Assembly (NCBI RefSeq): GCF_006345805.1
Contig: NC_042998.1
Coordinates: forward strand, 186,744,001-186,808,000
Origin: Octopus sinensis
Taxonomy: Eukaryota
Direction: 5' to 3'
Length of the DNA stretch: 64,000 nucleotides
Shown: positions 1-64,000 of the stretch, piece after piece
Numbering within the stretch: position 1 is the stretch's first letter
How the letters are laid out: the number at the start of each line of letters is the position of its first letter
Made by a program: the position numbers and the translations under genes
The notes under the pieces: generated by a model
What the model was told of the DNA's origin: nothing
Databases searched by the model: none
What the model saw: only the letters and a program-made list of their open reading frames with translations

Positions 1-3
1 ACA

Positions 4-225
4 TACGCGGATGTGCTGAAAAGTTCCTGGCTCTGGATAAGAGAAAATACAGTGGGATCAGTTAATTATTATTTTATTCAACATATTTCCCTCTCAGATC
101 CTCATACTTATTACAGTGGTCTTTCAGTTTTTTATAAGTCATGTAAAAGAACTCGGAAGATTGAACCTCCAACCAGGCTTTTTACGATACCCTTAAAGTC
201 AGGAACCTTTCAGTACCCTCTCGCA
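4..225. mobile_element. Mariner-derived MITE
   Basis: Imperfect TIRs TACGCGGATGTGCTGAAAAGTTCCTGGCT and AGTCAGGAACCTTTCAGTACCCTCTCGCA. They resemble the left end of the mariner at 3743. No transposase. Confidence 0.7.
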
Positions 226-299
226 TAAGCATATATAGGATACAATCTTTCATAGACACAGCGGTTACAGTAGGAATTCAAATACTTTAACGTCAAAAT

Positions 300-1200
300 C
301 TGTCATGGCGTCTTTTGTATCAGCGTTGCGCCAATTTTGGGCATTCGCTAACGATGTGCCACACAGTTTCACCCCTGTCACCACACATTCTGCATTTGTC
401 ACTGTCGATAGTGTTGTCAATTCTGCACTTCACATACTTGGTCCTTAATGCTTGTTCTTAAGCTGCGCATTTGAGTGTTTCTGTCACCATCTTCAGGTCA
501 CTTCTTATCCATACCCACCAGTACTCTGTATCTGTCTTGGCGTTCACATCTCTTGCAAACTGACCGTGCATTTTTCCCTTCCATGCATTTTCTTTTTTAT
601 GTGTTCGTTTCTTCTTTAAATTTTTCTTTCATTACACAATTTTCAGTTTGACGATGCCGACCTTCTTCGTAAGTTTCAACAATGGCACCACAGCATTTTT
701 TAAACACCACCCTAAGATGTTTTCCTCTGCTTCGATACAGTCCTGGCAACTGATCAAACCTCACACACCCTTTCTTCTAGACAAGTACAGCCTGTCGGTA
801 TCACTCTTCCGGTGGAAGGCTCCGTGTACTGTCACCATTTTTCTGGGATTGCTATTCATTTTCATTACTTCTCTCACTCTCTTTTGCCATTTTACAAATC
901 CTGCTCCATACCGAAGGAATGCTTTCGTCCACGTATTAACTGGATTTTATTCCGTTCGGACAATTTTGAGTGGACACCAACCTTAGTCTTCGGAAATATT
1001 CCATCCTAAGCTGCTCTTTTAATTCCTTCTCCATTATCTCGTTGAACCAAGGTATTTGTGGCCTTCCGTTTCAATTTATTTAATCAAGTCTCCATTCGGG
1101 AATTAAATCCCTTCTTGGGACAGTACCTTGCCTCTTTTTAGGTAGATTATTCCGCACTTCTTGAGTCCCAATTCCATTCTAAAATCAGCACTCGCACTCT
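300..1200 (-). mobile_element. Degenerate R4/Dong-clade non-LTR retrotransposon fragment (post-RT to zinc-knuckle region)
   Basis: Minus-strand translation gives ETLKCAA*EQALRTKYVK and DRLYLSRKGC motifs typical of R4/Dong ORFs. It contains stops and abuts (TTA)n at 1211-1265. Confidence 0.7.
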
Positions 1201-1209
1201 TGAGTCCAA

Positions 1210-1267
<58 letters not shown>

Positions 1268-1299
1268 CTGATAGGATTTATGTGGGTAGCGGATTACTA

Positions 1300-1740
1300 C
1301 CTGTTACCTTAGGTATCCACAAGTTTTCAACAGTCTTTTTTCAACAGTCTTTCAAGTGCTTAGAACCCCCCCCCCCCGATAATCCTTGCTGTCCCTTAGA
1401 GACAAACTTTCTGCAGGAGCTCTAACGGGCATTCAATTCTAATCTTCTTCAATCATTTGTCCATATCTTTGCTTATTGTTCCAACGTACCAGTTATTACA
1501 GGCACGACCTTTTCTGTTCTTTTGCTCCAAGTTCTTCTTATTTCAAATTTCAAAGGACTGTATTTTCTTTTTCTTTCTTTTTTGTTGTTTCTCGTCCTCT
1601 TTCTTTACGATCCTGGAATCAAACGGACATGATGGGTCGATCAGTAAGTAACTTCGTTTTTCCTTATCTATAATTGTTATGTCCGGTCTATTATTTTCGG
1701 CCATTGGTATCGACTTACTCCCTTCCTTCAAAATTGTTGA
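1300..1740 (-). mobile_element. R4/Dong LINE 3' fragment (restriction-like endonuclease domain)
   Basis: ORF 1543-1776 reads NRPDITIIDKEKRSYLLIDPSCPFD...KEDEK (PD..D RLE motif). Flanked by TAA-type repeats. Confidence 0.75.
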
Positions 1741-1829
1741 TCTTGTGCTTAAATCAGATATGATAATTATTATCATTATTGATTTATTATTTCAGTTTGT
1801 GAGGAATAATCGATTTTAAAAAAATCCTT

Positions 1830-2055
1830 CCCTAGTCACATAGACTCATAAGGCTGGTTTCCGTGACGTATATATATCTCTGTCTGGATAGGACGCAAGT
1901 CCGTCTCAGGAATACTTATTTTGGCCAGCTGAGTGGACTGAAGTAATGTGAAATGAAGTGTTTTGCTCAAGAACACAACGCATCACCCGGTCCAGGAATC
2001 GAAACCACAATCTTACGATCATGAGACCAACACGGTAACCACTAAGCCACATGCA
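1830..2055 (-). mobile_element. tRNA-derived SINE, family D
   Basis: Minus-strand head GTGGCTTAGTGGTTA...GGTTTCGATTCC (A/B boxes) and a TTGAGCAAAACACTTCATTTCAC core shared with 47830-48090 and 56855-57082. Confidence 0.7.
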
Positions 2056-2099
2056 CATCGATTAGACCTAACTTTAATATTTTCTTTCTTTCTTTCTTT

Positions 2100-2301
2100 T
2101 ACTTTCTTTTACTTGTTTCAGTCATTTGACTGCGGCCATGCTGAAGCACCGCCTTTAGTCGAGCAAATCGACCCCAGGACATATTCTTTGGAAGCCTAGT
2201 ACTTATTCTATTGGTTTCTTTTGCCGAACCGTTAAGTTACGGGGACGTAAACACACCAGCATCGGTTGTCAAGCGATGTTGGGAGGGGACAAACAGACAC
2301 A

Positions 2302-2361
<60 letters not shown>

Positions 2362-2502
2362 CACACGTATATACGATGGGCTTCTTTCAGTTTCTGTCTA
2401 CCAAATCCACTCACAAGGCTTTGGTCGGCCCAAGGCTATAGTAGAAGACACTTGCCCAAGGTGCCATGCAGTGGGACTGAACCCGGAACCATGTGGTTCG
2501 TA
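2100..2502 (-). mobile_element. tRNA-derived SINE, family A (CORE-like, internal (TA)n(TG)n)
   Basis: Closely matches the copies at 10460, 57943 and 62030. Contains the CORE-like motif CACCTTGGGCAAGTG. Confidence 0.85.
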
Positions 2503-3009
2503 TAGTTATTTTTCTAACAGATAACCGTAGAATGCCATTCGAGTTGACATTCCACTGAAGTTTGCTTTACCTTTTCATCCTTTTACAGTTGATAAAATTA
2601 GTCTATGGTTCATTAGCGGATGAATAATTTTACTAACAGTACTAATGTTTTTAGAAAGGACATGCACTTAACTACTATTTTTTTCGCCTTTTTATCATAC
2701 AAATTAAATGCTTGTACTATTTCAAGCGATCATTATTACTGGAAATAATGACCATTAATTCTCATTTAAAATCTGTCACGCCTAGAAAAAAAACCCAATT
2801 AATTTTTTTGATGAATTAGGACACTCTTTAATTAGTGAATACTTTATTAATTTGGGGTTTGACGTCTTTTGGGAAGGGATGGGTTTTGGCCTAAAAGTTC
2901 TATACGGATACAATGTCTGCAAAATAGTCTTCTAACAATTCCATGGATTAATGGAACTTATAGGTTCTACAGTGGAGACTTACTTCTGTATGCATTTATG
3001 CATACAGAT

Positions 3010-3190
3010 GTGTATGTGTGTGTGTGTATGTATGTATGTATGTATGTATGTATGTATGTATGTATGTATGTATGTATGAATGCATGCATGCATGTATATA
3101 TGTATGTATGCATGTATGTATGTATGTATGTATGTATGTATGTATGTATGTATGTATGTATGTATGTATGAATGCATGCATGCATGCATG

Positions 3191-3224
<34 letters not shown>

Positions 3225-3260
3225 TGTATGTATGTATGTATGTATGTATGTATGTATGTA
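3010..3260. repeat. (TATG)n microsatellite with a duplicated interruption
   Basis: Tandem TATG with an AATGCATGCATG interruption present twice. Confidence 0.95.
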
Positions 3261-3742
3261 TCAGTGGTTACCGATGATGTTGACTTGTTCTTCTTTTCGG
3301 ATTATGGCTGTTGTTGCTTAGTGAGTGGGATTGACTCAGTGCATAGCCTTTCCTCACTTCAAAAAAAATCTTCTTGTACAGGCATTGCACGATAACAACC
3401 TTGTTCATGATTGTTGATGGTGCTGTGAGTCTCAACTGAATGGCTGGCTGTAGCCTTAAAAAGCAAATAAAAGTCACATTCGATCTCAGCACCAATAACA
3501 GTTAAGCTTCGTGCAATGGCCATACTCGATAACGAGGGGGCAGCCATCATGTATGTATGTACGTATGTATAATTGTACAATATATAAAACGGTTAGAAAT
3601 GATTAAATAACAGTGAATACTGGAAGTAGAATTATGATAAAGCAAATTAAGGATGGTGCTGAATAAATTCAAGAATAGGTTTATCTTTTGAATCATCGGA
3701 AACAGTCCTCTTTCTGAAGATTCGACAAATGAAACTGCAGTA

Positions 3743-4830
3743 CTGAAAGGTGTACTGAAAAGTTCATAGGATGACTATAGAGGAGTGATGCTAGAGCTGT
3801 GAAATCTAGCATGCGTTAATTTCAACTCTTTTATTAATAATTGCATTATTTCTTTCCGGGTAAACTGACATCTGACGGTTCAAAGAACACTTCAGAAGTA
3901 ACTAGTAGCGACTTCTTTTGAAAATCGACGAAACTTGGCATTGTGCTGTAACTGCAGAAAAAAGGCAAGACATTCATGCTGTGCTATATTAGGGGAGGAT
4001 GCTCCAGCTTTATCAACTGTGCAAAAGTGGGCAGCTGTATTTAGGAAGGGAAGGGAGAGCCTTGAAGATGACTCAAGGTCTGGACGTCCTGTAACTGTCA
4101 CCACCAAGGAAAAAATCGATTGCATTCATCACATGCTGAGGAATGGCAAGGGATTGACTATAAATCAATTAGCCAATGTTATTAGTATATCCCATGAGAG
4201 AATTGAGAATATTCTGCCTAATGAACTTGGCATGACGAAGTTTTCTGCTCGGAGGGTGGGGATGCCACGTCTTCTGACACCCGATCAAAAGCGTGCCAGG
4301 TTGATCACATCGTGGGAAAATCTGACATGGTTTGAGGCAGACCCAGCAGGTTTCTTTGAAAGTTTCGTAACCCAGGACGAGTGTTGGCGTCATCGCTTTA
4401 AGCCAGAAATAAAGAGACAATCCATGCAATAGAAATACCCATTCTCACCTGCACGAGAGTTGTTTCATCTGCAGGGAAGGTGATCGACTCAGTTTTCTGG
4501 GATGCAAAAGGCATTGTGTTAATTGACTATCTTCAGAAGGACCACGCCATCAATGGAGAGTACTATACCAACATGCTGAGGTAGCCACGAAAGGCTATCA
4601 AGATCAAACGCCCAAGAAAACTGACGAAAGGGGTCTTGTGTCATCAGGAAAATGCTCCAGGACACAAGTCTTTGGTTTCAATGGCTGATGTGCGTGAAAG
4701 TGGTTTTGAATTGGTTGATCATACTCCCTGTTCTCCTGACTGGCCCCACCCGACTATCATCTGTTTCCCGACATGAAAAACCTCTTGGCTGAGAAGCAGT
4801 ATCGCAGCGAAGATGACATCATATCTATTC
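3743..4830 (+). mobile_element. Mariner (DD34D-type) transposon, degenerate and 3'-truncated
   Basis: Left TIR follows a TA. ORF 3935-4432 has the HTH (STVQKWAAVFRKGRESLEDDSRSGRP), a WVPRLL-like VGMPRLLT and VTQDECW. Frameshifted remnants FWDAKGIVLIDY, HQENAP and SPD..PDYHLF follow. Confidence 0.9.
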
Positions 4831-5409
4831 GTATTTCACTCTTAGCTATTATTCGAACCTAAAGTCTATTTTGTATTCAGGCGAGTTATTGATTATGCTC
4901 AAGCTCATTTTTTACATCACTGCATTTTAAATGACTTAGGTAATCATTAATTAATCAATGGCATAAATATTGGCTTCAAATTTTGGCACAAGTCCAGCAA
5001 TTTCCGTTGAGAAACCTAGTCAATTATATCGACGCCAATTCTCAAATGGTACTTATTTTACCGATTCCGAAAGGACAAAAAGTAATGTTGATCACGGCGG
5101 TATTTGAACCCAGAACAGACGATATGCCACTAAGAATTTTGCCCGGTGCGCTGACGATTCTGCCATTTCGCCACTTTGTAGTCAGCGACATAAATATTAA
5201 ATCAGAAGGCTTTCGGACGAAATGCATTGCAGTTATTGAATACATTTTTTTAGATTCTGAACTCAATTCCTACCGAGCCCAGCTTTTCTTATCATCCTTT
5301 CAAGATTTCAGTAAATATATTGAAAATCAAATACTGAGATCGATTAAATCAACTGTTACCACTCTGAAAATGTGTGGTGTTGTGACTAAGTCGTTATTAT
5401 AAAGCGGGA

Positions 5410-5975
5410 AAAGGTGGTGAGCTGGCAGAAACGTTAGCACGCCGGGCGAAATGCTTTGCGGTATTTCGTCTGCCGCTACGTTCTGAGTTCAAATTCCGCC
5501 GAGGTCGACTTTGCCTTTCTGGGTCGATTAAATAAGTACCAGTTACGCACTGGGGTCGATATAATCAACTTAATCCGTTTGTCTGTCCTTGTTTGTCCTC
5601 TGTGTGTTTAGCCTCTTGTGGTTAGTAACGAATTAGGTATTTTCTGTCGTAACGTTCTGAGTTCAAATTCCGCCGAGGTCGACTTTGCCTTTCATCCTTT
5701 CGGGGTCGATAAATTAAGTACCAGTTACGCACTGGAGTCGATGTAATCGACTTAATCCGTTTGTCTGTCCTTGTCTGTCCCCTCTATGTTTAGCCCCTTG
5801 TGGGCAATAAAGAAGCAAGAATCATTAGCACGCTGAACAAAATGCTTTAGTAGCACTTCGTACGTTCTGAGTTCAAATTCCTCCGAGGTTGACTTTGCTT
5901 TACATCCTTTCGAAGTCGCTAAAACAAGTGCAATAAGATGGGAACTTGGGTCGATGTATTCGGCTTGGCCCCTCA
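5410..5975 (+). mobile_element. tRNA-derived SINE family B, tandem multimer
   Basis: Unit GGCGAGCTGGCAGAAACGTTAGC...GAGTTCAAATTCCGCCGAGGTCGACTTTGCC... repeated about 3 times, later copies lacking most of the head. Confidence 0.85.
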
Positions 5976-6635
5976 TTCGACAGTTAAATACTTTAAATGA
6001 ATATTTCTTTATAATACTTTTGAGTGGTTTCAATTTGCTATCGTTTTGATTCCACGGAGATTAAAGCCAAGTCATATGTTTATCTAAACGTAACATTGTT
6101 GCTAGTTAATAGTACTTTTGTTTAAACGTTATTTGAAATTTGCTTGATTATTTTGGCTTATAACATCTGACCTTAATACAACAGAAAATTGCATTAAATA
6201 CACATGGAATACTAAAATGAATGTAATCATACCACATCATATAAACGCTACACATGCAACATTGTGCCCGTGCGGTTACGGGTAAGAAGTTTGTTCGTAA
6301 CTGCGTGGCACTAGGTTCAATCGCACAAAGCGTAAACTTTATTCTAGTTTACTCTAGCTTAGCTTCGAGCTAATCAATATTTTGACCGTGGAATTTTAAC
6401 TACCGGTAATTATATGCAGGTCTTTCATGCACGCGTACGTGCACTGTCACAAATCACTCGATGTTGTTCACTGCAGTTTAGTTAAAGACAGATAAGGTCT
6501 GTCCTGAGTTGACTCTCTTAGGTTTTTCCCATTGATAATAGCTAAAGAACTAGAAGCATCGATGTCTGGGAATCCAACAGGGTGTGACACCGGTCAGATA
6601 TAGTGTTACAAACGTATCTTAACTAACCTAAAGTT

Positions 6636-6681
<46 letters not shown>

Positions 6682-6727
6682 GTTGCCAATTGATTTGAAA
6701 ATTTTTGTATTAATGGAAAACCTCTAT

Positions 6728-6818
6728 AATTGGCTGATGAGTACTCAGCATCTTAAATCTGTTGTAATACTTACAACATTTAATAAAATGATGTAGTACG
6801 AAACGATCGTACCAAATT
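6728..6818 (+). ncRNA. Type I hammerhead ribozyme with extended helix II
   Basis: CUGAUGA 6734-6740; helix II GUACU/AGUAC (6741-6745/6795-6799); GAAA 6800-6803; palindromic helix III ACGAUCGU; GUA cleavage after 6811; helix I UUGG/CCAA. Confidence 0.85.
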
Positions 6819-6998
6819 ACCGGAGTCATTCTTGCTGCTTTATATATATATATATATATATATATAACATTCATCATAGAACACACACTCAAATTTGAGT
6901 CAACGACTTTATATATAACACTATACCACCAAACATTTGATCATATATAAATATTACCATAGCTCTTAAACGTATAAATCATACATACATATATATAT

Positions 6999-7035
<37 letters not shown>

Positions 7036-7356
7036 TTAGTCGATTGTCTAGACAATCGACTAAAAATTCTAAAGCGTGTCATGCTACTAAAAATCTAAAT
7101 AAAATAAAATATCAATAGACTAAAAAAATTTCCTTACTCCCTTCAAACAAAAAAGTACGTCAAAAAGATTAATTTCATAAAACCATTTCATAAAACCATG
7201 GCATATATAGTGTTTACCGTCTGTGTTTCTTTTTTTTCTTTTTATTTCTGTCTCAATTTCATTTGAGCACTTCTTTTTTGCAGTCCTATAAATCCCTTTG
7301 TTTCCATAAAAAGAGACAAAAGTATTTCTTGTCACACACACACACACACACAGACA

Positions 7357-7434
<78 letters not shown>

Positions 7435-7567
7435 TTAATCAGCCGAAATTACTACGATGATCCGGTTCTTGACTGAAGACTGAGGGGTTCGAATGTCCTG
7501 TCCATGTTTATTGTGTCGTCTTCTAAGAGTTATACGTTCGTGTCCATGTTGTATTTTTCTACATACC

Positions 7568-7611
<44 letters not shown>

Positions 7612-8661
7612 CATACATATATACGTATATACGTGATATCCCATTGCGAACAGTTAATAGAATGACACACCCACACGGACACACACGCACACAGACGGGC
7701 GGACACGCGCACAACCCCCACCCCCCACCCATACCCCCTTCCACACAATATAAAAGTTGTCAAATTTCAGGACCTTACACTGTTTCCAGTTATTTGATCT
7801 CATTAGCTGCGTTTGTTCTTTACCCAAAGCGGTGGCTTTTCTTACACTTCTAGTTGATGTCGATTTGCTGGCCTGCTGAGAAGTGTCAGCGTTTTTATGC
7901 AAAATATTGATTTTATTCCTTAATATCGTCCAAGAGAAGACCACCGAATATGACCTTGACGTTGATGAACTATATGCAAAATGTAGAGAGATGATAAAAG
8001 CATGATGAATAAATAATAAAGATGACGGGGTATTTTCCATAAACTGTTTGAGTGGTTGTGTCGATTGGAAAATGAACTGTTGTCCTTCATTTAAACTTCT
8101 AAATAGACTCTGTGGTGGTGGTGGTGGTTGTGTGAAGTGATAACATTTTTGATTTAAAAAAAGGCATTAAAAAAGACCTTCATGAAATATGCAAAATAAT
8201 AATTATCAATGACTAGTATAATTAATTACATTTCTTTGATTTTCTGATGAGACTAAGATAAAACCAGACCACGCTCGTAGTTGTTCCTGTGTACTTGCTG
8301 ACAAAAATGAATATTGCATTATTATTGGGCTTACTTTTACCATCATACACATACAAAGATGGCCTCTAAATAGTCGCTCAATGTGCAATAGATAACAACC
8401 AAAGTCATTTCTCTCTTGATATTTTTTAATGCACCAGACATAAGGAGACACTTACTTAACTTGTAGTTTCCATATGGACGTCTGTGGGAGATCTTTCTTT
8501 CTAATTTCTGCCATTGGTTCTGAATGTCTTGTTTCTACAAGTCTTCAATTTCCTTCTTGCTATTTCCCCCATTTTACTCCGACATAACTTGACTAACTTC
8601 CTCACGTAAAACTCCGAGTAGTTATGCAGTAAGACATCAACAAAGCACAAGTAAACTCTAC

Positions 8662-8733
<72 letters not shown>

Positions 8734-8900
8734 ATATTATATATATATATATATATATATTGGATCCTTTTTTTCTCGTTTGCATTTCTAAATGTGAATG
8801 AGTATGTATGTGAGTGCTAGTAAATACACGCACACACACGCACGCACGCGCGCACGCACGCATGCGCACACGCACACGCACGATCACGCACGCACGCACA

Positions 8901-8941
<41 letters not shown>

Positions 8942-9238
8942 CTGCAGCATAGTCGCAGTCAAATGCCTGAAATAAGTAAAAGAAGAAAAGAAGAAAAGAA
9001 CATATACATCTACATACATATATATATATATGTGTGTGTGTGTGTAATATATGAATATATGCATATATACATACATATATGTACATACCTACATATATAT
9101 GTATATATAGATGCATATATGGGTACAGGACATAAAAAAAATGAGACAGAATGAGAAACGAGAACATACAACATAAAGAACATTCCCTTCATCAGTTGTC
9201 CCCTGTTTTTTTTACTCCGCGTTTCGAATATATATATA

Positions 9239-9302
<64 letters not shown>

Positions 9303-9754
9303 CAATGATTCATTCACGCAAAAGTTTCTACTAAATACGCTGATAATGTATAAAGTTACTTAGTTTTACAGAAGGAATAAATTGAAGTAAGCCAATAGTT
9401 TTATTATTCTGTAAATCTGTGTGCGTACACAAGTTCGAAAGAATGTAATATATTGATATATACTAAAGATTACAGGGTCTACAAGAAATATTCATATATG
9501 CATAATTTTTCAAAAAGGCATATGATTATATATAATGATTATTCTAACCTATTTATTCGTACTAATATAAAGATTATTCATTGTAAATAACAAGTAAAAA
9601 CCACAAATTTACTTAGTTTATCAGAGGAAAATACCACCGTAAATCAATGTTTATATATTTATACATTCATTGCTTACGGAAAAATAACCGGAAATACGTA
9701 CTTACAATAGAAATGATTTTAATCACGATAGGGCCTTTTGTGAAAATATTCATG

Positions 9755-9825
<71 letters not shown>

Positions 9826-10247
9826 GCATTCAATTTATATACTTATAATCATAATACCGATGATAGCATAATTAAAACTTACCTTAAAATTAACTACAAA
9901 TATAGTGATATAGTTTACTTTTAAGACATATTTTATGGTACTTAATACTAAATTGATAAATCAATGCTCTGAAATATTATAGATATTCTCATTAATATAC
10001 TAACTTTGAAGCTACAAACCTTTCAGGTAAAATAAAAGAAAATACTTATAAATTTTGCTTCAAGCTACAAACCATTCAGTTTGAATTTTAAAAATACCTA
10101 CAAATCGTTCAGTATAATAACAGAATTTGGCCTCAAATACAATTACGTTAAGTAATGTTGTCATATTTTAAAGTCTGGGAACATATCACAAGGGAAAAAA
10201 ATTTGTTTACGTCCTCTTGCATAACTTCAAAATTTTACCACAACCTG

Positions 10248-10321
<74 letters not shown>

Positions 10322-10459
10322 TATGCATATTTATATATAGGAAATGACAAAAACTTTATACACAACATCTTTTCATTTATATTGCAGTTGATTAATTCCA
10401 AAGTGTATAATTGCAGTTAAATTATTTTAAAATACATTATTTAAAATACATTAAAATAC

Positions 10460-10625
10460 AGGCGCAGGAGTGGCTGTGTGGTAAGTAGCTTGTTTACCAA
10501 CCACATGGTTCCGGGTTCAGTCCCACTGCGTGGCACCTTGGGCAAGTGTCTTCTACTATAGTCTCGGGCCGACCAAAGCCTTGTGAGTGGATTTGGTAGA
10601 CGGAAACTGAAAGAGCCCCGTCGTA

Positions 10626-10708
<83 letters not shown>

Positions 10709-10920
10709 TTGTGTGTCTGTGTTTGTCCCCCTAGCATTGCTTGACAACCGATGCTGGTGTGTATATGTCCCCGTCACATAGCGGTTCGGCAAAAGAGACC
10801 GATAGAATAAGTACTGGGCTTACAGAGAATAAGTCCCGGGGTCGAGTTGCTCGATTAAAGCCGGTGCTCCAGCATGGCCGCAGTCAAATGACTGAAACAA
10901 GTAAAAGAGTAAAAAGAGTA
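10460..10920 (+). mobile_element. SINE family A, full length
   Basis: Head AGGCGCAGGAGTGGCTGTGTGGTAAG...GGTTCAGTCCC, internal (TA)n(TG)n, tail ...GAAACAAGTAAAAGAGT. Confidence 0.9.
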
Positions 10921-11330
10921 TTACATATTCCGAAATATCATATCATATCCAACATGTATTACTACACTCAAATTATTTCAAGATTACGGAATACAAACTA
11001 TATTTTTTACATTCAGATAATTTCCAAATACACAATTACATACTCGAGAGTCCATAATTACAAAATGCATAATGAAATTTTTCAGAGTACCTTAATACAA
11101 ACCGGTTTCACTTCCTACAGAAGCTTACCAAGCTGCCAACTTTCGAATAACCAACTAGCAACAACATTAATACTATCAACATTATGGCAGTGTATGTAAC
11201 TACATATGTGGTATGTCAACACAAGGGTATGTATGTGTATGAGAATACAATATAGAGTTTGGGGGTCAAATCAGAAGTGCAAGAGATGAAGTGCTGAAGA
11301 ATCTTGTAACCCATTAACTAACTTATCATA

Positions 11331-12870
11331 CAGTACTTTCTGTTACTTCATTCTTTTACATTCTCATCTTCTCATTTCCATTCTTACAGTCATAGGAATA
11401 AGACAGCAATTTTTTATTCCCACAGAACAGTTCATTTTTGCTACATATTTTTGCAGATAATTGTTGACCTCTGTTGCTGTTGATTTACCTAAGATTCAAG
11501 ATGTCTGGCAAAAGAGCTATCAAATGGAACTGAAGGCAGGAGTATGAAAAGGAACAATGACACGATTATTCTGGATATTAAATTTGACAACTTAAAAAAG
11601 GTTTGTGATGCGAGAGAAATATGTAGCAATAAAGAGAAAACTAAGTCAAGTGCTCGAGAAAAATACGAAACAATAAAGAGAAAATTAAGTCAAGAAGTTA
11701 TTCCTAAATGCTCAGATTTAATTTTTTTCACAAATGCTTAAAGTGGGATGGATCTTGGATGTATAGGTCAAGGATCAGATGTAATGACCCGATAAACACA
11801 AAGCATAATGATAATTTTAAAAAGTCGAAAGTTTGTAAGACAATTTGCAGAGAAAGGAAGATGAAACTCCTTTTCTAAAGAAAATTATTTTCTGGTTGTG
11901 AAAGCTGATTTGGAGGGTTTAAGAAGCGTTTCAATTTACATAATATGGTGAAGTTAATAGAGCTGATACAAAGACTATTAAGCATCCTACGAAACTGAAG
12001 ATAATGATTGCTGAAAAGGGATATTCACCAGAACAGTTATACAATATTGATGCAGCTACACTTTCCTATAAGCTCATGATGCTAGAACTCTTATTTCAAG
12101 GATTTAATTCAAAATCAGCATTTAAAGCTTCCCCAAAAACATCTTACCTTTCTTGGAGGTGGAAATGCTGCTAGTGGTACGAAAGTAAACTCTTTATTCG
12201 TGTAACGCTCCGAAAATTTAAAAAATTCGGGTGTTACGTAAAGGCCTAATTTGTCTCTAAATTTTGGCGCTCAAATACAAATGCATGTGTGATTAAGAGA
12301 CTTTTCCAAGAGTAGTTTGCAAACATATTTTTGTCCTGCTGTAGAAAGGCATAGTGCCAGACAAGACATTTCCAACAAAGTATTGTTCGTTTTAGACAAT
12401 TCACTAAGCCACCTTGTGAATTTAAATGAGCTTCATGATAATGTGAGAGTAAAATCTATCCTCAGGAATATAATTTCTTTGCCCCAGCCAATGGATAAAG
12501 GTGTGATAGCTAACTTGAATGCATAATCTGAGGACATTTTATGAAAACAATTGACAAGGAGAAGAAACCTACACTTAGACAGTTAGAAGTTCGGCTTAAT
12601 GGATGCAGTAGATAACGATATCTGAGTCACATGGAACAGTACAACGCTCAACTTAGAATGGCGCTTTGAAAAATATAGGGACAAGTTATATCTTAGGTAA
12701 ATTAACAGCAACAGAGGTCAACAATTATCTGCAAAAAATATGTGGCAAAAATAGAAAGCACCAGGAATGAACTGTTCTGTGGGAACAAAAAATTGCTGTC
12801 TTATTCCTATGACTGTAAGAATGGAAATGAGAAGATGAGAATGTAAAAGAAAGAAGTGAGAGGAAGTACA
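11331..12870 (+). mobile_element. pogo/Tigger-like transposon remnant between long inverted repeats
   Basis: ORF 12317-12526 reads VLFVLDNSLSH...PQPMDKGVIANL (DDE_1-like). An EQLYNIDA remnant lies near 12030. About 160-bp inverted repeats at 11333-11495 and 12690-12869. Confidence 0.75.
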
Positions 12871-13446
12871 TCAAATTCGGAAAGAGATTGGGACACTTGC
12901 AAATGATGTGTTTGAAGAAATCATGAGGATGACGTGGTTGAGTTGCTAGTGTCCCAGAAAGAAAGTTGATCAGACGAGGACCTGCTGCTGTTTGAATAGA
13001 ACCAAACTGAGAATACAGATGAGAAGACAGAAATTTCACCAACTCATTCCAGTCTATCACTAGTGCATACATTATCAATCCCGGAGAGATGAAATACAAA
13101 GTTGAATCCTGTGAGATTTGAACACAAAATATTTTCTAATACAAGGCACTAGGCTGGCAATGTGAAGAAACAGGTCGGCGTATTAAATCAACCTCAATAC
13201 CTCTCAGCAGTTTATAAAGCATTGTTGACTTTGGTGGAATTTGAACACAAAGTGTAAAGCGCCTGAACAAATAATATTACAAGAAATTTTGTCGCACGAT
13301 TTGACAATAACTGCCCTCAAAACATAAACGGACCTAATTAACTAAAGGCGTTTCGGCAAGTATTCTATGAATCCTTCCATCAATGACAGTGAAGGCGAAT
13401 TAAAATAGAACTAAACCATAACATTAATGACACTAAAATAACTAAT

Positions 13447-13453
13447 AAAAAAA
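13447..13453 (-). terminator. Pol III oligo(T) terminator of the tRNA gene
   Basis: T7 run 3 nt downstream of the tRNA discriminator base. Confidence 0.85.
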
Positions 13454-13456
13454 CTT

Positions 13457-13529
13457 CGAGCTTGCCAGGATTCGAACCTGGAATCTTCTGATCCGTAGTC
13501 AGACGCGTTATCCATTGCGCCACAAGCCC
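13457..13529 (-). tRNA. tRNA-Arg-ACG: tRNA-Arg (anticodon ACG)
   Basis: 73 nt: GGGCTTGTGGCGCAATGGATAACGCGTCTGACTACGGATCAGAAGATTCCAGGTTCGAATCCTGGCAAGCTCG. Full cloverleaf, A and B boxes intact. Confidence 0.97.
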
Positions 13530-14975
13530 GCTGACAGGAAACGCGATCTTCTTTAAGTACTTTATTAACGACTGCTCTTGTGACTATGATCTCGTTGAAT
13601 TTATGCATGCGTTGATTGTTGTTTATCTGAAGCTTACATATGTTAGAAGTTACTAAGACTATTTCTATCTGAAGAGTGTATTTTTTTTCTTTGTTGATTT
13701 CAATCGCAAAAAATAACTTCAAGCTAGAGGTATATGCCGTTAATGAAACCAGCATCGTGGGACCCAACCTAGGATGCATTTGTTTCAAGTATTTAGTGAA
13801 GGGGAAACGTGGCTGAAGGCAAACGATGAAGCAATGTTAATTGAAATAAACCAGCTTGCCAACTTAGCTGTCACAGAACGCCACTTTTCTTATGAAGAAA
13901 GTAACTCGCTTGAAAAGAATTAGTTTGTGTTTACGCATGCGTATATGTAAAAATTAAACACGAGCCCCCAACATCATATTTTTTTCTTTCATCTAACACC
14001 ACTCCTCCCGAAACAACTGGTATTTATAGCAACAACTAGTAATCTATGACTATTCTGTAAAGACGGAAGTCGAATGATGGTATATATACACCCACCAGTA
14101 TATATAAAATAAACTATTTTTTAAGCCCTAAAAATTATTATAAAGGAACACAAACTTCGATGTAGTTAATCATAAAACAAAGCCACATCAGTCCCGCTAC
14201 CAAAGAAGTAACCAGTTGGATATATTTCTAGAAAGAATAACTATTTCATTCTTTTTTTCTTTTTTTGCTTTCTTTTTCGTTTGTGTTTCTTCTTTCTCAT
14301 TCTTGATACGGAAATATGAGCCGACTGGTTGGTATTTTTAGAAAGAAAAAAAAAAAAACTCTTGCCTTCCTGTCAATAGATATCAGCGATAAGAAGAAAA
14401 AAATCTAATGAAAAGAAATAAAAGGGTGTGGAGAGCCAAGAAAGATACAAGTGAGACAAGTTCTCTAATACACAGGATTTTCAAGCAGGCAAACAGAAAA
14501 TTTCGTTCCCTGTGACTCGTTTTTACAGTTATGTCACCGAATGACCTCGTAGAATGTCTGTCTGACTGGCGAGCTCACTAAACACTCTTTCATTCTATTT
14601 TTCTCTCTCTTTCTCACTCTCTCTCTCTCAAACCCCACCCCTATCTATCTCTTTTCTTTTTTTTTTTATCTTTCTTATTCTAAATCGTTCATAAAATAGT
14701 CGCACAACTAAAATGATAACTAAAACAATATTTGTACAGCCATAAATAAACAATTCTTAACAGTAAGGCCTATTATTAGACACAGAATTTGGGAAGTACA
14801 TGTGTAAGAAAAGCGAAAACAATTATTTAAAAAACAGAAAAATAAAACTTGATTCGTGTTGATTAGCTATTATAAAATATACAATTAAAAATTGCATACC
14901 TACTCACATTACATCTGTATTATTTAGGGTACCTTTATATGACTGTGCGTGCACACACATATAAAAACATACTGC

Positions 14976-14976
<1 letters not shown>

Positions 14977-15036
<60 letters not shown>

Positions 15037-15065
15037 CCTACCTATCTATCTATCTATCTACCTAC

Positions 15066-15116
<51 letters not shown>

Positions 15117-15141
15117 CCTACCTATCTATCTATCTACCTAC

Positions 15142-15237
<96 letters not shown>

Positions 15238-15509
15238 AGATAGATAGATTGTGTGTGTATGGGTATATATATATATTTATCGGTATATATACAAATATAT
15301 ATATAGGTGCATGTATATATATATGTATATAGGTATATGTATATAGACACAGAAAAAAATGTATATATATATATGTGCGTGTGTATAGGTATGTGTATAT
15401 ATATATATGTACACACACACACACACACACACATATATTTATTTATTTATTTACTATATATATATGTATTACTATGTATGTGTGTGTACACATACATACA
15501 TAGTATATG

Positions 15510-15540
<31 letters not shown>

Positions 15541-15588
15541 AGGAATGTGTATATATATGTATACATACATATATATATATTTATTTAC

Positions 15589-15622
<34 letters not shown>

Positions 15623-15751
15623 ATATATTACTATGTCTGTGTGTGTACACATACATATACATACACACATACCTACCTACCTATATACATACATGCCATG
15701 CATACCACATGTATTTAGAATACCTTTCTAAGTGCGTGCATCTATGTAGGT

Positions 15752-15828
<77 letters not shown>
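14977..15828. repeat. (TATC)n, TA/TG-rich spacer and (GATA)n complex
   Basis: (TATC)n at 14977-15237 and (GATA)n at about 15752-15828. Confidence 0.95.
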
Positions 15829-15924
15829 CGTTTGTGGATGAAGTAAATTTTATAATTATCTTCTATATGGAAATTTGTAAATGGGGACAGCAAGTCGGAG
15901 AAAACAACAACAACAACAACAACA

Positions 15925-15959
<35 letters not shown>

Positions 15960-16789
15960 AAAATATCGCTCCTGTTATGTTTTTCCACCGACTCAATAAT
16001 AGTTGGAGTTCGAGAATAAGATCGAGAAAAGGTAGGTATACTTCGAGTAGGGTACATTTTTTTGATGTATCATCAAGATAAGGTTTCAGGTAAACATACA
16101 AAAGTGAATTGTTGTTCGCCTACATACAAGGCGTTGGGTTGTAGACAAAAGTCTCGGAGGTGGGGAATAAGAAATATATGTATGTATGTATTAGTGGCGT
16201 GATATCAAGTTTGACGCGATACTAAGTTTGATCCAGCGACCAGATGGTTGCTGTTTCGAATCTCTTAACTGGTGAAAAACAAAAGACGGGGGCACGTTCA
16301 TGGCTGGAATGCCTTTCACTATTTGTTCGCTCAATAAGAGCGACTCGGGGTTAAATGAAATAACAAGAAACCAACATGCAGTAGCTAGCAGAGGTGAGGA
16401 CGATATGGGCGGTCCGCTGCGGGCGACGCTTTTATGAGGGCGGAACCTTTGAGTCTGTTGTTATAAGTCTACATAGGAGACAGTGGCGGAAAACTCGAGG
16501 GCTAGCCTGGGCGGCACACAGTCTAGCTGCGCCACATAGATACAAGATATTGAGGAACAGTTTCTTACTCAACGCAGTTGTGAGTTCCATCCTTGACTAT
16601 GAATGAATTATACGTTTACTAATTAAATGCCATGCAAACCGAACCAAATTTATGTAGTTTAACGGTGATCACTCATTCAGTTTCTTGTTTTCTTGCTATG
16701 GAATTGGAACAAGAGCTATGGTCTTAATGCTTGCATATTAGACGGGACTCGCAAGACAGCTGCAGGTCCATACAAGAAACTGACAAGAT

Positions 16790-17065
16790 TGTTGTTGTTT
16801 GTTCCTTCATTAGAGCCGGTTTCCCAGTTTCCTTGGCGTATAGGTTCCCCACTTGGACAGGACGCCGGTCCGTCGCAGGTGAGGAAAGAGTGAGAGAAAG
16901 TTGTGGCGAAAGAGTCAGCAGAAGTTCGCCATTACATTCTGCCGGAGCCGCGTGGAGCTTAGGTGTTTTCGCTCATAAACACACACATCACCCGGTCTGA
17001 GATTCGAACCCGCGATCCCTAGACCGCGATTCCGCTACTCTAACCACTAGGCCATGTGCCTCCAC
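16790..17065 (-). mobile_element. tRNA-derived SINE family C with (CAA)n tail
   Basis: Head GTGGAGGCACATGGCCTAGTGGTTAG...GGTTCGAATCTC. TSD TGACAAGAT at 16781-16789 and 17066-17074. Confidence 0.85.
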
Positions 17066-17170
17066 TGACAAGATACTCATCAATTACTACAGTAACTCTG
17101 TTGTTTCCAGTTGTCAGCTATGTTAACCAGTTGCTTTTTCTGTCAGTTTGTGGGACTACTGAGCTAAGAA

Positions 17171-17395
17171 CCGTATTTACTCGTATATAAGTCGCACTAT
17201 ATTATACTTGATTTTAACTGAAAAAACTGGGGTGCGACTTATACATGAGGAAAAGCTGATATTAAGTTTGAATAAGGGGAAAATATGTTGTACCAAGGTT
17301 TAACACTAAATTAGGGTCTGGGGCTTCTACACGAACGTGAATTACACTTGAGTGCGACTGCCACACGAGTTCGACTTATACACAAGTAAATGCAG
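17171..17395. mobile_element. Tc1/mariner-pogo-type MITE
   Basis: TIRs CCGTATTTACTCGTATATAAGTCG and CGACTTATACACAAGTAAATGCAG followed by TA. A second, decayed copy lies at about 36765-36937. Confidence 0.7.
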
Positions 17396-18405
17396 TAAAC
17401 GTTTTCGCCACGGTCATACTCTATTAAAATCTGATTATTGATGGGCCCTAATGTAAAAAAAAAATTGCATCGGAATCACGTTTTCCGAGATTCGATTCTC
17501 TTACTTAGCGGATAGGGCAAGTATCTTCTATGATATCATTGGGTCGACCGAAACCTTGTGAGTTAAAATGGGTTGAAGGAATCTCGCAAATGGACAACAC
17601 CTGTAATTCTAAGTTTCAGCAGATTCTGCCAGAGAATTACGTGTAGAGCACTTACGTCTGTGTAATCAATGTTCAAGTACTTAAATACTTATTCAATAAG
17701 CAGGGAGTTCAGTCAATTGAACGCCTGTATATTCATCGTCGAAACCGATGGAGATTTGCGCCATACTTTATCCTTTAAGTATGTAGTAAGTAATGCCATC
17801 CAGATGCTTAGTTTAACTCAAGTTATGCAATCATTCCTCGCCACCCTCTTGCGTTGAAATTAAATAACAGAATTCAAAACAAAATGAAAATAGTCAAAAA
17901 TGCTTTCTATAACAACAATTGGGACCTTTAATACAACTGTAAAAAGAATGTTCTTGTCGTTTTATCGCTTACTGGAGGAAGCAAATATTCCTTGAAAAGA
18001 GGATTAGAATTAAAAGAAGAAGAAAAAACAGCAAAGTAAACACAACAATCTGGTAAAGTTATTAAAGGAACATTTTGATCCAAAGCCTTTAGTAATTGCT
18101 GAGAGATTCTGGTTTCATAAAAAGTAAATAAAATGGATGAATAGGGATGGAGAAACTATTCGTAAATGTTTGGCATCTCTGAGAAAATGTCGGCTAAAAT
18201 GTTGCCTTAAGTGACATGTGTACTTGTGGACGCAAAAATAAATTTATTGAGAGAAGATTGTTATCTGCAGTACACCATTGGCTCTTGATATAGTAGATGA
18301 AATTTCAATAGCGATTGAAGAGGAAAAATAAAAAAAAAAACAAAAAAAACAATGTAGTAGGATTGAGACGTTGGCTTAATTAATTTGAGTATTAAGTTGT
18401 AAAAC

Positions 18406-21400
18406 AAAATGGGAAATAAAAGAGCAGTTGTTACCAGTTCATCAATTCCGAAAATTCATGCTGTGAATATACAAAGCAGGGACGTGACTCTAAGGACTGT
18501 TTTTACACATAGTGAATGCAAAATTGTATATAGAAAGAAAAATCTGGAATGCCCAAATCTAAGAAAGCTAAACGGCTATATAACGGCAGATGTAAACACT
18601 GTTCAGAAAACAAATTGTCCGCTGAAAGTATGTTACAAAGCCAGCGGTTTCGTTTAGGCTTAAAGGCCTGGGTGATTCTGAGTGAAATACCGGTATCTCA
18701 GAACCCGGTGCGCCAATGAATCAAATATGTTGAACACATTGTTGTAAAAGGGAGAAGTTATTCTCCTATGACGTATACTGCAGCGACCAGCATATTTTGC
18801 GCCCGAACCTGCTTGGACGTGCAAATGATCGCTTCATATGTGCACAGTGCAAATAATATCTCAAACAGCTACATAGACTCTTCTGCTATTCACAATATCT
18901 ATGGAATTGTCCCAATAGAAATGCCACGTAATTTCTGCCTTTTTTTTTCCCTTTGTCCCACGAGCACCATAAGAGAGAAGTACCGACTTTGTAATTTAGG
19001 AGTCAATTACTATATAGTATGCCTTCGAGGATACGTTGATATGAAGGAAATGACCCACGGATGTCCACGTGATCGGGAACCATATTAGAACCTCTAAAAT
19101 ATTCGCATGAAGACAAGGAAATATTGGTTTCAAGGACAGTATCATTAGTGTGAGCATAGCATATATGTTGGGGCGGGGCATTCCAAAACAATAGAGGAAG
19201 GGCATAATTATGCATAATTTGTGAATTACTAAAAGAATAATGCAAGAAAATTAACATTTCTTTTTAAATTCCTTTGCACAGTTTACTACACTATGACGTT
19301 TTCGATGTCTTTAGTTGATAGAAATCTAAACTTCTTGTTAGGTTCGGCGGTCACGGCTTCAGCCCAGCCCTTGACTTAGCATTGACAGCCTACCTTTCTT
19401 CTATCACCTGCAACTGTACACTTATCCAGATGGTTTTCTGTAACACACTTGAACCTAACGTGAACCACCTGTACGAGACAAGTCCGTACTCTCTGGGTTC
19501 ACGATGACTTCTGTGTCCCCTAGAATGCAATTAATCACGACTGCGACAAATCGGTATTGGAATTCAATCATGTCTTGACTAACACCGTCTCGTCTGCTTG
19601 AAGACGGCCTCGCAACCTAACGGTTGCGCCTGGCCTGGCAATATACGGTATCCTCTGTCGATCAGCGCTCTTCTCGATGAAAAATACCCACACATCAGAG
19701 TGCTCTGGTCAGCTACATAAATGTCGTTGTGGAGTTAGCGTCGTCGAGTTCGGTCTCTCGCTTTCACTTGTTGCAATGCAGGACGTTTTTTTTTTTTTCG
19801 CTACACTACATTAAACAATGTTTTTTTTTAAAGGGAGTCTCGATCCTAGTGTATCCGTTGTAACGAGTTGTAGACATTCAGATGAGATAAGCCTTTTCCC
19901 GTTCCATGGAAGGGAAGCAAGTCGTTCATCTGCAATGTTACATATCATGAAACATCTTCTAGTGATAACCTTATCGCTCTGGTTAATAAAACCAGGAGCT
20001 ACCGATTACAGTTGAGACTTCTGGTATTCTCGGTTCTCAGACCACTGCTCTCTTTGGAATTGAAGACGTCATACCTTCATCCCAGTTCATCGCGATAAAA
20101 AAAAATTGTTTGAGGCGGAATAGCTGACGTAGAGGATATCGTTAGTTGAACTTCGCGGCAACTCTTTTACCATTTTGTTCGTGCAGTGTAGATAAGCTGT
20201 TCAAAAGCGAGTGTGCAGTCTGTTTTGCTGTATGCGTATATTACAGAATATACTGGAAAACTACAAAAGGAACAAAGCCGGAAAAAGTAGTCTTGAGAGC
20301 AAAGAAAGTTCTGAAGTGAAATTACTTATAATTTGTAACTTCAGACAAGCTGTTAACACACTACAATCCAAGTACTACACTTAGCTACGACGTCTCTCCT
20401 ATCAGTTTAATTACGATCTTAACACATGTCATAGAAAGCTGAAAGAAGAGGTCTAAAATTTCTCTGAAAGAAAGTGTGTGCCAAGTAGGTAAGAGGAACT
20501 GCTTACAAGAAAGTATAGGCTTATAACTAATCATAAGCCAGTGGTGTACATCGTCAACCCTGGAAAGAAAGGTACAGCTACTATCTTCAGTCATGAAAAT
20601 GCGGAGATATTTTTTATTTTATTTATTTGTTTTTTTAGTGGGTGGGGGTTACATTTTTTATTGCTTAGTCAGAGAAACAAGTGGATATGATCCCTTCCGG
20701 GTCTTATAAGAAGGGTAGGGAAATGAAGGCTATCATTCGAAGATCTAATATTCTAAGACACTTTACAGTTAGTTTTATTCTACTAAACAATTGTTTCGTT
20801 CTATATATCCCATAGGTTTTCAGGTATTTTAAGTGACACTAAAAATAAAGATAGAGAATATAATATTTCGTAATAGATTAGTTCATATACACAATTTCTT
20901 ATGAAAATATCCGGTTGAAAACTCTTGGAGAGGAATATTATAATTGACGATGTCCAGCTTTTATGTCTATCTCTACTTCTGTCAGACAGTACCATTTTAT
21001 AACTTTCTCCTACTGAAAATAACAAAAAAAAAATGGCAGTTTAAAAAAAATAAAAGCTAGAAATACACTATTCTCAACCAACTCTGATCTCTTATTTATA
21101 ATAATAATACTTCTATAAACATTGCACATGAATGAAACATAACTTCACGGCTCTATAACTTATCTGATTAATATTATCTGCGATATTGCTTTCATTTCTT
21201 TCTCTTTTGCCTTTTGAATGAAGAAGAAAAAGACAAGATAAAAAAGCGTTTCATTCTTGGCAGATGCAGTGCAAAGTGTAATCTACACAACCGAGTACGT
21301 AATGTGATTTATCGTTACATATTAAACTAGTACAGAAGATAGCGCGGTAAGGTGTGAGAGTCGAAGTATGCAGTTGGAATGAATGAAAAAATATCTTTTA

Positions 21401-22519
21401 GCAAACAGCTGTGGTAAATGTATAACTAACAGGCAAAGACTAACTAACTACAGTAGTACAACGATGCAAGTAAGTTTATATTTGTGGCTTGCTCCTTTCT
21501 AGGGGGATAACTTCTCCCTTTTACGACAACAATGTGTTCAGCATACTTGGTTCATTGGGCGCACCGGGTTCTGAGATACCGGTATTTCACTCAGAATCAC
21601 CCAGACCTTTAAGCCTAAACGAAACCGCTGGCATACTATATAGTAGGTGACTCTTGTATTACAAAGTTGATACTTCTCTCTTATGCTGCTCGTGGGACAA
21701 AAGAAAAAATACGTAGCATTTTTATTTGGACAATTCCATAGATATTGTGAATAGCAGAAGAGTCTATGTAGCTGTTTGAGATATCATTATTTGTACTGTG
21801 CACAGAGAAATATGAAGCGATCATTTGCACGTCCAGGCAGATTCGGGCGCAAAATATGCTGGTCGCTGCAGTATACGTCGTAGGAGGATAACTTCTCTCT
21901 TTTACGACAACAATGTGTTCAACATACTTGGTTCATTGGCGCACCGGGTTCTGAGACACCGGTATTTCACTCAGAATCACCCAGACCTTTAAGCCTAAAC
22001 GAAACCGCTGGCTTTGTAACATGCTTTCAGCGGACAATTTGTTTTCTGAACAGTGTTTACATCTGCTGTTATATATATTTCTTTACTACCCACAAGAGGC
22101 TAAACACAGAGGGGGCAAACAAGGACAGACAAACGGATTAAGTCGATTACATCGACCCCAGTGCGTAACTGGTATTTAATTTATCGACCCCGAAAGGATG
22201 AAAGGCAAAGTCGACCTCGGCGGAATTTGAACTCAAATCGCAGCGGCGGACGAAATACCGCAAAGCACTTCGCCCGGCGTGCTAACGTTTCTGCCAGCTC
22301 GCCGCCTTATCTGCTGTTATATAGCCGTTTAGCTTCCTTAGATTTGGGCATTCCAGATTTTTCTTTCTATAAGCAAGCCGTTGACTTCTCTTAATACAAT
22401 TTTGCCTTTACTATGTGTAAAAACAGTCCTTAGAGTCACGTCCCTGCTTTGTATATTCACAGCATGAATTTTCGGAATTGATGAACTTGTAACTACTGCT
22501 CTTTATTTCTCAATTTGCC
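18406..22519. repeat. About 580-bp long inverted repeat pair enclosing about 2.7 kb
   Basis: 18406-18995 is the reverse complement of 21658-22519 once a SINE insertion is removed. A third partial copy lies at 21500-21632. Confidence 0.9.
22076..22308 (-). mobile_element. SINE family B inserted in the right inverted-repeat arm
   Basis: 15-bp TSD ATCTGCTGTTATATA at 22061-22075 and 22309-22323. The empty site is visible in the left arm near 18580-18595. Confidence 0.92.
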
Positions 22520-23658
22520 AAAAGAAAAAAAAATTAACTGAGAAAAGCTGGGGAAAAAGAATCGGTAGTTTCAACCCCCACCTTTCATACACATTCGTTT
22601 CTTGTTCTGGAAAAAGTCACTATCATGTGTGCAAATAACTGTATCTGTTATATTATAATAAACTTTACTAATTTTCATATTGCATTTCAAATTTTATTAT
22701 TTAGCAGATAACACGATACCTTCAGCTTTCGGAATAAGACGTTTGGGCGCGGCTGTATGGGCGCTGGAAATTCGGCACTACTAACTGGACATGGAAACTG
22801 TTTTGGCGACTGTAGCTTTTGGCACTGGAGGAAAATACAAATAAATATGTGTGCACAGAAATAGACACACAGATTGAGAGTGAGTGAGAGAGGGGGGAGA
22901 AAGAGAGGGAGAGATGGAGAGAGAGGGGAGAAAAAGAGTGAACAAGAGAATCATTAAAACGTCTGATGTCAAATGAGTCCGTTGGATCAGTGACGTCAAA
23001 TAGGCGTGATTAAAACGACTGTGCCAAACATACCCTTCAAATTTGACATTGCTTGGAGGACAGAATCGTCACCACTTCGTTCAGATGGGAAAAAAGTGGT
23101 TCGGCAGAATCAAGATTTTGGTATTGATACAAGTAAATTTGGTGATACTATTGCGCAAAGCCATAACCAAAGTGTTAAAATAAAACCTGACCTCGTAAAT
23201 AGGCAAAAGATAGAAGTTAACAGTGAGTTAGTACTTTTTAAAAATATTAGATTCCACAGAGGAAGAAAGAATGTTAAAGAGCGTACATTTTGGGATAGCT
23301 TGGTGTCTGATAAGGTTGGTTTTGTACAAAGTTATCTGTGGTACTTGCCTTTATGGAATTTAAGGAGCGACGAATTTTTAATTCTATTTACTCGAGCAGG
23401 AAACGGCGAGTTTGTATTCATGGAGCTTAATGATAAATGCTACTAAGTATGGAATTAAATGCAGAGTGAGACAGTATTAGTTTCGTTAAAGATATAAAAT
23501 TGGCACACGGTGTTTGGGATTGGTGACGAGTTGTAAACAAAAACAGGCATTAAATTGGCTTCGTTTAGCAGAGCATAATTTTAAGAAATATATCTAAAAA
23601 AAAAAAATGTTTTCAGAGACGTTGTTTTGGCAATAACTGAAACGATATTAAATGCACC

Positions 23659-24237
23659 AAGGCGGCGAGCTGGCAGAAACGTTAGCACGCCGGGCGAAAT
23701 GCGTAGCCGTATTTCGTCTGCCGTTACGTTCTGAGTTCAAATTCCGCCGAGGTCGACTTTGCCTTTCATCCTTCCGGGGTCGATAAATTAAGTACCAGTT
23801 ATGCACCGGGGTCGATGTAATCGACTTAATCCGTTTGTCTGTCCTTGTTTGTCCCCTCTATGTTTAACCCCTTGTGGGCAATAAACAGATATTAAATGCA
23901 GCAAGGCGGCGAGCTGGCAGAAACGTTAGCACGCCGGGCGAAATGCGTAGCCGTATTTCGTCTGCTGTTACGTTCTGAGTTCAAATTCCGCCGAGGTCGA
24001 CTTTGCTTTTCATCCTTTCGGGGTTTGTCCTTTCTGTGGGTAGTAAAGAAATAGGTATTTTGTCTGCCGCTACGTTCTGAGTTCAAATTCCGCCGAGGTC
24101 GACTTTGCCTTTCATCCTTTCGGGGTCGATTAAATAAGTACCAGTTACGCACTGGGGTCGATATAATCGACTTAATCCGTTTGTCTGTCCTTGTTTGTCC
24201 TCTCTGTGTTTAGCCCCTTGTGGGCAGTAAAGAAATA
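23659..24237 (+). mobile_element. SINE family B tandem cluster
   Basis: Two headed copies plus an internal headless repeat. The flanking motif GATATTAAATG(C/T)A occurs three times. Confidence 0.9.
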
Positions 24238-24779
24238 GATATTAAATGTACTAAGATACCAGTTTACATTCTGTTTCATATTACTGCTTGTGTGTATTTG
24301 TTTGTACCCGCACGCATCTGCCCGTGTGTGATGCGCTGTGTTTATAAATATATGTATATATCAATATATTGTAAGCATAAGCATTTGTGCTGTTCTTCAC
24401 TTTTAGCACCATTCGTTCTTTGTATTGTAAGTGAACGCCATTTTAAAAATTATCAAATTTTCAACATCTCTAACGCAATAATTTTTTGGTGGGGCGGGGG
24501 AACTACCAAAGTTTTATTTATTGTAATTACTTTTATTTATTATAATTATTTATTATAATAGAGTCAGTGACGAAAAAATATTAAAAAATGGAAAAAAAAA
24601 GACATCAATTCAATACCTCAGTGCCTCAACTGGTCGCACACCACAAGATTCAACGGAACCTACTGAAGCAATTAGTTGCGTATTTACTGATTTCCTTGCC
24701 ATGAATGTTCTCAGTTTTCAAACTTAGACTGGTTTCTTGTTGTTTGATTGAGATTTCATTTCCGTGCTAGTTTCCTTCT

Positions 24780-24896
24780 TTAGAAACTCGAAGAGAAGCT
24801 CTTGTCTTGTAGCTTCGCGTTTTTCAATTTCTGTTTTGCTTTTCCAAGAATGGAATTCCAGCGCGTTCGTATTTGCTTGCTGCGCCGAAAAATAGC
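24780..24896 (-). CDS. Candidate terminal coding exon of an unidentified host gene
   Basis: Acceptor TTTTTAG, then AIFRRSKQIRTRWNSILGKAKQKLKNAKLQDKSFSSSF* in unique sequence. No homology recognised. Confidence 0.3.
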   Translation of the reverse strand, partial: AIFRRSKQIRTRWNSILGKAKQKLKNAKLQDKSFSSSF

Positions 24897-24939
24897 CTAA
24901 AAATCTTAACCCAAAGCAATAACAAAAACGAAAACAATG

Positions 24940-25177
24940 TTGTCTTCGTCGTCGTCGTCGTCGTCGTTGTCGTCCTTCTCCTCCTCCTCCTCCTCCACAT
25001 CCTCCTCCTCTCCCCTCCTCCTCCTCTCCTCCCCCTCATCATCATCTTCAACATCATCATCAGCATCATCACCACCACCACCATCATCATCATCATCGTC
25101 ATCGTCATCGTCATCGTCATCCTCCACCTCATCATCATCATCATCATCATCAACATCAACATCATCAACATCATCAA

Positions 25178-25219
<42 letters not shown>

Positions 25220-25220
25220 T

Positions 25221-25267
<47 letters not shown>

Positions 25268-25284
25268 TATCATCAACATCATCA

Positions 25285-25317
<33 letters not shown>

Positions 25318-25347
25318 TATCATCATCATCATCATCATCATCATCAA

Positions 25348-25383
<36 letters not shown>

Positions 25384-25401
25384 ATCATCATCATCATCAT
25401 C

Positions 25402-25479
<78 letters not shown>

Positions 25480-25505
25480 TATCATCATCATCATCATCAT
25501 CACCA
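24940..25505. repeat. Compound trinucleotide repeat (GTC)n(CTC)n(CAT)n
   Basis: Visible directly; explains the poly-I/S/H/M/D ORFs. Confidence 0.97.
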
Positions 25506-26019
25506 CAAACCTTATACTACTTTTTAAATTTGTTAAAGGATTACATCTGCAACTTTCCTAAACACTGCGAAATAGCAAAATTTGACAGCTTAAATGCAAC
25601 CGAATTAGTTTGGGGGCTTATTTTACCAAAAAATAAGAAATCATTGAATAATGTATTCATTCAATAAGACAAACATCTGAAATTAAAGACTTTGATCAAA
25701 CGTACACCAAACAAATTACTGTGTGGACCGTTTCGCGAATATTTGTTTTCTTTTTTTATCAGTTTAGAGTGAATCTCCCGGAACTTTGCATTCTAAGGTG
25801 ACCGCTTAGGTTCCCTTGTGGTCGAACCGGCACTGTGTGTGTGTGTGCCTGATATACACAACTCAAACGTGCACACGCATGCAGGCACACACACACACAG
25901 AGGTAATAGACAGAAGAAAGAATATTCAATGCCAAAGGTAGTGTGTATGATTTATTAAGTCATCCAGAATAAGAGTTCGCTCATATATATATCCTGGCTT
26001 TCGTGAGTCACAAAATTTA

Positions 26020-26780
26020 TGTTTTGGACAAAATTTATGTTTTGGACAAGAGTAGAAAGAGGATGGAGTTTAATGAGTGTTTGGGAGGTAGTTGACTTGG
26101 AGAAAACAAGTCTAAGATTGAATCTCGAAGAAAAAGAAGCTCTCCTTAAGGAGATAAGTAAATGATTATTTACAGAGCTAGTAGAACCCCGTCCCCAAGA
26201 AAAAATAGAAAACAAGAAAATGTCGAAAAGAAAGTAAAATTTTGAAGGAAAGAAGTTCCGTTTAATGTTTATTTAAAAAGACAAAAGAGATAAAAGATGA
26301 CAAAGACAGCTGGCTTTGGTTGAAGAAAGGAGTATTGAAGATAGATATCGAGAGAATGATTTCCGCAGATGAATGACAGATAAACAGGGCTGTTCCCCAA
26401 AATGCAAAATTTGTGATGATTCAGATGAGCCTCTAGGTCACACTGTATCGGAATGTCTACAGTTAGCTCAAAATGAATGAAGAAAATATAGGTACGATAA
26501 TTTTGCAGTAATGATTCAGCAAAATCTTGCAAGCAATTCTGTGTTGCACTCACAAAAAAGAACTACGACCATGTAGGAGGGCAAATGCAAGATCTCCAAA
26601 ATTTTGAATTAAGGTTTTATGAGACATTCTTACACAAACTGAGCTGTGAATAGGACAAAACAGACGAGGTATTGTGGCCGTTGGTAATAAGAAAATGTCT
26701 CTTGTAATTGACGTGGTATATACACATTTGATACCAAAATCAAGAAGAAAACATGGAATATTATACCAACTTGAAGTATG
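26020..26780 (+). mobile_element. Highly degenerate R4/Dong LINE 3' fragment
   Basis: Remnants SWLWLKKGVLK, PKCKIC, VSECLQLAQNE and LVIDV, with many stops. Confidence 0.65.
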
Positions 26781-26979
26781 AAACAGAGAAGTTTTTTTTT
26801 TATAGTGTCTTCCTGTACCTTCTCTGATGTGTTAAGGAAAACTGTTTTGCCATTCTTTAAGAGCAATTTCGCATCACTAATATTTCTGTCAATTCAACCC
26901 TTTTCTATTTTCCAACAGGCTTGTGCGAAACCGTTCTCATTCTGCCCAGAAATAAGAACGGCTGATGTTTTATTAATTC

Positions 26980-27138
26980 TGGTGGTGGTGGTGGTGGCAG
27001 TGATTGTGGTGGTGGTGGTGGTGGTGGTGTTGTTGTTGTTGTTGGTGTTGGTGTTGGTGGGGACGGTAATAGAAGTCGTACTTGATTCATTTTAAAGTAT
27101 ATCCCGCTCGTTGCTGCTGCTGCTTCTGTTGCTGTTGC

Positions 27139-27170
<32 letters not shown>

Positions 27171-27233
27171 TTGTTTTTGTTGTTGTTGTTGTTGATGATG
27201 ATGATGATGATGGTGATGATGGTGATGATGATG

Positions 27234-27265
<32 letters not shown>

Positions 27266-27285
27266 GATGATGATGAGGATGATGG

Positions 27286-27338
<53 letters not shown>

Positions 27339-27378
27339 GTGATGATGATGGTGATGATGATGATGATGAGGATGATGG

Positions 27379-27416
<38 letters not shown>
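26980..27416. repeat. Compound (GGT)n(GTT)n(GAT)n repeat
   Basis: Visible directly. Confidence 0.97.
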
Positions 27417-27766
27417 CTTTCTGTACTTCGTATCTCGACCACATCAACTAGCGGTGAGAAAATAATGTTATAACGGCAGTTTCCAGCAGCTGTCATTTCC
27501 ATCGATTTGAGAAACCATATTTATTCTTTTTTGTTTAAAAATATTAGCTTATCAATTTTAAATACAAAAAAAAAAAAAAATTCGCTCTTAGGGCGAATTC
27601 TCGCCAGAGCAACTCACCTCCCTTGCAGCAAGCTGAGTTATTTATTTAATAGTTCAAACAAAATTTGGAATACCAACCAACTAATTAAATAATAACTTTT
27701 AAAGGAAATTACGAATCGTGAACAAGCGTCCTCTTGACCCAGACATGAATAATAATGATAATAATA

Positions 27767-27905
<139 letters not shown>

Positions 27906-27907
27906 TG

Positions 27908-27950
<43 letters not shown>

Positions 27951-27954
27951 TAAT

Positions 27955-29421
27955 GGTTTAGGTCAATACCAAGAGAATTGTGTTGCAATTAGATAATTGC
28001 CTACAGAGCGGTACAGTCCCAGAGTGGATGGTAGAGGGAAGAACAACATTCTTAATGAAAGATCAGCCAAAGGGCAATGAGGATGGCAAATACCGACCCA
28101 TTGCTTGTCTTAACCTCCTATGGAAAGTATTAACAGGTAGCCTCGCAGGAAAATTACATACGTTCCTTGCGGGGAACAACCTTCTGCCAGAAGGACAAAA
28201 GGGATGCCGAAAAGGATCCAAGGGCACCAAGGACCACCTTGAGATAGACAAGGTTATAATGAATAACTGTAAACGGTACCAAAACAATTTATGCATGGCC
28301 TGGATAGACTTCAAAAAGGCTTACGACATGTTGCCGCATTCGTGGATTTGGAAAACATTCGACATGTGTAGAATAACTAAGAATGTGTGTGCACTGATTA
28401 AGAACAGCATGCCTAGTTGGAAAACGCGTCTTTCCTGTAACAACCAGCATTTAGCCGAGGTAACGATCGGAAGCGGTATCTTCCAAGGAGATTCTTGTTC
28501 ACCTCTGTTATTTGTTGTAGCTTTGATCCCACTTTCTGTAGTCCTACATAAAATCAAAGTGCAGTATGAGCTGACAAAGAACGGACCTCGTCTCAACCAT
28601 CTTCTCTCTTCATGGATGATTTAAAACTGTTCGCAAAATCAGAGCCTGAAATGGAGAGGCAGGTTGAGACTGTTAAAATGTGCAGCAAGGATTTAGGGAT
28701 GGAATTCGGTATCTCGAAGTGGGTGGTGCTTACTTTGAAGCGGGGGGAAAGAGTAAATTGTAGGGGCATAGAATTGCCAAACGGAGAGAGAATGGAAAAT
28801 CCGAATGATGATGGGTACAAGTACCTTGGGAGCTGGACTATATCACGCACAGAGAAATGAAAGACAAGGTCACCACTGCATATTTCAAGCGTATCAAACT
28901 TCTCTAGAAATCGAAGCTCAACTTAAGGAACCTTGTGACTGCCATCAACATATGGGCTGTTGCTTTAGTCTGCTATAGTGCACCCATCCTGAGATGGACA
29001 CAAGCAGAGATTGACCAACTCGATCGCACTACCCGAAAGACAATGACATTGCATGGTGCCCTCCACCCTAAGGCAAATGTTCACAGGCTCTACATGAAGA
29101 GAGGTAAGAGTGTACGTGGGTTGATTAGTGTACAGGAGTGGACAACAGTGAAAGCAGAAACATGGCAGAATATTTGGTAAACAACAAAGAAGACCTGTTA
29201 TAGTATGCTGCTAGTGCAGAAGGAGTTAACAAAAATGAACTGGAGAGTGCTCATGAATTCCGAACAAGAACAGCCAACGAGAGAGAAGAAACCCTACTCC
29301 GTATGGAATTACATGGTCAGTTCCACCATGAAACCAATAAATAGAAAGACCAGGAATCATCATGGAGGTAGATTAACAAGGATGTCCCAAAAAGAATACT
29401 GAAAGCCTTTTTAAGTTTCAA

Positions 29422-29486
<65 letters not shown>

Positions 29487-30140
29487 AGGAAAGTGTGACT
29501 TACATTGTTCGTGCTTGTGAAAATCTTGCGCAGAAAGAGTACAAGCGTAGACATGGCAAAGTAGCCCCAAACCTCCACTGGCTACTAAGCTATAAGTATG
29601 GAAATGAGGTTACGGGTGCTTGGTACCAACATACACCGGAAAAGGCAATGGACGAAAAGGGGAAGGCAAAAATCCCCTGGGGCTTTGATTTCCAGACAGA
29701 CAAACTGTTAGAGCACCGAAGACCGGATATAGTAGCCTTTAGGAGGAACAAACAAGAGTGCCTAACAATCGACGTAGCAGTGCCAGGAGATCAACACTTT
29801 ATCATGAAAGAAAGAGAAAAAGTTGATAAATATGGAGACGTGAAAATTAAGATCGCTAAGATGTGGCAGCTACGAAAGTCGAACATAAAGATTATCCCTA
29901 TTGTCATCGGAGCATTGGGTTCAATACCACCCAATCTGAAAAAACATCTGAAAACCTTAGAAACACCCTACAATCTAGATGTATTGCAAAAGTCGGCATT
30001 ACTTGGAACTGCACGCATATTGCATAAAGTACTGTCTGTCTGAGGTCCTTGTTGAGACTTGACAAACAGTACAAACACCCCGGTAGATACAATATCATGA
30101 TATTATATACTGTGCGACGTCTATAATGATGATGATGATG
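27955..30140 (+). mobile_element. 5'-truncated R4/Dong LINE (RT plus RLE) in a (TAA)n tract
   Basis: RT motifs YRPIACLN, WIDFKKAYD, GIFQGDSCSPLLF, FMDDLKLF and YKYLG. RLE motifs RRPDIV..IDVA, EREKVDKY and PIVIGALG. Frameshifted. (TAA)n at 27748-27953 upstream and a TAA/TGA tail downstream. Confidence 0.95.
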
Positions 30141-30548
30141 ATGAGGATAAAAATTCTATAGGGACAATGCCTAAAATTTTGGATGTAGGGACTGGAACGT
30201 ATTGTGGATGAAAGGCGAAGTGACTTTCGGCGGAATTTGAATTCAGGATTAAAGATGGACGAAAAGCCACTAAGCATTTTCCCGGCGTACAAATGATTCT
30301 GCCAGCTCGTGTATGTATGTATACGTACATACATACACACATTTCTTTTCTTTGAAGCATAGTTTACTGCCAATGTTTGTTTTCATCTCGAACAAATAGT
30401 TGAACGAAAATGCGAAATTTGTGAGACGAAGAAACTTGACAGCGAGCAAGTAATAAAAATTCATCAGATACATTTTTTAAAATCCGCATGCGCGCGCATG
30501 TGTGTGTATGTATGTGTATGTATGTATACGTGCGCGTGTGTGTGCATA

Positions 30549-30584
<36 letters not shown>

Positions 30585-31194
30585 GAGAAGAGGGAATTAG
30601 AGAAAACAAATTATCTTTTTAATTTTTTTTTTTTTTTTCGTTTCCCCCCCCCCCCAAGATAAAACGTAACAACGGGAAATGACACCGTCTCGAAGAACTG
30701 AGTGGTGACGTTGGAATGCAAACATAAACACGAAACTCCAATGTTGATATTTCAATCTTGTGAAAGATTTATAGAAAGAAAAAAAAGGCTGTGAAATTAC
30801 CAGTGGCAATTTTACTATCTCTATAATAAATAAAGAACCCGATTCGCAATACAATGGTTGTGGTAGTCGTCAACGTTGACACGCCTTCTTGAAAAGGTTT
30901 CATCGACATACATTATGTTTTATTAATGACTTCAGATTCCTTTCACAGTTTATATTTCAAAAATAATTTGTATTCTATTTTGCTAGCCCTAAACGGGTTG
31001 GCCTATATAAATAGTATTAGCTTCAAAAAGAATGAAACCTAGATTAATTCATTTTTATGCTTTGCCGCATAAATTAAGTAATACTTCTTGGTTCATAGAA
31101 CACGAATTCGTGTCAGAAAAAATACGTATAGTACTCTATGTTCTTTGGCAATCTAATTAACTTTGTTGGTTGTTTGGCTTGGAATTTAACTAAA

Positions 31195-31611
31195 CTAGCA
31201 GTATAGCCCAGCGTTGCTCGGGTTTGTTTTCTTTTCGACCCTTTAGAATTGGAATTTTTGAAAAATTTTGCATTGGAATTTTGAAAAATTTTGCATTATG
31301 TAGCTTGTTATTTTCTTTAAGTGAACATTTTTCTGGTTAAAATACACCGAAAAATGGCGACACAGCAGTTAAAAAATCGTAAAAAAATAGGGATTTTCAT
31401 AGAAAAAAAAGCACCTTTTTGAAATAAATAATTTTTGGTCTTAACATGGTCCGATTTGAATTTTATCTTCTACGGAATGAAGAACAAGCCTTCTTCTATC
31501 ATACTCTCAATTTTGGTCAACTTGCGCCGCAGGGTCTCGGAGGAGATAGTGTTAGTTGAAGGCTACCAAATCTGCCACACACACAGACAACTTCAGCTTT
31601 ATATATATAGA
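31195..31611 (-). mobile_element. Non-autonomous Helitron
   Basis: Minus strand A|TCTATATATATAAAG ... CCCGAGCAACGCTGGG hairpin ... CTAG|T. Confidence 0.8.
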
Positions 31612-32208
31612 TTAGGGAAACAGTATAGCCGCTTGTAAGACTTCATTCAGAATCACAGCGATGTTGAGTTTGTGTAGAAACTGCACTATAACTTTTCCAG
31701 CTGTGCGGAACGTTTCTGCTAATCTTAACCTCAATCGAGAAGTATTGGTTACAAATTTAACGACACTTGAAACAGATTATATGAAACATTTTATGAAACA
31801 GATTTTATATCAGTCATAGGTAAATTTCAGGACTTTCTGAATGGCACGCCTAACGAAAAATTATCTTAGATTTTTTTAGTAGTTTGGCCCGCATGATGAT
31901 GAACCATTTCTCATGAGGCTCACTTCCAGAGTTGTCTACCGTGCTTGTAAGAATAATCGGAACAATAATGGTCATTGACTCATCGTTGAATAAATCATTT
32001 TAGTACTGTATCTCGAAATGAATGCTAATTTTTTTTTAATTGCTTGTAATATATCCGGTTTAAAACCCCCATGGATGTAGAGGGGAGCCGATGACTACTT
32101 GCGGAACTCGAACCACTCATTTGTTGTATTCAATACAGATGTACTAAGCCAATTACAGTAAAATGATTTCTGATATCTTTTCTGTCAAACTTGAGGATTT
32201 GATCTTAC

Positions 32209-32282
32209 AAGGGAGAATGCAAGTCTGGCTACATTTTTAGAACTTATTTGAAGAAACTTCGACATGTTGATAAGAAAATCAG
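32209..32282 (-). CDS. Candidate internal exon (DFLINMSKFLQISSKNVARLAFSL)
   Basis: AG acceptor, GTAAGA donor, open frame, phase-compatible with 33152-33234. Confidence 0.3.
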
Positions 32283-33151
32283 CTTAACGATGTATTTTAA
32301 AGTGAATACCGCAATAAATAGTAATATGTAATATATTGGTTTCAAATTTTGGCACAAGGCCAGCAATTTCAGTAATCAACTTATCCCTCCCTTAAAACTG
32401 CTGACCTTGTGCTAAAATTTGAAATCATTTCATTGAGCTGAAAATATTTTCGATGGAAAATAAGCCTAACGGGACTCGAACTACACACTTTCTGTGGTAT
32501 CTTTTCCTCATCAATAATATTTCCACTTAATTTTTTTACTTCTGGTTGCATTGTAACACTAACTTGACTATCATTTTTACAACGGATGACGTCCCTGGGT
32601 AAACTGTTTCAGTAATTTATCTCCCCAAACCTGTTAATTTTTATGCCTATTTGTGTAGATAATTTTATATCACTTAAAGATTATGCCACCATTATTTCAG
32701 TAAGTACGGTAAAATCTATATTTAGATGACGAAGATTAATAACGTCTAAATATGTCTTGAGTTGTCTCCCGTACTAATATAATATTGTATTTTTTCACTG
32801 CGTTATTTTTTCCAATTATCTCATTAATTCTCCCGATATCTGTTGTGATTGCACTAAACTGACTTTCATATATTCAGGTTGGCATTAGTCATTTAATCTG
32901 TTAGTACATGTTGCTCTATGTAGTCCAGGAATTGTATGTTGCTATGGAATTTTATTCATATAATTATCATATCGTTCCTTGAAAATATGATATGAGATGT
33001 TTATTTTGATTGTATCAGAAAACAGAATATGACACTGGTATAAGTTACTGCATTTTGACCTATATTTTCATCTGCACCTTTAGATTTGAGCGATAAAATT
33101 AATATGTAGCTGAAAGCGATGAGACGTTGAACAGAGAAACGGAACGTTTAC

Positions 33152-33234
33152 ATTCTATCTTTTGGAAGAGGACCTTTGAACATTTAGCATCTTTTTCCAT
33201 GGGAATGTTGATGTGGTGTACTTTTATTTCTTGC
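33152..33234 (-). CDS. Candidate internal exon (QEIKVHHINIPMEKDAKCSKVLFQKIE)
   Basis: TTTCAG acceptor, GTAAAC donor, open frame. Confidence 0.28.
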
Positions 33235-33693
33235 CTGAAATATTTTCTGAATGATAGCCTGGTTTCTTATACATGACATTACTCTTCGGTTTTTCAACTA
33301 AACCAATTCCAGTTACAGGGCGTATTTATTTCATAACAAGACAGATACTCCATCTGTTTCAGTAACAGCATCTAAAGTATGGAGTTTACGTGAATTTCAC
33401 AGGATTATGAAAAGAGTTCAATATGTCTAAGAAATTATTAATTCTCTTTGAAAATGGAGGTTTCTTTATACTAATGATATACTTTTACATTGGTTTGTAA
33501 TACGTGTATAAGACGAGTATGAATCGTTTGCTCAGCGCTTCAACAAAAGATTTTGGTGATGACTTCAAAATTGCTTCTGTCAGAGTTTACAAAATGCGTG
33601 TAAGAATTGATTGTCCTAATTCTGTTCATGTTCAGACACCAGCAATTCCTAGAATCTGATTTAATAAAAAGAATCTGTCTGTCTGTCTATCTG

Positions 33694-33805
<112 letters not shown>

Positions 33806-33812
33806 TCTCACA

Positions 33813-33850
<38 letters not shown>

Positions 33851-34049
33851 GACACACACACATACGCGCTCGCACACACGTATTGCATTAAAATAGGCAT
33901 ATATGTATCGTACTTAATATAAATACATCGCTTATAGCAAATTTACTGCGGTATTCATGATATCAGTCAATAAGAGATGTTTTCGGAAGAATACTGCAGT
34001 AAATTTGCTTTAAGCGATGTATTTACATTAGGTATTTTAAATAGACAGT

Positions 34050-34081
<32 letters not shown>

Positions 34082-34126
34082 CTCTCTCCTCTCTCTCCCT
34101 CTCTCTCTCTCTCTCTCCCTCTCCAC

Positions 34127-34184
<58 letters not shown>

Positions 34185-34358
34185 GTTTATATATTTGTTT
34201 TGCAAGAATATTGATGTGAAATCGTGTGTTGAAGCTGATGTTGTTGTATTTAGGAATGGTCATTTTGCCAGTTTAGCCAATAAAAACACACGCACTATAT
34301 ATTTGGTGTTAATTTGCTTCAGCTTTATCTATTTTTTACATTAATCTTAATCTTATTT

Positions 34359-34404
34359 CGGCCAGAGTTCTTTCGTCACACTCCTGTGACCTCATCAGTG
34401 GTCC
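34359..34404 (-). ncRNA. Minimal type I hammerhead ribozyme
   Basis: GGACCA CUGAUGA G GUCACA-GGAG-UGUGAC GAAA GAAC UC^ UGGCCG. It has a 6-bp helix II, one extra G after A9 and helix I CCA/UGG. Confidence 0.75.
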
Positions 34405-34959
34405 TTTGATTTCTTCTTTCTTATTTGTGTGTCTCTCCTTACTAACGATCAGCCATTTTGTATTTTGTATTCCTATTGTATGTGTTTTTATTTGCGCATT
34501 CGTATACTCCTATGTGTATCTATGTTTAGTTAGTGTGTGTGTGTGGGGGGGGGGATGGAAGTGCCTATAATATTAGTATCTCCTGTTTATACACGTTCAT
34601 GTAATTTGTTTTTTGTTTATTTTGTTCGTGTGTTTACACCTATTTATTATTATTTTTTTGTATTTAATTAATTTTTAAAAATTTTGTTAATGTATATAGT
34701 TATTTAATTCCCTTTGTTTATCTGTGTATTTTATTATATATATATATATATATATAATATATATATATATATATACAAGATAAGAAAATGGAGAAATTTG
34801 TGGTAAACCATTTTACCTTTGCCCATATAGTACAGTAAATGAATTGATTGCATCGCAATCATTAACATTTATGTATTAACTTTGTTGGGTACTTCACTAG
34901 CAGTATATTGGATATATGTCATCCCATGGAGGGTTGCATTTACAACCCCTATCTCAATT

Positions 34960-35021
<62 letters not shown>

Positions 35022-35719
35022 ATATATATATAACCTGAGAAAGGTTACGAATACAGTATTTCGTCCTCTGACTAAACTATCAGAAAAAGACAAATATCGG
35101 AAAGAAATACAATAGTTGATATAGAAACTATTACATCGTAAGGAACTTATTAATTATATCACATCCTCTTAATGAATAAAAGAAAATTACGTTTCTAGCT
35201 AAAAAAAGAAAGAAAGAAAGAATAAATTACTTCAATACTTCAATAAATCCAACGTTTATGATTCCTACGCATTACACATGTCTGTTTATTATGAGTAACA
35301 TGGTTGTTGGTAAATTAAATAAAAGAAATCCAGAGCATTATCTGAAAAAGATACCATTGTTGAAAGTGAAGAAAATATCAGGAGATAAAACATTCTTAAA
35401 TAGAAATAAAAAATATATAACCATAACGTAAAAGGGCAATTATCATTTACATTATCGTTAAATAGAGTATTCATATTTAGTATGTATGACATTTATACTA
35501 TGATCCACATTGTAATATTACTCTGAAATCAATTGCAAATACATTTGATATTTAAATGAGACTCGAATGAAGTGAAGCAGAATGAGTGAAGGGCATTTCC
35601 GGTGAGCTGTTCTCTCTACAAAATTAACGTAGATAATCTAAAGAAGAAAGATTTACAGTATGAATTTGGAACAAACAGTTTATTTTAGTCACTTAAGTTA
35701 TTTATTCCAAATTTGAACT

Positions 35720-36169
35720 GGGATCTTTTCGGTTCGAACGGCAGTTTTTTAAAATAATTTCCACGTAACTAAACACTTTTAAACTTCGTATACTGGTAGA
35801 ATGTGTTTATAAAACATCTTTTTCTCTTGGCTTTATTGAGAAAATTCTATAGTTTGTAAGATATTTGTTGTTCTTTTTTTTCTTCAATTTCTGCAATTTC
35901 AACTAATCAATGACGTCTAATTGAGGTGAAAACATTCTGTGTCGTATGAAAATGTCTCTCGTTTAAGAAACAGATTGGGTTTATTTACATTTCTGAAGAA
36001 AAAAGATACCCTTCCCCCTACCCATAACCCTAGCCCTAACCCTAACCCTAACTAACCCTAACCCTAAAACAGATTGAAATGCAATAGATCGATACTAGGG
36101 TCATAATTATGGGTGACAATTTCATATGACACCGCTAGAAAAAACTGCCATTCAAACCGAAAAGATCCC
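35720..36169. mobile_element. Unclassified MITE with 6-bp TSD and internal (CCCTAA)n
   Basis: TIRs GGGATCTTTTCGGTTCGAACGGCAGTTTTTT and AAAAAACTGCCATTCAAACCGAAAAGATCCC. TSD TGAACT on both sides. Confidence 0.85.
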
Positions 36170-36223
36170 TGAACTGTATAACTTTGTTCATTACTATATC
36201 TGCGTAGACACACAAAACCTCAC

Positions 36224-36360
36224 AACCATCTCCAACGAATCTATTATCCAGCGTTCAAAAGTCAGAGTACCCGATTCTTTTTGTTGTGCTCCACCGAATT
36301 TTATTTTCGTAAGGGCTACTACAGCCCGCCGGTGCTGCTTCCCCTTTGTTTGGATGTATG
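36224..36360 (-). CDS. Candidate internal exon (YIQTKGKQHRRAVVALTKIKFGGAQQKESGTLTFERWIID...)
   Basis: Strong acceptor TTGTTGTTTTCAG, locally higher GC and an open frame. The donor is uncertain (GTGAGG at 36223). Confidence 0.3.
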
Positions 36361-36467
36361 CTGAAAACAACAATGTTCAACGCCTGAGTGCTTTGTACCT
36401 GCTTTTAGCTAATTATATATCGTCCATCAATTACGGAAAATGGATCCCAATGTAAACAAGATTAACC

Positions 36468-36698
36468 TATTTCTTAACTACCCACAAGGGGCTAAACACA
36501 GAGAGGACAAACAAGGACAGACAAACGGATTAAGTCGATTATATCGACCCCAGTGCGTAACTGGTACTTAATTTATCGACCTCCGAAAGGATGAAAGACA
36601 AAGTCGCCCTCGGCGGAATTTGAACTCAGAATGTAACGGCAGACGAAATACAGCTACGCATTTCGCCCGGCGTTCTAACGTTTCTGCCAGCTCGCCAA
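36468..36698 (-). mobile_element. SINE family B
   Basis: Reverse complement of the unit at 23659. Confidence 0.88.
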
Positions 36699-37279
36699 GA
36701 TGTGAAACATTGCACCAGAAAACCAAAATATTACATTGATGAAATAGAGGTGAAAATTGAAACATTATATTACGTGAGTATATCGTACTTATTTATGAAT
36801 ATTTTATACTTGATTTTAACTGAAAAAAAACTTATTCACTGAGCACAGCTAAACTACGAAGGGGAAAAAATTGTATCAAAATTTAACATTAAACTAGGGA
36901 TGCGACACGAGTGTGATTTATACATGAGTAAATACGGTAATAATATAAGTTCTTCAACAATTTATAACATTAAGAAACAAAAATTCTGGGTTATGCAACT
37001 TGTAGCTCATTCAGAAGCAAGGAAAAGTATTTATGTGCAGCAAATATAAAAAAGAAATTAATCAAAACTAGTACTGAATGCAGTATTTTTTAAGTGGTTA
37101 TTGCAAAGTGATTCGAGGTATGTGGAATTTAGGGACAACAGTCATTAAAAAGAGCAAGAAACTTTGAACTACAACATGGCGTTCAAAAAAAAAAAAAAAG
37201 AAAAAAGGAAAATTTCCGTTCCAACCACCCTGCAAAGTCGATTGATATTCAAAGCGAAATTAAAAGTTGCAATATTATT

Positions 37280-37618
37280 CTTTTATCTGTTTCAGTCACT
37301 TGACTGCGGCCATGCTGGAGCACCACCTTTAGTCGAACAATTCGAGCCCAGGTCTTTCTATCGGTTTTGTTTTGCCGAACCGCTATGTTATAGGAACGTG
37401 AACACACCAACATCGGTTGTCGAGCGACGGTGAGAGACATATATATATATATGCGATGGGTTTCTTTTAGTTTCCATCCACCAAATCCACTCACAAGGCT
37501 TTGGTCGACCCGAAGCTATAGTAGAAGACACTTGCCCAAGGTGCCACGCAGTGGGACTGAACCCAGTGCCATGTGGTTGGTAAGCAAGCTACTTACCAAA
37601 GAGCCACCCCTGCACCTA
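37280..37618 (-). mobile_element. SINE family A
   Basis: Reverse complement match to 10460-10920. Confidence 0.85.
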
Positions 37619-37796
37619 TAATAAAACTGTAATTAAATAATTGTAGATGTAAACTGCATTTATATCTCGCCTTGGTTAACTTTGCTTCTCATCTCTCTGG
37701 ACATGGATGTAGTGAATTACCAATTCAGTACTGGGTTCGCCCGTATCAAAACAGCCCTTTATTCTAAAATTGTTCGTCATATTCCAAAAAATTAGC

Positions 37797-37830
<34 letters not shown>

Positions 37831-38037
37831 TCACCGGAGAAATTGGTTGGTGGCATTCCTTCCGGTATCACGCTGAGTTCAAATTCCGCTGAGGTCCACT
37901 TTGCCTTTCGTCCTTTCAATGAAACAAGTACGAGTTGAACACTACGGTCAATGTAATCGACTTAGCCCCTTCCTTTTAGCCTTCTGCCAAAATTTAAAAT
38001 TATCATCATGATCATCATTATTATTATTATCATTATC

Positions 38038-38548
38038 ACCCAGAGACCTCAAGAGACAACAGGTTGGAACTCATGTTGTTGTTATGCCTAGTATGCCATA
38101 TATTTGGGGGGGGGGGTTGTGTTGTACTAGTGAATGTCTAAAAAAAAACAAAATTATATTTGTTTTAAACCTTGAGATTACATAGAAAGTATTCTGCGTA
38201 GGATATGAACAGTTCCCATGAGCACTGTCTTTTGAATTTCTGCCATTATTGGGTTTCCTGGTATCTGAGTTAGGTAGCAATCAGCCCCTTTTGCTATCAT
38301 TCCCAGGGCACCTATGACAACAGGTATTGTTTTAGTCTTCAGGTTCCACATTTTGCTGATTTCTATTTCAAGATCTTTATATTTGCTCATTTTTTGGTAG
38401 GTCTTGACAGATACGTTTATATCGATTGGGACAGTCATATCAATGAGGAGGCGTGTTCTTTGTCTGAAGTCTTTCAATATGATGTCTGGCCTATTTGCAT
38501 CTATCTTTCTGTCAGTTTGAATGGTGAAGTTCCAGAGGAGTGAGATGT
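38038..38548 (-). mobile_element. R4/Dong LINE 3' end (RLE)
   Basis: ORF 38178-38477 reads LLIDMTVP..KMSKYKDL..IPVVIGALG. Near-identical to 45350-45870 and flanked by (TTA)n. Confidence 0.9.
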
Positions 38549-39272
38549 TATTATTGTTATTATTATTATTACCTTTGCACAGCTTCTAAAGCTGGAGATG
38601 TACAACAGTGTCAGCTGTTCACTACCAGTGATCTAAGGTAACACCTCTATGTGCGCGACATGGTGATCTCATATCAAGATAAACAGCACATGCAGGTGGG
38701 GCTCATTTTCTTCTGGTCGAGTAATCCACCCTGCTCAAAAAGTCCCTGAATAAGGGTTGTTTATGGATGTTGAACGAAACACCTATGTTTCCAGAGGTGA
38801 ATTATTCAAACCCCAAAGAATCCCTCTCAACACATGGCTATGATGCTCCCCCACTACTTCTGCTCGTGATCAGAGATGCACATATCATCTACCTACTACA
38901 TCGCAAGGATTTATTGGCAAGAAACGAAAATCATACATTAAAAAATGTGACCTAAATTTATTGATCTTTGCGATATTCTCCCGTTTACTATCACTTAAAA
39001 TTTATTTTTCCATGTTTACAACTGGGTTAGTTTTGGTGCAACAAAGCAATCGATTTTCCCTTTCTAAAACTTCTCCCATCTCAGAATCTGTAGTTCAAAC
39101 GAAGATTTGGTGGAGGGAGAAATCCTGCTAATCAATACAGCCTTCGTAACGAGTGAGTGGTTAAATAATTGGCCTCCAGACTACAGAATTGTGAATTCAT
39201 ATCATGCCCTAGATAATTTGTTGAGTTGTGAATGAAGAATCTCTTGCCTTAATTTATTTGGATGTAGAGCTT

Positions 39273-39680
<408 letters not shown>

Positions 39681-39744
39681 GGGGGGACTGTAAAATGAAG
39701 AGTAGGCTGGTGATTAAAAGTGCTGAGAGATCGATCCAACTCAC

Positions 39745-39913
39745 AGAAGAAGGAATGAATGCTGACTGAGTAAAGAACTGACAGGCGTTACGGACTGAAA
39801 TGAAAACTGGCTGCAGTGTTATATAAACAGATGAATAATGGTGTATCTTCCAGCAAATAAACTTGTTGAAGTTTTTGTTGGATTGTTCGCTTCCGTATCT
39901 TTGCGCATAAAGT
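39745..39913 (-). CDS. Candidate internal exon ([28 protein letters not shown]...AFIPSS)
   Basis: TTGTTTAG acceptor and consensus GTGAGT donor. Only one of three frames is open across 169 nt. Confidence 0.4.
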
Positions 39914-40224
39914 CTAAACAATATGGTGGTGGTTCCGACGTTCACTCATGTATGAAAAGTATGAAATAGAGGGAGGAGAAGAAGACGGTACAATAAAGTG
40001 GGAACACACGCACACACACACACACACACACAACACACACACATACACATATAGTGTTTGTATGCGTGTTGTTGTAGTTGTTGTCCTTGTGTGTGTGTGT
40101 GTGTGTGTATGTGTTTGTGTGTGTGCGGTAGGCGCAGTAAAAAGTAACAGGGACGCATACATAGAAAAAGAAGATGGATAAGAGAGAAGGAGAAGGGGAG
40201 GAAGGGAGAGAGAGAGGGAGAGAA

Positions 40225-40452
40225 AGGAAGAAGAAGAAGATGATGATGATGAAGCAGGTGGAGGAGGATGAGGAGGAGGAGAAGAAGAAGAAGATGATGA
40301 TGATGATGATGAAGCAGGTGGAGGAGGAGGAGGAGAAGAAGAAGATGATGATGATGATGATGAAGCAAGTGGTGGAGGAGGAGGAGGAGGAGGAGAAGAA
40401 GATGATGATGATGATGATGAAGCAGGTGGAGGAGGAGAAGAAGAAGAAGAAG

Positions 40453-40482
<30 letters not shown>
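40225..40482. repeat. Higher-order compound repeat [(GAA)n(GAT)n GAAGCAGGTG (GAG)n] x4
   Basis: Four units visible directly. Confidence 0.9.
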
Positions 40483-40483
<1 letters not shown>

Positions 40484-41165
40484 GAGTCGGGAGATAAAGT
40501 GAGATTGTGAGACGTAAAGAAATGAAAAGACTTGTTATATATGATTGATGTGGAATGATGTGAGATATATAGGCCTCCATCACGTTCATTATTAAAACAA
40601 ATTAAAAAAAGTCAAGTCAGAAGACTTATTGTACATGTTTATCTAAATCTAACACAATGGAACACACACACACACCACACGTGTGTGTGTGTGTGTGTGT
40701 GTGTTTGTGATTGTGTATTATTATAAAGTAGGTCTATTTCTCTGACCTAGTTCATTTACATATATATACGTGTGTGTGCGTGGGTGTGTATATATATATA
40801 TATATATATATATGTTTACTTTATGTCAGAGATTCTCCTTGTTTTGTACACCACAACTCTGTAAGTAACCCGCCAACTGCACTTACAATGAAACGCAAGT
40901 GTCGGAATATCCGTTGTTATATAATCGATATTACGAAACACGACTACATGAAATTATTTAATGATTTTTTTTTAATTGACTGCTTAAGGACATATTATAG
41001 TATATATGTTTTCTTTTATTAATTCCAGCTATCATTACCAACGTTTGGTTCCGTTATCTCATCTGGCATTAATGTTTGCGACCCAATTTTATTGACTTCT
41101 GTGTAAAAGCAAACAATTAAAAATCATGCTATCATTGTGTTATGTCACGTTATTGCATAATGTTA

Positions 41166-41548
41166 CTAGCAGTATCGCCCGGCGTTGCTCAGGTTTGTAA
41201 GGTAAATAACTATAAAGCATTTTTAGAGAGTTATAGCCAAAAAATAGCAAAAAAATGGGAAAAAAATTATGGTAAATTTTTTTTGAGAGTTAAAAAAGGT
41301 GGAGATGCGTCCCCTAGACGGTCTGTGGTTTGGGTTTCTGATTCTCGACCCCATGTCGAATTTATCGATTTTTTCAGAACTGGGGGAACTTTTCAAAATT
41401 TTCGCTGCGTTAGTTTTGAATTATGACATTGGGCTATGTGTGTGTCAAGTTTCATCAGAATCGGTTGAAAGCCGTGGTCAGAGTGAGGGTACGAGAAAAC
41501 AGACACACAGAAAACGCACAGACAAACTGCCGTTTATATAGAGAGAGA
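41166..41548 (-). mobile_element. Non-autonomous Helitron
   Basis: A|TCTCTCTCTATATAAACGGCAG ... GAGCAACGCCGGGCGATACTGCTAG|T. Confidence 0.8.
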
Positions 41549-41900
41549 TTACGTACAGGCTAAGAGTAGCAGCTTGGCAGAATCGTTAGAATGTCGGGGA
41601 AAAGATATCTTGCTGTATCTTTGCTGGTTCCTTTAACCTCCTGTGTTCAAATTCCGCCGATGTCAACTTTGTTTGGCATCTTTTCGTGATCGATAAACTA
41701 GACTTAAAAGATGTGACTTATTTCCCCTTGGCTTTGTCTATACACACCGAACCAAACAGAAGCTTTTTTTCCCCTTTCTTTCTTTCAAATTTATATACGT
41801 GTTAGTCCGAATGAATTCTACTGTGCCGACTTTCTATCAAGGATTCGTCTTCTCAAGAACTGCATCTATTCATTTGCGTCGTTTTAGTCTCTGACCTCAT

Positions 41901-41964
<64 letters not shown>

Positions 41965-41968
<4 letters not shown>

Positions 41969-42262
41969 CGTGATCACCGTGACCGACCAGGCTATCAGAT
42001 GTTGTTACACATCGCTGGTCACAATGCGTTTCGCATTGTTTTAGCCTTTAGAAGACGCCACCCCGCTGGCTAAGCGAGCAGGCCAACAGAAGAAAGAGTG
42101 CGAGAAAGTTGTGGCGAAAGAGTACAGCAGGGATTCCCACCACCCCCTGCCGGAGCCTCGTGGAGCTTTAGGCGTTTTCGCTCAATAAACACTCACAACG
42201 CCCGGTCTGGGAATCGAAACCGCGAGTCAGCCGCTCTAGCCACTGGCCCATTGCGCCTCCAC
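41965..42262 (-). mobile_element. SINE family C
   Basis: Head GTGGAGGCGCAATGGGCCAGTGG, shared with 62698. Confidence 0.8.
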
Positions 42263-42281
42263 ACACACACACACACACCAC

Positions 42282-42335
<54 letters not shown>

Positions 42336-43911
42336 ATGCATAATAAACTTTTCCTCATACATCTCTGCACATAAAACCTTGCTAACACCTCAGAGTTTTC
42401 GTTTACTCATTGTTACCGAAGTTGTTATAGTGTACGTTACTCATTTACGTTGTCCTACATTTTGGAAAGTTGATTTTAGGAACAAGTGTCTCTGTTCGCT
42501 TTATACTTTATACTTTACTGCTACACTTTATACTTTAATCTCCCCCCGCAAAGCCAAAACAGGTTTCACATCCCTAATCTAGACATTATTGTGTCATTCA
42601 AACCATCAAAAATGCAGTGAATTAGTGGTTAGCCCGCTGGAAACTAGAAACGATATAAAATAGATTCTATCATCCAAGTGTCAAAATACTCTCCTACATA
42701 GTCGTTTTCAAGCAATTGCTAGAGTCTCTGTTTTCTACATGCGACTTCTAACGATCGTGTGGTTTTACACAGTGGTTCTCAAACTGGCAAGTACGAATTA
42801 TTTTCCCTGTTCCAGCCCTTATCAATGAGGAGAAAAAAATAGAGTGTCCAAACGTATAATTCTTCTTTCTTTACTATGATGTTAAACAAGTTTAAAAATT
42901 TGAAACACCATCTTTATATTAAACATGGCTGGCTGTTCGTCTAGATTTTCAATCCTCACAGATGTTACTTCTTGTGGAGAGGGATCAGTGAAGATTGAAA
43001 ACTAAGAAACACTAGTTTATCAGACACCTCTTCATATCTATCTTGTCTTCTCTGAGCACTCGTATGGTTTCTGTGAGGCAGAGGATGGCATATTTTAACC
43101 CTTTGCCTGTCCTCTGTATTACATGTGATACACAAAACATATTTCCCTGACGTCCATGCATCATATATGATACACATTCTCAATTTTTTCAACCAACAAA
43201 TTAACTTGGGACTCATAAAAGAACGAGAAGAAGAAGCGCGGGCAAACGGCGGGAGCAACTCCGACTCTCTCTTGCTGGAGTAGCAAGTAGTCAGTCAGTC
43301 GTTCGATCGGTCTCAGTAGCAGTTGGCAGCTGCTGCAGCGGCGGCTACGATCGAGACCACGAGTGTGTGTGTCCGTGTGTTATCGACGTATGACACTGGG
43401 GCTAACTCAAATTCCAAAAACAAACAAGGATGTTTATAACAAACTTATGAAAATGATTTAAACAAAGGGTTAAACACTGTTCCCCAATCAGAACTGCAGT
43501 CTGTTGCCACCTATGCCTAAGATGATTTCACCGATTTTAGAAAGTTTTCAAAAGTTATAGGCTTTGCCCCGCGTTTTCCATCAAAATAATATACCAAGAA
43601 CCAGCAAGAAACTTCTAAGGGGTTCGATTAGCAAGAAATAACAACCAATCTTAATCGTACTTAATAAATAAGTACGATTTATTCAACTAAATCTTCAGGG
43701 CGGTGCTCCAGCATGGCCGCAATCACATGACTGAAACAAGGTAAAAGATAAGATAATGCAGTCGCAGGTATTTGAAATAAATAAGACAGGATTGTCATGG
43801 CTGGAATGCTTCAACTCATAGGCCTGCTTTATTAGGGCTGGCCTAAAAGGCTTAATGATAACACACACATGTTTGTATTTGTCTATGTAACACATCACCG
43901 AAGATATATAA

Positions 43912-44419
43912 TCTATATATATAAAACTGTAGTTGTGTGAGTGTCTGTCCCCTTCGATTTAGATTCCTAACTACTCCCACATTTTGCGGTGCAGTTTAAC
44001 CAAATTCGGGTATCTTATAGTCGTGATTCATATCGAGCCCGTCTGGCTATTAGCGCGCGTCTACGATGAGTCTACGATTTTAAAAATAATTTAACATCAT
44101 TTTTTATTCCATTTTAATGCATAATTTTTCGTGGTCGATGCGGCGGAGTTGGCGTCCATGGTCCCACCTGCACCTGTTTGCTTCTTCCCCCTTCTTCCCT
44201 CCCTCGTGAAGCTGTAGGGAAGGGAGTGTAAGGAAATCAACGTCGTAAAGCGTTGTCAAGACCAGCGTTCTTTTAGAACAACGACTTCATGGCTTAAAGA
44301 CACCAAACAGAAATGGCTAAGAAAGCCCGAATTGGCATCTATAAGGGAAGTAACTCTCTAAAAATGCTTATATAGTTATTTCCCTTACAAACCCGAGCAA
44401 CGCCGGGCAATACTGCTAG
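43912..44419 (+). mobile_element. Non-autonomous Helitron
   Basis: A|TCTATATATATAAAAC ... CCCGAGCAACGCCGGG hairpin, then CAATACTGCTAG|T. Confidence 0.85.
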
Positions 44420-44829
44420 TAAATTATAAATTTATACACTGAGAGGTTTCGCTAATTATAGCTATTAGGTTTCACAATTGATGTTTTCCGATCGTATATC
44501 TAATGAATTTGGCTCTGCGAATTTCATTTCATTAAACTATATTCGAGTAGATTAGATTGTAGTTTGTACAGACTTAGGGCGGTTCGTGATGTTATATTAT
44601 AATGAAGTGACTCACCCAAAAGACAGATACAACAGAAAAATCTATGACTTGGCATATTGAAGTATATCGAGTTGACATGTTATACACATATGACAAACGG
44701 GAAAAGAAATAATGTCAAGGTTTCTAGAACTGTTTGATGTATAGTAACAGAAATATTAGCTGTAATTATATTGACGATAACAACAACAAAAACAACAATA
44801 ACAACAACAACATCACTAATAATAATAAT

Positions 44830-45042
44830 GGTTTCAAATTTTGCCACCAGGGCAGCAATTTTGGAGGAGGTAATGAGTGAATTACATCAACCCCAGTGTT
44901 CAACTGGTACTTATTTTATCGATCCTGAAAGGATGAAAGGCAAAGTCGACCTCGGCGGAATTTGAACTCAGAACATAAGGATGGCCGAAATACCGCTAGG
45001 CATTTCGTTCGGTGTGCTTACGATTCTGCCAGCACGCCATCT
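44830..45042 (-). mobile_element. Older SINE family B variant
   Basis: GATGAAAGGCAAAGTCGACCTCGGCGGAATTTGAACTCAGAAC core. Confidence 0.75.
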
Positions 45043-45059
45043 TAATAATAATAATAATA

Positions 45060-45107
<48 letters not shown>

Positions 45108-45109
45108 TT

Positions 45110-45145
<36 letters not shown>

Positions 45146-45214
45146 TTCATCATCATCATCATTATTATTAATTATCACATCATCATCATCATCATCACAT
45201 CATCATCATCATCA

Positions 45215-45253
<39 letters not shown>

Positions 45254-45299
45254 TATATCATCATTATTATATTATTATTATTATTATTATATTATTATT

Positions 45300-46560
45300 A
45301 TTCTATGTTTGACTTTTGCTTTATATTTGTACAAGTTGGCTCAAGTCTCATCCAGAGACCTCAAGAGACAACAGGTTGGAAGTTCACGTTGTTGTTATGC
45401 CTAGTGTGCCATATATTGGGAGGTGTTTTTGGTGTTGTACTAGTGAATGTCTAAAAAAAAAAAAAACGAAAATTATGCTTGTTTTAAACCTTGGGATTAC
45501 ATAGAAAGTATTTTGCGTAGGATATGAGCAGTTCCCATGAGCACTATCTTTGATTTTTTTTGCCATTTTTGGGTTTCCTGGTATCTGAGTTAGGTAGCAA
45601 TCAGCCCCTTTTGCCTATCATTCCCAGGGCACCTATGACTACAGGTATGTTTTAGTCTTCAGGTTCCACATTTTGCTGATTTCTATTTCATGATCTTTAT
45701 ATTTGCTCATTTTTCTGGTAGGTCTTGACAGATACGTTTATATCGATTGGGACAGTCACATCAATGAGGAGGCATGTTCTTTTTCTGAAGTATTTCAATA
45801 TGATGTCTGGCCTATTTGATCTATCCTTCTGTCAGTTTGAATGGTGAAGTTCCAGAGGAATGAGATGTGGTCATTTTCAGCACTGGAGGTGGTTTTTGTG
45901 TTCCCACCAGTTTTTTTTCATGGGGCAAATCCAGGTTTTTGCAAATTACCCAGTGAATATATTGTGCAGCTCTATCATGCCTGTTGAGATACTCTGTAGG
46001 CGCTAGAAGACTGCACTTGAAGACAACATGATCAATGGTTTCATTTTGTTGTTGACATACACATGTTGGGCTACTGCCGTTCTTTAATATGTTGGCCTGG
46101 TAGTTTCTTGTTGGTAGGCATTGATCTTGAGCTGCTATGATAAACCCCTCTGTTTCAGATTTTAAGCCAGAGGCCATTAGCCATTGATGGGTCAGGGCTT
46201 TGTCAACATCTGCATTATTCGCTCTCTTTGGGTATTTGCCTTAGAGAGGTTTTTCTTGCCATTTATCATTCAGAATATCTAAGGCTGCTGTTTTAGCACG
46301 GATTTTCATGCGCTTAGCTTTTTCTGTGTTGGTTTCTTGTATGTCTACGTCTAATTCCGAAATTTGTTGTATTCGGAATTCACTTAGATATTCCTTTGCC
46401 TGTTTTGTTACTGAGTATGATGCTTTCTTGTTTTCATGTTTTGAGACAAGTTTTAACATCCAGTCCTCAGAGTTTTTCAGGTAGGTGTCTAGGCCAATTG
46501 TAGCAAGTCCACGGCCTCCCTCTTTTCTTGGCACATAAAGTCGTTCTGTATCTGCCTTTG
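45300..46560 (-). mobile_element. 5'-truncated R4/Dong LINE (CCHC plus RLE) in (TTA)n
   Basis: PRKEGGRGL, SETEGFIIAAQDQCLPTRNY, C..CQQQNETIDHVVFKC and RHDRAAQYIHW. (TTA)n on both sides. Confidence 0.93.
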
Positions 46561-46578
46561 TTATTATTCTTATTATTA

Positions 46579-46630
<52 letters not shown>

Positions 46631-46671
46631 TTATTATTATTATTATTATTATTATTATATTATTATTATTA

Positions 46672-46771
46672 TNNNNNNNNNNNNNNNNNNNNNNNNNNNN
46701 NNNNNNNNNNNNNNNNNNNNNNNNNNNNNNNNNNNNNNNNNNNNNNNNNNNNNNNNNNNNNNNNNNNNNNN
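46672..46771. other. Assembly gap (100 N)
   Basis: Run of N. Confidence 1.
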
Positions 46772-47406
46772 NCAGTGAAGAAAATCAAACAATAACAATG
46801 TAAAGGATCCCCACAAACCACCAACGCACAAGCACCATCCACATTACATGAATGAAGGACAACACAGAATAACGAGACTAAAGTATAAGAAATTCACAAT
46901 CAAGCATAACAAATTGTGTATTCCCATAATCAGCTGCCAACTGGATATCACTATGGTTTCGGTACGGGAGTTGTCCCATTCAATGCCGCGGTGTCAACAG
47001 TGTTAAAAATATGAACGTTGCTAGGGAATTCAGCAGCCTATTACTACAAGTAACAAAATCAGAGTAAACAAAGACTTATGACTACAAAATAGTACTTATA
47101 ACAAAGAGCTTATTCGAAAAAGAATATTCAGACAATACCACAAAGATAGACTACTAGATGCTTTGTTTCTCAGTCAATATCAAATCATGAATATGAAATC
47201 TCACAAAAAATAAGCCCAATAAAGACGAGTAGAACATTACATCTCGTAAATAATGTCCTCGAACAATGTGCAAGGGAAAAGACAAGCTTAGATCAATATC
47301 TATGAAACAAGTTCAATGCTATAAAAATAAATAAACCAAATAAATTGCTTATTAAAAGTAAAACAATAAAATGAAAAAAGGTAATAGAATTAAATTAAAT
47401 TATATA

Positions 47407-47822
47407 GGAGTGGCTGTGTGGTAAGTAGCTTGCTTACGAACCACATGGTTCCGATTCAGTCCCACTGCGTGGCACCTTGGGCAAGTGTCTTCTACTATAG
47501 CTTCGAGCCGACCAAAGCCATGTCAGTGGATTTTGTAGACAGAAACTGAAAGAAGCCTGTCGTATATATGTATATATGTATATATATGTATATATATATA
47601 TGTATATATATGTATATGTTTGTGTGTTTGTCCCTCCGCCATCGCTTGACTACCGATGTTGGTGTGTTTATATCTCCGTAACTTAGCGGTTCGGCAAAAG
47701 CGGCTGATAGAATAAGAATTAGGCTTACAAAGAATAAGTTCTGGGGTCGATTTCTTTGACTAAAAGGCGGTGCTCCAGCATAGCCGCAGTCAAATGACTG
47801 AAACAAATAAACGAATAAAAGA
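47407..47822 (+). mobile_element. SINE family A
   Basis: Matches 10460-10920. Confidence 0.87.
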
Positions 47823-47829
47823 ATATATA

Positions 47830-48090
47830 TGAGCGTTCAGCTTTTGCCGAACGACCTATACAAATGATTTGTTTATAGTGATCAAATGTTCGTGACGCAC
47901 ATTAGATCACTCTCTCCATCAAATCGATGTTGTCTGACAGATGCACTGCGTACCACGTGTCAGGTGTCGAAGCGATCGCAAAGCAACGCGAGATGAAGGG
48001 ATTTGCTCAAGAACAAAACGCACCACCCGGTCTAGGAATTGAAACCATGATATCGCGATCGTGAGTGCAACTCCCTAACCACTAGGGTTA
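47830..48090 (-). mobile_element. SINE family D
   Basis: GCTCAAGAACAAAACGCACCACCCGGTCTAGGAATTGAAACC, shared with 1965-2050. Confidence 0.7.
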
Positions 48091-48091
48091 C

Positions 48092-48130
<39 letters not shown>

Positions 48131-48278
48131 ATCTATCTATCTATCTATCTATCTATCTATTAATCTATCTAGAATATGGTACTTAAGTTGTGGCACCAGA
48201 TTTTAGTACGGTATTATCCATACAATTTCAAAGTAAGGCGATTAAAATCAAAATAAGCAACAAGGATATCCAGAGGTA

Positions 48279-48367
48279 ATGCAGTACGATCATTTCATGC
48301 AACTCCATTTAATTGAATAATGCAATCATTACATCAGTTTAAAATGTAGAGCAATCTTCAGCTGCAC
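48279..48367 (-). ncRNA. Type I hammerhead ribozyme with extended helix II
   Basis: GUGCAG CUGAAGA UUGC...GCAU GAAA UGAUCG UA^ CUGCAU. It has a 6-bp helix I, a near-palindromic helix III and a U-U mismatch at 10.1/11.1. Confidence 0.75.
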
Positions 48368-48501
48368 AAAGACAGAATTTAATTAAATTAGAACAGATGG
48401 ACACATCAGTATAATTATACCTAAAATCTCCAAGAAATTAAGGAGATAGACAAAGAACATGTCTCTACTTCAGCATAGAAGTTATGATATCTATCTATCT
48501 A

Positions 48502-48540
<39 letters not shown>

Positions 48541-48566
48541 ATATATATATATATATATTATATAGT

Positions 48567-48644
<78 letters not shown>

Positions 48645-48646
48645 GC

Positions 48647-48751
<105 letters not shown>

Positions 48752-48791
48752 TGTATATTAAATCTCTGAAATACATTTGCCACCTAAATGT

Positions 48792-49342
48792 GTTACTGGT
48801 GTCTTTAGCCCCATGAAGACATCGCCAGCTGGCTAACGGCACACTGTCTGTGTCCGATTAGTATTTGCGAGGGGAGGTCATCGCTCCCATCTCTAACCTT
48901 ACGTGATACACACAGACCCAGGTTTCTAAGTAGTTACCCGTCTTCAATGTATAATAATCACCAGTTAGTGATGAAAACTCATTCCACTAGCAAAATACTA
49001 TATGCTTTTTCTAGCGACAAACTGTCGCTGATCTTGAAAATGGAGAATTATAACTCTCTCTCAGAGATTTTAATATAGCTTATTTTTCCTTTTTCGAGAT
49101 CAGCGATAGTTTGTCGCTAGAAACAGCATATAGTATTTTGGTATTAGAATGAGTTTTCATCACTAGATGATGATTATCATACACTGAAGACGGATAACTA
49201 CTCAGAAACCCGGGTCTGTGTATATCACGTAAGATTAGAGATGGGAGCGATAACCTACCCTCGTACATACTAATCGTACACAGACAGTGCGTCGTTAGCC
49301 AGCTGGAGGAAATGTCTTCCTGAACCTAAAAACAATAGTAAT
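48792..49342. repeat. Long imperfect palindrome (about 255-bp arms) with a hammerhead motif in each arm
   Basis: The arms are reverse complements along their length, e.g. CCAGCTGGCTAACG/CGTTAGCCAGCTGG, with a ~30-nt loop near 49050-49080. Confidence 0.9.
49179..49221 (+). ncRNA. Minimal type I hammerhead motif (helix II partly decayed)
   Basis: AUACA CUGAAGA CGGAUAACUACUCA GAAA CCCGGG UC^ UGUGU. A mirror copy at 48910-48952 (-) has C3 changed to U. Confidence 0.6.
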
Positions 49343-49404
49343 ATTGTCCCCTATGGGACAGCCACATTCAGTTGGCAACTATATATATATATATATATAT
49401 ATAC

Positions 49405-50077
49405 ACTACAAAATTAGAAAATGGAGAAACATATTTAAATCAATCAAACATCAACCAACAGATGATACCCAATCAATACTTTATTACACCATTACATAAC
49501 AGTAAAGGCATTATACAAAATATATTGTAAATATAATTAGACAAGGAAATAGAAATATAAAATATAAAATATTATATGTAATTATATCATATCTGACAGC
49601 TGTTTCGTCAGTAAAGGCAAGCATGCCTCATTTAACCTATAAGCCATATAAGGCAGGTATAAATGAGACATTAACAAGGATGCCCCACGGCCTCTTCAGA
49701 GAATTTAATTTATTATAAGTGTGAAAAAAAAATTTTTTATATACATATAAATATAAAATATAAAATATAAAAACGGGTGCATAGACACCCATAATAATAC
49801 ACATATATATATATATATATACTCATTAATACAAAATACAAAAATAACAAAAACAAAATAAAACAAAATATATATCAATATATATTAATAAACACAATTA
49901 TTCCACATATTGGGCTAATAGTTCTAAAACTAACACACAGGAAAATATATGCACACTCACATTTAAATTACAATCAGACCTATACATAAAAAATAAAAAA
50001 TAAATAAATAAAACACAGTTCAGTTCATAAAATTATAAACGTGTAAAAGTCAATAAAAGTTACTATTGATATTAATA

Positions 50078-50136
<59 letters not shown>

Positions 50137-51510
50137 GATACAATTGTGTCTGTACCAAGTACATCCATCGGACATCGAACATATCTATGAGTGGTTGTTA
50201 TTTCTGTCGCTTGATATTGATTATTCTAGATTAATTCGATTGGCTTATAGTTTAAAATTGAATCACAAAAGAAATTTTACGGTTAGTTAGTCAAGAAACG
50301 CACATACGCACACGCACATCCACAGATCAATCGCACATACATACATAATTATATGTATACACACACACATACACCCATACACATACATATCCACAAACAA
50401 CGTCCAACATATAAATAAATAAATAATAAAAGAGGAATAATCCTAGCTATGCAGCCATCCAGCCTCTCAAAACGACAATCATTCCACTAAATTAACTAAA
50501 TAGGTCCACTCACATATTTTCATAAAATATTTGTTATAAAGATACATATATTAATATATCACGACATCGAATGTTATTTTCGCAGGGTACACGCAGCATG
50601 TGACACCGCTTTTTTGTAGTCAGCATACCGTTTACTGATTTCACCGTAATTTACTATAATCGCATGTACGCTAAGTTATAAAGTATAGATTAATTTTTTA
50701 TAGTATAAATATATATCTTTTCTACGTAATAAATCCAGTGCCATTATAATATTAATATTAATCCATCAAAGAACCTAACCTACGAACTAATAGAATTACA
50801 TTCAAATATACATACCCGTGTGTTGCAGCAGATATACACAAGTGCACCGTCTATTTTCATATGTGGCTCGCGAGAAAACAATTCATAGTACTTATATAAA
50901 ATATACTTTTAAGCAACCGTGGACATATAGATAACAAATGTAATAACTAAAGATTTGGCATTAAATATATCAATGGGGACTGACCAATACAAATGCTATA
51001 TAAGTAAAAAACAGAAATTAAATTAATTATAAGTTAATAAATTGTAAATACTTAAGTTAAAAATGTGATAAAATAAATAAGAAGAAATAATTAAAATTAC
51101 ATACATAATATAAGTAATAATATATGGATACATGTATACATGTATAGCTGTCAGATATGATATAATTACATATAATATTTTATATTTTATATTTCTATTT
51201 CCTTGTCTAATTATATTTACAATATATTTTGTATAATGCCTTTACTGTTATGTAATGGTGTAATAAAGTATTGATTGGGTATCATCTGTTGGTTGATGTT
51301 TGATTGATTTAAGTATGTTTCTCCATTTTCTAATTTTGTAGTATTAATTTACGGTAATATTTTTACCTTTGCCCACATAATACAGAAAATGAACTAATTG
51401 CACGGCAATTTTGAACATTTATGTATTAGTCTTGTTGGGTACCTCTCTAGCAGTATATTGGATATATGTTATCCCATGGTGGGTTGAAATTTCAACCCCT
51501 ATCTCAATTT
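49405..51510. mobile_element. Non-autonomous Penelope-like element with inverted pseudo-LTRs
   Basis: 49405-49601 and 51146-51342 form a near-perfect 197-bp inverted repeat. There is a hammerhead at 49591-49704, (TA)n on both sides, and a tail at 51360-51510 that recurs at 34810-34960. Confidence 0.7.
49591..49704 (-). ncRNA. Type I hammerhead ribozyme with ~85-nt helix II domain
   Basis: UCU CUGAAGA GGCCGUGGGGCA..AUGUCUCAUUUA..UAAAUGAGGCAU..UGCCUUUACUGAC GAAA CAGCUG UC^ AGA. Confidence 0.75.
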
Positions 51511-51550
51511 TATATATATATATATATATATAATATATATATATTATATA

Positions 51551-51592
<42 letters not shown>

Positions 51593-51882
51593 AAACAAAT
51601 AATTACTGATACGTCCTTAACTACAAGGAGAATAACTGATCCATTACAATTAAAACGGTCAATGAGCTCGTTACTGGAGCACAACTCAAATTACTACAAC
51701 TTAGATGAAGCGGTCCGATTCGAAACGTCCGTATCCCATTCACTCATAACATAAGACCTTATAAAAAAAATGACAAACTTCACAGTGTAATGTTGCGAAC
51801 CAATCATTGGATCTGCTTTTTCTTTTTACTTTATTGTTTCCTACTAGGCCAAACGTTGGATTCTGTATGTATGTGTATACAC

Positions 51883-51955
<73 letters not shown>

Positions 51956-52065
51956 TTATTATTATCAATTATTTTATTTTAATTATTTTAATTATTATTA
52001 TTATTATTATTATTATTGTTATTATTGTTATTATTATATTATAATTATTATTAATTATTATATTA

Positions 52066-52117
<52 letters not shown>

Positions 52118-52414
52118 CAGAGAGAGTGAGAGAGAGATGAAGAAAAGGAAAGAGGAGCACAGTTATGTTAGGCTATGGTGCTGGACTAATGAAACACGGT
52201 CATACATTTATGTGTTAACACAGTTTTTCTATGTTAGACATGGTACATAGTTACACTCGCTCTTGGTCGCTAGCTTGACAAAAGATAAATTACTCTTTTT
52301 ACTTCACGGTTGTGTGGTTAGCAGTAAGGACACACACCCAGCTACGATAAAATAACAATTGTTCCAATAATAATTCATCCCACGCATGTTAAAAAATTGC
52401 GTGTGTTTGTATAT

Positions 52415-52449
<35 letters not shown>

Positions 52450-52519
52450 ATAGCGCGTTAACATACTTAGAGTGGTATGGTTTAAATATATTTTAACTTA
52501 TAGACATTAGCTCCGTAGT

Positions 52520-53202
52520 CAATGGCGGCTCGTGTATAGGCACTGTGAAACTGCAGCACCCCCTATTTCCACTCGATATATAATGGGTCCTTTTTTCTTT
52601 AATTCTTTCTTTATACTTATACATTATATAAGCCTTAAGTTTAATGTCAGTAGCCATCCCCTAGTTTATGAAAAAATACAAAAATCTTTGTATAAAACTG
52701 TGCGCTTCACAGTTCCAGTTTGGCTGTTGCGCTCATGCTCACATGTCCGAGATAAGAACCTGCACGCTAGGGAGAGAGAGCACTGTCGTTCAAACAGTGC
52801 CGACCCTGGTGTGCTAGTGAAAGGTAATGTTTTTTTTTTTACTCCACGTGTGTTGTGATTAAAAACGTGTTTATATTCTTGAGTGTGACAAAGTGTCGAT
52901 ATTAAGATTATTATCCTGCTTTCAGCTACAGTGTCGCTGCCAGGATTTGAAAAATAAGACAGATTTCCTACTCGCTTTATTTTGTGATTTAGCGGGGATT
53001 TTTGAAAAACAAGGGGGAATTCGCGGCGGTGTTCAGTGAACAAATTAAACATACTACTCGGTAGTGGCTAAAACGCGAACCGATCAAGTTTATGTATAAA
53101 TTTTCTTTTTATATGTTTGTTTCCTTTTACACAATATCAAAACAACAGCTAAACATTTTCTGAAGCAGCACCCCCACTAATTTTATCTACGAGCCGCCAC
53201 TG
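52520..53202. mobile_element. hAT-type MITE
   Basis: TIRs CAATGGCGGCTCGT and ACGAGCCGCCACTG. 8-bp TSD TCCGTAGT/TCCGTAAT. Subterminal GCAGCACCCC at both ends. Confidence 0.85.
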
Positions 53203-54002
53203 TCCGTAATTAACAGAAAAGTTAATGGCAATCTCAGTTCATGAAGACAATGGAAAGAACGCTGAACCTTAGATTTATTAAAAATTAAATCAAGACATTC
53301 ATCGCAAAGTGAACCTCATCTGTGACTAGCAAAGATGACAACTCTAGATATTTTAATGTGTTATTAGATAGCTAAAGCGAAATATGCTCTAATATATACT
53401 TACTAGAAAATATGTGGAAAACCAGTTTACGAGAAAGTTCCTATGCGGTCGCTTGACCCGTTAGAATTTCGGCCTAATCGTCCTCTAATACTTGCGACAA
53501 AGTTGACACTATGAATGGCCGTCTGAACAATAAATTCTAGACACATAAGAAATATTTCAGCATGTGCTAAAGTTGACAGAAAATATCAGTCTATGAATGT
53601 TTACGAAGGGGTCTCTAGATCCCCTCCAAAAGCTTGCAAAGTCAGTAAAATATACTGAAAAAAAAAAACTTTGTAAGCATGACAGAAAATTATTTAAAAA
53701 TTGCACCATAATGTTATTAAAGCCAGCATTCCATAGTACACCCAAATTAGGCTAGGAAGACTCTTTAACAATATAACTACATGTATGAAAAGGCGCATAT
53801 AATACAGAGATACGATAAATTACATCCGTAAACTAATGAGTAACGACACCACACTGGAAATACAAGTTTTCAAAAACCACATTAATATAATAAGCATGCG
53901 CACGCGCGTGCGTGTACGTGCAAATCATCACAACCATCTTACAAGGTTATACACATCCAACAACAAAACTTTAATACTCTTATAAACAGTATACTCTTTT
54001 AT

Positions 54003-54207
54003 CTCTCTTTTACTTGTTTCAGTCATTTGACTGTGGCCATGCTGGAGCACCGCCTTTTAGTCGAGCAAATCGAACCCCAAGACTTATTCTTGGTTAGCCT
54101 AGTAACTTATTCTATCGGTCTCTTTTGCCGAACTGTTAAGTTTCGGGGACGTAAACACAACAGCATCGGTTGTCAAGCGACGTTGGGGGGACAAACACAC
54201 GACACAT

Positions 54208-54261
<54 letters not shown>

Positions 54262-54860
54262 TATATATATATATATACATATATACGACGGGCTTCCTTC
54301 AGTTTCCGTCTACTAAATCCACACTGAAGGCTTTGGTCGGCCCGAGGCTATAGTAGAAGACACTTGCCCAAGGTGCCACGCAGTGGGACTGAACCCGGAA
54401 CCATGTGGTTCGTAAGCAAGCTATTTACCACACAGCCACTCCTACGCCTAGTATCGTTGGGCGAAACATTGCAATGACTCCTGGTTTACAAATGGTACAA
54501 ATAACATAAAATAGTATCTTTATCTTTTACCTTTTTACTTATTTCACTCATCAGACTGCGGCCATGCTGAGGCACTGCCTTGAAGAATTTTTTTAGCCGA
54601 ATGAATCGACCACAGCACTTACTTTTTAAAGCCTGGTACTTATACTATCGGTTTCTTTTGTCGTACCGCTAAGGTACGGGGACGCAAGCACACACACACA
54701 CACACACACATGACGAGCTTCTTTCAGTTTCCGTCTACCAAATCCACTCACAAGACTTTGGTCGGTTCGAAGCTATAGTAGAAGACACTAGCCCAATGTG
54801 CCACGCAGTGGGACTGAACTCGGAACCATGTGATTAGAAAGCAAGCTTTTCACCACACTG
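54003..54860 (-). mobile_element. Two adjacent SINE family A copies
   Basis: 54003-54450 and about 54520-54860, both reverse complements of 10460-10920. Confidence 0.87.
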
Positions 54861-55215
54861 CAACAAGACTCCCTTAATGTCTAAACAATCTCTGCCAACG
54901 AGCTTCCTACAACAACTCTTTCCCAGATTCTTTTCCACGCACTTTGACTAACTGAAGTAGCTGGCAACCAATTCCTCAATTTTCGTCGAATCACCAACCA
55001 TTTACCATCAATACAACACACTCACTTCAACGAAGAAAGAAAAACACTTTTGCAAACTTCACAAAATTGTAAAGGAACGAGTCCTATTAAGGAACAGAAG
55101 GTTTTCAGAATTCGCTAACATCGACACTACAGTGCACACATTCAACAAAATAATTATAAGCCCATTCAAAAGATATTCTACATAGCAGCATAAAATATGT
55201 AGCCTCCATTACATA

Positions 55216-55584
55216 TCTCTCTATATATAAACGGCAAAATGTCTGTCTGTGTGTGTGTCCTTTATACAAATTCACAATTTTTCAGTTAGAGGGCTCGTAC
55301 TTTCTATGGTCATTCAAAACCGTCCAAGGGTGGTCGTGCACATCTTTACATTTCCCCAGTCACCCCGCAAAGCCATTAAAAAGATCAATAGAAGTGACTT
55401 TTTTGTGAATTTTCTATCCAAATCCCAATCAAAATGCCCGAAAGTTGATACGCCAATTGAATGCCAGCTAGCTGTATGTGATTGGTCGGAGATTTGGACA
55501 GTACTCGCGTGTATGTGCACATGCACGCAGCTGTATATGCATGCACTAGCACTATGACCCGGCGTTGCCGGATCATAGTGCTAG
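55216..55584 (+). mobile_element. Non-autonomous Helitron with extended terminal palindrome
   Basis: A|TCTCTCTATATATAAACGGCA ... CTAGCACTATGACCCGGCGTTGCCGGATCATAGTGCTAG. Confidence 0.75.
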
Positions 55585-56344
55585 CAAGACATAATCAAAC
55601 TCATGGAAATCAGAGACACCCAAACCATATAAAATTGAAATATAGCTCAGTATCAAACAACCAAACAAAATGACAAAAAAATGATAAACACTAGTAAAAA
55701 AAATTGTATCCGATAGCAACCATAAAACAAATTGTAAAACAATATATATAGAATGTAATCAGTAACGTGAACCACAACAAAAACTACGATCATACCACAC
55801 TCATACCATATCAGCCTCAACTTATACAGCCACATTGCAACACCAAGTGATTCTCGAGCGAAAAATAGTCACCTTCCACCTCGACTACAATTCTGAAAAT
55901 TTCTTTTCATCATACAAAAAAAAAAAAAAAAATAGAGTAATCTAAAACTTACAGATGCTCGGAAATAGACAAAATGACAAAAATACATCTGAAACTCTAT
56001 AATGACAAAAATACTTCTGAAGAATCATCGCACATACCAACATCTGCAACTACTCGTATTACCACTTTCAAATTCAAGAATCTAGGTGCTGGGCAACAAA
56101 AAAAAAAAACCAAGTGAAGTATCCTCATACAAAAATGCAAGTGGACTAACATCAACATACTCATCGATCGCCTATGAACATCTTCGGGAATCTTAGAAAA
56201 GCTAATCATTCCATCATCGACTCACACTTCCATTGTTTAAATCCCAACATCAATGTAGACCATTACATCTACCACCAAACCGCAATCGAACCTAACATAG
56301 AAAATACATGATGTCTTCAACTACGAAAAAAAAGAAAGTGAAGT

Positions 56345-56455
56345 CCGAGTTCAGTCCCACTGCGTGGCACATTGGGCTAGTGTCTTCTACTATAGCCTCG
56401 AACCGACCAAAGTCTTGTGAGTGAATTTGGTAGACGGAAACTGAAAGAAGCTCAT

Positions 56456-56554
<99 letters not shown>

Positions 56555-57082
56555 GTTCTCGTACCTTAGCGGTTCGGCAAAAGAAACCGATAGTAAAGTT
56601 CCATTCTAAACACTGCCGAAATTATCGGAGTTTTCGATTATATTCCTTAAAAAAAGTCGATACCACTTTCAAAAACAACAGTAGTAAATTTCTTGTCATA
56701 CCATCAAACCTACGTCGTGTACAACACTTTCAGAAACGGCAATGTTCCGAATGGTACCTCAGCGGAATTTGAACTCAGAACGTAGCGGCAGACGAAATAC
56801 GGCCACGCATTTCGCCCGGCGTGCTAACGATTCTGCCAGCTCACCACCTTTGTATACCGGCCTCCCCTCTCCACACCACTGATGTTATCCAAGGGAAAGA
56901 TAAAGGCCGATACAGCTTGGCACCCGTGACGTCGCAACTCATTTCTACAGCTGAGTGAACTGGAGCAACGTGAAATAAAGTGTCTTGCTCAAGAACACAA
57001 CACGCAGCCCGGTCCGGGATTCGTGTTCAGAACCTCATGATCGTAAGCTTGACACTCTAACCACTGAGCCATGCGCCTTCAC
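56345..57082. mobile_element. SINE cluster: family A (+, 56345-56595), family B fragment (-, 56755-56850), family D (-, 56855-57082)
   Basis: Sequence matches to other copies in the window. Confidence 0.8.
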
Positions 57083-57307
57083 AACATACTTTCACTAGTA
57101 TATATTAAATAGATCGTCTCTCTGCTTATCAGCAATACAAGATGACCGCAGATAGAACCAACTCTGTAACTCTCAACATTCTGGAAACGAAAATACTTGT
57201 AAAGTATCTATGTACAAATATACCTAGAGCAATCACAGACTGATATCACACTTGTCTAACAGATAGAAACAACAATATTATGCAAATGATATAATAGGGA
57301 TGCGTGC

Positions 57308-57369
<62 letters not shown>

Positions 57370-57499
57370 GAGAGAGAGAGAGAGATGAAAAATGGAAAAA
57401 AACTGACTTACAGACGTTATATATTTAAAGAAAATCAAATTCATACATAGAAATTCCTTGACTAAATAATATATAATATAATAAGAGTAAAGAATAAAG

Positions 57500-57760
57500 A
57501 ATAAAGATCTCTCTCGGTCATTAATGACCATGGGATTATACCTAGAAAGTTCCCCTCCGAGCACAAGTCAGGGAAATGTTGTTTATGGAAGACCAGAAGT
57601 CGCCCATGCATACCACCCTCCCCTCTCCACTCCACCGATGTTATCCAAGAGAAAGGCAAAGACCGATACAGCTTGGCACAAGTGACGTCGCAACTCATTT
57701 CTACAGCTGAGTGAACTGGAGCAACGTGAAAGAAAGTGTCTTGCTCAAGAGCACAACACT
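57500..57760 (-). mobile_element. SINE family D, 5'-truncated
   Basis: 57610-57757 duplicates 56853-57002. Confidence 0.75.
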
Positions 57761-57942
57761 CATACAGATGTACGCACGCACGCACACATACATCCATCAT
57801 GAACTAGGACCCCAAACTCCCTACAAAAAAACTACTAAAACCTACATGGAAAACAAAACAATACACTACACATCCTAACACAAACTACAGCCACTGACCT
57901 CCTACCTAGTAATACAGAAATCTAAAGAAATAATGAACATAA

Positions 57943-58345
57943 GCGTAGCAGTGGCTGCGTGGTAAGTAACTTGCTTACGAACCACAAGGTTCCGGGTTCA
58001 GCCCAACTGCGTGGCACCTTGGGCAAGTGTCTTCTACTATAGCCTCGGGCCGACCAAAGCCTTGTGAGTGGATTTGGTAGACGGAAACTGAAAGAAGCCC
58101 GTCGTATATATATATATATATATATATATGCGTGTGTGTGTTTGTGTGTCTGTGTTTGTCACTCCAGCATCGGTTGACAACCGATGCTGGTGTGTTTATG
58201 TCCCCGTAACTTAGCGGTTCGGCAAAATATACCGATAGAATAAGTACTAGGCTTACAAAGAATAAGTCCCGGGGTCGATTTGCTCGACTAAAGGCGGTGC
58301 TCCAGCATGGCCGCAGTCAAATGACTGAAACAAGTAAAAGGGTAG
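57943..58345 (+). mobile_element. SINE family A, full length
   Basis: Matches 10460-10920. Confidence 0.9.
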
Positions 58346-58599
58346 AGTATGCAAGGGACACGTTTTATTGATGCAGTAAGGTTCAGCTTCCACAGTCTAT
58401 AACACTAGCGGGTACATTACAACACCCTCAGAGCACTATTACAACAACATCCTAAAAACCCTAAACGCACAGAAGTAACTGCAACACCAATAGCCTCACC
58501 GATGGGTGGCTCAACACAAACAAACAAGAAGTGCAGATGAGCAGTATCTGTTACTCTCTGACTGAGTACACTTCACTCACTTTCGTTGTGGTCGCCACC

Positions 58600-59663
58600 A
58601 GAAACAACAGAAACGCAGAAATAGACTTTGAAGAAATGGACTGCGAAGAAAATGCAATATGTCCAGAGTGTCATATCAAAGGTTATGTTATTTGTCATTG
58701 CTTGATCGAGCGTGAGTTATCAGTTAAGCTAGGGAGCTCAGAAATCACAGACAATAAAACCTGTGAAAAGACGATTAAAGAAAGCTTTAAAAATCTTTAT
58801 TCAGTAGAATCAAGCCTGAAATATATGGAGTTGACTTTGACTACTAGATATCACGACAATACACCGAATATATGATTTGGAAAAGGTGCCTGCCATACCC
58901 AAAATATTTCTTCAATGATTTTAATGGACGAAAATTTCCAGTGTCTGTAATCTAAACTGGAACACGAAAAATGAAAGTGTGAACCGATAATCACCTATGA
59001 AAAGCAGTCCTTGTATTGTCTACATCTGTTGGATTATCTGTCATACATACAATGAGATCACTGCAAAGCCAAAGTCGATCATGGTATCCAAGCAAGGCCG
59101 GAATATTTAACATGTTTCCTGAACATGAAAAATGTACGACACTAAACAGCTTTTTTAGGAAGTATGCTGCAGAATATGATTGTAATTTTTCATATACGAA
59201 GAAGACTTTCTTTTTGTTACAAATTTGTAAAATTTATAATGGGAGTTTCTTGGAGACCATGGAACTTTTGGGCCATTACGATCCTGTTTTAGCTAAATAT
59301 ATTTGCAAAGATTAGATATTCACAGGAAAAAAGTGAACTGCTTCATCTTCATTCTCCCAGGATAATCTTCGATTAAATCTATCAATGACTACACAAATTA
59401 TGTTCGGAATTACGTTTGGGTTACATAAGAGCTGCGTAACATTATTCAGTCATTGTTAACACAATGCAGGATTCCATATTTTTGACTAGTCAAGGATGAT
59501 ACTGAACTGGCAAATGAAGAAATATTTTTAATCTTCGTTGATTGTAGTAAGAAGTGGGTAGAATTAGTAAGCTTAACTCCAGAAGCATTCAAATATTTTA
59601 GGATACTTATTCAAGATTGCTGTAGACAGAGATAAAAATGCTGCCATTATATCTGGCCAGTAC

Positions 59664-59665
<2 letters not shown>
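58600..59665 (+). mobile_element. Degenerate hAT (ZMYM1/TTF-zinc-finger type) transposase remnant
   Basis: NGSFLETMELLGHYDPVLAKYI, HYSVIVNT and DCCRQR..NAAIISGQYN, corresponding to the GNF..L, YYS..D and DCRGQ.YDNA.NMSG.YN blocks. Many stops. Confidence 0.75.
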
Positions 59666-59706
<41 letters not shown>

Positions 59707-59884
59707 TTTACACTTGTTCAAAGTCTACTTATAATAGTGAAGGCTTAATATCGCACCGAGAACCTCCCCAATAATAATAATACCAATGTATACTATGAGT
59801 TTCTTTGTCCTAGGAGTCGGGAAGACACTCGGCAAGAAATGGAAGCAAATTTGAAAGAAGAAAAAAAAAATAATAATAATAAGG

Positions 59885-60265
59885 AAATTATTGTATACAG
59901 TGCTCAGGTGCACCACAACTTGTCAAAAGTGCGTATAAAGCATATGCAGTAATGTACAAATGTCTGGAAAGTGAACAGTGTATGAGTCAGATACATGCTT
60001 GCGTGTGTATGGAGGGGAGAAAATCAGGTGTAGTGTTGACGAATCTCAGGAAGTATGGAAGTTTTGAAGGATGCAGTGCTCCGGCAACTAACAACTGATG
60101 CCGGCAGTTTGTTCTATGCTTCAGCAACTCTTAGCGTGAAAAAATGTTTCCGAAAGTCATGGGAGCTGTGCTGTTTTCTGACTTTGAAAACATGTCCACG
60201 GGTGTTAGACAGGTGGCGTTTGAAAAGGTGCTCAGAGTTATTGTTTGTAAGATGGTTAATTATTT
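59885..60265 (-). mobile_element. CR1-clade LINE 3' end
   Basis: Minus translation NTRGHVFKVRKQHSSHDFRKHFFTLRVAEA*NKLPASVV..SFK. Confidence 0.85.
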
Positions 60266-62029
60266 AATCATCTCCAACGACACATAGCATCAAATGCATA
60301 GAGCATTTTTCTCTATGTACCTACCATTCACTAAACTTATATGATATTGATTCTGCAGTATATTGCACAGAGGTAGAGCAAACAATATACAACTTGCTTT
60401 TATTCGTCAGCGCTGGGTTACTCTCGAGGACTGTGAGAGCGAATCCACCCACGCTTTGTCTACCTGTTGGATAGACAAGCGTGATACAATTTTACACTCA
60501 ACTCAACTTGCACTCAAGACCCTTCTGTTTCTCAACCTTACGTCAAAAGCTGTTAATGAAGTTAATGGTGTAATGAAACACATGTGAACCTTCATTCGTA
60601 TCCTGACCCCATTATGACTGAAGATTCTCCTACTGATCGACAACAGAAATTTCGACAGCTCTCTGGTCGTACCCGGTACAAAGCAACACCTCCCAAAATT
60701 GTATCTCCAAGCATTATTTACTTGCCGGTTATTTTATTTTCAACTCGTATCAATCTTACAGGCGAGCTCACATATGTTACAATGTTGCTACCCGTTAAAC
60801 AAGGCTGTTGTCTAGACTAAATTACTTGTTTAAGTGTGTCACTAAGATACTTGGGTATTCACCTGTTTAAAATACATGGGAGTGAATATATAAAGAGTGA
60901 ATAACATAATGACAATTTACACTTGTTCAAAGTCTACTTATAATAGTGAAGGCTTAATATCGCACCGAGAACCTCTCCAAATACCTTACTAGCTCTCTCG
61001 ATCTTAGGAACACGTAACGAAACGGACTGTTAACTTTTTTATTTGCTCTTCTACTGCAATACGTTATCTCAGCATTCCAACGTTTAATTCATGTATGAAC
61101 TATATCTCCCATTTATTACTACAGTTTATTGTAAGCGTATCAGAGGAAATTAAGCGACCGACAAATAAGCGAACAAATTGGTTTCGATAGTGACTGAAGC
61201 CAACACTCTTCCCTTTAAGCCGTTACCACAGTTTATTCTCCTGCCTTAAATTTGTGACTTTACACCAAAATAAAAATTCAAAAAATTAATATTTTATCAG
61301 TATTCCAGGTTGGGTTAAAAATTTTTCCGTATTTCAAGCTTTAATTACTCGTTCAAACAGATTATATATTAAAGAAAAAAAAGCATTTATTCATCAAAAT
61401 ATATCCCATCATATTCTATTGTTTCTTGCCATCGTTGTGCCAGAGGCTCAGTTCCACGTTTATAACCATTTGACAAAAAAAATAAAACAGAAAAAAAAAC
61501 TCCCTGCACTCGTTTTCAACCTCATCCACGTTATTGAATCTCCGTTTGTACAGGAAATGTGATAATCTGATGCTACAAGACCTGGGCTGTTGGCAGGTAG
61601 AGTCAGCACTTACAACTTCTCAAGTTCTTCAAGTCTGCACTCTGTCACATTGTCAGTGTGTGCTGGAGGCATTGTCATGCTGTAGGGGTGTGCGTCTTCG
61701 ATTGACCAATGTCGAGTAGCGGGCTTTGAAAGTATCAAACTCTCTACAGTTGTTGAGCGTAAAGGTTGGTGTTCACATGATCATCTGGGACAAGCTCAAA
61801 GTCAGCACTCTCTCGAAATTCCACCAGACACACAACATGACTTGTTCAAACTGCCCTTGTTTGACAACAGGTTCTGAAGTCTGGCTGGAACCACTGATTT
61901 TTCCTATTCTGATTGCAAAAATATTGATATATATATATAGTGGGACTGAGCCCGGAACCATGTGGTTGGTAAGCAAGCTACTTACCACACAGCTTGTAAA
62001 CAGACGTTGTTGAGAAGCTATATACATAT

Positions 62030-62201
62030 AGGCGCAGGAGTAGCTGTGTGGTAAGTAGCTTGCTTACCAACCACATGGTTCCGGGTTCAGTCCAACTGCG
62101 TGGCACCTTGGGCAAGTGTCTTCTACTATAGCCTCGAGCCGACGAAAACCTTGTGAGTGGATTTGGTAGACAGAAACTGAAAGAAGCCCGTCGTATATAT
62201 C

Positions 62202-62236
<35 letters not shown>

Positions 62237-62452
62237 TTGTGTTTCTGTGTTTGTCCCCCAACATCGCTTGACAACCGATGCTGGTGTGTTTACGTCCTCG
62301 TAACTTAGCAGTTCGGCAAAAAGAGACCGATAGAATAAGTACTAGGCTTACAAAGAATAAGTCCTGGAGTCGATTTGCTCGACTAAATGCGGTGCACCAG
62401 CATGGCCACAGTCACATGACTGAAACAAGTAATAGAATAAAAGAATAAAAGA
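62030..62452 (+). mobile_element. SINE family A, full length
   Basis: Matches 10460-10920. Confidence 0.9.
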
Positions 62453-62697
62453 AAGATCCATTTTCATCTCGTTACGATTCGGCGCCCAAAACGAGCTTCC
62501 AGAGGATTTGTCAGCAGTTATTTGCAAATGTTCACACGTTGAGCCTAGTCATTGGTCAGTGCACGATGCACTTCTCAACAGCGTCTGTTTACAAGGCCGA
62601 GCTTTATGGAGGTGTCGATTAATGGAGCTTTGTGAAGGACCAAGTTCTGCTAACAATGTACGAGTGTTTGTGCTTGGTTGTTGTTCAGCCATTTCAA

Positions 62698-63077
62698 GCG
62701 TGGAGGCGCAATGGCCCAGTGGTTAGGGCAGCGGACTCGCGGTCGGAGGATCGTGGTTTCGATTCCCAGACCGGGTGTTGTGTGTGTTTATTGAGCGAAA
62801 ACACCTAAAGCTCCACGAGGTTCCGACAGGGGGAGGGCGACCCCTGTTGTACTCTTTCGCCCCCAACTTTCTCTCACTCTTTCTTCCTGTTTCTTGTCCC
62901 CGACTTCCTACGCAACCGCTGAGCCTGGATGCGCATTCATCCATCCGTCGATGCTCTCGGTGTCTGGGGTTGACCTGCTTTCTCTTCTGCGGGTCTTACA
63001 AATAGCAAAAGACCACGTTTCGGACTTCTCCCATCTTGCGGGCTCTGGGACGAAGACCGTTCGCTCAACAGCAACAG
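62698..63077 (+). mobile_element. SINE family C, full length
   Basis: tRNA-like head and CAA-type tail. TSD CAGCCATTT(C/A)AA at 62686-62697 and 63078-63089. Confidence 0.88.
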
Positions 63078-63405
63078 CAGCCATTTAAATCATGGCCTCA
63101 TCTTCCATAGAAGAAGATCTCCTTAACCTTAGTTTTTCATCGACGTTGATGCCACCATCCTTGAAACGTCTGATGTAGTTCTGTGCCACACATTCCTTGA
63201 CAGTTCCCGGATCTCCTGCATCATTAATTTCTTTTGCCGCTGCCCTTGCACTTGGTCCTTTTTTCCACAGGCAGCGTAAAATAGCACTAATTGCAATTTA
63301 TTCACCATTTATTTTTAAAACTGTAAAATAAAGAACAAACAATGTTTATGTGTTATATATGAAAATAAAGAATAACCAATTCAGTAACGACTGAACAAGT
63401 CGTCT

Positions 63406-63640
63406 AAGGCGGCGAGCTGGCAGAATCGTTAGCACGCCAGGCGAAATGCGTAGCCGTATTTCGTCTGCCGTTACGTTCCGAGTTCAAATTTCTGCCGAGG
63501 TCGACTTTGTCTTTCATCCTTTCGGGGTCGATAAATTAAGTACCAGTTACGCACTGGGGTCGATGTAATCGACTTAATCCGTTTGTCTGTCCTTGTTAGT
63601 CCCCTCTATGTTTAGCCCCTTGTGGGTAATAAAGAAACAG
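63406..63640 (+). mobile_element. SINE family B, full length
   Basis: Matches the 23659 unit. Imperfect TSD GA(C/T)TGAA(C/A)AAGTCGT. Confidence 0.88.
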
Positions 63641-64000
63641 ATTGAAAAAGTCGTATCAAATTAATGATATAACATGTAAATACAAGTTACCAAAAATCAT
63701 CAGTAAAAATCCGAAAACTTTTTAAACTCAATTTGGTATGTTGATGATATGGGAGTGGCAGAAGACGTGGCATACAAATTAACATTCCTGTGATATTTAG
63801 TTATGTTCTTAAGTTGAACTCTCTAGGTTCGAATTCTACCAAAGTCTACTTTCATTGATTAAAGTATGGACTAATGATCCTCTCTACTATCAGCGCAAGG
63901 CATGTAATTTAGGGGAGGGGGGCTGGTCGATTTTATCGATCCCAGTGTTTTGGTATTTATCTAATAAACATGAAACGATGAAAGGCAAAACCAGCCACGT

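Follow-up and report, generated by a model that had tools for sequence, protein, structure and literature searches.

A type I hammerhead motif with a long, conserved helix II arm in a truncated Penelope-like element assigned to the Hydra clade

Both strands of the 64-kb window, that is, the whole stretch of 64,000 nt that was analyzed, were searched for type I hammerheads in which 3 bp or more close helix II, with 2 bp or more in helix III and 3 bp or more in helix I. A single match was returned, the site at 6734-6811 on the forward strand. Its core consists of the box CUGAUGA (C3-A9, 6734-6740), the closing pair of helix II, G10.1-C11.1 (6741/6799), the box GAAA (G12-A15.1, 6800-6803), the A15.1-U16.1 pair (6803/6810) and A17 at 6811, which belongs to the triplet GUA and 3' of which the cut is predicted. 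Helix I is 4 bp long (UUGG 6730-6733 / CCAA 6812-6815) and was identified by the scan and by covariation. CUGANGA, GAAA, the A15.1-U16.1 pair and an NUH triplet, the hallmarks of type I, are thus all present, and sequence and strict scan confirm the canonical core, G10.1-C11.1 included, that a first-pass annotation had described. Judged by its sequence, the site is a hammerhead motif with an intact type I core and predicted self-cleavage. The two core boxes are separated by 59 nt (6741-6799). Helix III, which the earlier account had omitted, comprises only ACG/CGU around 2 nt, forming the palindrome ACGAUCGU at 6803-6810; in folding calculations it provides 2-3 bp in the monomer versus 8 bp in a double hammerhead. 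In sister subfamilies the palindrome is ACAAUUGU or ACGAUUGU.

The layout of canonical tertiary-stabilized hammerheads, with a 6-bp helix I whose loop contacts loop 2 of a 4-bp helix II, was absent from the motif. Among its representatives helix I measures 4-6 bp without a conserved extension, and no loop 2 lies close to the core. A conserved U1.7, which we take to be the position for a minimal tertiary contact, was sought among the representatives and not found. The motif agrees with minimal hammerheads of Penelope-like elements (PLEs) in its pLTR location and its short palindromic helix III; a helix II of ~3-8 bp with a short loop was not found, the arm being 59 nt long. A search of the 64-kb window with Rfam at gathering level returned a tRNA only, and at E≤10 there were zero hammerhead matches in 6500-7000, so that standard scans do miss the motif, as had been anticipated. 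This is expected for a 59-nt arm and weakens membership of the library, not the mechanism. A loose core pattern gave one match in the window, which 23 of 100 shuffles equaled, so that by itself it is no better than chance, and folding of the whole 161-mer was unremarkable against shuffles (z=-1.46). It is the family that argues against a chance match: tight patterns found 513 genome matches for the window's subfamily (one of those listed belongs to another family) and 2,912 for the sister subfamilies, with 0 in the control in both cases.

Further features of the window include a second long-arm hammerhead motif at 48361-48285 (-), with a 58-nt arm and a helix I of UGCAG/CUGCA, which represents a sister clade that shares this design and is more distantly related. 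A hammerhead-core motif with an arm of ~86 nt and the palindrome ACAGCUGU lies at 49699-49595 (-); its family recurs among the genome matches with 61-91-nt arms, and it overlaps one arm of the inverted repeat I3 (49366-49601 / 51146-51381). Short-arm or degenerate hammerhead-core motifs at 3714-3742 (+), 49184-49216 (+), 7473-7497 (+) and 34398-34371 (-) are probably the ends of other PLE families. The tRNA found by Rfam has the anticodon ACG (13457-13529, -), and tandem SINE copies occupy 5478-5803. The translation of the ORF at 3902-4432 (+) is presumably a mariner-like transposase fragment, and those at 27962-30043 (+), 38178-38585 (-) and 45821-46630 (-) we take to be RTE-like LINE fragments.

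The hammerhead lies in 161 bp (6680-6840, +) that copy comparison delimits between two (TA)n target tracts at 6639-6679 and 6841-6866, both of which had been noted before. In a DNA search of the 2.72-Gb genome with this sequence, the best 40 of 1,692 candidates were scored, and all 40 were full-length with 98-100% identity. The 28 closest copies, a set picked for closeness, show 0-3 differences each, and the window copy departs from their commonest letter at two columns (6689 and 6835), suggesting a young element. Its 3' end lies 29 nt past the cut site, ~8-12 nt before the point where copies usually stop. The last TATA of the left tract also matches the element (CTCTATA-ATG in other copies), which is likely microhomology at the 5' truncation. 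At the 30 closest loci the shared sequence extends 0-773 nt farther upstream, several of them with an inverted partner, and the longest extensions of related copies enter a GIY-YIG endonuclease (EN). Because other copies continue upstream and the window contains no ORF of this element, we interpret the 161 bp as the 5'-truncated 3' end (pLTR) of a PLE. By this comparison the window copy is an ordinary truncated insertion and not a stand-alone ribozyme unit; the 160-bp "unit" of the first-pass annotation does not hold as an entity, given the extensions into the endonuclease and full elements such as L067 and L197. Its proposal of a PLE-type hammerhead is supported.

Searching with the endonuclease yielded at least 150 matches, from 100% down to ~62%. 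At L067 two same-strand hammerheads lie 4.6 kb apart with an ORF between them. Two loci of the window's own subfamily (L196, L197) have the order pLTR-leader-ATG-RT-EN in interrupted form, and L193, from a sister subfamily, carries an intact 947-aa ORF with RWK, DKT, YRDD, CxCX5C, CxxC and CxH. The single ORF with RT and C-terminal GIY-YIG that characterizes EN+ PLEs is accordingly present at L193 and interrupted at L196 and L197, and partial tandem pLTRs, an inverted 5'-truncated partner and an optional 3' tail all occur among the copies. As in the Hydra clade, RWK, DKT, CxCX5C, CxxC, CxH and insertion into (TA)n were found, and a CCHH motif was absent on reading the ORF sequence. Look-alikes of the ORF in the Atlas fall into HTH_animal, GIY-YIG and RVT_1 clusters at 0.95-0.98, these families being carried mostly by a minority of cluster members; Pfam gave no RT or GIY-YIG match for five ORF pieces. 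Assignment to Naiad was rejected, as the EN is C-terminal. The element can thus be placed in the Hydra clade by its motifs and by a comparison by eye with the published alignment (Fig. S7 text) rather than by a tree. The ORFs at L193, L194 and L195 measure 916-1124 aa, more than the published Hydra ORFs, and Asn-rich low-complexity inserts flank their RT thumb region. Directly 5' of the ATG at L196:680-735, L197:850-905 and L067 near 5362, CTTAAC or CTTAAT followed by CAACAAG resembles a candidate branch point and 3' splice site. PLEs keep 5'-UTR introns.

The helix II arm (6741-6799, +) was delineated by scan, alignment and folding. The alignment places helix IIa at 6741-6745/6795-6799; it is followed by a conserved 3' bulge, U6794, and by helix IIb, for which the sister subfamilies have in common the register CAGCA 6746-6750 / UGAUG 6789-6793 with one G-A mismatch. 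The middle of the arm is AU-rich and variable, with no common register among representatives, and the alignment supports a terminal hairpin at 6760-6767/6771-6778 with a UAC loop. A long helix II had been proposed from the outset and stands, but two of the segments listed for it, UUAAAU/AUUUAA and the terminal hairpin, both use A6778, so that one of them must be a pair shorter. Likewise, the proposed GCAUC/GAUGU is the energy-favored IIb register in the window copy but not the one found across sister subfamilies, in which U6794 is bulged. Folded by itself, the arm reaches -13.2 kcal/mol (z=-3.46 relative to 200 dinucleotide shuffles), and z is at or below -2 in 12 of 21 clade representatives and above -2 in the other nine. 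Throughout the clade the arm measures 57-60 nt, CA/UG in IIb is nearly invariant and the terminal hairpin is conserved, the arm length staying fixed while the endonucleases diverge to ~60%. Fifteen loci (L064-L078) were chosen by endonuclease similarity (62-79% to the query) and not by ribozyme; 12 of them have, downstream of the EN, an intact core whose arm is 57-60 nt long, which L071, L072 and L075 lack.

Copy number and compensatory changes in helix II were determined as the first-pass annotation had suggested, and conserved structure was found among the genomic relatives. The 109 matches fell into 16 clusters, from which 14 representatives were aligned after two near-duplicates had been set aside. 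Over the 20 pairs of helices I, IIa and III and the terminal hairpin, 92.5% of 279 cells were paired. Two-sided change was seen in eight of the 20 pairs. None of 500 shuffles attained the score, and slid controls gave 25-52%. Among the same representatives two-sided change affected two of four pairs in helix I, one of three in helix III and three of five in IIa, which is partly fixed by the pattern. The three helices that surround the core, helix I being the open one, have support from covariation. Part of this set had been chosen with a search pattern in which the core and the bases at either end of helix II are fixed, making the test partly circular for IIa, and the structure tested was itself derived from these sequences. 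The terminal hairpin is free of pattern selection and showed two-sided change in two of eight pairs, with 82% paired. IIb, likewise free of such selection, has its five pairs formed in 16, 20, 13, 20 and 18 of 21 representatives with several pair types, where the bulge size was picked per sequence as the best of four. G10.1-C11.1 is replaced by G-U, A-U or U-U in 14 of 21 representatives. RNAalifold, run on the subfamily representatives, did not recover the hammerhead fold and gave the terminal hairpin and a decoy only. On these alignments, arm length and pairing are conserved across subfamilies via compensatory changes.

The arm itself is kept folded; it may dock a protein or may merely be tolerated. 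The strongest rival to a working arm accepts the same element and origin and has the arm jobless, a tolerated distal insertion in which an AU-rich fold-back accumulated and self-pairing was kept to spare the core. We regard this as a serious contender, at a little under even odds. Stem II of engineered ribozymes accepts large inserts, conservation is lacking in the middle of the arm, and unrelated families in the genome have arms of 38-86 nt and wholly different sequence. Related Hydra-type families do well with arms of 16-23 nt (L127, L128; File S2, PMC8557442). A jobless arm sits poorly, however, with a length fixed at 57-60 nt in the face of the endonuclease divergence, and with the conserved bulge after IIa, the near-invariant CA/UG and the conserved terminal hairpin.

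Genome-wide, patterns requiring a 4-nt palindrome center matched 2,347 sites with arms of 8-29 nt (control 43), 21,472 with arms of 30-60 nt (control 76) and 7,761 with arms of 61-91 nt (control 55), giving a strict long-arm total of 29,233 against 131. Looser patterns, with some double counting, gave 71,491 short arms (control 8,430) and 65,884 arms of 30-60 nt (control 13,928). A long-arm share of ~90% was dropped, since the pattern behind that figure demanded the 4-nt palindrome center and the looser patterns disagree. Taken as pattern matches and not as curated ribozymes, long and short arms appear to be comparably abundant in the genome, and ribozyme censuses based on Rfam or on short stems can miss a class about as numerous here as the short-armed one. 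At 20 loci of other families, unrelated long arms adjoin a Hydra-like EN or RT in five cases (L111, L112, L113, L115, L116) and a 16-nt arm does so at L127; at the remaining loci no ORF match lay within the sequence examined. Of six unrelated arms whose folding was tested, five have z <= -2. Head-to-tail repeats of ~550-600 bp, each with a hammerhead with a 26-nt or 70-85-nt arm and in arrays that are back-to-back inverted, occur at L126 (G000:C1:73486500-73490500), G000:C1:18221705-18225984 and G000:C1:122755272-122759593 and are candidate non-LTR retrozymes.

Nearest-neighbor folding assigned the active secondary structure 4e-6 of the ensemble for the monomer 6680-6840, ~1e-4 for 6700-6840 and 2.5e-5 for the monomer of a sibling copy; the model omits core tertiary energy, and such fractions serve as relative guides. 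Two predicted decoys are favored over the active fold by 4-8 kcal/mol. A helix of CCAAUU 6686-6691 with AAUUGG 6728-6733 (+) hides the 5' strand of helix I and is strengthened by A6689, which is private to the window copy, 26 of 28 siblings having C. A hairpin of GUACGA 6796-6801 with UCGUAC 6807-6812 (+) buries G12, A13 and the cut site; it is also predicted in the consensus of the 14 subfamily representatives with one-sided changes only and, given that no two-sided change was seen, may be an accident. The double hammerhead gains ~12 kcal/mol over two active monomers, and its active fold is predicted to be a minor species of 1e-4 or less in the window's subfamily and to reach 0.4-0.6 in L106 and L096. 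No second copy of this hammerhead was found in the 64-kb window as a dimer partner, and circular folding of the 6686-6811 monomer gave no hammerhead-like structure. Dimeric PLE hammerheads were reportedly studied by Lunse et al. in 2017. Contigs of runs guessed to be RNA are deeper 3' of the cut site, and two large unlabeled runs rise likewise, the ends themselves being invisible. One contig (L031:824, run X4) folds back at the helix III palindrome with an inverted junction at the hammerhead, which reflects either a genomic inversion or a library artifact.

Because helix III is a short palindrome of the dimer type, the decoys win and a private change strengthens one of them, the activity of the window copy is doubtful, and by itself it is likely inactive. 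It had been put forward as the site most likely to be an active ribozyme, and it is indeed the only strict match in the window, but its low predicted occupancy of the active fold and the lack of a partner copy count against that proposal. An efficient monomeric ribozyme in which tertiary contacts between the arm and helix I compensate for the short helix III seems improbable. All core residues are canonical with G10.1-C11.1 present, a conserved bulged U sits five pairs up helix II, presumably the site of loop-2 contacts in canonical hammerheads, and the sister subfamilies L096 and L106 are much nearer the active state (1-3% as monomers). However, a 4-bp helix I without conserved extension or loop, a palindromic helix III, the 4-8 kcal/mol advantage of the decoys and the frequent replacement of G10.1-C11.1 all speak against it, and efficient cleavage would destroy the templates, yet the motif is kept intact in the copies.

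The ends of inserted copies bear on this point. Of 30 ORF-start copies of a sister subfamily, 29 could be oriented; 23 run through an intact hammerhead, six begin 34-206 nt past the cut, and none starts at the cut site. This set contains two duplicate pairs, and four copies are limited by the edge of the reference. Because no inserted copy starts at the cut site, uncleaved RNA is the likely template. In the window's subfamily, 32 of 51 3'-end rows lie at +33 to +41 and 17 at +116 or later; of these far ends, 13 coincide with the edge of the reference and have flanks that stop near +137. The other two rows are the window copy (+29) and a mis-hit. Both classes of 3' end adjoin TTATAAT in the element, from which we infer priming by pairing with nicked (TA)n. 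That the 160 bp are instead a non-autonomous retrozyme or SINE-like element moving as a small circular RNA is very improbable and already largely refuted: (TA)n does flank them on both sides, tandem hammerhead repeats do exist elsewhere in the genome and animal retrozymes have been proposed to derive from pLTRs (bioRxiv 10.64898/2026.07.22.740005), but neither the window unit nor any of the 30 closest loci shows head-to-tail tandem units each with a hammerhead, neighboring copies are inverted, 5' ends are scattered over 0-773 nt upstream, and the cut site is not where the unit begins.

Our preferred reading, to which we give a probability of roughly 0.7, is that the 161 bp are the 5'-truncated end of a Hydra PLE inserted into (TA)n, and that the hammerhead is likely a normally-off ribozyme dependent on a dimer or on protein, the window copy being a likely dead by-product. 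Family, architecture, target, arm length, covarying pairs and copy ends are observed; the steps of the mechanism are inferred from them. RNA of the partial-tandem type pLTR-ORF-pLTR would be made; the endonuclease would nick (TA)n, and the nicked end would prime reverse transcription at UUAUAAU motifs. Priming ~37 or 137 nt downstream of an uncut hammerhead would give the short and the "tailed" 3' ends, and early termination would leave a copy such as the 161 bp in the window. The short helix III and the GUAYGA/UYGUAC decoy may keep cleavage rare and templates intact, and occasional cleavage would release an RNA whose AUG is preceded by a leader of ~190-207 nt. In the weakest step, selection would keep the arm folded, most likely because the element's protein uses it as a handle for docking or folding, a role that we propose tentatively and at something like one chance in three.

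A bolder version makes the arm a protein-sensing switch in several Hydra-type lineages: the RT-endonuclease of the element would bind the 40-90-nt arm and convert the decoy into the cutting fold. We consider this unlikely. Such a switch would choose between a "template for insertion" (uncut) and a "message for translation" (cut, with a 200-nt leader), and some 30,000-50,000 motifs would constitute a large hidden ribozyme population, probably present in other genomes too, as a class missed by short-stem descriptors. The role of the hammerhead in PLEs is an open question (PMC8557442, PMC11167929). Protein-assisted cleavage could be tested directly in a clade like this one, which has a conserved, covarying arm of ~60 nt, many naturally occurring subfamily variants, 3' ends that are precise, and ORFs that are intact. 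No account of the long-arm class was found in a search, outside Repbase, Dfam and subscription journals, of the literature on octopus or long-helix-II PLE hammerheads; the long arm appears to be a new structural variant of the Hydra PLE hammerhead, of which an earlier description may exist.

The published octopus member of the C-terminal EN+ Hydra clade is Hydra-1_Obim (Craig et al., 2021, PMC8557442), which, judged by eye, is a family separate from the window's element. Like that clade (PMC8557442), our elements have RWK, DKT, a CxCX5C linker, CxxC and CxH around the catalytic E/N and no CCHH; an RT followed by GIY-YIG, (TA)n targets and inverted 5'-truncated partners; and a type I hammerhead with palindromic helix III near the 3' end. 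In contrast, all 26 Hydra rows of File S2 have arms of at most 24 nt (a helix II of 3-7 bp with a 3-10-nt loop), compared with 57-60 nt here, and the sister subfamilies have a repeat unit of ~4.6-4.8 kb versus less than ~3 kb published, together with Asn-rich ORF expansions and a long 3' UTR.

Minimal type I PLE hammerheads (Cervera and De la Pena, 2014, PMC4209133) likewise lie in pLTRs with a helix I of 4-5 bp and a palindromic helix III, occur mostly as single truncated copies with opposite-strand pairs 100-700 bp apart, and share the predicted dependence on dimers, monomers of metazoan PLE hammerheads being inactive and dimers weak. Their "larger than usual" helix II, however, measures 6-8 bp, and their top counts are ~4,000-9,000 per genome, versus tens of thousands of 30-90-nt arms here. 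Poseidon PAc of the green anole (Frangieh et al., 2024, PMC11167929) also has two classes of 3' end past the hammerhead (the "tail") and uncut RNA as the apparent template; the anole PLE hammerhead needs its protein in order to cleave, and insertion in vitro can do without the hammerhead (PMC11167929). Poseidon PAc differs in that its ORF starts inside stem II, whereas here the AUG lies ~190-207 nt past the cut, in that its tail is 30-40 bp and not ~100 bp, and in that its initiation is non-homologous to the target, while the ends here abut TTATAAT, which matches (TA)n.

Animal non-LTR retrozymes are type I and of a similar order of abundance (126,247 motifs in the axolotl), but occur as tandem repeats, make contacts between loop 1 and loop 2 and have circular RNAs (PMC7229834). 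The type I hammerheads in the 5' UTRs of chryso- and fusariviruses lie upstream of an ORF, as does the upstream pLTR copy here, but their "long helix II" is 6-8 bp, helix III is long and the monomers cleave (PMC13725137). A long helix II is found in PLE-X1_sMoe and PLE-X1_sTam of spike mosses (PMC8557442, File S2), two isolated EN-minus families of plants that are marked there as departures from the canonical structure and for which File S2 gives no covariation or copy-number evidence. With its helix II of 53 nt, the arm of PLE-X1_sMoe is the nearest precedent for the long arm described here.
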